Part shown: piece after piece, positions 1 through 64,000 of the stretch
Numbering within the stretch: the stretch's first letter is position 1
Layout of the letters: the number at the start of each line of letters is the position of its first letter
From: Macrostomum lignano
Lineage: Eukaryota
Assembly: GCA_002269645.1 (NCBI GenBank)
Contig: NIVC01001208.1
Coordinates: 124,001 to 188,000 of the forward strand
Reading direction: 5' to 3'
DNA: 64,000 nt
The notes under the pieces: generated by a model
Database searches by the model: none
Seen by the model: only the letters and a program-made list of their open reading frames with translations
Told to the model about the DNA's origin: nothing
Position numbers and translations under genes: made by a program

Positions 1-779
1 CGATTTTTACACATCTGGGACGAGAATTCCTTCTAGATCGTTTTGATTATTGTGCACAGTTGAACTTAGAAAATTAGCCGATAGCCGCTAGACTGCAAAA
101 TTTGAACTGATCAGACATTTAAGCTATGGCAGTTAAAAGGCAGGAAGAACTTTGTTGTATAGCAAAATTGCCCGACCATTTGAAAGTGCAATCAATCTAC
201 ATGTACTTCAAGTAGCTCTACTTCGTATATGCATTCAAATGTCAAATTTTTGCTTATGACAACCAGTCGTACAATGATGCATTAACTGTGTTTCATCCAT
301 CAGAATCTATAGCTATAAAATTTGCTCGAGCGTTAAGTAGACCAATTAGACAATTTAATTTCTATCTATCCATATATCTACATGTACATGTATACACAGT
401 ATATCTAATGTAATGTACAATATTTGCTCATTTGCAAGAGACGTTGATTAGTAGACAGCCGTTAGGGCCAATGAATTCTCTGCCTTACGGGTTCGTCGCT
501 TGTTCAAACCTAACATTGTAGCGGTATAGCCTCTTCAGCTTAGCTCTGATTGTAGGGCTGTCCTACAGTCAGTCGTAAGCAGTAGCAGGATTGGGCCTGT
601 TACTTCAGCGGCTCGACTGCACACACCCACGTACTATTCGGCACCTCAACGCCGTAATGAAGCCGCTGGCAAGTCGGCGGTAAATATTTGCGTCTCATAG
701 CAAACGATAGGACGATAGGGCGTTATGAGAATTTGCAACATGTTTTCCTTATCACCCTCGAGTGGCTATGTCAGTTTCA

Positions 780-1400
780 AGCAAAGTTTCTGAGGCGAAG
801 GTGACTTCGAAGACAAACCTCACAGTTCGGTGGACTCAGGACCACCACTAGCAGAGTGGCATCGATAACGTCTAGAGCCTCCTTGAGGAGGACAGGCGAG
901 TAACTGTTGCTGAAAAACATGTAGCAGAGGCCAGTGGTACCATGCAGTTATACCAGCGCGCAGTCCATCCTGACAGCTCAGCTCGGAATGTTGAAAGTTT
1001 GTGCCAGATAGGTGCCAAAACTTTTGACTGTAGAGATGCAGCACAATCGGATGCTGGCTTGTCAGCACCTGCTGCACATGTTGTACATGTAGTAGTATTG
1101 CAAAGAGGAGTTTCTCGACTCAATCGTGACGGGGGGTGAGGGAGGCGATGTTTTATTCACTGTAGGAGCCGGAGACCAAAGTTCGAATCATGCAGTTGAA
1201 AGCGTCCCGATGAGCCCACTCCGTGAATCGACGGTGTCTTTGAGGAAGAAGCGGACAGGCCACCATCTTGTGGGATAAGGGTGCTGTTGATCGAGTGGCT
1301 GCCTGAAGAGCGGACGTTAACGATTGACTCCTATTTTGTCACAATGCGCCAGCTGAAGGAGGTAATCGAGCTGGAGAAGATCGCGTATGTCACAACGTCA
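780..1400 (+). pseudogene. Degenerate mariner transposase remnant
   Basis: Frame-switching translation gives mariner motifs: EGDFEDKPHS (cf. D.PRSGRP), IDNV*SLLEEDRRVTVAE, SILTAQLGMLKVCAR*VPKLLT (WVPxxL motif, TGG>TAG near 1009) and ATILWDKxVLLIEWLPEERTLTIDSYFVTMRQLKEVIE. Stops and frameshifts are present. Confidence 0.75.
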
Positions 1401-2293
1401 CCAACGTCACAACGTCTTGACGTCACAATTGTTATGAGGTCACAACGTCAAGTAATTTCGAAACACTTGCTTGCACAAAATGATTTCGCTATTCTCGCTC
1501 ATTCGGTGTAATACGAGCTACTCGTATATTGATAGAACTATCCCGCTGGAAAATATTTAGCAGCGACGACAGGTTGATGACGAAAAGATGACAAGTCTTC
1601 GCTGTCCGTCATCCTGCCATCGCTCGTCACACTGTCGTTATCATTTGCCGTCTGGACCAATCAGAGGCCGCCAAGAAGCAGGCAGCATTGCGCCATACTT
1701 TGTTGACTTTAAGCAAGTAGCGCCGTGAGAGAATTTAGCACTTTTTAACGGACAGCATGTAAAACTTTGGTATTTTAAGAATGCTAGATAAATTTGGATA
1801 CAAATTAGACAGATATTATCATAATATTTACGGTTTAAACAGTAGAAACAGTCCGTTAACAAAATACATGTATTTCAGCCAGTATTGTAGCTAAAGCAGC
1901 CTAATGAATGATTCATGAAATACAGTAGAAAAGAGCAAAAAAACGACCAACAGCAAGCAGGATATATAAGTCGAAATTCGGGAAGCAATTAATATTTGTT
2001 TAATAACTTAACAGCCAGGCGGAAAAATTAACAATGCAATGAGCGTCAACAAACGACTTAACTTTTAAATGACGACTTGTAAGATTGACAATGAATTTTT
2101 CCCTGTCTATCTCTACCCAGAGACAAATTTTAAGAGCATGAAATCTTGCCGGGATGTTCAGTTAGCAATGTTTGCCAGGAGAAAATTGTCTCCCTGCAAT
2201 GAGCATTTGGCACCGGTGCTTTCCAGTTCCGCGTGAAAGCGTCCGCGCGTCCGCGGGGCAACGTCGCAGAGAAGAGAAAGACTGGGGGAGAGG

Positions 2294-2296
<3 letters not shown>

Positions 2297-2340
<44 letters not shown>
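2297..2340 (+). repeat. (GA)n microsatellite
   Basis: Directly visible AG dinucleotide run. Confidence 0.95.
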
Positions 2341-2346
<6 letters not shown>

Positions 2347-2376
2347 AAGAGTAGGGGAAGATGAGAGGTTATCTAA

Positions 2377-3589
2377 TTATCCAGAGCTTCCTTGCTTCTG
2401 GGCGGACTGCGCTGCTTGCTCCTTGACTCCCTCCACGTTGCCCTCCGTTCTCGGAACTTTCGGCTTCCTTGGGTAGCTCCTGCGTCTCCTAGCCATCTTG
2501 TCACGGTATGCTCGCAACGCTTTTCCCATTTTCTTAATGACATCCTCCTGGGTCAACGGCAGCCTCGATATGTGAATCAGATAATTACCCAGCGTAAGCG
2601 CTCGCCTGCATGGCTTTGTTGAAAAGTCTTTATTCTGTTGAAGAATGGAAGATGTTGCGGCCGGCTCCAGCATCTCCTCATTGCTGAAGACAGCTGGGAG
2701 CGCAATCTTCAAAGCTTCTTGCAGCTTGCCGTCAACTAGCAGCTGAGCACACGATCGAAGCCGCAATATTGCCGGGAATGATGATATCGGCCGAAGCATC
2801 AGTTGGGACTGTCACACTGGTATTTGCACCCTGAGTCACAGGTACTCCGTCGGAACTCAGTTCGATGACCTGCAACTGGGTTGAGTTCAGTAGATCTTCG
2901 TGATAAACTGGTACGAGCATCAATTCAGTGTCTTTAGGCTGATGCCGATCAGAACCAGCTGTTGAATGCAGCGAGTCTGTACCAACAGGAGCCGCCTGGG
3001 ATGCATCGGAGATGCTCACGTTTGGTTGGAAGGTGTTGCTAGCAATCACTGTCTTAGCCTGCTCCCTCAGCTGCTTCATCAAGTCTGATCTCAACTTGTC
3101 GATGTCACCTCGAAGGGCAAGACGGTCCCCTCTCTCAGTTGCTTCGCATACCAAATGCCCCACTTCCTTCTCCAACTGCTCAACTCTTTTCTGACTGTCA
3201 GCCAAAGCCTCTTCGAGGAGCAGGACTTGCTCCTGTGACTTACGAAGTTTACAACGCAGCTGCTTCGACTCCGTTTGTAAAGCAGCCAGCTTTCCAGCTT
3301 CCTTGGCATCCGCCACTTCTTCTAACAGCAACCGGATGGCAACCTCCACCCTGCAGGCAGTTCTCCGATCAATTGGACCACACAGCATGCGTGCCGACAT
3401 GTCCGGCTTAAATGTACCAAATGGTGCAGCTTTGATATAGGTGCCAAACCCCAATAAAATCGAGGTTGAATGTGCACCTGGCATGACAGTACTCTGCTGA
3501 GGCTGCACCTCTTGAATGCTGATGGCATCCACAACAGTTAGGCCTATCTTTTGTGACTTATAGTCTTGTACAACATAGTAGTTTGCCAT
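2377..3589 (-). CDS. Coiled-coil plus probable BEN-domain protein, split over two overlapping frames (3589-2732 and 2799-2377)
   Basis: ORF1 (285 aa) has a heptad-rich segment (LQTESKQLRCKLRKSQEQVLLLEEALADSQKRVEQLEKEV). ORF2 has ALKIALPAVFSNEEML...EDVIKKMGKALRAYRDKMARRRR, which resembles the BEN pattern LL..vFs.EEL plus a basic C-terminal helix. GC-rich island in AT-rich DNA; an acceptor-like ttccag lies just before the ATG. Family call is by eye. Confidence 0.55.
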
Positions 3590-4938
3590 GTTTCTGGAAT
3601 GAAGCAGAATATACCAACCTCTGATTTTCTATAGTCAACAAATAAGGCCAAAAGTATATATTCTTAACAAATGCAAAAATAGAGCCCCAATTTGAGTAGC
3701 TAGCTATTTATGAGTGCTATTCATATACAATAATAATATGCAAAAAGAAATATAACAAAAGAAAAAATGGTATAAAATGACATTGAAAAGCAATAATAAC
3801 TAAAGCTAATAAAAATATGGAAGAGCATAAAAGCCTTAGGCATAATAATAAACATGTTTATTTTGTCTGTTTTCTACTTTGTCATTTTATATAACCCCTA
3901 TCTTACTCCCAGCCAGCTACTAGCTATACCTATGGCCATTTTGCTACCTTGGTCTTATTCCTTAGGCCTATCTATTAAGATTATTGTCTTCTTAAAAATT
4001 TTAGGTAGGTTAATCTCTTTTTAATTTTAAATTTTCTCATCAAATAGTAATGTATTTTCTATATAATATAAATTCTTTATTTACCCATTCTAATAACAAT
4101 GCCTATAAATGTATAGGCCTATGTCCTATAAAAACATTGTCTCTATAAAGATGATTAATCAATAAATAAAATGTTTTTAGAAAATTTTAAACATACTATT
4201 TTATATAAATGTCTAAATGTCTAGGGGCCTATTTATATATACATATGCCAATTCTAGTTTGGAAATTTGTAAAAAAGACTATTTTTAGCTAAAAATCAAT
4301 AAAAGATCAATAACATAGGCAAGGGAAATAAGGAGATATATCTCCCCTTAGGGCTGTGGGAGTACATGTTTGGTGTATGATTTTTATAAAAGTTACTTAT
4401 GTCAGGGGTCCCCAATCTCATACAGGTGGCGGGCTACTAATAACTGGCTTGGGGTCTAGCAAACTTCCATTTTGAGCCATATTTTAGATATCGTAAAACC
4501 ACTGTAGGGAAATTCAGATTTTTTAAACTAACCTTGTTTTCTGCTTTTGAAGCAAAAATCCTTTTCTTACTTTTTTCACATATTTAAATACAAGTTTTGT
4601 TTTTAATTCAAAGTAAACGATGTTTCAATTTCTTAGAAAGAAAGAAACGCAAATACGTCATCAAATACTAGAGACCTGTTTTGATTTGGAATGCCTGACT
4701 TGAGTTTAAGCTGAGACGAAGTAAGCGTTGATAGGTTTCTTTGTTTCTTTCTGGAATTTTTGTGCCTGAAAATCTAAAATCTATTTCCTCGATTTTCACG
4801 AAATTTTGTTGGTGTTAGGCCTTCAACTGTGTCTGCTTTGGAAATCGAAGGAATCTGAATTTTATTCTTACAGTAACTGAGTAAGATTCAATACATATTT
4901 TTCTTATCATAAAAACCGTCGGACTATAGGCCCTAGCT

Positions 4939-7900
4939 ATGGGAAATGAAAATACCAAACTAAACTATCGGAAAGCTGTTATTCAGCTTACCACTAGGAC
5001 TCAGGTAAGCAGGTTGTTTCTTCAATTGGCAATACCAAACTCATACATGCATAGTCATAGAAAAGAGTATTTATAGTATTGATATTTATTCCCTTATAAA
5101 AATTGATCTATCTTTAAAAATAATTAAATTAGTTTATATGTAGTTTAGAACTCTCCAAAAGATTTTTAAATTGATCAATATATATCTAGTATTAATGTAT
5201 TAGGCCTATTATATTACAAAAATTCAAAATAAAGCTATTTGTAGATTATTTATACTAATAGTTGATTTATATAAATTACAATTGTTTTGGTAACAAGACA
5301 TTTCAGTTGCACTCATTTTGGTGACAAGCAAAAGTCATTTTGGTTGCAAGAAAAATACCTTTTGGTAATAGCTATTTGTTTTTAAATAGTAAATTACCTT
5401 GCTAATTTTTAGTGTTCTGCCATAAGGAGGGTCCATGTACCATAGCCATAGCCGTAAGCAAAACTATGGCTTACTCCAATTCTCTGTAGCCATAGGGACC
5501 CCAAAATTGCTATATTCCTATAGTTCCTATAGCCATAGCCATAGTTTTAACAAAAAGTCTAAAAAACAAAATATTTTGAATCAAAAAGATAACCTAGTGC
5601 TTAAACAACTACAAATTAAATTAGAAAATAAAATAAACACTTAATTTTCTTTGTAAGATTATATTTGTCTTTCTTTAGAGCAACAATACTTAATAATTAT
5701 TGAAAGTACTAACGCTAAAGTTTTTCACATTAATAAAAATTAGAGTTTGCTAGTGTTTTATTTTACTTTTTTAGGTATATTTTATAAGTTTCTAGGTTGA
5801 TAATACAGTTTACGAAAAGTATCTTTGTTTTACTAGGCTATGGCCTAGCCTGGTATGGCCTGATAAGGATATCAAACCTTAACTTTTTAATATTTTTTGC
5901 AATGATTAAGTATTGCTTTATTGAATTTTGTTTATTTAACATACTAGAATTGCAATCTAATTGTAATTCTAATTCTAATTGTATCTAGACTAGTAAATAT
6001 CTCTGCTTTTCTCGTAGTCAATATTTCATAAGGATTCTCTATAGGTTTATGGTTTATGTGTCTGAATATTAAGGGACAATTCAAAACAATCTGCACAGAA
6101 AGAAAACCATATAATTAGTTTGATTTCTCTTCATATATATATTAAATCTTTCAACAAAAATTTTCAAATTTGCAGTGATAGGCACTAGTGCCACTAAATT
6201 TGAATTCCGCTAAAGTGCCACTGATGTCTTATTATATTAGCACCGCTAATTCTGCTAAATTGAAATTCCAATTAGTATACACTATCAATGTGCTACAAAT
6301 AGTTTTAAAAAATTGATAATTGCACTAAATTCAATTTTTTGCTATAAAACTAGATTGCTATAATTACTGTTTAATACTTAAATTGAGACTCTACTTGAGT
6401 AATAAGTTTAAGATCATGTAAATATGATTCTATTTTTCTTCAAAATACAAAAAAAATTGAATATCTTTTTTTTCCTTTTTATTATCAACAATTAATATAT
6501 AAGGGTTTCACTACAGATATTCAAAGAGACATTTAAAATGACTGTCTGTAACAAACAAAATTGACCCACTTCAACCATCTTTTTGGCAAATATTTACGCA
6601 AGTGTTGGGTGTCAAATAAGCTTTCATTTATTCTTTCAGTGCTTTCAATTCTTTCATTCATGCACCAGCTTCTAGCATGCCAACAGCGCGCCATCGTTCA
6701 GCATCTGTCATATGCCTGACCATTGTCATGTGTACTGTTGTACCCCCAACCCCAACCCCAGTCCCTTTTGTACTCTCACCCTGGAATTCACTCTCACCCA
6801 GCTTTAGCCACACCATGGTGCAAGTTATGTCACTTGCAGTTGAGGTGAGAGAGAAGTCGCCTCTCTTGGTAGGGTGGCAGTTTTGACTGTTGCTGAGTGT
6901 ATGTATGCCTGTCTTCCCTTAAGAAAATGCTTGTGTTGTATTACTACTTCACCTTCACTGATTCGGCGTAAATGAGAGTTGAATGCAGTTACTGCAAATT
7001 GTAGTAGTTTTTTAGTCAAATAGAATATGAAATTAGAAATGGAATGCTAAAAAAAGAAAGTTGTTTTTGCATACTGGCGCCTTTTTCTCTATGACAAATA
7101 AGAAATATGTTCCTGCGATTTTTTTCTTATCCTGCAATAATTTCTTTGGTTGTTTTAGTGGCAACACTGGTTCCAACTGTTTTTGAGAGAAATTGATGTC
7201 GCATTTATTTAAAGTCAATGGCAATTAATATGAAGCAAATAGTTTATTTGTTATGTTTTACTTTTTTGTGTGGCTTAATTATTAACTTTTCTGCATCCTG
7301 CAGATCGTGTGTCTATCATGCCTCTTTTGGCACCACAAAATCTGCTGGAACAGAAGCAAGAATGTCAATGTGTATGCGATATAATGTGCCATTGACAAGT
7401 AAACTTGGAAATGCAGATCATAGAAGCCACAGTGCTTGTAATAATTTTTTCCTAATGCCCTAACAGTGTGCCTAATTTGCTTAATTGCAAAATTGCTTAA
7501 TACTCATAATATTAATAATCATCCTAATAATAATACTGAATAATGTTTGGATTGTAATACTGCACAATTTACAAAAATTGATAAAATAATTGCCTTTAGC
7601 ATTCCACAATACACTTGTACATTAGCAAGGCTCCATGCAATGGTTAATAAATGGAGACGTAGGCAAGCGTCTGAACAAATATTGAATAAAAATCAGTGAA
7701 GTTTCTGAATGTGAGTTCGACCAAAGCAATGTTTAGTGTTGAATATCTCAGCATCAAAGCTGTCTTTTGTAACGCCTGAGGTGTCATTTTAAAGCCGAGA
7801 CATGCATAAAGAGTAAATTGAAGCATTTTTTAATCCAGTATCTGCTTTTAGGCTGCTATGATAAAAACAATTTCAGTCAACAGTAAAGCAATGTCTAATC

Positions 7901-10900
7901 AGAGTGTTGCTTAAGCAATTTTTAAATCAATGTATGTCAGGATTTTTACTTTAGTTAATAAATTAAAGCTTATTCGATGCCCAACACTTGCATAAATATT
8001 TCCCAAAAAGATGGTTGAAGCAGGTCAGTTTTGTTACAGATGTTACAGATGATTGTTTTGAATTGTCTGTCTAAATATCTGTCGTGAAACCCTCACATAC
8101 AATTAATCTCATTTTTGTCATTGACTGTTAAAAGTTTATTTACTACTTTTAGTTTGTTGGCAAAAAGTTATTGAATAATTTAATTTAATTTAATCATTTA
8201 ATCAAAGAATTCAACATTCAACTCAGTTGATATTCTAAGTGATAATGTGAAGCCACAGGGTATCAACAAAGTGATGGTGGCATTTAGAAATCCAATTTAT
8301 ATGCATTCAAATTAAAAAAAAACTAATTTATGTTAAAGATCATTTGTCAAATATTATTTTACTCTTAGGTCTAACTATCTTGAAATAGAATGCTTTAAAA
8401 GCCTATGCCTATAAAAAGCACTGAAAACATTTTGCATAATTTATCAAATAATATTATAAGTAATTATATAACTATTGATCTAATTCTAAAGACCAAGTTT
8501 AATTCTGATCATCTAGGCCTATTTTATTGTAAGATGAATTGTTTTCTTCTCTTTTTATAGTCATTGAATAATAAACTTAAAAAAGTAGCATTACTTTTTA
8601 GACATTTTAAACATTTTTAGACAGTTGCCATTGGTGATGAAAAACCATTAGCATAGTTTTTGCTCTGCTATATAGTATATATTCAGTTATAAGTTTGACA
8701 TATATTGCTTTTTGCAGCTTTTTTTATCTACTATGGTTCAAAAAGTTATAAGTGCTTAAAGTTCAAAAACATGATTATTAGTCAGACCCTATTATTGTGG
8801 AATGACCCATTTCATTGTTCTTGTTGCTCAATAAGCATATAGGAAGCGTCTGATTTGGAAGCTGGGTAACACATAGGAATTCATATAAGGATAAAAAATG
8901 CATTTTACTTAGTTTCTACTGAAGCAATTCAGAAAATTATTTTTTCTTGCATACATGCTGCAATGATACATAGTTTAAGGACTGAATAATTGTGGGATTT
9001 GGGATCAGCTTAGGGATAGAATAATTTAAGTATATATTTAAGTGCAATTTTATTGTTCTTTGTTGATTATTAAGCATATAGGAAGCATTTAATTTGGATG
9101 CCAGGTTTATATTTTGTGGTACCATTTTTTACTCAAAAATTTTAAGCCTAAATATGCAATACGCATTATATGCAATACTATATAAGTTGATATTTGAATA
9201 ATAAAAAAATTAAAGATTATTTTGCAACAAGGAATGAGTGGTATATTTACTTTCAGAGAGAAATGTTTGCTAGCAAACTGCACTTTTATTTAGTATGAAT
9301 TTTTGAGAATTTATATGGTTTTAGGTAGTTTGAAGAAATACTAAAAAATCCTTCATCTGTTTGAATAAAAAACCATAGAATACTTTCTGGCCTAATTCAT
9401 TGGGATCCCAGGATTTTCAGAAGTCCGGAATATCCCAATCCCGAAAAGCCCAGGATTTTCAAATTCTGGGATATCCCGATCCCATGAATCCTGGGATTTT
9501 CAAAGTCTGGGATATCCTGATCCCATTAATCCTGGGACTGGCAAAACTTGGAATTTTGTATTCCCTAATTACAAGCAAATCTACTGTAGTATAATTTTAC
9601 CCAAATAGCTTACTAAATAAGCAAATTTGTCAATCAACCTGAAAAACCAGCCTGTAGAAGCGTCAGACAACGACTTCTGGGACCAATTCTGGAGTGAATT
9701 CGAGACCACAGTGCAGGATATTTTCATCCTTATACCGGCTGCAGAAATTCGCGCCCTACGCGAAGAATCTCCATCAAATTTGGCCACTCTATGCTACAAA
9801 GCTGTTGAGAAGCTGGTTAGCATTGCCGAGACTTCTTATCATACACAGAAGGAGCAGCAGACTGGTGGGTTGAGTGTTAAAGTATGAGATTATTCCTTTA
9901 ATTGCATCTAAAGTACATAGATTTCTGCGTTTCTCTTGAGGTACACTGTTATATATACATAAATGAGAATCTCCTGAAAGTACAGTATGTCCATTAGAAT
10001 CTCCTTTCAGTACAGCATATTCCATAAAAGTATCCTGAAAGTACGTAAGAATCTCCTGCAAAATATCGTATGTCCATAAGAATCTCTAAAGTACAGTATG
10101 TCCATAAGAATCTCTCTAAAGTACAGTATGTCCATAAGAATCTCTAAAGTACAGTATGTCCATAAGAATCTCTCTAAAGTACAGTATGTCCATAAGAATC
10201 TCTAAAGTACAGTATGTCCATAAGAATCTCTAAAGTACAGTATGTCCATAAGAATCTCTAAAGTACAGTATGTCCATTAGAATCTCTCTAAAGTACAGTA
10301 TGTCCATAAGAATCTCTAAAGTACAGTATGTCCATTAGAATCCCTCTAAAGTACAGTATGTACATAAGAATCTCTAAAGTACAGTATGCCCATATGCTAA
10401 TGTACAAGCGTATTAACTGGAGGCCTGAAGTGCTTTACAGCTAAGAATATATCTTAATACAATGCAATAATTTTTTCTCCTATTTATTCCAGCCCTCAAC
10501 TGCATCCGCCTGCTAACCAGAATCTTGCCCTATATCTTCGAGGAGCCCGACTGGATTACATTTTTCTGGAGTCCGCAGCACCAGAGTGGCGAACGAGATG
10601 AGGTTAGATGATTTTTTATTTCACCTCAAGAATCGCCCTTTACTCTAAATCTCAAGAATCGCCCGTTACTCCCAATCTCAAGAATCGCCCTTTACTCTCA
10701 ATCTCAAGAATCGCCCTTTACTCTCATTCTCAAGAATCGCCCTTTACTTTCAATCTCAAGAATCGCCTGTTACTCTCAACCTCAAGAATCGCCCTTTCCT
10801 CTCAACCTCAAGAATCGCCCTTTCCTCTCAACCTCAAGAATCGCCCTTTCCTCTCAACCTCAAGAATCGCCCTTAACTCTCAATCTCAAGAATCGCCCGT

Positions 10901-13900
10901 TACTCCCAATCTCAAGAATCGCCCTTTACTCTCATTCTCAAGAATCGCCCTTTACTCTCATTCTCAAGGATCGCCCTTTACTCTCATTGTCAAGAATCGC
11001 CCGTTACTCTCAATCTCAAGAATCGCCCTTTACTCTCATTCTCAAGAATCGCCCTTTACTCTCATTCTCAAGGATCGCCCTTTACTCTCATTGTCAAGAA
11101 TCGCCCGTTACTCTCAACCTCAAGAATCGCCCGTTACTCTCAACCTCAAGAATCGCCCTTCAGTATCAACTTCAAGAATCGCCCTCTACTTTCAATCTCA
11201 AGAATCGCCCTTTCCTCTCAACCTCAAGAATCGCCCTTTACTCTCATTCTCAAGAATCGCCCTTTACTATCAACATCAAGAATCGCCCTTCACTATCAAC
11301 TTCAAGAATCGCCCTTTACTCTCATTGTCAAGAATCGCCCTTCACTATCAACTTCAAGAATCGCCCTTTACTCTCATTCTCAAGAATCGCCTGTTACTCT
11401 CAACCTCAGGAATCGCCCTTTACTCTCATTCTCAAGAATCGCCCTTTACCATCAACATCAAGAATCGCCCTCTACTCTCAATCTCAAGAATCGCCTGTTA
11501 CTCTCAACACCTCAAGAATCGCCTGTTACTCTCAACCTCAAGAATCGCCCTTTACTCTCAACCTCAAGAATCGCCCTTTACTCTCATTCTCAAGAATCGC
11601 CCTTTACTTTCAATCTCAAGAATCGCCCTTTACTCTCATTCTCAAGAATCGCCCTTTACTTTCAATCTCAAGAATCGCCTGTTACTCTCAACCTCAAGAA
11701 TCGCCCTTTCCTCTCAACCTCAAGAATCGCCCTTTACTCTAAAAGCCTTGCAAAGCAGACAATATTTTGCACTTTGTACTTTAATTTCGATTGAATTGCT
11801 TTGCTTTCAGGCCAACAGTCCACCATTGGCTCAAACGTTAGTCGCAGCTCTCTGTGTAAGTTATGAAAGTTCTTTAAATTAGTGTGAAAAATTTATTCGT
11901 AGAAGTAATGTCATTTCTTCTTGACTACCCGATTGTATTTCAGGACCTACTGTTCTGCCCTGACTTCACTGTGCAATCAGCCAAGAAACAGGGGCCTGTA
12001 AGTTTAAAAAGGAAAAATTATTAAACTGTTTTATTAATCTAATCTAACCTTTTTTGTGTAAAGCTTTAACCGATTATTATTGCTTAATCTGTACGCTATC
12101 TGGATTACTTCTAATTTTATTTAGGCATGCGCCCATCCGAATCTTGTAAGCTTATAAACAGTTGAAGTTATTGTTTTGGTTTGTTTATCTGCCACTGTCA
12201 CTGTTTAGGGTTTTCCAGTTTTTTATTCTCTAAATATGTGGCTGCTTTAAAGAACTGCAAGAGAAATGGTTAGCACTAGTTTTAAAATAATAGGTGAAGC
12301 TTGTTCTTAATCAATCATTGGTATTTTGTTCATTAAATTTGTTTATTTTCATTATTTCTTTTCCATCGTTCAGAAAAAAGTTCGCAGTGCACTACTAATC
12401 AAAGCAGATTAAGTAGAAAGTAATGAAATTTTTTTAATAGTTCTAATCGAAAATTCCTTTTTTGCTACTAACTGAGTAGAAAGTATAGAAAAATGTAACA
12501 CTTAAATAATTACAGGAGAATCCGGAAGATCTCAACACCATCGACAGCTGCGAGTACATCTGGCAGGCCGGCGTCGGGTTTGCCAGCACCCCAGTTCGCA
12601 ATGCTATCTACGATAGTCATCGCACTGAGATTCTTAAACTATTGCTAACTTGCTTCTCGGAGACTATGTACCTGCCTAGCAGCGAGGCTCACACCCAGCC
12701 GAATAGATGGATTGCTTATTTTACTAGCACTGAGAACCGACATGCGCTGCCTCTGTTCACTTCTCTGCTAAACACTGTCTGCGCCTATGACCCTATCGGC
12801 TATGGTGTGCCCTACAATCATCTCATGTTTAATGACAGCTTGGAGCCATTAGTAGAGGTGGCTTTACAGGTGAGATAATCATTTTGCAGACTCTAGATAA
12901 ATCTTCAGTTGCTTGGCCACTGCAACCCTCACAGATCCCCATCTTGAGCAGCTAACCGCATCTCAGATCCCCATCTTGAGCAGCTAACCGCATCTCAGAT
13001 CCCCATCTTGAGCAGCTAACCGCATCTCAAATCCCCATCTTGAGCAGCTAACCGCATCTCAGATCCCCATCTTGAGCAGCCAACCGGATCCCAGATCCCC
13101 ATCTTGAGCAGCCAACCGCACCTCAGATCCTTACTCGAGAACCCTCCACTCGCCATTTCCCAAGGTCCTCTGCGTCACCCTGGACTCGGACGGCAGCAGT
13201 GTGACGCCCTCGCCAGAGACAGCTGCCGCTGCCGCCTCCGCCGCCGCCGCGGCCGCAGCCGCCGCCACAGTTCCGTCGCCAACTTCGCCCACTCCGGCAG
13301 CCGCAGCCGCAGCCGCCAGCCTCCTGGGCTCCACAGGCGCAGACTTGGGCGACCTGGAGGCCGGCCCGGACAACTTGTTCGTCAACTACATGTCGCGAGT
13401 GCACCGCGAAGAAGACTTTGCGTTCATCCTGCGTGGCATTGCCAGACTGTTGAACAACCCGCTAGTGCAGACCTACCTGCCGGGCAGTTGCAAGCGAATT
13501 CACTTCTATCAGGAGCTGCTAATATTGTTCTGGAAAATGTGCGACATCAATAAGAAATTCATGTTCTACGTGTTGAAATCGTCGGACATATTGGACCTGT
13601 TGGTGCCTGTGCTGTACTATTTGAACGATGCCAGGGCCGATCAGAGCCGCGTAGGCCTAATGCACATCGGAGTCTTCATACTGTTGTTGCTAAGCGGGGA
13701 AAGAAATTTCGGTGTCCGTCTTAACAAGCCGTACCAGATTCGAGTGCCAATGGATATTCCCGTGTTCACAGGCACGCACGCTGACCTGCTTATCATTGTG
13801 TTTCACAAGATTATCACCACCGGCCATCAGCGCTTGCAGCCGCTGTTTGACTGTCTGCTGACTATTGTTGTTAATGGTGAGCGATTCTGACTGCCTGAAC

Positions 13901-16112
13901 CCATCTTGACTCATTCTGTACCTGTATAACCTTTCCTAGATGCCATGGAAACAGTAGTAATAAAGCTTAGCGATTCCTCAGTACCAATTCAAACTTTTCA
14001 TGACTTATAAGATTATTGCTGACCTTTATGACCCTTCTGAGCTTTTATGATCCTCTCTGAACTTGTATTACCCAGTCTTCTGAACTTTTATCAATTATGA
14101 CCCTTCTGAGCTTTAATGACCCCTTCTGAACTTTTATGAATTATGACCCTTCTGAGCTTTTATGATCCTCTCTGAACTTGTATCACCCAGTCTTCTGAAC
14201 TTTTATGAATTATGACCCTTCTGAGCTTTAATGAACCCTTCTGAACTTTTATGAATTATGACCCTTCTGAGCTTTTATGATCCTCTCTGAACTTGTATTA
14301 CCCAGTATTCTGAACTTTTATTAATTATGACCCTTCTGAGCTTTTATGACCCCTTCTGAACTTTTATGAATTATGACCCTTCTGAGCTTTTATGGCCCTT
14401 CCTAAACTTTCATGACCCTTCTGAGCTTTTATGATCCTCTTTGAACTTTTATTACCCAGTCTTTTGAACTTTTAATAATTATGACCCTTCTGAGCTTTTA
14501 TGACCCCTTCTGAACTTTTATGAATTATGACCCTTCTGAGCTTTTATGACCCCTTCTGAGCTTTTATGACCCTTTCTAACCTTTCATTACCTTTATGAGA
14601 TTTTATGACCCCTTCTGAGCTTTCATGACCCTTTCTGACCTTTTAAAACCCCTTCTGAGCTTTTATGACCCCTTCTGAACTTTTATGACCCTTCTGAGTT
14701 GTTTTGACCCCTTCTGAGCTTTTATGACCCTTTGTGAACTTTTATTACCCTTCTGACCTTTCATGACCCCTTCTGAGCTTTTATGACCCAGTCTTCTGAA
14801 CTTTTATGACCATTCTGACCTTTCATGACCCCTTCTGAGCTTTTATGACCCTTTTTGAACTTTTATTACCCTTCTAAACGTTTTTTATCCCTTCTGACCT
14901 TTTACGACTCTTGATCTTTATTGACTTTTTCACCTGTAGAACCTTCATGGCTCTTCATGACCATTTTTAACCATTAATGACTCTTTATAACTTTCTGACC
15001 TTTCGTGACCCTTTATGATCCTACTAACCCTTCACAAGCCTTTTTTGACTCAATTTGATTCTTCAAGACCTTCCCAGCGCATCATTTCTGATCATTCATA
15101 ACCTATCCTGACTTGCCTTGACCAGGTCCAGTCTTATTACTAAGCTGCCAATCAAATTGATCTCGCCCGCAGTGTCGCCCTACCTGAAGAGCCTATCGAT
15201 GGTGTCAGCTAACAAGCTGCTCCATCTATTGGAAGCGTTCAGCACGCCTTGGTTCCTGTTTTCAACCCCCGGCAATCATCATTTAGTATTCTTCCTGCTG
15301 GAGGTGTTCAACAATATTATCCAGTACCAGTTTGATGGCAACAGCAGTTTGGTCTACTGCATCATCAGGAAGCGGGCCGTCTTTCATCAGCTGGCTAGCT
15401 TGGCTAGCGATCACGCCAGCATTGCGGGTATGCGGCTGTTGGTGCAGCTTGATTCAGGGTTCCTAATCCTAATGAGGATCTGTAGTGATCCCAATGAGGA
15501 TCTGTAGTGATCCCAATGAGGATCTGTAGTGATTCCAATGAGGATCTGTAATAATCCCAATGAGGATCTGTAATGATCCCAATGAGGATCTGTAATGATC
15601 CCAATGAGGATCTGTAATGATCCCAATGAGGATCTGTAATGATCCCAATGAGGATCTGTAGTGATTCCAATGAGGATCTGTAATAATCCCAATGAGGATC
15701 TGTAATGATCCCAATGAGGATCTGTAGTGATCCCAATGAGGATCTGTAGTGATCCCAATGAGGATCTGTAGTGATCCCAATGAGGATCTATAATGATCCC
15801 AATGAGGGTCTGCAGTGATCCCAATGAGGATCTGTAATGATCCCAATGAGAATCTTTAATGATCCCAATGAGGATCTGTAGTGATCCCAATGAGGATCTG
15901 TAATGATGATCCCAATGAGGATCTGTAATGATCCCAATTTTAGGTTGTCTGTGGATCCCTATTTCGTTACTTTTTTAAATCCCCATTTAGGCTTTTTAAA
16001 ATATCCCAAACCAAAATGCTGTTCTGCAGGTGCCCTAGCTAAGAAGGCCACCGCCGGAGCCTCTGTTCGAAAGCAGCAACAACAGCAGCAGCAGCAGCAA
16101 CAGCAGCAACAA

Positions 16113-16148
<36 letters not shown>

Positions 16149-17872
16149 AACTCGCAGCAGCACCCTGCCTCAGTGCAGTCCAACGCAAACGATTCCCAGG
16201 AAGGCTCAACGCCTGCGGCTCCAGCCGAGCCGGGCACCCTGAAGACGTCGCTAGAAGCGACTCCGGCTCTCACTAACATGACCGAGCGCTCCCCGGCCGA
16301 CGCCGGCGCCGACGCCGACGCGAATTCCGGTGCGGCCGCTGTTGACGGGTCGACGCCTACGGCATCCAGCGACGGCGCAATCGCGACAACATCCGCCACC
16401 GTGCCCAAGACCAAACCCGTGCAGCAGGCGCCGCCGCCGCCGGCCACCCCGACGCCGTCAGTTACGTCGACAGCTTCATCGTCCACTGTCGGTTGGGTGG
16501 CCACGCCTGACTGGGTGTCCAGTTGGAAAAGCAAATTGCCGCTACAGACTATTATGCGTCTGCTGCAGGTGCTGGTGCCGCAGGTTGAGAAGATTTGCAT
16601 TGATAAGTGAGTTCTGAGTCTTGCTGATTATGGAGTAGCTTGGGTCAGGGATGTGTCTTTGTGGGTCAGGGATGTGTCTTTGTGGGTCAGGGATGTGTCT
16701 TTGTGGGTCAGGGATGTGTCTTTGTGGGTCAGGGATGTGTCTTTGTGGGTCAGGGATGTGTCTTTGTGGGTCAGGGATGTGTCTTTAGTTGGCCAATGGA
16801 TGTCTTTGTGGGTCAGGGATGTGTCTTTAGTTGGCCAATGGATGTCTTTGTGGGTCAGGGATGTGTCTTTAGTTGGCCAATGGATGTCTTTGTGGGTCAG
16901 GGATGTGTCTTTGTGGGTCAGGGATCCGGATGTGTCTTTGTGGGTCAGGGATGTGTCTTTGTGGGTCAGGGATCCGGATGTGTCTTTGTGGGTCAGGGAT
17001 GTGTCTTTGTGGGTCAGGGATGTGTCTTTGTGGGTCAGGGATGTGTCTTTATGGGTCAGGGATGTGTTTTTTTTTTGGTCAGGGATATGTCATTAGTGGG
17101 TCAGGGATGTGTCTTTAGTGGATCAGGGATGTGTCTTTGTGGGTCAGGAATGTGTCTTTGTTGGTCAGGGATGTGTCTTTAGTGAGTCAGGGATGTTTTT
17201 GTGGATCAGCGATGTGTCTCTGTGGGTCAAGGAGGTGTCTTTGTGGGCCAGGGATGTATCTGGGTCATTAATGTATCTTTGTGGGTCAGGGATGTCTTTG
17301 TGGGTCAGGGATGTTTTTGTGGGTCAGGGATATGTCTTCGTGGGTTAGGGATGTGTTTCTTGTTGGCTAGGGATGTTTCTTGTTGGCTAGGGATGTTTAT
17401 TGTGGGCTAGGGATGTTTCTTGTTGGCTAGGGATGTGTTTATTGTGGGTCAGAGATGTGTTTATTCTGAGTCAGGGATGTGCTTATTGATTGTTAGGGAT
17501 GCGTTTGTAAGTCAGATATTTTTAGTTCGTGCCAGAGATGTCTATATTTGTCTCTATGGAAGTGTACGCTCTGTGGATCAATGCGTGGAGATTTTAACTC
17601 AAAAATAAGTCGAGGTAAAATTGTTCAACTGCCCCCCTCACCAATGCAGAGGCCTCACTGACGACTCGGAGATTCTGAAATTTCTCCAGCACGGCACCCT
17701 GGTGGGCCTCCTGCCCGTGCCGCACCCGATCCTAATTAGGAAATATCAGGCCAACGCTGGCACCACCATCTGGTTCAGGACCTACATGTGGGGCGTTATC
17801 TACCTGCGCAATGTGGATCCGCCAATCTGGTACGACACTGACGTCAGGCTGTTTGAGATTCAGCGAGTTTGA
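4939..17872 (+). CDS. HID1: HID1 (Golgi / dense-core-vesicle protein HID-1) orthologue, 10 exons, about 869 aa
   Basis: Exons 4939-5004, 9651-9864, 10493-10602, 11811-11855, 11944-11997, 12516-12869, 13165-13876, 15173-15427, 16030-16606 and 17650-17872. All introns are GT-AG with compatible phases; sum 2610 nt. Protein matches human HID1 throughout: MGNENTKLNYRKAVIQLTTRTQ/PVEASDNDFWDQFW, EESPSNLATLCYKAVEKLV, STENRHALPLFTSLLNTVCAYDP, LNDARADQSRVGLMHIGVFILLLLSGERNFGVRLNKPY, and the terminus DPPIWYDTDVRLFEIQRV*. Confidence 0.97.
6500..8095. mobile_element. Old Tc1/mariner-like TIR element in HID1 intron 1
   Basis: About 125-bp degenerate inverted repeats at 6502-6624 and 7965-8093 (agggtttcactacagatatt... 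vs ...aatatctgtcgtgaaaccct; shared core aaagcttatt..cccaacacttgc.taaatatt..ccaaaaagatggttgaag), with TA-rich flanks. A Tc1-like N-terminus MVRHMTDAERWRAVGMLEAG lies on - at 6723-6661. Confidence 0.55.
9400..9545. repeat. Short cluster of direct and inverted ATCC(C/T)GGGAT-type repeats, possible MITE fragment
   Basis: Repeated gggatatccc.atccc / atcctgggat motifs. No clear termini. Confidence 0.35.
9975..10390 (+). repeat. 28-30 bp minisatellite in HID1 intron 2
   Basis: Unit aagaatctc(tc)taaagtacagtatgtccat; degenerate copies at the left edge. Confidence 0.95.
10623..11740 (+). repeat. 26-bp minisatellite in HID1 intron 3 (about 43 units)
   Basis: Unit ctcaagaatcgccctttactctcatt; produces the 26-aa-periodic spurious ORFs 10608..11882 and 10987..11742. 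Confidence 0.95.
12925..13125 (+). repeat. 32-bp minisatellite in HID1 intron 6 (about 6 units)
   Basis: Unit ctcagatccccatcttgagcagctaaccgcat. Confidence 0.95.
14020..14900 (+). repeat. About 19-21 bp degenerate minisatellite in HID1 intron 7
   Basis: Core gacccttctga(g/a)cttttat with longer composite units. Confidence 0.9.
15470..15937 (+). repeat. 22-bp minisatellite in HID1 intron 8 (about 21 units)
   Basis: Unit gatcccaatgaggatctgta(a/g)t, containing the internal inverted repeat GATCC...GGATC. Confidence 0.95.
16074..16148 (+). repeat. Coding CAG/CAA repeat (25 Gln) in HID1 exon 9
   Basis: 75 nt of CAG/CAA in the HID1 reading frame. Confidence 0.9.
16640..17450 (+). repeat. 21-bp minisatellite in HID1 intron 9
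   Basis: Unit gggtcagggatgtgtctttgt, decaying toward the 3' end. Confidence 0.95.
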
Positions 17873-19179
17873 TTGAGTACGGCCGGGACTCAAGAGATAT
17901 CAATGTTGGGATGAATTTTTATTTTTTTTTATCTCCATTAGGGCCATAGACAATATGAGCATTGATCTGGTGTGGATTTCCATCTGTCAAATTGACTGCT
18001 TCACACAACCTCTTTTGGGCCATAGACAATAAAAAGCAAGTGTTTAATAGTTTGAATCTTCCAACTAAGGATTAAAAATAGCAGTTTGTTTCATTCAATA
18101 CTAAAATAGTCTATGGTCCTAACTCCTTGGCCATAGAAATTTATTTAGTAATCCGTTAAATCTGTCAGTTAGTCTGCCCAAAAACATTGGACTGATTTTA
18201 CATTTTATTGAGTGAGCCTACTTTAAGTAGCTTTGAAAGGGGTATTTTTCTAATTAATGGGTCAGGACGCATAAGATTATTAATTAGTACATGCGTTGGT
18301 TGTCTTCAGTCTTTTTAATATCCGCTATTATTGATAATTAAAATGAGTTATTGATTTTTGTTTTTTGGCTTCTCTAACGTTGGTTTTAAAGGCTTTAAAA
18401 TTCAATAAATTCTGATTGCTGATAAGCCTGTCTTGTGTTTTACCTTCAAAATTAATTATCCTTGTTTATGCTACTAATTTACAAAGTACATAGTGTCACT
18501 GATTTGCGTGTTATTAAAAAAATTCAACTAATTAAAACAGATTGTTAATCAGTGTTTTCGTCATATTTTAAGCGTTGTTAGCTAAAATAATTATATTTGC
18601 CTACTTCCACGTGTTGTACTAATATTTGTTTTAGTTATTAACTGTACTTACAATCTTCATAAATTCTGTCACTAGTAAGTAAAGCTCTGTAAAATATGTA
18701 ATTGAATTTTTGTTTAACTTGTGAGTCACAAAATTATAAATCTTATTTAAAATTTTCGTATTCTCCGTGACACTGCTTTATTTAAATATATTTTGTTTTA
18801 ATCAAACTATTATTTACACTTGGACATATGCATATATGACACATGTACTACTAGTGCACTTTGGGTACTTAGCATACTAATTTATGAGCATGAGTCCATG
18901 ACTAGAGCCCTTTTTAATGGCGTTAAAAATACTTTATAGACGATTTAGATAGTGATAAAATATTGTGTTGTCTCTGGCATAATTTTATTCTAAAGTGTAA
19001 TTATAACATTTTTTGTTTGAAACTTCTCTATTAGTTAATAAACTACGTTTTCTTGATATTTTGCTTAAAACTTTTTTTTGTTCCTGAATAAGAATTTTGA
19101 ATTTATATTTACAAATTGTAGAGAATTACTCTTTTGGTGGCAGTGAAATGTTATTTAGATTTACACACTTATATAAACC

Positions 19180-19680
19180 AACCACCACAGACCCCAACCC
19201 CCACAAGCCGAATCCCCACGGACACAAACCCCCCCCCCACAGGCCCCACCCCCCTCAGACCCAACCCCCACAGACCCCAACCCCTGCAGACCCAACCCCA
19301 CAGACCCAACACCCGCAAACCCTAACCCACAGAGACCCCAACCCCCACAGACCCCAGCCCCCACAGACCCAACCCCCAGAGACCCCAACCCCCACAGACC
19401 CCAGCCCCCACAGACCCAACCCCCACAGACCCCAGCCCCACAGACCCAACCCCCACAGACCCCACAGACCCAACCCCCAGAGACCCCAACCCCCACAGAC
19501 CCCAGCCCCCACAGACCCAACCCCCACAGACCCCAGCCCCACAGACCCAACCCCACAGACCCCAGCCCCACAGACGCCAACCTCCACAGACCCCAGCCCC
19601 CACAGACGCCAACCTCCACAGACCCCAGCCCCCACAGGACCAGCCCCACAGACTCCAACCCACCTACAGACCCCAGCACA
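19180..19680 (+). repeat. C-rich minisatellite (G-run rich on - strand)
   Basis: Units like cagaccccaacccccacag / cagaccccagcccca. Confidence 0.9.
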
Positions 19681-20184
19681 GAAGACATCTTTAACTATTG
19701 AATTTTGCTATATTAGGCCTCATCTAAAAAGATTTATTTATTCTTTTATCCATTCCATAATTATGAATCCTTTTATAGCTCGTCCTTTGTGTTCCGTGAA
19801 GAGTTTATCTTATTATAAAGCATTTTTTCAATGCGAATATATTAATTATAATATTTTTGCCGGCAGTACGCATTAGCTTTAGTTACTGTTATTAATATTT
19901 TTACTTTTTCCTTCAATCGATGCTTGCATCAGCTTGCTTGCACTCTGTTCCGTGCCTGTGTGTCTCATGTCCACCATCTCTCATCTGGCTTTTTGTCGTC
20001 TGTTTTGACTATATAAACAAACATGATAAATGAAAATATAAAAGTGTCTAGCTGACAGTTAACGTGGCGCACACAATCTCTAGATTTACCGTCTGTTTTA
20101 ATGTTGTTAAATATGCTTGTTTTAGATTACTGTTAATCCGGTATACTTAATTTTCCATCGTTTGCTCAACCCAATAACCATCAT

Positions 20185-21045
20185 ATGCTCAGTTGCTGGG
20201 CCAGCATCCCAGATCCTCAATTGCTGGGCCAGCCTCCCAGATACTCAGTTGCTGGACCAGCCTCCCAGATCCTCAGTTGCTGGGCCAGCCTCCCAGATCC
20301 TCAATTGCTGGGCCAGCCTCCCAGATCCTCAGTTGCTGGACCAGCCTCCCAGATCCTCAGTTGCTGGGCCAGCCTCCCAGATCCTCAGTTGCTGGGCCAG
20401 CCTCCCAGATCCTCAGTTGCTGGGCCAGCCTCCCAGATACTCAGTTGCTGGGCCAGCCTCCCAGATCCTCAGTTGCTGGACCAGCCTCCCAGATCCTCAG
20501 TTGCTGGGCCAGCCTCCCAGATCTGCATTTGCTGGGCCAGCCTCCCAGATCCTCAGCTGCTGGGCCAGCCTCCCAGATCCTTAGTTGCTGGGCCAGCCTC
20601 CCAGATCGTCAGTTGCTGGGCCAGCCTCCCAGATCCTCAGTTGCTGGGCCAGCCTCCCAGATCGTCAGTTGCTGGGCCAGCCTCCCAGATCGTCAGTTGC
20701 TGGGCCAGCCTCCCAGATCCTCAGTTGCTGGGCCAGCCTCCCAGATCCTCAGTTGCTGGGCCAGCCTCCCAGATCGTCAGTTGCTGGGCCAGCCTCGGAG
20801 ATCCTCAGTTGCTGGGCCAGCCTCTGAGATCCTCAGTTGCTGTGCCAGCCTCCCAGATTCTCAGTTGCTGGGCCAGCCTCCCAGATCCGCAGTTGCTGGG
20901 CCAGCCTCCCAGATCCGCAGTTGCTGGGCCAGCCTCCCAGTTGCTGGACCAGCCTCCCAGTTGCTGGGCCAGCCTCCCAGATCTTCAGTGTCTGGGCCAG
21001 CTTCCTAGAGTGTCAGTTGCTGGGCCAACCTCCCAGATCCTCAGT
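20185..21045 (+). repeat. 28-bp minisatellite, family A
   Basis: Unit cagttgctgggccagcctcccagatcct, about 30 copies. Confidence 0.95.
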
Positions 21046-21439
21046 AGCTCAGTCTACGAGCGTACTGACATTTCTAATTATTCCCAAAACAGTTTTTCAT
21101 TAATAATTCGAACTGACTCGGACGCCGATCAAAACGCAGGTGAAGTAGTGCATAAACAGACGGTTGCCTCTGTCAATGCCTGTCCATTGAGAATCGTAGG
21201 CAGTACGTTGTAGTCAGAAATCTTTGTTTCAGTTGCATAGAACTACTAATTGAAACAATCAATGGACTTACATAAGGGGACAAATTTATTTCTATGAAAT
21301 TTCATGCGCAAAGCTGTTGTATCATCAGTTTTTTGGTACAGTTGACTACAGCTTAAAAGTGCATGCAGTGTTGGAACAGTCTTGAGAAAGCCAGAGGAGT
21401 ACGATGCATTTACATGTACATGCATGCTTATCTGCACCG

Positions 21440-21531
21440 TCTGTCTGTCTGTCTGTTTGTCTCTGTCTGTCTGTCCTTCTGTCTGTCTGTGTGTGTCTGT
21501 CTGTCTGTCTGTCTGTCTGTGTCTGTCTGGC

Positions 21532-21580
<49 letters not shown>

Positions 21581-21793
21581 GTCTGTCTGTCTGTCTGTCT
21601 GTCTGGCTGTCTGTCTGGCTGTGTGTCTGTCTTTCTGTCTGTCTGTCTGTCCGTTTGTTTGTCTCTGTCTTTCTGTCTGTCTGTGTGTGTGTGTGTGTGT
21701 CTGTCTGGGTCTGCCTGTCTGTCTGTCTGTCTGTCTGTGTGTGTGTGTGTGTGTGTCTGTGTGTGTCTGTCTGTCCTTCTGTCTGTCTGTGTG

Positions 21794-21824
<31 letters not shown>

Positions 21825-21941
21825 GTCTGTCTGTCTGTCTGTCTGTGTCTGTCTGTCTGTCTGTCTGGCTGTCTGTCTGTGTGTCTGTCTGGCTGTCTGT
21901 CTGTCTGTGTGTTTGTCTGTCTGTCTGTCTATCTGTCTGTG

Positions 21942-21976
<35 letters not shown>

Positions 21977-21983
21977 GTCTGGC

Positions 21984-22026
<43 letters not shown>

Positions 22027-22193
22027 TTGTCTCTGTCTTTCTGTCTGTGTGTGTGTGTGTATGTGTGTGTCTGTCTGTCTTCCTGTCTGTCTGTCTGTCT
22101 GTCTGTCTGTGTGTGTCTGTCTGTCCGTCTTCCTGTCTGTGTGTGTCTGTCTGTCTGTCTGTCTGTCTGTGTGTCTGTCTGTCTGTCTGTCTG

Positions 22194-22236
<43 letters not shown>

Positions 22237-22347
22237 GTCTGTCTGTCTGTCTGTCTGTCTGGCTGTGTCTGTCTGGCTGTCTGTCTGGCTGTGTGTCTGT
22301 CGTTCTGTCTGTCTGTCTGTCTGTTTGTTTGTCTCTGTCTTTCTGTC

Positions 22348-22387
<40 letters not shown>

Positions 22388-22417
22388 TGTCTGGGTCTGC
22401 CTGTCTGTCTGTCTGTC

Positions 22418-22453
<36 letters not shown>

Positions 22454-22735
22454 TGTGTGTGTCTGTCTGTCCTTCTGTCTGTCTGTGTGTGTCTGTCTGT
22501 CTGTCTGTCTGTCTGTGTGTCTGTCTGTCTGTCTGTCTGTCTGTCTGGCTGTCTGTCTGGCTGTGTGTCTGTCTTTCTGTCTGTCTGTCTGTCCGTTTGT
22601 TTGTCTCTGTCTTTCTGTCTGTCTGTGTGTGTGTGTGTGTGTCTGTCTGGGTCTGCCTGTCTGTCTGTCTGTCTGTCTGTGTGTGTGTGTGTGTGTGTCT
22701 GTGTGTGTCTGTCTGTCCTTCTGTCTGTCTGTGTG

Positions 22736-22766
<31 letters not shown>

Positions 22767-22883
22767 GTCTGTCTGTCTGTCTGTCTGTGTCTGTCTGTCT
22801 GTCTGTCTGGCTGTCTGTCTGTGTGTCTGTCTGGCTGTCTGTCTCTCTGTGTGTTTGTCTGTCTGTCTGTCTATCTGTCTGTG

Positions 22884-22918
<35 letters not shown>

Positions 22919-22925
22919 GTCTGGC

Positions 22926-22976
<51 letters not shown>

Positions 22977-22991
22977 TTGTCTCTGTCTTTC

Positions 22992-23022
<31 letters not shown>

Positions 23023-23145
23023 CTGTCTGTCTTCCTGTCTGTCTGTCTGTCTGTCTGTCTGTGTGTGTCTGTCTGTCCGTCTTCCTGTCTGTGTGTGTCT
23101 GTCTGTCTGTCTGTCTGTCTGTGTGTCTGTCTGTCTGTCTGTCTG

Positions 23146-23188
<43 letters not shown>

Positions 23189-23299
23189 GTCTGTCTGTCT
23201 GTCTGTCTGTCTGGCTGTGTCTGTCTGGCTGTCTGTCTGGCTGTGTGTCTGTCGTTCTGTCTGTCTGTCTGTCTGTTTGTTTGTCTCTGTCTTTCTGTC

Positions 23300-23349
<50 letters not shown>

Positions 23350-23379
23350 TGTCTGGGTCTGCCTGTCTGTCTGTCTGTC

Positions 23380-23412
<33 letters not shown>

Positions 23413-23507
23413 CTGTGTGTGTCTGTCTGTCCTTCTGTCTGTCTGTGTGTGTCTGTCTGTCTGTCTGTCTGTCTGTGTGTCTGTCTGTCTCTCTGTCTGT
23501 CTGTCTG

Positions 23508-23546
<39 letters not shown>

Positions 23547-23565
23547 GTCTGTCTGTCTGGCTGTG

Positions 23566-23608
<43 letters not shown>

Positions 23609-23685
23609 TTGTCTCTGTCTTTCTGTCTGTCTGTGTGTGTGTGTGTGTGTCTGTCTGTGTCTGTCCACCTGTCTGTCTGTCTGCT
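21440..23685 (+). repeat. 2.25-kb compound (TCTG)n/(TG)n microsatellite with an about 0.95-kb higher-order duplication
   Basis: Rare landmark variants recur at constant offset: ccgtttgttt 21651/22593, ccgtcttcc 22125/23077, cgttctg 22301/23253. Confidence 0.95.
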
Positions 23686-23692
23686 CTATCAG

Positions 23693-27863
<4,171 letters not shown>

Positions 27864-28004
27864 GGCGCTGATTTTGGATTGCTGATTCGCTGACTTCGAG
27901 TTGCCTGCAGATTTGGCGAGAATATCTCAGTGACTCTGATCGAGTAGCTGCTTATTTCGAGCAGCCTGCCTCAGTATCAGTCCGTCATTCAAGTAGCCTG
28001 TCAG

Positions 28005-28715
28005 TCTAGTAGCCTGTCACTCTGGTAGCCTGTCAGTCTAGTAGCCTGTCAGTCTAGTAGCCTTTCACTCTGGTAGCCTGTCACTCTAGTAATAGTTTGT
28101 CACTTTATTAGCCTGTCACTTTATTAGCCTGTCACTCTATTAGCCTGTCACTCTATTAGCCTGTCACTCTATTAGCCTGTCACTCTATTAGCCTGTCACT
28201 CTATTAGCCTGTCACTCTAGTAGTAGCCTGTCACTCTAGTAGCCTGTCACTCTAGTAGTAGCCTGTCACTCTAGTAGTAGCCTGTCACTCTAGTAGTAGC
28301 CTGTCACTCTAGTAGTAGCCTGTCACTCTAGTAGTAGCCTTTCACTCTAGTAGTAGCCTGTCACTCTAGTAGTAGCCTGTCACTCTAGTAGTAGCCTGTC
28401 ACTCTAGTAGTAGCCTGTCACTCTAGTAGTAGCCTGTCACTCTAGTAGTAGCCTGTCACTCTAGTAGTAGCCTGTCACTCTAGCGACCCGTTACTCTAGC
28501 GACCTGTCACTCTAGCGACCTGTCACTCTAGTAGTATCCTGTCACTCTAGCGACCTGTCACTCTAGTAGTATCCTGTCACTCTAGCGACCCGTTACTCTA
28601 GCGACCTGTCACTCTAGCGACCTGTCACTCTAGCGACCTGTCACTCTAGCGACCTGTCACTCTAGCGACCTGTCACTCTAGCGACCTGTCACTCTAGTAG
28701 TAGACTGTCAGTCTG
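28005..28715 (+). repeat. 16-19 bp minisatellite
   Basis: Units agcctgtcactct(att/agtagt) changing to gacctgtcactctagc. Confidence 0.95.
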
Positions 28716-28809
28716 GTACCTAACTGATGACCAACATGATTAACTGATCAAAATACGAGTTTGAACTCATTTTTCACAGTGCCCACCAAGAAAAGGCGGT
28801 ATTTCACTC

Positions 28810-29050
28810 ACGAAAATGCGCTTTGACTCTTCAGTTTATTCCGAAATCTTAGTGCTATGGTAAATAAATCACTTTTTCAGGCATGCTGGCCAGAAACTTC
28901 TTACAGGACAGACTCGGGATTCCTCCCAGGTTGTTGATATCTGAGTTATTCGGGCTGCTTATTCGACCAGATCTGTGCGACCAATGCCTGCGATTTTGAT
29001 TGGCTATGGAGACCCCGAAGTCTTGATGTGAGCTCATGTTTAAGAAATAC
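28810..29050 (-). pseudogene. Highly decayed Tc1/mariner-superfamily transposase C-terminal fragment
   Basis: HQDFGVSIA...W...ISSPNNSDINNLG keeps roughly the spacing of QQDxAPxH...WPPNSPDLNPL, followed by KKFLASMPEKVI. Confidence 0.4.
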
Positions 29051-29324
29051 ATGCTTCTGTTCTCAATGTTCGAGGCTTGTCCAGCTATAGCTATAGGACT
29101 AGGTGAGAATAGATTTCTTGTGAAGAGAATGGATGAAATAGAATAATACTAGATTGGATTAGATGAGGTTTGGTGAGACTTTTCAAGATGAAAGCTGAGA
29201 ATTTATGAGACTGGGAGAGATTAGATGAAATTTGGGTTGGAGATGAAATTGTATCAGATTTTTTTGACATGGAATGAGAATTTTTAAGTTTGAGAGTTTT
29301 GGTGAGTTTTGGTGAGACGGAGGG

Positions 29325-30050
29325 AGATGGGGTGAGATGTGGTGAGATGGGGTAAGATGGGATGAGGTGGAGTGAGATGGGGTGAGATGAGGTGAGATGA
29401 GGTGAGATTGGGTGAGATGTGGTGAGATGGGGTTAGATGAGGTGAGATGGGGTGAGATGAGGTGAGATGGGGTGAGATGAGGTTAGATGAGGTGAGATGG
29501 GGTGAGATGGGGTTAGATGAGGTGAGATGGGGTAAGATGGGATGAGGTGGGGTTAGATGAGGTGAGATGGGGTGGGATGGGGTGAGATAGGGTTAGATGA
29601 GGTGAGATGGGTTAGATGAGGTGAGATGGGATGAGATGGGGTGAGATGGGGTGAGATGGGGTGAGATGGGGTTAGATGGGGTGAGATGGGGTTAGATGGG
29701 GTGAGATGGGGTTAGATGAGGTGAGATGGGGTAAGATGGGATGAGGTGGGGTTAGATGAGGTGAGATGGGGTGGGATGGGGTGAGATAGGGTTAGATGAG
29801 GTGAGATGGGTGAGATGGGGTGAGATGGGATGAGATGGGGTGAGATGGGGTTAGATGGGGTGAGATGGGGTAAGATGGGGTGAGATGGGGTGAGATGGGG
29901 TGAGATGGGTGAGATGGAATGAGATGGATGAGAAGAGGTGAAATGTCGTGAGATGCGGCTAGATGGGGTGAGATCCTGTGAGATGGGGTGAGATGGTGTG
30001 AGATGGGGTGAGATGGGGTGAGATGGGGTGAGATGGGGTGAGATGGGGTC
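29325..30050 (+). repeat. 10-bp G-rich satellite (GGTGAGATGG)n
   Basis: Directly visible. Confidence 0.95.
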
Positions 30051-30494
30051 TTATCTAAGTCGAATGAATAGAACTCAACGACAGTATCATTATCAACCAC
30101 AGAACTCTCAAAGTTGTTTTTTCCTCTTCAAAAACTCAACTTTTAGACACCCGAAATGCAATTTAACAGGCGCTAAGAGGTCGTTGCTTTGCAAATTTAG
30201 GTTGGGTAGTGAGGCCGGTTCCCCCTAGGATTGGAGTGTGAGAGTACAATTTCAAGCCCGATTCCATTTCAGGGATAAATTTCCCTGGGGAACACAAGTG
30301 CGGTGGATTCAAGGGCTGCATCCTCTGCTTAACTCGTAAATTTCTCTGAAAAAAAGTTTGTTTCATTCAATGAATTGCCATGAATGTGCATAAATTTTAA
30401 TTTGGACAAATGCTCAAAACCCCAGGGACTTTATTGGGTGAGATGGGTGAGAGCCTTTTCTCTAAATTCTAAATTCTCTAAGGGTGCCTGTAGG

Positions 30495-31535
30495 TACCAG
30501 CATGAGACACACTAGATCAGTGTGTAATACCAGCATGAGACACACTAGATCAGTGTGTGAATACCAGCATGAGACACACTAGATCAGCGTGTAAATACCA
30601 GCATGAGACACACCAGATCAGTGTGTAAATACCAGCATGAGACACACCAGATCAGTGTGTAAATACCAGCATGAGACACACCAGATCAGTGTGTAAATAT
30701 CAGCATGAGACACAGATCAGTGTGTAATACCAGCATGAGACACACCAGATCAGTGTGTAAATACCAGCATGAGACACACCAGATCAGTGTGTAAATACCA
30801 GCATGAGACACACCAGATCAGTGTGTAAATACCAGCATGAGACACACCAGATCAGCGTGTAAATACCAGCATGAGACACACCAGATCAGCGTGTAATACC
30901 AGCGTGAGACACACCAGATCAGCGTGTAAATACCAGCATGAGACACACCAGATCAGCGTGTAATACCAGCATGAGACACACTAGATCTGCGTGTAAATAC
31001 CAGCATGAGACACACCAGATCAGCGTGTAAATACCAGCATGAGACACACCAGATCAGCGTGTAAATACCAGCATGAAACACACCAAATCTGTGTGTAAAT
31101 ACCAGCATGAGACACACCAGATCAGCGTGTAAATACCAGCATGAAACACACCAGATCAGCGTGTAAATACCAGCATGAGACACACCAGATCAGCGTGTAA
31201 ATACCAGCATGAGACACACCAAATCTGTGTGTAAATACCAGCAGGAGACACACCAGATCAGTGTGTAAATACCAGCATGAGACACACCAGATCAGCGTGT
31301 AAATACCAGCATGAGACACACCAAATCTGCGTGTAAATACCAGCATGAAACACACCAAATCTGTGTGTAAATACCAGCAGGAGACACATAAGATCTGCGT
31401 GTAAATACCAGCATGAGACACACCAGATCAGCGTGTAAATACCAGCATGAGACACACCAAATCTGTGTGTAAATACCAGCAGGAGACACACCAGATCTGC
31501 GTGTAAATACCAGCATGAGACACAGATCAGTGTGT
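30495..31535 (+). repeat. 34-bp minisatellite (about 30 units)
   Basis: Unit taaataccagcatgagacacaccagatcagcgtg. Confidence 0.95.
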
Positions 31536-32269
31536 AATGCCAGCTCAAGTTAAAAAGTCAACAATATTCAATCATCATTCAGCAGTATCCCAGGCTCTAT
31601 ATGACGCTATTAACGTGGACTTCCTCAGCCAGACAGACATTAGCAGAAATCCCGAAGAGGCCGTCAAATTTGAGACTCGGAAAGTAAAAAGTAAAGAAAA
31701 AACTTTGCGGCTGATTAAATAATGCGAAGGACTCGACATGCAAATTCGAAGAGTTCTAGCTCCCTCTCCTTCTCGGCATACTTTTGATTCGATAGAATTC
31801 TCGTTTCAGAATCGAATTTTCGTTTCTCGGTCAAACGAGCTAATAAATGCAATTTGTTGTTTCCTTATCCCGTCTCCTTTTCTCCCCTTTAGGTCCTTGC
31901 GCCTTTGGATTTGATTGCCAAACTAACTTTTCTGGTTTGGTCAAGCAGAGTTAAAGAAACGTGTAAGGCATGAAGGATGTCTGGTTGAACAATTTTTAGT
32001 CGTATATAAGATTACGGCAGACAGTGGACTACATGTACTGAATATTAGTTAGAGTATACTATTCGTTGAGTGCCAGTAAATAAGTGAGAGAAACGACATT
32101 TGATGGATGACTGGCCTCGCTAGACTTAAACTCTTAGGATGAAAAGGATTGGCTCAATTCGACTTTAGCACATTTCATAACAATTTGGATTTACTTTAAC
32201 AGTCAATAAGGTTCTTTACAGTTTTGGTTGTTCTGTGAAATAGGAGAAATCAGTAATTAATTCTGCGTT

Positions 32270-32725
32270 CTTGGGGTGAGGAAGCGAGGTGTTTTTAGGG
32301 GTAGGGAGTGAGGTGGATGTTTTTGGTGGCAGGGAGTGAGGTAGATGCTTTTGGGGGCAGGGAGTGAGGTGGATGCTTTTGGGGCAAGGGAGTAAGGTGG
32401 GTGTTTTTCGGGCAGGGAGTGAGGTGGGTGTTTTGGGGGCAGGGAGTGAGGTGTGTTTTTAAGGGCAGGGAGTGAGGTGGGTGCTTTTGGGGCCAGGGAG
32501 TGAGGTGGGTGTTTTAGGTTCAGGGAGTGAATTGGGTGTTTTTGGGGGCAGGAAGTGAGATGGGTGTTTTTGGGGCCAGGGAGTGAGTTAGATGTTTTTG
32601 GGGGCACAGAGTGAGTTGGGTGTTGTTAAGATCCAGGGAGTGAGTTGGGTGTTTTAGGGTCAGGGAGTGAATTTGGTGTTTTTGGGGGCAGGGAGTGAGG
32701 TGGGTGTTTTTAGGGGTAGAGTGAA
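32270..32725 (+). repeat. About 27-28 bp G-rich minisatellite
   Basis: Unit agggagtgaggtgggtgtttttggggc. Confidence 0.9.
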
Positions 32726-33439
32726 GTGAGCGTTTCAAATCCAATATGCTAAAATAAAATGTACGTACGCATATATAGGGAACTAAATTTCAATACAATA
32801 CGGAGATGCAGCTCTCTAAATGAACTCGATGAAGCACTAACTTATTCAGACGGTTCCCGAAAAAGGAACACCGTAAAATGCAAATTCAATTTAATAGCTT
32901 GATCGTCAATCATTTGGCTGTTTCAAAGCAGAAAAAGCAAGCTTAAGAAGAACCGCCTACGCACGAGTTTTGTAAGAAATTATTCACAATATTTACTTTA
33001 CATATATCTATCATACATACGATGTATACAGAAGCCTACTGCACCCCAGGTGAACTCGGCATGTTGAGCAAACGTTTTTGCCCCTCCCCTTACCGTTGAA
33101 CAAAATGTTGGGAAGACGAAAAAGGCGCGGCAAATAACTACGTCTTTTGCAGAACAAATTGAACCGACGCCATATAATATTCAGTCACCCAGAGTGCTGA
33201 GGAATTAGCAATGCGTCCTTAACTTGACTTCCTCTTTTTAACCCCGTCGCCAAGGTTGCTTAGACAGATTTCCCACGAGAGTAGGTTTGAGGGATTCATA
33301 TGTTAGACTAATAAATGAATTAGACAGTTGCTAAAATGCTAAGAACAAAAGTGTGGGAAAATTCATTGTCCCCCATTTGTCTTCCAGTATCGCGGTAGAT
33401 GGGTCTGTGGGAGCATCATCGGGTCTGGAGTCTGGATCT

Positions 33440-33775
33440 ATGAGATTGGGGTTAGGATCTATGGCCTTGGGGTCAGTTTTATGGGCTTGGGGTCAGGATC
33501 TATATGGGATTGGGGTCAGGATCTATGGGCTTGGGGTCAGGATCTATGGGCTTGGGGTCAGGATCTATATGGGATTGGGGTCAGGATCTATGGGCTTGGG
33601 GTCAGGATCTATGGGCTTGGGGTCAGGATCTATATGGGATTGGGGTCAGGATCTATGGGCTTGGGGTCAGGATCTATGGGCTTGGGGTCAGGTCTTTGGG
33701 CACAGTTTGATTAACACTGAGGACCTGGGAGGCTGGCCCAGCAACTGAGGAACTGTGAGGGTGGCCCAGCAACTG
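33440..33775 (+). repeat. 21/23-bp minisatellite followed by about 2 units of family A in reverse orientation
   Basis: ttggggtcaggatctatgggc / ...tatatgggat; then gggaggctggcccagcaactgagg at 33726. Confidence 0.9.
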
Positions 33776-34789
33776 ATAGTTAGTAACCTGGAATAACAAT
33801 GTATGCCATTTATCGCTTATAGTTTCAGTGCAGAAAGCAATGAAATCAAGTCAGCGATATCTGTTACAGGTGAGTTTTGTTGTACATGAAAATGACACCA
33901 AAATACCTGCTGCACAGAGTTTTACTTATTGCTCAACAACACGGGTTTAAACAAATGGAGGCATTAAAAATGTTCATTGAGTTCATTGAGTTTGCGGTAA
34001 ACATATTCAATAAATAAGCTAGCGCTAGGCGAGATTGCACCCACAAAAGTGCATTTGAGTAAGCAGCTGAAGCGATAATCAGTTTGATCAGGAATAAAAG
34101 TTCCTACAAAGAGGGTATAAATAAGTGCAATAAAACGACTGGAATGTGTTCGATTTGTTGGGGTCGCTTAGAAATTCTAGGCCAGGAATGTGCGCAGCAT
34201 ACTACTATTGTTAGTAAAAAGTAAAACAAATTGCACTCGCAGGAAAAATAATGAGCGAATGAAATTCGGTTAAAATTATCAAGCTGACAAAAAATGAAAA
34301 AAGAACAAAAAAACAAAGCTGACTTCGGATGGAAAATTAGAAAATTGACTTGATTTTAAAAATCAGTTTAGCTTGCAGAAAGATTAACAAAAAGCATTTT
34401 GCACATTCAAAATTGTGTTGTAATAAACAGGTTTTAGGTTCTATGAAATGTTATAAATAACTTAAATACAACAACAGAATATAAAAAATGTTATAAATAT
34501 GAATTATTCATAGATATAAAAATATTGCACAATGCACTTAAATGTGCTATAATCCATGCATAAACTTCTACACAGATTATTGCACAGTTGTAAAAGTTTT
34601 GTTGCTAAAATTTTAACGATGTTTAATTTCTTTAACAGACACTGATACAGCTTTTGTAGCACTTGAAATTCATTGTAATGACAGCACAACGTGACCGCTT
34701 GTGTATCACCCCTGAACCCTGAATTGTAATAAACTAATCTAACTGCTGAATAGTTTTTACAAACTGAATAGCTAATTACAACCATCGAT

Positions 34790-36155
34790 CTACACCCTCA
34801 ATAGTTTATTACAACCATCAATCTACACCCTGAATAGTTTATTACACTCATAAATCTACACCCTGAATAGTTTATTACACTCATAAATCTACACCCTGAA
34901 TAGTTTATTACAATCATAAAGCTACACCCTGAATTGTTTATTACAACCATCAATCTACACCCTGAATAGTTTCTTACAATCATAAAGCTACACACTGAAT
35001 AGTTTATTACAACCATCAATCTACACCCTGAATAGTTTATTACACTCATAAAGCTACACACTGAATAGTTTATTACAACCATCAATCTACACCCTGAATA
35101 GTTTATTACACTCATAAATCTACAACCTGAATAGTTTATTACACTCATAAATCTACACCCTGAATAGTTTATTACAATCATAAATCTACACCCTGAATAG
35201 TTTATTACACTCATAAATCTACAACCTGAATAGTTTATTACACTCATAAATCTACACCCTGAATAGTTTATTACAATCATAAATCTACACACTGAATAGT
35301 TTATTACAACCATCAATCTACACCCTGAATAGTTTATTACACTCATAAATCTACACCCTGAATTGTTTATTACACTCATAAAGCTACACCCTGAATAGTT
35401 TATTACACTCATAAATCTACACCCTGAATAGTTTATTACAATCATAAATCTACACACTGAATAGTTTATTACAATCATAAATCTACACACTGAATAGTTT
35501 ATTACAATCATAAATCTACACACTGAATAGTTTATTACACTCATAAAGCTACACACTGAATAGTTTATTACACTCATAAAGCTACACACTGAATAGTTTA
35601 TTACACTCATAAATCTACACCCTGAATTGTTTATTACACTCATAAAGCTACACACTGAATAGTTTATTACACTCATAAAGCTACACACTGAATAGTTTAT
35701 TACACTCATAAATCTACACCCTGAATAGTTTATTACACTCATAAAGCTACACACTGAATAGTTTATTACAATCATAAATCTACACCCTGAATTGTTTATT
35801 ACACTCATAAAGCTACACACTGAATTGTTTATTACACTCATAAAGCTACACACTGAATAGTTTATTACACTCATAAATCTACACCCTGAATAGTTTATTA
35901 CACTCATAAAGCTACACACTGAATTGTTTATTACACTCATAAAGCTACACACTGAATAGTTTATTACACTCATAAATCTACACCCTGAATAGTTTATTAC
36001 AATCATAAATCTACACCCTGAATAGTTTATTACAATCATAAATCTACACCCTGAATAGTTTATTACAATCATAAATCTACACCCTGAATAGTTTATTACA
36101 ATCATAAATCTACACACTGAATAGTTTATTACAATCATAAATCTACACCCTGAAC
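34790..36155 (-). repeat. 33-bp minisatellite (about 41 units) immediately 3' of the claudin stop codon
   Basis: Plus-strand unit ctacaccctgaatagtttattacactcataaat; nearly every unit carries AATAAA on the gene's sense strand. Confidence 0.95.
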
Positions 36156-36163
36156 AGAACCTT

Positions 36164-38172
36164 CTACACAGTGGTATCGCCGCCAAATTCTTCGTGCGCT
36201 TTCAAAGGTCGCGAGCTCGCGCCGTAGCCGCGACGCTCGCCGGCGTAGCGACGGAAGCCGCTGTCAACGCCGGCGCCGACGCTGGCATTGGCGGGCGCGG
36301 CACCGTGGCTCAGATGACTGGACGCGGTGATTGACATCGGGAAATTGTACTGCTCATCGTCCAGCCTCACCGCGTCGGCCAGTTGCTGGCTAAACAGCAC
36401 TATTATAGCGAAGCCGGTGAAGAAAGTGGCCAGGCAGGAGAGACCGAACGACCAGGATGGCCAGTTCAAGGATGGGATCGGCATCCAGTAGGGATCGTTG
36501 TGTTTGAATGCGAATATGATGTTGGCGATGATTAGACAGCAGACTGCGGGACAGGATTGACATGGATGAGCTGCCGGTAGACTTTGATTAGGTACATGGA
36601 GTACTTAGGAGGCTGGTGGGTGGCCCCAGAAACTGATTATCTGGGAGGCTGGCCCAGCAACTGATTATCTGGGAGGCTGGCCCAGAATATCTGGGAGGCT
36701 AGCTAAGCAACTGACACTCTGGGAGGCTGGCCCAGGAACTAAGGATCTGGGAGGCTGGCCCAGCGATTGAGTATCTGGGAGGCTGGCCCAGTAACTGAGC
36801 ATCTGGGAGGCTGGCCTAGCAACTGAGGATCTGGGAGGCTCGCCCAGCAGCTGAGAATCTGGGAGGCTGGCCCAGCTACTGGGGATCTGGGAGGCCGGCC
36901 CAGAAACTAAGGATCTGGGAGGCTGGCCCAGCAACTGAGAATCTGGGAGGCTGGCCCAGCTACTGGGGATCTGGGAGGCTGGCCCAGAAACTAAGGATCT
37001 GGGAGGCTGGCCCAGCAGCTGAGTATCTGGGAGGCTGGCCCAGCAACTGAGTATCTGGAAGAGTTTAGCAAAGAAAGTCAGTAATAAAAGGTGTAAGACT
37101 TACAGATAAAAATGTTGATGTAGTACAGCACCCGAGACAGCAGGACCCTCTGCTGCACATGGGTGATGACATCACAGGTGTAGACAAGCATTAGGATTAC
37201 ATTGGCTAGGCCAATCAGGAATGCCAAGGTTACAAACAACTGAATGAATCGAAACCAAGCTAAAAAGTGTTGCACAGGGAGTGGGTTCTTGTTTTTATGA
37301 TTCAGAGCATTTGGAAGGCAAGATAAGGAGATATTATAAAATATTAACAAATCATTTTGGTATATTTATAAAAAAAATTTAAGTTATATACCATAAAGTA
37401 TGGCTTTTCAAATTTAGTTTACCTACATTTTATGAAAAAAATAATATACAAGCAAAACAAGAAAACTATTAATAAGCTATGTTATTAACTTGTAATAACT
37501 TGCAAATTATTTTCCGAATTGAAAATATTTTGGAATTTTTTTATGACTTTTATCTAAGCACTTGTCTTATATTTTAGGTTTCAAGTTTTAAACACTAATA
37601 ATAATAAGTTAATAATTGATGGAAAATCCCAGTTTATATAGTTCAATTGTAATTAATTCAATTATTATACTATTTCAAATAGGCAATCAATCTGTGATTG
37701 AAAGGATTTTATTGGTAGGCAGATCTATAGTCAGGCATAACAATATGCATATACATATATCACATAAATTTATGGTACGGCATTGTACAGAACTTCTAAA
37801 AATTGTATTAACGGTCTCTTGTGCATAAAAAAGGATTTTATTGCAGCAGAAACATTACTTACGAGGAGTTAGTACATTCCGAATAGGATCATAATATGGA
37901 GCGAATATCCACCAGCATCCATAAAATGACTGCACATTTTCATCCCGTCTGTGTACATAGCCGTCCATGCAGAATTCCCATAGTCCGAGTTTATCAAATG
38001 GGGTGTGAATACGCGACCAAGAGACGAGCCAGTAAGGAGAAACAAAAGAAATTAGAACTGAAATGAATGATACAATACTGAAAACTGTCGCAACAACCTT
38101 CTTTTGAAAAAATCTCCTTGACATCCTCGCGGACTTCCCATTTTGCTGTTGGTATGGCTGATACTGGTTCAT
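36164..38172 (-). CDS. Invertebrate claudin-like tetraspan (kune-kune/sinuous-like, PMP22-claudin superfamily), 3 exons, about 281 aa
   Basis: Exons 38172-37863, 37259-37104 and 36543-36164, GT-AG, phases 1, 1; sum 846 nt. SFVSPYWLVSW...KLGLWEFC...YGCWW (W-GLW-C-C signature), PPWFRFIQLFVTLAF, DPYWMPIPSLNWPSWSFGLSC; four hydrophobic segments; C-terminal TTV (possible PDZ ligand). Confidence 0.9.
36610..37060 (-). repeat. 28-bp minisatellite family A (reverse orientation) in claudin intron 2
   Basis: gggaggctggcccagcaactga.gatct is the reverse complement of the 20185-21045 unit. Confidence 0.95.
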
Positions 38173-40569
38173 TATGGCAACAAAACAAAAGACCAGACGA
38201 CTATTTTAAAAATCAAGAGCTGAAAGAGACTGTAATTTCTACTTTCAGCTCCTGGCCGCTGGCCTGACTTTGTCTCTGTACCTGGTCTCGGTCAAGGTAC
38301 AAATCCAGGAAATTTTTTTATTTTGAAATTGTGCGCGCGTCAATAGTGTGCCTAGTATATCAAAAATAAAAAAAAGTTATACGTTAAACTATTATTACAA
38401 CGTGATGAAATTTATTTTCCGACGCTACATTCGTAATATACCTAGTATAATAGTAAAACTAAAGATTTTTTTATTTGCGGTATATGAAAATGAAAATACA
38501 AGAATACTACGAGTTTTCGCGTGATCTCATCCGTCTCAATGTACTCGCAAGTGACTTGACTTCGCTCAAAAGCGATTTTATCGATTTTAGGTTCGTTTTT
38601 ACAAACTTTAAATAGTGCTATGAGGATTGTTTTTTCGCATTTAATACTATATAGTACGCCTTTATTGATTTTTCAAAAGTTTATTATTTGAAACAATATA
38701 TTGATACCATGCATAAACGCAAAAAGTGTCAAAAACATGCATTAATTTATAAGCTTATAACCAAACCAGAAAATCAAACCAGAAAATATATATTTCATTT
38801 GCAAATATTCGCGTGATATATCAGCTTTGATAGATGATCTATGATCGATCTATCATCTATCAGCTTTATTTCAGCTTTTTAGGTTCGTTCTAGTGATAGC
38901 GATTCGATCTTGAATTTATTAAATGTCAGTATGCAATTACATGTACATGTATATCTTCTTATCAATACCACAACATTTTTTTCATATAGTTGGCATTATG
39001 TGCATTTGATCTAAAGCCTAGAGTTCTGAGTTGCAAAAAGTGAATAGACAATTCGATTTTATATGCGTTTTAATTGTAGTCAGTTCGAATGGACACGGAG
39101 CTAAATTAAAAAATTGCATGACCATGCATTCAATTATCGTCGGCCGATCGCGTATGTAGGCACTGCGCACTGCGCACTCCAAAGTCAGCCTCTATAACAG
39201 GATTAGTCCCTGGTTTATTTGGAAAGATCGAGGGCAATAATAATAACTACTGGCATACGGATAATACATTAGCAACAGGGATAAAAATTGAAGGAGTTGG
39301 CCTTTTTTATTCAATTTCTGATCATACATTTACATGTAGGTAGAATTCTCAGGCATTCGATTGGATATCGAATTATTCGGCAAATTGCCAAAATCCCAAT
39401 GGGAGTGGCACGATAGTGAGTGTATAGCTGGGCAAATTGCCACGATCCATCTGCTAGTAGGGGCTAATTATTGCATGATTTGTGTCTCATTTTAGCTTAA
39501 CTCTGTACTCATTCTAAGTACATAACTGCTATATTTTTTATTATGATCAACTGTGAATCTACATGTAGTTGCATGGGTGAATAATGCGAATTTAATGGTA
39601 CAAAAGTGTGATGGTGCTCACTATCTAATCAAATAATTATAAAAGTTACCAAATAAACAAATACAAGTTAAAAATAAAAAATCTAACCAAAACCATAAGC
39701 AAATTTGACGCTATTCATTACTATTCGCGACTTGTCTGCTCGTTGGTCGATAAACATGTACGAGCAAATAGTCTATGGCAAAACTTGTTTAATTTAGTGT
39801 ACACTCGTATAATGGCAGCTAGCTTCTCTAACTCGCTAATGGACGAGCACTTTGAAGCCAAATGAAAGATCATTATTTAGTAAACAATGATTGCGTGTTA
39901 AATAATTCCTGTGCACTTTTTGAGTCCTATAGATACTTTCAGAAGAAGTAAAGCTGAGCACTATTTTGAGGTCGGTATTAAACTGTTAAGTAAGTAATTA
40001 GATATTAGGATGAAAAAAGAATACATTAGTATCAATGGAACGCAATGTAATGCGCAATTCAGGACTATAATACTCCATAATAACGCGCAGTTTGAGAATA
40101 GAAGACTGTATGAGGTTGTGCTCATAAGCCTATACGATCCCGCAACACCATGCAATCTTCTTTTGGTATCCAGGAAGTAGCGGGTGATTCTCAGCTGCTT
40201 CCAATAAAACCGCTTCATAGCCTTACCTGTACAGCTTAGCCGCACACGTCCCCTTTACAATGCGTTCCCATTTCGTTCTCATTTTAGGAGAACTAAGATT
40301 TATGATAGGATTCAGTACTCAAAAGCATCACATTGGCTAGGTTAAATCCGAGGGTTTACTCATGGATTATATAATTAAAGTTGAGGAAAAATGTCTAACC
40401 CTGAGGTCGTTGTCTTGGAAAGGGTTTTCCCATGAAACTAATAGTTTAGATAAGCATGTTGTGACTTGGTTGTAGTATGAGATAAATACACTGTGAAACG
40501 GGCGGGCTGAACGGGCAGGGTTGTGGCGTGAGGTGGCGGCATAGCGGGTAGCGAAATTAATTAGAATAA

Positions 40570-40915
40570 AAAGGCTGGATAAGGAGGCTTGCGGCGTGAG
40601 GTGGCTGCCTGGCGGGGTAGAGAGTGTAATTAGAATAGAAAGGCTGGATAAGGAGGCTTGCGGCGTGAGGTGGCTGCCTGGCGGGGTAGAGAGTGTAATT
40701 AGAATAGAAAGGCTGGATAAGGAGGCTTGCGGCGTGAGGTGGCTGCCTGGCGGGGTAGCGAATTTAATTAAAATAGACAAGGAGGATTGTGACGTGAGGT
40801 GGCTGTCTTGGCGGGGTAGCGAATTTAACTAAAATAGACAAGGAAGGTCGTGGAGCGAGGTGGCTGCCTGGCAGGGTAGATAATTTATAGAATGGACAAG
40901 CTGGATGTGAGGTGG
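40570..40915 (+). repeat. 69-bp tandem repeat (about 3 near-perfect plus 2 degenerate units)
   Basis: ggctggataaggaggcttgcggcgtgaggtggctgcctggcggggtagagagtgtaattagaatagaaa. Confidence 0.9.
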
Positions 40916-41769
40916 GTGTCCTGAAATGAATGGAGGCAGAATATACAGAATCAAAGGACACAGAATTTGGCACTACATATTTTTCTATATCTCAGTTGTC
41001 TAGCTTGATTCGCGCTACAAGTCACTAAAAGCAGCTCAGGAAAGAGAAAAATTACAATACGGAACAGGTAAATCACAGCAATAAGCGAACCTTCCATTGT
41101 TTCTTACATCAAAAGGGGATGCTTTTGAGTCCGCACGGGTAAATTGATTGCAGCTTAAAAATAGATTAAGTCTAGATATAGATGGAATATGGATTCAGGT
41201 AATTATTTAGCGCAGCGACTGTTACATGCATGAAATCACAGTGCCTTGCTGGTAGACCCGCAGCCAAGGATAAAAAAGCAATTTTTTGACTGCATTTTTT
41301 TCGACTGTCAAAAACGTTTCCTCCTCTGAAGGCCTGATCAGCAACAAAGGTTGGCTGGCAATTCGAGATTGAATGAGAGAGATAGGCAGGGAGCAAGGCA
41401 GATCAGTTGAGCCCTGAGCAGAATGAAGAGAGTACTGTATACCGTAGATGCCGACGAATGCACAAGGGTTATGGGTGATGGGATCTGCTCCATGCGCTGC
41501 GATTGGATGAATTCTATAGCTATATAACTTGGGATTTTTACCTGCAATTTACTGAGGCTTCTATAGGCGTATTGCAGAAATAAACCAACGTTTAATTTTC
41601 AACCATTCGGCTTCTGAAGTGAATTTGAGATATTTCAAGCCAGGGGTAAGTAGTGTCGTTTTTTCGACAATATTGATACTGCTGATATGAATTACTATTT
41701 CAGATAAAATTAAATGATCTGGGTTAGACTGACAGACGCGGAGTAGGTCAGGGTGTGATAAGGAGAGTC

Positions 41770-43455
41770 CCACTGTGAGAGAAGGAGGGACTGTGAGATA
41801 AGGAGAGTTACACTGTGAGATAGGAGAGTTACACTGTGAGATAGGAGAGTTACACTGTGAGATAGGAGAGTTACACTGTGAGATAGGAGAGTTACACTGT
41901 GAGATAGGAGAGTTACACTGTGAGATAAGGATAGTTACACTGTGAGATAAGGAGAGTTACACTGTGAGATAAGGAGAGTTACACTGTGAGATAAGGAGAG
42001 TTACACTGTGAGATAGGAGAGTTACACTGTGAGATAGGAGAGTTACACTGTGAGATAGGAGAGTTACACTGTGAGATAGGAGAGTTACACTGTGAGATAG
42101 GAGAGTTACACTGTGAGATAGGAGAGTTACACTGTGAGATAGGAGAGTTACACTGTGAGATAAGGATAGTTACACTGTGAGATAAGGAGAGTTACACTGT
42201 GAGATAAGGAGAGTTACACTGTGAGATAAGGAGAGTTACACTGTGAGATAAGGAGAGTTACACTGTGAGATAAGGAGAGTTACACTGTGAGATAGGAGAG
42301 TTACACTGTGAGATAAGAATAGTTACACTGTGAGATAAGGATAGTTACACTGTGAGATAAGGATAGTTACACTGTGAGATAAGGAGAGTTACACTGTGAG
42401 ATAGGAGAGTTACACTGTGAGATAGGAGAGTTACACTGTGAGATAAGAATAGTTAGACTGTGAGATAAGGATAGTTACACTGTGAGATAAGGAGAGTTAC
42501 ACTGTGAGATAAGGATAGTTACACTGTGAGATAAGGATAGTTACACTGTGAGATAGGAGAGTTACACTGTGAGATAGGAGAGTTACACTGTGAGATAAGG
42601 AGAGTTACACTGTGAGATAAGGAGAGTTACACTGTGAGATAAGGAGAGTCAGACTGGGAAAGAAGGAGAATCGGACAGAGAAGGAGAGTCAGACTGTGAG
42701 AGAAGGAGAGTCAGACTGTGAGAGAAGGAGAGTCAGACTGTGAGAGAAGGAGAGTCAGACTGTGAGAGAAGGAGAGACTGTGAGAGAAAGAGAGTCAGAT
42801 TGTGAAATAAAGAGAGTCAGACTGTGAGAGAAGAAGAGTCAGATTGTGAGAGAAAGAGAGTCAGACTGTGAGAGAAGGAGAGTCAGATTGTGAAATAAAG
42901 AGAGTCAGACTGTGAGAGAAGAAAAGTCAGATTGTGAAATAAAGAGAGTCAGACTGTGAGAGAAAGAGAGTCAGATTGTGAAATAAAGAGAGTCAGACTG
43001 TGAGAGAAGAAGAGTCAGATTGTGAAATAAAGAGAGTCAGACTGTGAGAGAAAGAGAGTCAGATTGTGAAATAAAGAGAGTCAGACTGTGAGAGAAAGAG
43101 AGTCAGACTGTGAGAGAAGGAGAGTCAGATTGTGAAATAAAGAGAGTCAGACTGTGAGAGAAAGAGAGTCAGATTGTGAAATAAAGAGAGTCAGACTGTG
43201 AGAGAAAGAGAGTCAGATTGTGAAATAAAGAGAGTCAGACTGTGAGAGAAAGAGAGTCAGACTGTGAGAGAAGGAGAGTCAGATTGTGAAATAAAGAGAG
43301 TCAGACTGTGAGAGAAAGAGAGTCAGATTGTGAAATAAAGAGAGTCAGACTGTGAGAGAAGAAGAGTCAGATTGTGAAATAAAGAGAGTCAGACTGTGAG
43401 AGAAAGAGAGTCAGATTGTGAAATAAAGAGAGTCAGACTGTGAGAGAAGGAGAGT
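41770..43455 (+). repeat. Compound 21-22 bp minisatellite with a unit switch near 42645
   Basis: gagttacactgtgagata(a)gga changes to gagtcagactgtgagagaagga, then to an alternating dimer with gagtcagattgtgaaataaaga. Confidence 0.95.
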
Positions 43456-44009
43456 CACACCCTGCCAGGCCTGACGGGGCCCCACTACAAGTTTGCTCAC
43501 ACTCCAAAAGAAAACCGAAAGCGCGCACAGAGTGGGTGATGGGAATGAGTTAAGGGTGCCTGAACTCAGCCTCCTCCTATCCCCCGTGTGTGCCCGCATA
43601 AATTATTAATGTTAGTCATATAGCGATTACTTACAAACCCTCACTTCCCCCGTATGGATTAATGTCCCGTGAAATTTCCTTCTCCGCTCCCGTATTTATC
43701 CTCCCCCCTTCCAGCCCGCATGAGATTAGCAATGCTTCTAGACAATTATAAGGCCAGGAAAGCACAGTGCAGTTGTCTTTAAACCCGAGTGTTTACATGT
43801 TTTTCTTGAAGCGTGAAAATGCTCTGCCTTACGACTAGCGACTCTGAATTAATGGCTTTCCTAGTTAACTGCATCTCGACCTGATGCAACTTTTTTCTAG
43901 TTTTCAGACGCCTTTTCAGATGGGCTCCTTGCCGTCCCTAGCCCTGCTCATATTCCTTCTCGTCAGGAAAGTGACATTCTTGCCTCTCAATTTTCACTTA
44001 GTTTTCTCT

Positions 44010-44515
44010 TTTACACTCTTCTGTCACTCTCTTCTGTCACTCTCTTCTGTCACTCTCTTCTGTCACTCTCTTCTGTCACTCTCTTCTGTCACTCTCTTCT
44101 GTCACTCTCTTCTGTCACTCTCTTCTGTCACTCTCTTCTGTCACTCTCTTCTGTCACTCTCTTCTGTCTCTCTTGTTTCCCTCTCTCAAGTTTCTGTCTA
44201 ATTCTTTGTGTCGCTCTCTTCACTGTCACTCTCTTCACTGTCACTCTCTTCACTGTCACTCGCTTCACTGTCACTCGCTTCACTGTCACTCTCTTCACTG
44301 TCACTCTCTTCTGTCACTCTCAAGTTTCTGTCTTATTCTTTGTGTCGCTCTATTTACTGCCCCTCTCTTCATTGTCACTCTCTTCACTGTCACTCTCTTC
44401 ATTGTCACTCTCTTCACTGTCACTCTCTTCACTGTCACTCTCTTCACTGTCACTCTCTTCACTGTCACTCTCTACACTGTCACTCTCTTTACTTTCACTC
44501 TCTTCACTGTCACCC
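44010..44515 (+). repeat. 13-bp (cttctgtcactct) then 15-bp (cactgtcactctctt) minisatellites
   Basis: Directly visible; source of the SL/HC-rich spurious ORFs. Confidence 0.95.
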
Positions 44516-44920
44516 TATTGTCTGTCACTCCATTCTGCCACTCTCTATTCAATCACTTTCCCCTTATTTTGCTATCTTCTCTTTCATCAGCCTCCCATAT
44601 CTCCCATTTCCAATTCCCTATGCAGTTCTATTATCCTCATGCACTCCTGCCTTCACTCCTCATCCCCTCACCCACTCTCCCAGCCTCCCAACCATAGTAT
44701 TGTCAGTCAAGCCCTTTGTTATCCTTACCCATACGCAAAGCCGGTCTAAGCCAGTCGCTGCCTCAGGACATGGATGCTTAAGGCTGCGCACTCAGCGCTC
44801 CCCACTATTCTAGCTCAGACAGGGGGGGGGTTAAAATCTGAGACTACGAGACTATCAGCTTCGGCCTTGGCTCTGTTATGCGTAGTTTTTGATACGTTAA
44901 TAAATTATTAATTGCTGGCC

Positions 44921-44958
<38 letters not shown>

Positions 44959-45199
44959 GGTTATTTCTGTCTCCTATTCTTACACCGTTGAGAGTACTGA
45001 GCTCCTACAGAAGTATATGGCTTGACTCTGGCATGCGCGAATAGCGTAAAACTGTAGAGAATTGTATATTACTTTTAATTGATTGTAAAATTCACTAGAA
45101 TGTGTTAAATGCCGTTACTTAAAATGATAAATGATTTTCTTAAAGAACAATTGATTTATAAACAATCAAAAGACAATGGAAAGTTAAGAGAATGAAGAA

Positions 45200-45490
45200 T
45201 TTAGGAAAATTTAGGGAATGAGGTATTTATAGAATTTATGGAGTAGGAAATTTAGAGGATGGAGATTTAGGGGATGGGGAATTTAGGGAATAGGGGATTT
45301 AGGGGATGGAATTTAGGGGATGGGAATTAGGGGATGGGGATTTATGGGGATGGGGAATTTAAAGGATGGGGATTTAGGGGATGGGGATTTAGGGGATGGG
45401 AATTTAGGGAATAGGCGATTTAGGGATAGTGGAATTTAAGGTAGGGAAAATTTACATGTAAGGATTGGGGAATTCAGGGATTGGGGAATT
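45200..45490 (+). repeat. Degenerate G-rich repeat (ggggatttaggggat)
   Basis: Several TTAGGG-containing units with G-runs. Confidence 0.8.
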
Positions 45491-46339
45491 TCAGCAGAAC
45501 AAATTGAGAGACAGTAGCAATCATTGACTGGGGCAGGCATCCACTTTAACTAAGAACTTCGGTGGCAAAATTACGAGCTTAACGTCAACTGCTCTGTCTC
45601 ATCAGCTGGGCAGTGAATGAGGTGTACAAACTTAAGTCTTGGGAGCTGGCAGGTTGGGCTGGATTTACGGAATCGATAGCACAACTCTGCAGAGCTCTAG
45701 CTCATTACTCGGACGCGCTCAGCTAGAGAATATGTGAGTTTGCAGCCACAGCTCGTACAGCCCGTGTCACTCAATATTCATAGACTCGCTCTGGCCTCCT
45801 TCCTCGTGTCGCGCTAAAAGTAAGATCGATCTGAACTCATCCTTCTCTGGCGTGTGTCCGATGCCTTCGATTTGGCAAAGCTTGCACCCACTCTCAAACT
45901 TGGAAAGGTTTTCGTACGCGAAGCTATTGTAGATATTCATCATAACGATTACTCTCTTTTTTCACAGTTTTTATTGAGTCTACTGAATTAGCCTACTGAA
46001 AGTAGCATGCAGAGAAAGTTTCTTAAAAAATTGGAGAGTTTAGTGAGATCTGATCGTCTTTGAAAACACGGATAGCTGCGTTTTCTGCAAGTTTTCTTTA
46101 TCAGTTCAAATTACTGCACGAATTTGAAGACACTTAAAAGAACAAAAATTGCGAATAATTAGCTCGCATCATGCAGAAATTACTGCGGTTATTAAAAGTT
46201 TTTTTAGCAACAAAAAAATAAACACAGTTGAGTCATTAAAACAAATTGGTCTACGAAGGTTTTTGAACGACAACACTCTTAATAGATCAGAAAATAAGGC
46301 TGTGGAAAAGTCACCATCTTCAAATAGTGGGAAAAGGGG

Positions 46340-46705
46340 GTTATGGATGACGTCACTCTCTAAAATTGGAGGATCGGTGGTTTATGGATGACGTCACTCT
46401 CTAAAATTAGAGGATACGTGGTTTATGGATGACGTCACTCTCTAAAATGGGGGTGGTTAATGGATGACGTCACTCTCTAAAATTGGAGGATCGGTGGTTT
46501 ATGGAGTCTACTCATAAACCACCGATATGGAATCTACCCATAAACTACCCATAAACCACCGATCTACCCATAAACCAAATTATGGATGACGTCACTCTCT
46601 AAAATGGGGGTGGTTTATGGATGACGTCACTCTAAAATTGGAGGATCGGTGGTTTATGGATGACGTCGCTCTCTAAAATTGGGGGTGGTCTATGGATGAC
46701 GTCAC
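46340..46705 (+). repeat. 36-41 bp tandem repeat carrying TGACGTCA, interrupted by an inverted segment
   Basis: Unit ggtggtttatggatgacgtcactctctaaaatt(ggaggatc/gg). Confidence 0.9.
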
Positions 46706-46830
46706 TTTGTATAAACTGAAAACAGCGTTGCGAATGATTTCACTCTTGCCTAGTTAGAGAAAGAGGTTAGAGATTACGTCAAAATCTCTATAAATTTGCG
46801 GAGGGCAATTGCAGATGACGTCACAGTCTC

Positions 46831-48030
46831 TCAAATGCTCATGGCGCTGCCCCAGACGGCGCTGCAGCCAGCTACGCAGTACACAAACCAGATGAGCACA
46901 AGTCCCAATCCGCAGGCTAGTAGTGGCCAGAGGATGCAGTGAAACACCTGACCTTGACTGAACTCTCTGCCTCTCAATGCCGAATATTCTTCCCAGCCGT
47001 TAATTGACTCCTTGCGAACGTAGCACTGGAAGCCATTGCCGTCGCTGTACATTGTGGCGTTGAGATTCGCGATCTGGCGGGCATTGAGCAGCTTGTCCTT
47101 GTAGCAGATTCTGGATACGCACTGGAAAAAAGAAAAAAGGAAGTGAAAAAAAAGCTATTAAAGCGCGCTAATTTAGACGGTATTCGCGACAGCACTCGCT
47201 GTTCTCGTTAAAATATCCAATAAATTGATTATATAATAAATAGTATAATTTATAATTTTTAATATATAATATAATATAATATTTAAAAAAACAAGCATGA
47301 TAGTAAAGATAAAAAAGTATTTTCCTAATGAAACTTAAATTCTTTGAAAAAATGATCGGAAAGGCAATATTTTCTATCTTGAAATTTATGCTCTTAAAAT
47401 TACCTAAATGAAAGGCAACGATAATTTTATTAAAATGAGTTAAAAAGTATAAAGCGTCGTACAGTTTTTGTTGTCTTATCATTAGGCTATGTATTATTAT
47501 TACTATTATTATTAGCACAATTGCTGGGTTCAATTCTAGAAACACTTTTCCAGGAAAACTTTTGAACAAAAAAAGTAGCATTAAAACAAAGTATTTAATC
47601 AAAACAAAAAACGTGTTCAAACCTTAGCTGGCAGGGTAGCCTCTGCATAGTAGGTATACATGAGATAGATTGTGGCAACACCAGCATCAGCGAATCCGCT
47701 CGAAGTTCCATTGAAGGTGACTCGAACTGTCAAACACGGAAAACTCGATGGGTCTCTGGAGAACACGTCCTGACAGAACTGATCTCCGGTGTAATAACTC
47801 GATTGGAATTTGCACACTGCAGCCTTGAATTTGTGCTCATTTAAATAGGGCCCAATGATGATGCCCAGGCAGATCATTTCAACTACGAAGCCGAGAGTGA
47901 ACAGGGTGCCACCGAGTAGGTACAGCCACCTGCCGGCGCCCAGAACGATGCAGAACCGATCGCACCGACCGCCCTCTGCTGCTCCTCCAGTTGAACGCCG
48001 ATTTCCTGTCGAGCTTCGATTCTTTGCCAT
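46831..48030 (-). CDS. BK-channel beta-subunit-like protein (KCNMB/CaKB family), paralogue A, about 232 aa
   Basis: Exons 48030-47623 and 47121-46831 (phase 0, GT-AG). TM1, then IIGPYLNEHKFKAAVCKF...FCQ...SSFPCLTVRV, CVSRIC, FQCYVR, FHCILWPLLACGLGLVLIW (TM2). Cys pattern and HxxxWP match vertebrate KCNMB. Confidence 0.8.
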
Positions 48031-48169
48031 GGTTTTAGCCTAGTTTATGGCTCGATTACTCTTGGGAGAGATCGGCTACTGAAAGTATAAGTACAGGCTT
48101 GCTACTATATAAATTTGTTACTTCGGTAAAAAAAGTCACCGTAACAGGTTCAGACCCTCCTGTTAAATC

Positions 48170-48395
48170 GTGAACCTATGGTTCTACCCCTCTGTCGAGT
48201 CGTGAACTTGGGGGTTCTACCCCTCCTGTCGAGTCGTGAACTTGGGGGTTCTACCCCTCGTGTCGAGTTGTGAACTTGGGGGTTCCACCCCTCCTGTCGA
48301 GTCGTGAACTTGGGGGTTCCACCCCTCCTGTCGAGTCGTGAACTTGGGGGTTCCACCCCTCCTGTCGAGTCGTGAACTTGGGGGTTCCAGCCCTC
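48170..48395 (+). repeat. 34-bp minisatellite upstream of paralogue A
   Basis: Unit gtcgagtcgtgaacttgggggttccacccctcct, about 6-7 copies, with an internal GGGG/CCCC stem. Confidence 0.9.
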
Positions 48396-49250
48396 CCATT
48401 GGGCTAGTTCCTACAGCTCCAGTTGAGCCGTGATCCTGAGTTCCGACCTGTCATCGAATCGTATAGAGGGTTCCCAGTCGTATGATCATGACGAGTTGGA
48501 ATATAGCTAACATGAAGGCAAGATATTAGAATCGATCATTTAGCTTCACTTACCGTTTTGTCCTGCTCTCTAAATAGAATCCCGTGCTTTAATTGTTAAT
48601 CCATCTGAGTATGCAAAATCCGTTTTAAAAAAACGTAGCTACTCTTAGAGAATAAAATAACGTTCAAGGCAAAGGAGGCAGAGAGAGAGCCAGAGTTGAA
48701 CACGCGTTGGTTGGTACAGCCCTTGTTAAACCTACTCAAGCCTTATAAATCCGATAGCTAGACCACGGAGCCATGGCTGCACCCGTTTGCTCACAGAAAC
48801 GCTCTCTCTCTCTGTCCCTCTCTAAATCCCAATTGGGATCTTAGGGAGAAGGGAAAACACCGCACAAATAATGCATAGGCCTGAGGGGCATTTTTCTTAT
48901 TCTTATTTCTCTCTCTCTCTCTCTCTCTCTCCGTGAGTGCGGTTTGTTCGAGAGCTGTAATAGAGCTGGAATCAGCGGCATGCAATGGCCGGTCAGAAAT
49001 CTGACACCATAATACGAGTTGAAAATGCGTAGTTCTCTACATGTAACTCAGCTTTGTCCATGCAGAGCTGCATGCCCTGAGCCAAGTGTTGGAACTTGGA
49101 CATTTTTTTACTATCAAATTGGCACAGTTAAAGCAGCTATTGCAATTCATTTTCAACCCAAGTGGCAAAATGCCAAATCAAGTTGTAAATTGTTAATTCA
49201 GAGCTACCAAAAGGCCAAGTGAAGTGCAGCATTCATAGTCATTTCAAGTA

Positions 49251-50410
49251 CGAGGGGTGTCCGGAAAATTCGGACACTTGTAATCCCAGACCAAAAACAG
49301 TAGCAGTTGCAAGCACAACTTTGGTGTCATTTAAAAGCGGCACATCCTTTTCAATGAATTCAGTCGCGTGTATTTTGGTCATTTCTGTCAAAAGTTACGT
49401 GAGAAAAACCATAGCAATGCCATTAATCGATTATATCACTGCCACAAATCCACTAATCCATATGATCGATTATGGATTATCGATCGATTATTGATCACCG
49501 ATTATGGATTATCGATCGATTATTGATCACCGATTATGGATTGTCGATCGATTATTGATCACCGACTATGGATTATCGATCGATTATTGATCACCGATTA
49601 TGGATTATCGATCGATTATTGATCACCGATTATGGATTATCGATCGATTATTGATCACCGATTATGGATTATCGATCGATTATTGATCACCGATTATGGA
49701 TTATCGATCGATTATTGATCACCGATTATGTATTATCGATCGATTATTGATCACCGATTATGGAGTATCGATCGATTATTGATCACCGATTATGGATTAT
49801 CGGTCGATTATTTATCACCGATTATGGATTATCGATCGATTATTGATCACCGATTATGGATTATCGATCGATTATTGATCACCGATTATGGATTATCGAT
49901 CGATTATTGATCACCGATTATGGATTATCGATCGATTATTGATCACCGATTATGGATTATCGATCGATTATTGATCACCGATTATGGATTATCGATCGAT
50001 TATTGATCACCGATTATGGATTATCGATCGATTATTGATCACCGATTATGGATTATCGATCGATTATTGATCACCGATTATGGATTATCGATCGATTATT
50101 GATCACCGATTATGGATTATCGATCGATTATTGATCACCGATTATGGATTATCGATCGATTATTGATCACCGACTATCTCTGATTATTGACACCATCGTG
50201 AGCGTGATGAACGACTAAAATTCATTTTTGAGGACATCGCTTTTTATATATTTTAAACTTTTACAAACATTTTCAGGCATACATTGCGATGGTTTTTTCA
50301 CGTAACTTTTGAAAGAAATGACCAAATTACACTCGACTGAATTCATGGGAAAAATATGTGCCGCTTTGCTCTGGGATTAAAAGTGTCAGAACTTTCCCCG
50401 ACACCCCTCG
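49251..50410. mobile_element. Non-autonomous mariner-type element with long imperfect TIRs and an internal 32-bp satellite
   Basis: TA|CGAGGGGTGTC...GACACCCCTCG|TA. Inverted homology extends about 170 bp on the left (gcggcac, gaattcagtcg, tggtcatttct.tcaaaagttacgtga.aaaaaccat.gcaatg), mirrored at about 50280-50410. Confidence 0.85.
49460..50175 (+). repeat. 32-bp minisatellite (about 22 near-identical units) inside the mariner-type element
   Basis: Unit attatggattatcgatcgattattgatcaccg with the palindrome ATCGATCGAT. Confidence 0.95.
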
Positions 50411-50858
50411 TATAGAAGACTCACTCTTTTCTGTGCAGTTTCTCTTGTGCCCAGCTGCTCCGCCAAGTGCAAGTTGGTTCGGCCTTTTGTATCCATGGTC
50501 GCTATTGCGCAACAGTTGCGCAACAGAAGCGCTCTGATTGGCTAATCTGCAGATCAACTGAATTTTATGCACTTTTGAGTTGGCTATTGTGCTACTTGAC
50601 AGGAAAAAAAACAGACGACGCAATCTACGCCACGCCCGCGTTGCTCATCTTAACTGTGGGTGGGGACAATTCGCGTCACAAAGTCCTAGTTTAGTCTGGT
50701 GAGGAGAGAGCAGCTGAAAGTTATGAGTAGGGTTGGATTAAAGCTGCCACCTGTTGAAATGTATTATGACGATGACATGCAAATATCATTGAAAAGCTAC
50801 CCTGTAACCATTTCAGGTTTTGCTCTGCACCCCATTGACTAAAACAGCGCTAACGGAC

Positions 50859-52307
50859 ATGGCTCTTCGCCGCTGTCACCGCCTCTGCAATGTGATGGGC
50901 ATAGCCAAATACGTTTTTCTTACCTGTGTATCACTAATCACCTGCGGAGTCATAGTTGGCGGTATCCTAGCTTATTTAATCATTCTGCCGTACTACCGAG
51001 AGGCGCGATTCGAGCAGACCAGCTGCGTGTACCTTGGCGAAGAGATGAAGCGTATTATTGACTGCGAAAGCAAGTGCGCCAAGGATAGAAGCAGCTATCC
51101 CTGCTACATGGTCAGGGTCAACATCTCGGGCGTGCCTGAGCAAGGTGTACTGTTTGAAAATTTTCTCACTTATCTGGAGCAAGATAAGGTAACTTTGTTG
51201 AAGAAACTGCACTGTTCAGTTTCTGTTCCTGAAATTGTGAAACATCTAATCTTTGAAAAAATGATATATTCATCAGAGTTGCCTAACGTGTAGGATCCTC
51301 TTTTGTTTCTGTATGAACCTTATTTAAAATTAAACAAGTCTCCGACGAAAAATAAAATACAGGCTAGGTCAGAGAAAAACCTTAAAATCTCTGACCCCCT
51401 GTGTAGTGCGTACACTCACGAATGTACATCTATTTAACGCCAAAGCAAAGCCAATTAACCACCCCCCGGAAATCACTGACGCAGTGACGCTCCATTCTGG
51501 GCCAGACCTGAAAACAATTCTTACCCCCCCTCCCTGCTGCGCCTCCGCCCCCCCCCAATTGAAGAAATGTTTAATGTACATCTAAATATGGGTGGAGAGA
51601 AACCCACTAACTCTCGGACCGCATGTGTACACTCACGAATGTACATCTAGTCAACGCGATAGAAGTCACTGGCGCTCCAATCTGGGCCAGGCCTGAAAAC
51701 AATTCTTACCCCCTGCTGCGCCTCCGCCCCCCCCCCCCACGAAAGTCACTGGCGCTCCAATCTGGGCCAGGCCTGAAAACAATTCTTACCCCCTGCTGCG
51801 CCCCGCCCTCAAATTGAACAAATGTTTAATGTACATTTAAATATAGGCGGAGAGATCCCAACTTTCTGACGGCATGTGTACACTAACGAATGTACATTTA
51901 GAAAAGGGGCAAAAGGCGAAACCAAACCAATTACCCCTGCAAACTCTAACCCCCTACGTACACTCGTTCTAGTCTAAAACAATTATAACCCGGCTGCGCC
52001 TCCACCACCCTTCCAGACAAACTGCAGCTCGGCGCCCTGCCTACCCGAGGCGGTAGAAAACGTGGAAATGACCCGGCGCTACATTAAAACCCTGCGACGT
52101 CGCCGCAATTTCACCTGCTACTTTCGCGGCCCAGACTCTCGCCAGAAGAACTCGGTACTGCTCACTAAGATCTACACAAAAGAGCAGGCTAAGCACTGCG
52201 CCATCTGGCCAGCATTTGCCGTCTCAATTGGCGCCATCGTGCTCATCGGAACTCACTACTGCGCTGGGTGCACCGTGTGGACTCAAGATAAAACTGTTAT
52301 TGCCTGA
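50859..52307 (+). CDS. BK-channel beta-subunit-like protein (KCNMB/CaKB family), paralogue B, about 206 aa
   Basis: Exons 50859-51188 and 52017-52307 (phase 0). IILPYYREARFEQTSCVY...DCESKC...SSYPCYMVRVN...CSSAPC...NFTCY...SVLLTKIY...HCAIWP aligns with KCNMB2 (SQYPCLQVYVN, CSYIPKC, FSCY, SVILTKLY, HSLFWP). Confidence 0.88.
51370..51900 (+). repeat. Degenerate about 220-250 bp direct repeats in the paralogue B intron
   Basis: gtacact(c/a)acgaatgtacat at about 51410, 51627 and 51878; gaaaacaattcttacccc at about 51510, 51695 and 51776. Confidence 0.75.
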
Positions 52308-52624
52308 TCGATGCATAGCAGCTTGATCAGACTGATCGACACTCAATCAATGAACAAGAACAGAAAAAAACAGAAGCACTAGCTATGCATGATGCTGTTG
52401 TCATTTTCTCTATTTTCTCGAAAAATTATTTCATACATTTTACATTTTACAGCAAGAAAATTATCGGCTTAAAAGCGCACAAAAATTTGGTTTTCAATAA
52501 CGAAACGCACCGTCATACTTACATTGATTTAAAGCCTTCTTCTAAGATATTAAATCAATTTGCTTAAATTCTGATAAAATAGCCAAAACATGATCTCTGT
52601 TCCTGACAGTAGTATTATGAGAAT

Positions 52625-55075
52625 TTGACGATCAGACCGACGCTCGATGCCACCTCGACCAGCCTGTCTATCTGGCGCTGGGCGCCTTCAACGGACGAGG
52701 ACAGGAGGGCGAGGTCGTCGGCTGAGCCAAGCACGCTCAGGCGCTTTTCGCCATGGCGGCGACCGATGCGTCTGCGCAGCAGGAAGCCGTCATTAGCCGA
52801 GGGGAGTGCGGTCCGAAGCACCCAGTCCAGCAGCAGCACGAAGAGGAACGGCGCTAGCGTGTCACCCTGCAGAACTCCTGATGAAGTATCGAACAGGTCA
52901 GACCGGCCGTCCGCCGTCACCACAGCAGCTCGAGTATTGCAATACAGCGCCATGACAGCGTCGACTAGCTGCTGGGGTACCCGGTAGGCTCGAAGGACAA
53001 AGGGAAGTGCGGCTCTCAACACCGAGTCAAACGCCTTTCGAAAGTCAACGAAGACAATGATCAGCGTAGACTGGTGGATGCGCGCCTCCTCGATGACACG
53101 GCGGAGTGCGAGGATTTGTGTCACTGTGGCCGGAATCCGTTCTGCTCGTACCGCAGGTACGGGTCCAACACCGACTGCAGACGATCAAGCAGCAGCCGGT
53201 TGAAGAGCTTCGCGGTGCAGGACATCAGCGAAATCCCGCGGTGGTCTTCCTTCCGCGTTGTCCCTGCCTTTTTCGGGATCGGCACGATGTGCGCGACGGT
53301 CCACTTGGTGGGCGCAGGAGCGCCGGCCAGCACGCAGTTCATGACGCCTGTGACCTGGGAGGCCACACAGCGGAGCCGCAGCGCTTCAACCCGGGACTTC
53401 GTCGGGGCCCAGCGCCTTGCCACCTGATGTTTTCCGAGCGAACAGCACAACGTCCTCCGTGGTGACTGGTCTGTGCAGAAGTCCTCCTCAGCTGGGAGCG
53501 GCGTGTCCAGTGGGAGCGCAAAGCTGGCGGGCAGCGGCGACGCGGGCGCGTTCACGATGCCGGCGAAGAAGTCGCGCAATTCATTCCTGCGCTCCTCCGG
53601 GGTGTCGCCGGCCAGGTTCAGCGCCACGCGCTTTTTGCGCCCCGTCAGAGTCCGGACGGCTGTCCACACTGCGCGGCTCTTCACGTCGGGGCCGGCTGCA
53701 GTGATGGACCGAATGGCGTCGTCGACAGCGGCCTGCTGCCGCTCGTCAAGAAGGCGCTCAAATGCGTCTTCAGCGTCGCCCGTGGGCCGCCGGTTTCTGC
53801 GGAGTCGCTCGATGTTGAGCCGCGCCGGCGGCCTGCCTGATGGTCGGGTCGCTCTGCCAGACAGGCAGCGATTTCTGGGCTGGGCGCATCAGCGGGACCG
53901 TCTGCTCTGCAGCGGCTCTAACGGCGGTGCTGATGTTGGAATACTCCACCTCGCGCTGGTATCCAAGCGCGCCGACAAAGGCACCCGCGAATTGATGCTT
54001 CACGCGGGTGTCCAACAGTGCGCGATAGTAGCGCCGTGGCCGCTGCTTTGGCGGTCGGTAGAGCTGGTCGCGGAGCCGCAAGTCGCAGATCAGGAGTCAG
54101 TGGTCTGACCGGAGAGCCAGCGGAGCCATGGTGTCGCAGTTGGTGACGCGGCGGCGCTCGCGAGTGCGAACCAGCGCATGATCGAGTTGCGCCAGTCTCC
54201 TCGTGGCATTCCGCCCGCGTGCGTTCCGCCGCCTTCTCTTGCAGCCCGCAAAGGTGACCAGGCGGGCAGGGGGCTTGCGGAACTGGGTGTTCGTGGACAC
54301 CAGATCCAGCCGGTCAAGCAGGTCCTCCAGCACATCGGTATTGGCGTCCTCCAGCGCAACACGCACAGGTGCACAGGTGCTGACTGTGCCGGCCGACATC
54401 CCAGCGGACCTGACGTGCCGCGGCGCAGACTGGCAGACGACCAAGCTCGCACGCTGCCAGCGGTTCACCTACCTCTGCGGTCTGGTGCCTCACGTGGAAG
54501 AGGACCTCCGGCGGCGCAGGGGACTTGCCTGGGCGGCCTTTCGTTCGATCCGAGCCGTCCTCCAGTCTGAAGCGCTGCCCGACCGCCAGAGGGCTCGGCT
54601 GTGGCAGGCGGTGGTCGAAACGTCCTTCTCTACAACGCCGAGACGTGGACGCTGACGGCTACCCTAGAGCGGCAGCTGAACTCGGCGCATTCAGGGCTGC
54701 TCCGTACGGCCTTTCGAGCTGACGAGAGCGTCGGGACCGAGGCTCTGTACGATCGGGCCAAGCTGCAGCGCCCGTCCACCATCCTGCGCCGGTGGCGACT
54801 TCAACTGGCGGGCCACGTGATCCGGGCCGAGGGCTACTGCCCCCAACCTGTTCAGGACGTCCTGCTGCTCACCTTGCAGGGTCCGTTCAGGCGGGTCAGG
54901 CCCGAACCCGTCGATACGTGGACTGCCTGCTGTGCGACCCTGGGGCATCCGACACTGCCAACGGAGCGGCCGACTTCGTTCGCTCCCAGGCTCTGCGGCG
55001 CGCCATCTGACGCGCCCTGCCCTAACTGTGACTTTGCATGCGGGGTTGCGTATTTTGTTGTTGTTGTTGTTTTTG
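52625..55075. mobile_element. Decayed RTE-like LINE with 5' inversion: 52625-54356 on -, 54357-55075 on +
   Basis: The - segment encodes the EN C-half (QLDHAL, SDH) and RT (QNGFR, DFRKAFDS, QGDTLAPFLF, SADD replacing YADD) with frameshifts. The + segment continues NT..QVLTVPADI to the C-terminus and a (TTG)n tail. Confidence 0.9.
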
Positions 55076-55806
55076 AGCAATTATTGCAATAATCAACCTT
55101 TTTATAACAAAACGAGAGAAGCATGTAGGCAAATAACTGAGAGTGTATTTTACACAAAAATAAATTAAAGTGTCTTGACAGCATTAAATTCCATAATAAA
55201 CCAATATGAATAGAGTGCAAAGGGCTGAAAATGATCTGAAAATGTTGAGACGCGTAGCTGCCTGAGCAGCCAATTAATATAAATTACCAGTTTTAATTTT
55301 ACTAAAGAATCCGAGCATTCATTTCAAGACAATGCCAATCATATTCAACAATATTTCTACTCTTGTCTATGGTCAAAACAGTCTATGGCACAGGCACGAC
55401 ACAGCATTGAATTTAAGACACAGAGCAGTCAAATTCAGACAAGTGCCGCCAATGGAGCTGGAGAGTCCTCCAGACGGATACCATCTACAGAATTGGAGTT
55501 CCCATGGTGCTGCAGAGAATCGCGGAGTCAGGCGTGGATGTCATCCCGGTTGTCAAGAGTGCACCCCGGTTTGCTCACGCACTGCGCTTCCTGACCAGCT
55601 GCTTGGCCCATGAAAATATCTGATTGAGCACACATATGTGGCCTGACAGTTTAGTCACAGTCGCTATAAAATATGTGCATCACAAAATGCCAATTCACTT
55701 TATCACTTGTTCGACTTCTGCGTCACAAATTACGCATTTTTGTCTAAAGGCTCCGAGTTTTAATGTCTGAACCATACATCTTATATACATATGATCTATG
55801 GTCTGA

Positions 55807-58800
55807 TCTGGCAGGACCAAGCGATGGCAGCGGAGCGCCCGTCGGCGTGTTGAGCGCCGGCGTGAGCGGAACCGACGAGGCCGGCTGCGTGGCGCCGCCC
55901 GTCGAGCTGCCGCGCGGGTCCACTCGGATCCTCCGGGTGGCGCCGGGGACCGTGAGGCTCAACTGCATCGAGCCCCAGCCGTACCACAGGGCATGCTTCG
56001 GGTCGGGACGCTGAACTGCCGCACTCTCAAGGCTGCTTGGCGTAGAGGGGTGCTAGCGAAGCTGGCGTACGACCTGAGCTGCGACATCATCTCGCTGCAG
56101 GAGGTGCCTATCAAGGCCGACCCGGGACTTCATTGTGAGGACTTGGGCGCCGGGTGGACCCTCTACTATACTTCTGCGGACCAGCGAGGCCGTGGAGGAG
56201 TTGGAGCGCTGATCGGGCCGAGGCTGCAGCAGAGCTGTCGCTGCGTCTCCCTGTCCCCCCGGTTGCTTCGGATCGACGTCCGGCTACGCGGTCGGAATGC
56301 TCGCCTGTTCTGCGCGTACGCGCCCCCTGCCACACGCCCTGACGAGGCTCAAGAGTTTTTCGAGCAGCTCTCAGCGCAGGTAGAGGCGACGGCGCAGCGT
56401 GACACAGCGGTCGCCCTCGGAGACCTGAACGCAGTCCTGCGTAGGTCCGAGAGGTCGCTGTTCGTGACGCCACGCGGGAACAACAACACCGAGGCACTGG
56501 AGGACTTCCTGGAGAGGCAGGACATGGTGTCGGCCAACACCCGCTTCCGCAAGCCACTGAGCGGTCTCGCAACCTTCGTGGGCTGCAAGCGGAGGCGACG
56601 GAACGCGCGTGGCAGGAACGCAACCCGGAGACAAGCACAGCTCGACCACGTGCTCGTGCGTTTCCGTGAGCGTCGTCGCGCCGTCAACTGCCGCACCATC
56701 ACGCCGCTGGCTCTGCGGTCCGATCACCGGCTCCTCATCTGCGACCTCAACCTTCGCGATCCGCTCTACCGTCCGCCGAAGCGGCCACCGCGGCGCTACT
56801 ACCGCGCGCTTAGAGCCACCGATACGCAGCGTCGCTTTGCTAGCGCCTTTAACACCGCGCTGGGCGACAAGCGTGGAAGTGCCGAGTATGCGATAGTGTG
56901 CGCTGCAGTCAGAACCGCCGCGGAGCAAGCAGTCCCGATGATGCAACCGGCTCAACGTGGGCAGCCGGTCTGGCAGGACGACCCTGCGATTCAGGCAGCG
57001 AGGGAAGATCTGGAGAAGCTCCGCCTGAGCAGGCGACCAACCCGCGAGGCAGAGGCAGCTCTGGCAGCTGTCTACCTGCAGCGCCAACAAGCGGCTGTCG
57101 ATGACGCCATTCAGGCTGTCTATGCCGCTGGGCCCGATGCCAGAGGGCGCGTGGCCTGGTCCGCCATCAACGCTCTGACGGGACGAAAGCGGCGAAATCC
57201 GCTGAACCTGGCTGGTGACACTCCGGACGAGCGTAGGAACGAGCTGCGCGAGTTCTTCGCCGCCATCGTCAACGCGCCGCCACCCCCGCTGCCAGACAGT
57301 CTGACGCTGCCGCCGGAGACGCCGTTGCCGGCAGAGGAGAGTTTCAGCGTAGCCCCAGTCAACGCAGCCGACGTTGTCAAGCTCGCCCAGCAGTCACCGG
57401 GCGGGAAAGCGCTGGGTCTGGACGAGGTGCCCATCGAGGCGATGCGCATCCCCTGTGTGGCCGCTGAGGTCGCCAGAGTGATGAACCGCGTGCTCTTCGG
57501 TGAGGCGGCGCCCAACGAATGGACCACGGCGCACATCGTCGCTGTTCCAAAGAAGCCGGGCACCACTAGGCTTGAAGACCATCGAGGCATCTGCCTTCAG
57601 TCCTGTGCAGCGAAGCTGTTCAACCGGATGCTGCTTTCGCGGTTGCAGCCCGTGCTGGATCCGTACCTGCGCCCAGAGCAGAACGGGTTCCGGCCCCATC
57701 GCGGCACAGTGGCGCAGATCCTGGCTCTTCGCCGAGTCATCGAGGAGGCGCGGATTCGTCAGTCGATACTGATTTTAATCTTTATTGATTTCAAGAAGGC
57801 ATTCGACTCGGTTGTCAGAGCCGTGCTTCCAATGGTGCTCCGCGCGTACAACGTGCCTGAGCAGCTGATCTCCGCCGTCATGGCGATGTACCGTGATACG
57901 ACAGCTGCTGTGACAACACTGGACGGCCTATCGGACTCCTTTGAGACATCCTCCGGAGTGCTTCAGGGAGATACGCTGGCGCCGTTTCTGTTCGTCCTGG
58001 TGCTTGACTGGGTGCTGCGGACTGCTCTTCCTACCGACGACGACGGTTTTCTGCTGCAGCGACGCGTGGGTCAACGTCAACCGGAGAAGCGGCTCAGCGT
58101 GCTTGGCTACGCCGACGACCTCGCCCTGCTGTCCTCGACCGTCGAGGGCGCCCAACGGCAGCTGGACAGGCTGGTTGCCGTTGCGGCGAGTGTCGGCCTG
58201 GTGGTCAACACGCAGAAGACCGTTGTGCTCTGCGTGCCGGACGACATCGAGGCTGCAATATTTTGCCGAGGCGCTGACGGGCAGGCGACCGAACTCCCGC
58301 GATGTCAGCAGTTCATCTACCTCGGCGGTCTGGTTCCAGACGCTCGCGAGGACCTGCGACGCCGCCGCGGGCTTGCCTGGGCTGCCTTTCGTTCTGTGAG
58401 GGCAGTCCTGCAGTCCGAGGCCCTACCGGACCGCCAGAGGGCGGCGCTGTTCCAGGCGGTAATCGAGACCGTCCTGCTGTACAACGCCGAGACCTGGACG
58501 CTGACGGACTCACTCGAACAGCAAGTCGATGCGGCGCACGCTGGTCTGCTGCGCGCCGCCTTCAACATCGGCGTCGAGCGAGTCACCAACGCGGCACTCT
58601 ATCGCCGCGCTGGCCTGCCACGTCCAAGTGATCTACTGCGCCGTCGGCGACTCCAGCTCGCAGGCCATCTCATCCGCGCCGAGTCGTACTGCCCACAGCC
58701 GGTGCAGGAGGTGCTGCTGCTCACGCTGCAGGCACCCTACCGGCGAGGTCAAGCGCGAACTCGGCGTTATGTCGACTGTCTGCTGGCTGACGCCGGCGCC

Positions 58801-58905
58801 CCGGACACTGCCGGTGGCGCGGCCTTTGTTCGCGCCCAAGCCATGAAGCGCGCCCTGTGACGCTGACTTTTACCATCATGACAGCGTATTTTGTTGTTGT
58901 TGTTG
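55807..58905 (+). mobile_element. Intact RTE-clade-like non-LTR retrotransposon with a 10-bp TSD
   Basis: TSD TATGGTCTGA at 55797-55806 and 58906-58915; (TTG)n tail; a single uninterrupted EN-RT ORF. Confidence 0.93.
55993..58860 (+). CDS. AP-endonuclease plus reverse-transcriptase polyprotein (955 aa)
   Basis: EN motifs GTLNCRTL, LQEV, AYAP, LGDLNA, QLDH, SDH; RT motifs QNGFR, FIDFKKAFDSV, QGDTLAPFLF, YADD. The true start could lie further upstream. Confidence 0.92.
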   Translation: MLRVGTLNCRTLKAAWRRGVLAKLAYDLSCDIISLQEVPIKADPGLHCEDLGAGWTLYYTSADQRGRGGVGALIGPRLQQSCRCVSLSPRLLRIDVRLRGRNARLFCAYAPPATRPDEAQEFFEQLSAQVEATAQRDTAVALGDLNAVLRRSERSLFVTPRGNNNTEALEDFLERQDMVSANTRFRKPLSGLATFVGCKRRRRNARGRNATRRQAQLDHVLVRFRERRRAVNCRTITPLALRSDHRLLICDLNLRDPLYRPPKRPPRRYYRALRATDTQRRFASAFNTALGDKRGSAEYAIVCAAVRTAAEQAVPMMQPAQRGQPVWQDDPAIQAAREDLEKLRLSRRPTREAEAALAAVYLQRQQAAVDDAIQAVYAAGPDARGRVAWSAINALTGRKRRNPLNLAGDTPDERRNELREFFAAIVNAPPPPLPDSLTLPPETPLPAEESFSVAPVNAADVVKLAQQSPGGKALGLDEVPIEAMRIPCVAAEVARVMNRVLFGEAAPNEWTTAHIVAVPKKPGTTRLEDHRGICLQSCAAKLFNRMLLSRLQPVLDPYLRPEQNGFRPHRGTVAQILALRRVIEEARIRQSILILIFIDFKKAFDSVVRAVLPMVLRAYNVPEQLISAVMAMYRDTTAAVTTLDGLSDSFETSSGVLQGDTLAPFLFVLVLDWVLRTALPTDDDGFLLQRRVGQRQPEKRLSVLGYADDLALLSSTVEGAQRQLDRLVAVAASVGLVVNTQKTVVLCVPDDIEAAIFCRGADGQATELPRCQQFIYLGGLVPDAREDLRRRRGLAWAAFRSVRAVLQSEALPDRQRAALFQAVIETVLLYNAETWTLTDSLEQQVDAAHAGLLRAAFNIGVERVTNAALYRRAGLPRPSDLLRRRRLQLAGHLIRAESYCPQPVQEVLLLTLQAPYRRGQARTRRYVDCLLADAGAPDTAGGAAFVRAQAMKRAL

Positions 58906-58924
58906 TATGGTCTGAACTCAACTG

Positions 58925-59530
58925 GTTAATGTCTTAAATACTCTCCCCATACACGGTTTTAGCCATAGACAATCGTGAAAGCGTGGGTTGAATATGGTTA
59001 GTCCTAGCCGTGTCTTATATTCAATGGATCTCCCCATACACGGTTATGGCCATAGACTATCGTCGAAGCGGTGGGTTGAATACATGGATGAATGAATAGA
59101 ATGGATTGCTATTCTGGCTCTGGCTATTTTCGTTTTTGACTCTTTTGCATCCGGTTCCCCCCGTGCCTTTTCATTGGTTGATGATTGCCATAGACAATTT
59201 TCGGCCTTCGCCCCTTTCTTTCGATGCACAAGCGCAAAGAACTGATTTTATTGTAGACGAATCGACTCTCGAATCGTGCTTGTAGGTCTTCCCCCTTTAT
59301 TTCAAAACACGAGCGAAAGCGCTTGTGCATCGAAAGAAAGGGGCGAAGGCCGAAAATTGTCTATGGCAATCATCAACCAATGAAAGGCACGGGGGGGAAC
59401 CGGATGCAAAAGAGTCAAAAACGAAAATAGCCAGAGCCAGAATAGCAATCCATTCTATTCATTCATCCATGGTTGAATATGGCCATGTCTTAAATTGAAT
59501 GCTTACCCAATACACGGTTTTGCCCATTGA
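58925..59530 (+). repeat. Three degenerate about 95-bp tandem units, interrupted by a MITE
   Basis: tgtctta...cc(c/a)atacacggtt.t.gcc.at.gac recurring at about 58930, 59010 and 59485. Confidence 0.7.
59083..59471. mobile_element. Fold-back MITE (hAT-like by its 8-bp TSD)
   Basis: About 153-bp arms 59083-59235 and 59319-59471, differing only in two homopolymer lengths; 83-bp loop; TSD GTTGAATA at 59075-59082 and 59472-59479; termini CATGG/CCATG. Confidence 0.88.
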
Positions 59531-59732
59531 CATTCTCAGCGGGCGGTCTGTCTGCTGTGCGTTCCAGCTTCGACATATTCAGGCATAGCAACTTAACACG
59601 CATTGAATGCATGCAACATGTATGAATTAAGCTTTCGTCGTAATACCAAAGATCAGAATTATCTCTATATGACCAAATCCAAAGGTCTAATATAAATGAG
59701 CAATCTACTCAACTCGTAGTTCTACTGGCTAT

Positions 59733-60732
59733 TCAGGCAATAACAGTTTTATCCTTAGTCCAAACGGTGCACCCAGCGCAGTAGTGAGTTCCGATGAGCA
59801 CGATGGCGCCAATTGAGACAGCAAATGCTGGCCAGATGGCGCAGTGCTTAGCCTGCTCTTTTGTGTAGATCTTAGTGAGCAGCACCGATCTCTTGGGGTC
59901 AGTGTTGTCGTCACCTCGATAATAGCAGGTGAAGTTTCTTCTATGCCTCAGGGTGCGAATGTAGCGCTGGGTCATCTCTACGTTCTCCGTTGGCTCTGGC
60001 AGACAGGGCGAGGAACTGCAGCCCTCCTGATTGGGGCGGAGTTGAGGGGTAGGAAAATTCAAACGACCTGAATGTACATTTAGGGGTAGAGGGAGGCCAG
60101 AAGTGTACAGTAAGGGTTTGAAATAGCTCATATGTACAGCGAAAGGCAGAGATCGAGAGACCGATGATGCGCAGTGAAGTTTGGAAAGGGAATGTATGTA
60201 CATTTGGAAAGAATGATGATGTACAGTGAAGGGCAGAAGGGAATGTACATAGATAAAGGGCAGAGAGACGCACCGTAATGTGCTCATTGAAGAGGGTGTT
60301 TCTGTTCATTCGGAGGAAGGTTTTTAGAAAGATAGTGACCTGAGTATGTACAACAGTTTGGCTGAAATTATTCGTTTGTACACACACCTCGTACACGTCG
60401 GAAAACGTCAAGTAGTTCTCAAACAGAGTTCCAGCTGTTGACAGACCAGACACGTTGACCCGAACAACGTAGCATGGGAATCTGCACTTCTCCTTCTTGC
60501 ACAAGTAGCCATAGCTTTCCCGTTGGTTGCGCATGCAATAGTGCAAATCTTCGCCAAGATATTCGCAGCTGGTCGGTTGAAATTGCGACTCGCGATAGTA
60601 CGGCAATATGATGAGATAGGCAAGGATGCTGGACACTATTAAACCGCAGGCGATCAACGATACGCAGGTGAGGAATACAATCTTTGCCAAGCCGATGACG
60701 TTGCAAAGTTTGTGGCATCTGCGTAAAGCCAT
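59733..60732 (-). CDS. BK-channel beta-subunit-like protein (KCNMB/CaKB family), paralogue C, about 212 aa
   Basis: Exons 60732-60388 and 60026-59733 (phase 0). MALRRCHKLCNVIGLAK...IILPYYRESQFQPTSCEY...FPCYVVRVN / EGCSSSPC...NFTCYY...SVLLTKIY...HCAIWP; clear paralogue of B. Confidence 0.88.
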
Positions 60733-60959
60733 GACGAAACACTTAAAGGGAATCTTTGGTTAGAGCGCTGTTCTCGTGTGGACTTGCTTTATACTATTTG
60801 AATATGCATTGTGCGAACATGGTTGGCTGGCTGGCAAATGGAAGCCTTCAGCTGGGCCCAGTCTGCTGCATTGCGGCATTGAGATTTACATTTCTGGCGG
60901 GGTGATTCTGAAACCAGTCTGATATTGGTGGCCATTTTTGGCTGTATATTTAGGGCGAG

Positions 60960-61300
60960 GCGATTCTTGGGGGGTTGATTTGGGATGATTCTTGAGGGGT
61001 TGATTTGGAGGTAATTCTTGAGGGATGGATTTAGCGGTGATTCTTGAAGGGTTGATTTGGGGCGATTCCTGATGGGTGGATTTGGGGCGATTCCTGATGG
61101 GTGGATTTGGGGCGATTCCTGATGGGTGGATTTGGGGCGATTCCTGATGGGTGGATTTGGGGCGATTCTGATGGGTGGATTTGGGGCGATTCCTGATGGG
61201 TGGATTTGGGGCGATTCGGGATGGGTAGATTTGGGGCGATTCCTGAGGGGTAGATTTTGAATTGTTGCTAGCAGGGGTAGATTTGGGGCAATTCTTAAAA
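60960..61300 (+). repeat. 25-bp G-rich minisatellite upstream of paralogue C
   Basis: Unit tgatgggtggatttggggcgattcc. Confidence 0.9.
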
Positions 61301-61439
61301 GGTAAGGGGTAGATTTGGAGTTGATGCTAAGTGGTAGGTTTTAAGCGATTCTCTCCAAGTTTAAAGGAAGTTTTGATGCTACATGTACATATTAGGACAA
61401 AGAACCCACTTTCAGGCGCTTTTCATGAAGTTTCTGATA

Positions 61440-61730
61440 GCTTGTGATAGCTCATACTTCGTATTTGTCTTGCGTGATTGGAAATACAAATAGTTCCTCC
61501 CTCCAAAGTTCCAACAGTGTCACAATCTGATCTGTCTGAGGAATCTGCTGTCCGCCAATAATCTCCTCCAGAAATTGCATTGGACGACTCGTCACTTCTC
61601 AGTTTCGCTTCCCGAATGCCTAGTAAATCCGCCGACAAAGTTGAGTTGGTAATTCCTAATTATCCGCAGGATCATGTGGGGCAGAGTTTTCGCATTTTCC
61701 CCAGCTTATGCGCGTGTTTAGTAAAAGAAT
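61440..61730 (-). pseudogene. Possible decayed AP-endonuclease fragment of a transposon
   Basis: LLNTR..., SADLLGIREAKL..D....I.G......DR......GG.I resembles APE motifs I-II. Weak. Confidence 0.25.
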
Positions 61731-62348
61731 AAGAAAACTTACTGTATCAGAATTCAGCACCATATGGTTCCCTATATGATATTACATATGTATTGTTGCT
61801 GACTCCACACTTGACTGCTCACGATTTAGGTTAGGGCTAGGGTTTATGTTGTTTTAGTAAAAAATTAGGGCTGGTAGTCAATTGTTTGCAGTCAAAAGGG
61901 ATTGGGAGTCAAACGTCACAGACAGTTTTTGACAACTTCACTTTAATTGCAGCAAACAATCTATTGACTTTTTAGAGGCATGGATTCGTAAAGTGCAAAA
62001 CCATCTGCAAGAACAAGTACAGTTTAAGTAACTTTCGATACATATCGGATAATTTTTAGAATATTAAAATCTAACAATTTTTTGTGAATTTAAATGTGAA
62101 CTTTTTATCTCTTTCGATACATATCGGCTAATCGCTACTACAATAGTGCTTTATTGACATAAAATAAAAAGAAAGGGCATTTAATCCTTTTATCGTAAAA
62201 TCACGCCGACTTGTTTGGCTATGCAATTTTTATTTTAAATAATCAATTAATATATTAAAGTACAATGTAATAGCATAATTGAAATTGGTATAGCCTTATG
62301 CTATTCAATGCAGACAAGCACAAACGGGGTGAAATTAAACAAAGGTGA

Positions 62349-62401
<53 letters not shown>
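62349..62401 (+). repeat. (GA)n microsatellite
   Basis: Directly visible. Confidence 0.95.
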
Positions 62402-62403
<2 letters not shown>

Positions 62404-63659
62404 GTAACTCAGTCACCGAATGACCATCCGAGTCCCCACTCTCCTCGGCATCGCCTTATTTTAGTCGACTAGTCCATTTTTTGTTTTTACCCTACTAAAT
62501 TAGTAGGAAAACGCAAACTGTGCTACTGATAGTACGAGTGTCGGTTATTATTGTCAATATTCATTCGAATGGCAGATGTATGAATAATTTAGCAGCCAAA
62601 AATGTGTAGAGATGCTGATGATTTCAGCCCAAATAAATTTGGGGTTGCAAGGAGACGGTGCTAATAATTATGAATATTGCATTCGCTTTAATGGAGGTGC
62701 TTTATTAAATTTACAATCTAGTAAAAATAATAGTAAAAACAATCGATATTATATAAGATCAAACTCAAACAGAGAGCAGTAAAGCAAAATAAGCAAAGTT
62801 AGACTTTAATCTATTCGCTATTTAAGCCTTTCTTAAAATAGCAAATCGGCGAAATTAAAGCCAGGGTAAAATTTCAACTAAAAATTGGTTATGCGGCAAC
62901 AAAACACACTAATATAACAAATTTATGAGCGCTTCAACACCGGAAAATAGGTCGAAAATAGAGAATGTATCGTTTTTTATACTAGCAGTAGCATCGTTGG
63001 TTTTTTTATCGATGCATAATTGGACTTTATTTCCGAAGAATGAATGCAACCAGAAATTAGGAATCACAGTTTAGGATTATTGAAAATCTGAACTTTTTTA
63101 ATAATAAAAAGTAAACTTAAATTTAAACCCTAAAATACAAATACAACAAACAAAAGTCAATAGAGTACAATTTAGAAACACAACACAAAATTATTTGCAC
63201 TAACGACGCCATGTAAATATCGTAGGAGCACTAACTAACAAGTATAATACAACTAAATTTAATATTGTACAGGTTCAGAGCAAAGACTCGACACAGTAAA
63301 TAAAACGAATAACTTGAGAAAACGTGCAACAAAGCTGTTATTACTATCATTATTATTAAATCATTAGTAAGTAAGTACAAGAGATTCAATGAAATAAATA
63401 ACTTTCTAGACGGCATACGAAAAAAATAGCCAATGACATTCGCTACAGTACAGATAGATATAAACGGTTAAGGAGAATGTCACGCACTGATTTCTACAAG
63501 TTTTATGCATAGAAAAGCAAAGTGTGGAAAGATGATAAACATAAACGAAATAGACGTTTAATATAATGAAGGATATGGAGCAATGCGTAAGTACTAGGAG
63601 CTCGCACAAACCCTCTTAAAATTTTGCAGCGAGAAACTGGCTTTAGTAAAATGTACACT

Positions 63660-64000
63660 CGATTTCTAAAAATAGCCACATGCTCCCTCCAGCCCAGTCA
63701 AAATCTCTACCCCGTCTAGATGTACACCCGATTTCTAAAATTTCTAAAAATAGCTACATGCTCCCTCCAGCCCAGTCAAAAGCTCTACCCCGTCTAGATG
63801 TACACCCGATTTCTAAAAATAGCCACATGCTCCCTCCAGCCCAGTCAAAATCTCTACCCCGTCTAGATGTACACCCGATTTCTAAAAATAGCTACATGCT
63901 CCCTCCAGCCCAGTCAAAAGCTCTATCCCGTCTAGATGTACCCCGGTTCTAAAAATAGCCCACATGCTCTCCCAGCCATGACTCTACCCAGCCTTGATGT
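63660..64000 (+). repeat. 69-bp tandem repeat (about 4-5 units, runs to the window edge)
   Basis: atttctaaaaatagc(c/t)acatgctccctccagcccagtcaaaa(t/g)ctctaccccgtctagatgtacacccg. Confidence 0.92.

What the first reader, a model, noticed from the sequence alone, without database searches (positions are those of the whole stretch)
46831..60732. Cluster of three BK-beta (KCNMB/CaKB)-like genes in an invertebrate
Seen: three two-exon, two-TM genes with a phase-0 intron at the equivalent position and KCNMB loop motifs ((Y/F)PC..V.V, C....C, F.CY, H...WP). All three add a post-TM2 YC..GC..W motif. A and B are head-to-head; B and C are tail-to-tail. Established: KCNMB1-4 are characterised in vertebrates, flies and C. 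elegans lack recognised orthologues, and insects have the related, clustered TipE/TEH sodium-channel auxiliary subunits. Inference: this is an uncharacterised invertebrate auxiliary-subunit cluster that may bridge Slo-beta and TipE, with unknown partner channel (Slo1 or Nav). Automated annotations may already label such proteins.
Basis: partly seen in the sequence, partly recalled or inferred. Interest (0 to 1): 0.75.

Follow-up and report, generated by a model that had tools for sequence, protein, structure and literature searches.

The report
Flatworm BK-beta-like gene cluster
Three neighbouring genes in this Macrostomum lignano (flatworm) window are real, intact members of the BK potassium-channel beta-subunit family, but that family is already found and labelled across animals, so this is a sound annotation and not a new kind of gene.

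Summary
Three genes, each with two coding exons, lie at 46831-60732. They are A (minus strand, 232 aa), B (plus, 206 aa) and C (minus, 212 aa). All three match Pfam CaKB (PF03185) above its threshold (46-69 bits against 25.1). The predicted structures of A and B match only human BK beta4 chains.

The phase-0 intron next to the loop C-x4-C motif also occurs in Schistosoma, a nemertean, Nematostella and a fish beta4-like gene.

The organism is Macrostomum lignano. B is 99% identical to GenBank BOX15_Mlig013936g3, a transcript-based model with the same splice junction. A and C are not annotated in the near-identical public copy, but both are intact there.

No TipE signal was found, so the "bridge to TipE" idea is unsupported. 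The family is not new in invertebrates. [quoted passage not shown] A 2012 survey lists KCNMB2 and KCNMA1 homologues in M. lignano.

Slo1 is the most likely partner. Schistosomes reportedly lack Nav1 and Nav2 yet keep at least three related paralogue groups.

Minor new points are the cluster layout, 3' gene conversion between B and C, a conserved cytoplasmic tail (C-x-V-W...DKTVIA) and a polymorphic retrotransposon. Interest is low to moderate.

The parts
47623..48030 (-). Gene A, coding exon 1: N-terminus, TM1 and the first part of the extracellular loop (136 codons). The donor GT is at 47622-47621.
   Evidence: The exon is intact and 99.5% identical in the public copy L001.
46831..47121 (-). 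Gene A, coding exon 2: starts at the C-x4-C motif (CVSRIC), then the rest of the loop, TM2, the YCVAGCSAVW motif and the stop codon.
   Evidence: AlphaFold2 gave pLDDT 88, and Foldseek's top hits were all Slo1-beta4 chains.
41556..41645 (+). Upstream non-coding exon of gene B (5' end not defined). Its GT donor at 41646 is spliced to an acceptor at 50815-50816.
   Evidence: The transcript-based GenBank model P0001 spans L001 10001-22324. It was mapped to the window. The annotation method is described in PMC5730564.
50817..51188 (+). Gene B, exon 2. The CDS starts at the ATG at 50859 (MALRRCH...) and covers TM1 and the first part of the loop. The donor is GTAACT.
   Evidence: P0001 is 99% identical and has the same junction.
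52017..52307 (+). Gene B, last coding exon: TNCSSAPC..., TM2, YCAGCTVW and the DKTVIA C-terminus with the stop codon.
   Evidence: AlphaFold2 gave pLDDT 93, and Foldseek matched 6v22_E at E 3.9e-14.
60388..60732 (-). Gene C, coding exon 1 (115 codons). The donor is GTGTGT.
   Evidence: The exon is intact in L001. No gene is called there in the public annotation.
59733..60026 (-). Gene C, coding exon 2: EGCSSSPC..., TM2, YCAGCTVW and the DKTVIA C-terminus with the stop codon.
52135..52307 (.). One arm of an inverted repeat, 93% complementary to 59733-59905. It covers the last 57 codons of B and of C. It is the likely gene-conversion tract between the two convergent paralogues.
   Evidence: Repeat I3. 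The synonymous difference (pS) is 0.11 in this tract and 0.76 in exon 1.
55810..58905 (+). Full-length non-LTR retrotransposon between B and C. It has one 955-aa ORF at 55993-58860 with endonuclease and reverse-transcriptase domains. It is absent from the public copy, and about 13 nt is duplicated at the insertion site.
52615..55100 (.). Older, broken fragments of related retrotransposons in both orientations. They are present in both copies of the locus.
   Evidence: ORFs; repeats I1, I2, D7 and D9; colinearity.
48153..50304 (.). A-B intergenic region with a 34-nt tandem array (48153-48424) and a 32-nt tandem array (49333-50304).
   Evidence: Families D1 and D3.

Best explanation
The window comes from Macrostomum lignano. 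It holds a 14-kb cluster of three intact paralogous genes of the CaKB (BK-channel beta subunit, KCNMB-like) family. Each protein has a short cytoplasmic N-terminus, TM1, an extracellular loop of about 115-125 residues with conserved cysteines, TM2, and a short cytoplasmic tail.

The most likely function is inferred, not shown. They probably act as auxiliary subunits of the flatworm Slo1 (KCNMA1-type) Ca2+- and voltage-activated K+ channel. By analogy with human beta4, up to four copies would assemble per channel. The TM helices would pack against the voltage-sensor domains, and the loops would sit over the outer pore. This would tune gating, surface expression and access of extracellular blockers.

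The cluster arose by local duplication. An A-type/B-type gene pair is old within Macrostomum, because a second pair (P0005 + P0003) sits at another locus. C is an inverted duplicate of B, and its 3' end has been homogenised with B by gene conversion. The gap between B and C was later filled by retrotransposons.
For: Shown by tool results:
- Pfam CaKB matches of 46.4, 68.8 and 57.1 bits against a cut-off of 25.1.
- 72 of 74 full-length relatives match CaKB.
- The AlphaFold2 models are confident (pLDDT 93 and 88). Their ten best PDB matches are all human Slo1-beta4 or beta2N-beta4 chains (E 4e-14 and 2e-11, TM 0.56-0.66). The next best hits are at E >= 0.02.
- The loop cysteines are conserved.
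- The phase-0 intron directly before C-x4-C is shared with Schistosoma japonicum, Tubulanus, Nematostella and a fish beta4-like gene.
- B is 99% identical to the RNA-seq-derived GenBank model BOX15_Mlig013936g3 and has the same junction (PMC5730564).
- All three CDS are intact in a second copy that is 95-98% identical overall, with only 2-5 nucleotide differences per CDS.
- dN/dS between B and C is 0.20.
- A paralogous A'-B' pair occurs on three other contigs.

Support for Slo1 as partner:
- M. lignano transcripts homologous to KCNMA1 and KCNMB2 are listed in PMC3447372.
- Schistosoma is reported to lack Nav1, and flatworms to lack Nav2 (PMC6259924). Schistosomes nevertheless keep at least three paralogue groups (P0007, P0008, P0009). 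These fall in the same flatworm clade (69% bootstrap).
Against: - No functional data were found for any non-vertebrate CaKB protein in five literature searches.
- The flatworm proteins form their own clade and are not orthologues of a particular KCNMB1-4, so their effect on the channel cannot be predicted.
- Slo1 works without CaKB proteins in flies and nematodes, so the pairing is not obligatory.
- A and C have no transcript-based model in the public annotation of the near-identical copy, and A had no hit in the 5.8-billion-protein collection. Their expression is therefore unproven.
- The neighbour-joining tree rests on 193 columns and is only moderately supported.
Confidence: 0.6

Rival explanations
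1. The proteins, or some paralogues such as the divergent A type, work like insect TipE/TEH. They would be auxiliary subunits of the Nav1 sodium channel that free-living flatworms possess, and not of Slo1.
For: Li et al. 2011 (PMC3240667) argue that TipE-like and Slo-beta subunits share an ancestor and that partner choice is lineage-specific. Free-living flatworms have Nav1 (PMC6259924). A and A' form a separate, fast-evolving lineage that lacks the DKTVIA tail.
Against: No TipE (Pfam) match appeared for A, B or C at E<=10, or for any of 74 relatives at E<=0.01. No EGF-like or extended loop was found. Schistosomes are reported to lack Nav1 and Nav2 but retain several members of the same flatworm clade. 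A direct profile comparison with TipE sequences could not be run.
Confidence: 0.1
2. The proteins partner with a different channel, for example a Slo2/KCNT-type channel or another K+ channel. Alternatively, they act independently of any channel as small cysteine-rich membrane glycoproteins.
For: The family occurs in sponges and cnidarians. It has expanded independently in several phyla. Partner specificity is known only for vertebrates. The conserved spiralian tail C-x-V-W..DKTVIA has no counterpart in vertebrate beta subunits and suggests lineage-specific interactions.
Against: The only experimentally established partner of this fold is Slo1, seen in the structures 6v22 and 9cz*. A KCNMA1 homologue is listed for M. 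lignano.
Confidence: 0.2
3. A and/or C are unexpressed or decaying duplicates, and B is the only working gene of the cluster.
For: Only B carries a transcript-based gene model in the near-identical GenBank copy. Neither A nor C appears in the protein collection. The neighbourhood is rich in transposons and tandem repeats.
Against: Both are full-length with canonical splice sites and no stop or frameshift in two copies of the locus. Those copies differ by 2-5% in flanking DNA but by only 2-3 nucleotides in each CDS. dN/dS between B and C is 0.20. A models confidently as a beta4-like fold. The deposited annotation excluded transcripts overlapping repeats and low-expression transcripts (PMC5730564), so absence there is weak evidence.
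Confidence: 0.1

Closest known systems
Vertebrate BK-channel beta subunits KCNMB1-4 (Pfam CaKB PF03185; human beta4 in PDB 6v22 and 6v35)
   Same: They share the two-TM topology, loop length, conserved loop cysteines, the (Y/F)PC..V.V, C-x4-C, F.C(Y/F) and H...WP motifs, and the predicted fold (TM 0.56-0.66). They also share a phase-0 intron directly before C-x4-C.
   Different: Sequence identity is only about 20-22%. The flatworm proteins form a separate clade with no 1:1 orthology to beta1-4. They have no beta2-type inactivation ball. They have two coding exons, against four in the fish beta4-like gene examined. They carry an extra cytoplasmic motif, C-x-V-W, plus a fixed-length tail ending DKTVIA. 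Any effect on Slo1 is untested.
[quoted passage not shown]
   Same: They belong to the same clade (69% bootstrap). They share the two-coding-exon structure with the intron before C-x4-C and the C-x-V-W..D(K/Q)(T/D)VI(A/V) C-terminus. B is the same gene as BOX15_Mlig013936g3.
   Different: In M. lignano the genes are clustered, with three in the window and two at a second locus. No neighbour was found within 10 kb in S. japonicum. A and C are not annotated in the public copy. The A type has a diverged tail and lacks one loop cysteine.
Insect TipE/TEH1-4 sodium-channel auxiliary subunits (TipE gene cluster)
   Same: They share the two-TM plus disulphide-loop architecture and a proposed common ancestry with Slo-beta. 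Both are genomically clustered paralogues, with some genes nested in introns (PMC3240667). Here A is nested in B's first intron.
   Different: There is no detectable TipE profile match and no EGF-like loop domain. TipE's partner is Para Nav. The flatworm clade persists in schistosomes, which are reported to lack Nav channels.

Membership tests
CaKB / BK-channel beta subunit (KCNMB-like, Pfam PF03185) | Match to the family profile above the curated threshold | tested here: met
   A scored 46.4 bits, B 68.8 and C 57.1, against a cut-off of 25.1. Each match covers nearly the whole profile.
CaKB / BK-channel beta subunit (KCNMB-like, Pfam PF03185) | Two transmembrane helices flanking one extracellular loop of about 120 residues, with both termini cytoplasmic | tested here: met
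   In the AlphaFold2 models the long helices are at residues 15-48 and 165-197 in B and at 32-65 and 192-225 in A, with a beta-rich domain between them. Orientation is inferred from the beta4 match.
CaKB / BK-channel beta subunit (KCNMB-like, Pfam PF03185) | Conserved loop cysteines (disulphide framework) and the PC..V.V, C-x4-C, F.C and H...WP motifs | tested here: met
   Invariant or near-invariant columns C56, C69, C82, C113, C118 and C144 (B numbering) across 74 sequences. A lacks the second Cys of the C-x3-C pair.
CaKB / BK-channel beta subunit (KCNMB-like, Pfam PF03185) | Three-dimensional fold of a solved BK beta subunit | tested here: met
   Against the PDB, the top 10 Foldseek hits for both A and B are hSlo1-beta4 or beta2N-beta4 chains (E 4e-14 and 2e-11, TM 0.56-0.66). 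The next hits are at E >= 0.02.
CaKB / BK-channel beta subunit (KCNMB-like, Pfam PF03185) | Shared gene structure (phase-0 intron immediately before the C-x4-C motif) | tested here: met
   The position is the same in S. japonicum, Tubulanus, Nematostella, a fish beta4-like gene, A and A'. It is shifted by 2-3 codons in B, C and B'.
CaKB / BK-channel beta subunit (KCNMB-like, Pfam PF03185) | Physical assembly with Slo1 and modulation of its gating, expression or pharmacology | not testable with these tools
   Only indirect evidence exists. A KCNMA1 homologue is listed for M. lignano (PMC3447372), and relatives are retained in schistosomes that lack Nav.
CaKB / BK-channel beta subunit (KCNMB-like, Pfam PF03185) | Orthology to one particular vertebrate subunit (beta1, beta2, beta3 or beta4) | tested here: not met
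   In the neighbour-joining tree, the flatworm sequences form their own clade, sister to the nemertean sequences. The vertebrate subunits cluster separately. No KcnmB2_inactiv domain was found in A, B or C.
TipE/TEH sodium-channel auxiliary subunits (Pfam TipE) | Match to the TipE family profile | tested here: not met
   CaKB was the only family reported for A, B and C at E<=10. None of the 74 relatives matched TipE at E<=0.01. HMMER filters drop most matches above E of about 0.1, so a very weak similarity is not excluded.
TipE/TEH sodium-channel auxiliary subunits (Pfam TipE) | Extended loop, with EGF-like domains in TEH3/4 | tested here: not met
   The loops are 115-125 residues and no other Pfam domain was found.
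TipE/TEH sodium-channel auxiliary subunits (Pfam TipE) | Modulation of a Para-type Nav1 channel | not testable with these tools
   The comparative argument against this is that clade members persist in Schistosoma, which is reported to lack Nav1 and Nav2.

The most novel reading that the evidence does not exclude
Spiralian CaKB proteins (flatworm, nemertean and some annelid) would form a distinct subfamily. It is defined by a conserved cytoplasmic module after TM2: a juxtamembrane Cys in C-x-V-W, plus a fixed-length tail ending D-K-T-V-I-A-COOH. This module would link the subunit to a lineage-specific scaffold or trafficking partner. Within the Macrostomum cluster, the divergent A type, which has lost that tail, would have switched partner. 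One candidate is the Nav1 channel of free-living flatworms. That would give a living example of the Slo-beta to TipE-like functional shift proposed by Li et al. 2011.
Probability: 0.07. Interest if true: 0.7.

Novelty: new member of a known kind. Interest (0 to 1): 0.27.

Why it matters
BK beta subunits have been studied functionally almost only in vertebrates, and the classical invertebrate models (fly, C. elegans) lack them. A transgenic, RNAi-amenable flatworm with several beta-like genes would allow a direct test of what the ancestral subunit did and which channel it served. Close relatives exist in schistosomes and tapeworms, so the family could also matter for understanding excitability in parasitic flatworms. 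As a sequence finding, though, it is a correct family assignment and a modest annotation improvement (two unannotated paralogues and the cluster layout). It is not a discovery of a new system.

Tried and rejected
- Searching the 5.8-billion-protein collection with A found nothing. Searching with the 74-sequence profile found only 5 proteins. The word index limits this tool, and the exhaustive representative search was what gave the family.
- I could not obtain TipE/TEH sequences with the tools. No profile-profile comparison or joint phylogeny with TipE was made, and I did not write such sequences from memory.
- An exact look-up of P0003 found no contig. Its locus was recovered by tblastn in the loci fetched for P0005.
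- The bacterial-type promoter/terminator scan of the A-B intergenic region has no bearing on a eukaryote. It only picked up the 32-nt tandem repeat.
- A Pfam scan of a raw genomic stretch for the claudin-like gene failed because of stop codons and was not pursued.
- A first bootstrap tree run timed out. It was replaced by a faster neighbour-joining run with Kimura-corrected distances and 200 replicates. No maximum-likelihood program was available.
- I considered that the N-terminal C-x3-C and the post-TM2 cysteines could form a four-cysteine metal site. I rejected this as a general feature because only one post-TM2 Cys is conserved across flatworms. Palmitoylation of that Cys is the more ordinary guess and is untested.
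- Five literature searches found no functional study of a non-vertebrate CaKB protein.

Full report
**What is in the sequence**

The ORF list and the DNA reads let me build three gene models, which were checked by translation.

| Gene | Strand | Coding exon 1 | Coding exon 2 | Length |
|---|---|---|---|---|
| A | minus | 48030..47623 | 47121..46831 | 232 aa |
| B | plus | 50859..51188 | 52017..52307 | 206 aa |
| C | minus | 60732..60388 | 60026..59733 | 212 aa |

Each intron is phase 0 with GT..AG boundaries. The post-TM2 motif is looser than written: YCVAGCSAVW in A and YCAGCTVW in B and C. A tblastn scan finds no further copy elsewhere in the window.

**Family membership**

- Pfam reports CaKB (PF03185) as the only family for all three proteins, at 46.4, 68.8 and 57.1 bits against a cut-off of 25.1. 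No TipE match appears even at E<=10.
- A direct sequence search of the PDB with A gives only weak matches to beta2/beta4 (E 0.03-0.06).
- Structure prediction is clearer. AlphaFold2 with family alignments gives pLDDT 93 for B and 88 for A, with two long helices flanking a beta-rich loop domain.
- In both cases the ten best Foldseek matches in the PDB are human Slo1-beta4 or beta2N-beta4 chains (E 4e-14 and 2e-11, TM 0.56-0.66). After those, nothing scores better than E 0.02.
- The loop cysteines are invariant or nearly so across 74 relatives.

**Organism and existing annotation**

B is 99% identical over its full length to GenBank [quoted passage not shown], which has the same exon junction. 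That protein is encoded on contig NIVC01002305.1. The fetched stretch (L001) is colinear with window 32528-64000 at 95-98% identity. The window is therefore a second copy of the same M. lignano locus. It could be an allele, a recent duplicate or another assembly. The published assembly is known to hold 180 Mb of blocks that are at least 95% identical (PMC5730564).

The GenBank annotation was derived purely from RNA-seq and transcriptome assemblies, so the B junction has transcript support. That model also has an upstream non-coding exon, at window 41556-41645, spliced to 50817. This places gene A antisense inside B's first intron.

A and C have no gene model in L001, and A has no hit in the large protein collection. 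All three coding sequences are nevertheless intact in L001 and differ from the window by only 2-5 nucleotides. dN/dS between B and C is 0.20.

**How widespread the family is**

An exhaustive profile search of 1.84 billion representative proteins found 192 relatives at E<=0.001. Of 74 full-length sequences, 72 match CaKB and none matches TipE. Source names show the family across many animal groups:

[quoted passage not shown] Also tapeworms (Hymenolepis, Taenia, Anoplocephala, Schistocephalus, Sparganum).
- Other spiralians: a nemertean (Tubulanus) and annelids (Owenia, Paralvinella, Lamellibrachia).
- Deuterostomes: amphioxus, a hemichordate and a crinoid.
- Early-branching animals: Nematostella and Stylophora ("beta-4" and "beta-4-like") and the sponge Corticium ("beta-4-like").

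A 2012 survey of M. lignano ion-channel transcripts already lists homologues of KCNMB2 and KCNMA1 (PMC3447372).

**Gene structure as an independent marker**

A phase-0 intron directly before C-x4-C is found in all of these genes:

- Schistosoma japonicum: KLLG|CATSAC.
- Tubulanus: GTKN|CSFSRC.
- Nematostella: EEE|CSVAPC.
- A fish beta4-like gene: LNPK|CSYVPPC.
- M. lignano A, and its paralogue A': STSK|CSSRIC.

This is an old family-wide intron and not a peculiarity of the cluster.

**History of the cluster**

M. lignano has a second locus, present on three contigs, that carries an A-like gene (P0005, 48% identical to A) and a B-like gene (P0003, 58% identical to B). They lie 4 kb apart on the same strand. 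In a neighbour-joining tree:

- A and A' group with 100% bootstrap.
- B, C, B' and a further paralogue (P0004) also group with 100% bootstrap.
- All flatworm sequences form a clade with 69% support, next to the nemertean sequences.
- Vertebrate KCNMB sequences cluster apart.

So these are lineage-specific expansions and not orthologues of beta1-4.

B and C are convergent. Their last 173 coding bases are 93% identical (inverted repeat I3). Synonymous difference there is 0.11, against 0.76 in exon 1. That points to gene conversion at the 3' ends.

The 7.4 kb between B and C is almost entirely retrotransposon sequence. Older broken copies lie at 52615-55100. One full-length element lies at 55810-58905, with a 955-aa ORF that has endonuclease and reverse-transcriptase domains. 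This full-length element and a 388-nt hairpin-like insert (59083-59470) are absent from L001, and about 13 nt is duplicated at the site.

No neighbouring CaKB gene was found within 10 kb in S. japonicum or Tubulanus. Nematostella has two within 10 kb.

**Likely function**

The only experimentally known role of this fold is as a Slo1 auxiliary subunit. M. lignano has a KCNMA1 homologue according to PMC3447372. Fux et al. 2018 state that Nav1 is lacking in Schistosoma and that Nav2 is lacking in flatworms (PMC6259924). Schistosomes still keep at least three paralogue groups from the same clade.

I therefore put about 0.6 on Slo1 modulation, 0.1 on a Nav role for some paralogues, and 0.2 on another partner or role. 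Separately, I give 0.1 to A and/or C being silent duplicates. None of this is shown experimentally, and five literature searches found no functional study of a non-vertebrate member.

**A lineage-specific feature**

Among the relatives that include TM2, 32 carry C-x(1-2)-[VIAPL]-W shortly after TM2. Most of these end 8-10 residues later in D-K-T-V-I-A or a close variant. Those whose source could be identified are flatworm or nemertean. Vertebrate, cnidarian and sponge members lack it.

B and C have the full motif. A and A' keep the Cys...W part but have diverged tails (GSAMSI, PKEMAV). Palmitoylation of the cysteine, and a hydrophobic C-terminal docking or export signal, are plausible but untested.

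**Verdict**

The family assignment is correct. The TipE-bridge idea is not supported. The genes are new members (two of them unannotated) of a known, widely distributed and already labelled family.

Noticed in passing
window 55810-58905, and 59083-59470: A full-length non-LTR retrotransposon (955-aa ORF with endonuclease and RT domains) and a 388-nt insert made of a 97% inverted repeat are present in the window. Both are absent from the otherwise 95-98% identical public copy NIVC01002305.1. About 13 nt is duplicated at the retrotransposon site. This looks like a recent, polymorphic insertion.
   Followed up: partly
window about 23693-27700, minus strand: A two-pore-domain (K2P-like) potassium-channel gene. 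ORF 23693-24445 matches Pfam Ion_trans_2 (84 bits) and has a TIGLGDFVP pore motif. An upstream exon ORF (24709-25755) contains TTIGEGT. Long low-complexity repeats are embedded in the region.
   Followed up: partly
window 13201-13890 and 15903-16610, plus strand: Exons of a HID1/dymeclin-family gene. The Pfam Hid1 match is 255 bits for the first ORF. The second ORF carries a long poly-Q tract.
   Followed up: partly
window about 36300-38200, minus strand (equivalent to L001 4880-6684): The public annotation places a 281-aa gene with a Claudin_2-family (PF13903) hit here, upstream of the cluster. I did not build a model of it in the window.
   Followed up: no
window 41556-50816: According to the transcript-based model of the public copy, gene A lies antisense inside the 9.2-kb first intron of gene B. 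This recalls the intron-nested TipE-family genes of insects, but it may be coincidence or a read-through transcript.
   Followed up: partly
L002 10001-16503 (also L003 and L004; M. lignano contigs NIVC01002654, NIVC01002729 and NIVC01003352): A second CaKB locus with an A-like gene (P0005) and a B-like gene (P0003) in tandem on the same strand, 4 kb apart. It is present in three near-identical copies.
   Followed up: partly
C-termini of A, B, C and relatives (proteins P0003-P0137): There is a conserved post-TM2 motif C-x-V-W and a fixed-length tail ending DKTVIA, DQDVIV or similar in flatworm and nemertean members. An N-terminal juxtamembrane C-x3-C (RCHRLC, RCDRFC) is also seen in the Macrostomum proteins. 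Both are absent from vertebrate beta subunits.
   Followed up: partly
Database names of relatives: Several flatworm CaKB proteins carry names that look wrong. The UniRef entry in the P0005 cluster is named 'Calcium channel, voltage-dependent, gamma subunit 3b'. A mis-spliced B model (P0002) is named 'WSC domain-containing protein'. Schistosoma P0009-group entries are named 'Glycoprotein' and 'Anoctamin'.
   Followed up: no
L007 1-607 and 10001-11225 (Nematostella vectensis OW051991.1): Two CaKB genes lie within 10 kb of each other in divergent orientation, separated by an inositol-phosphatase-family gene. Local clustering of this family is therefore not unique to Macrostomum.
   Followed up: no
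window 10600-11900, 15400-17200, 19000-24100, 26200-27600, 34800-36200, 41750-43460 and 44000-44800: Very long tandem and low-complexity arrays produce spurious ORFs of hundreds of codons, and GC and AT skew swings strongly across them. These arrays also differ in copy number between the window and the public copy.
   Followed up: no
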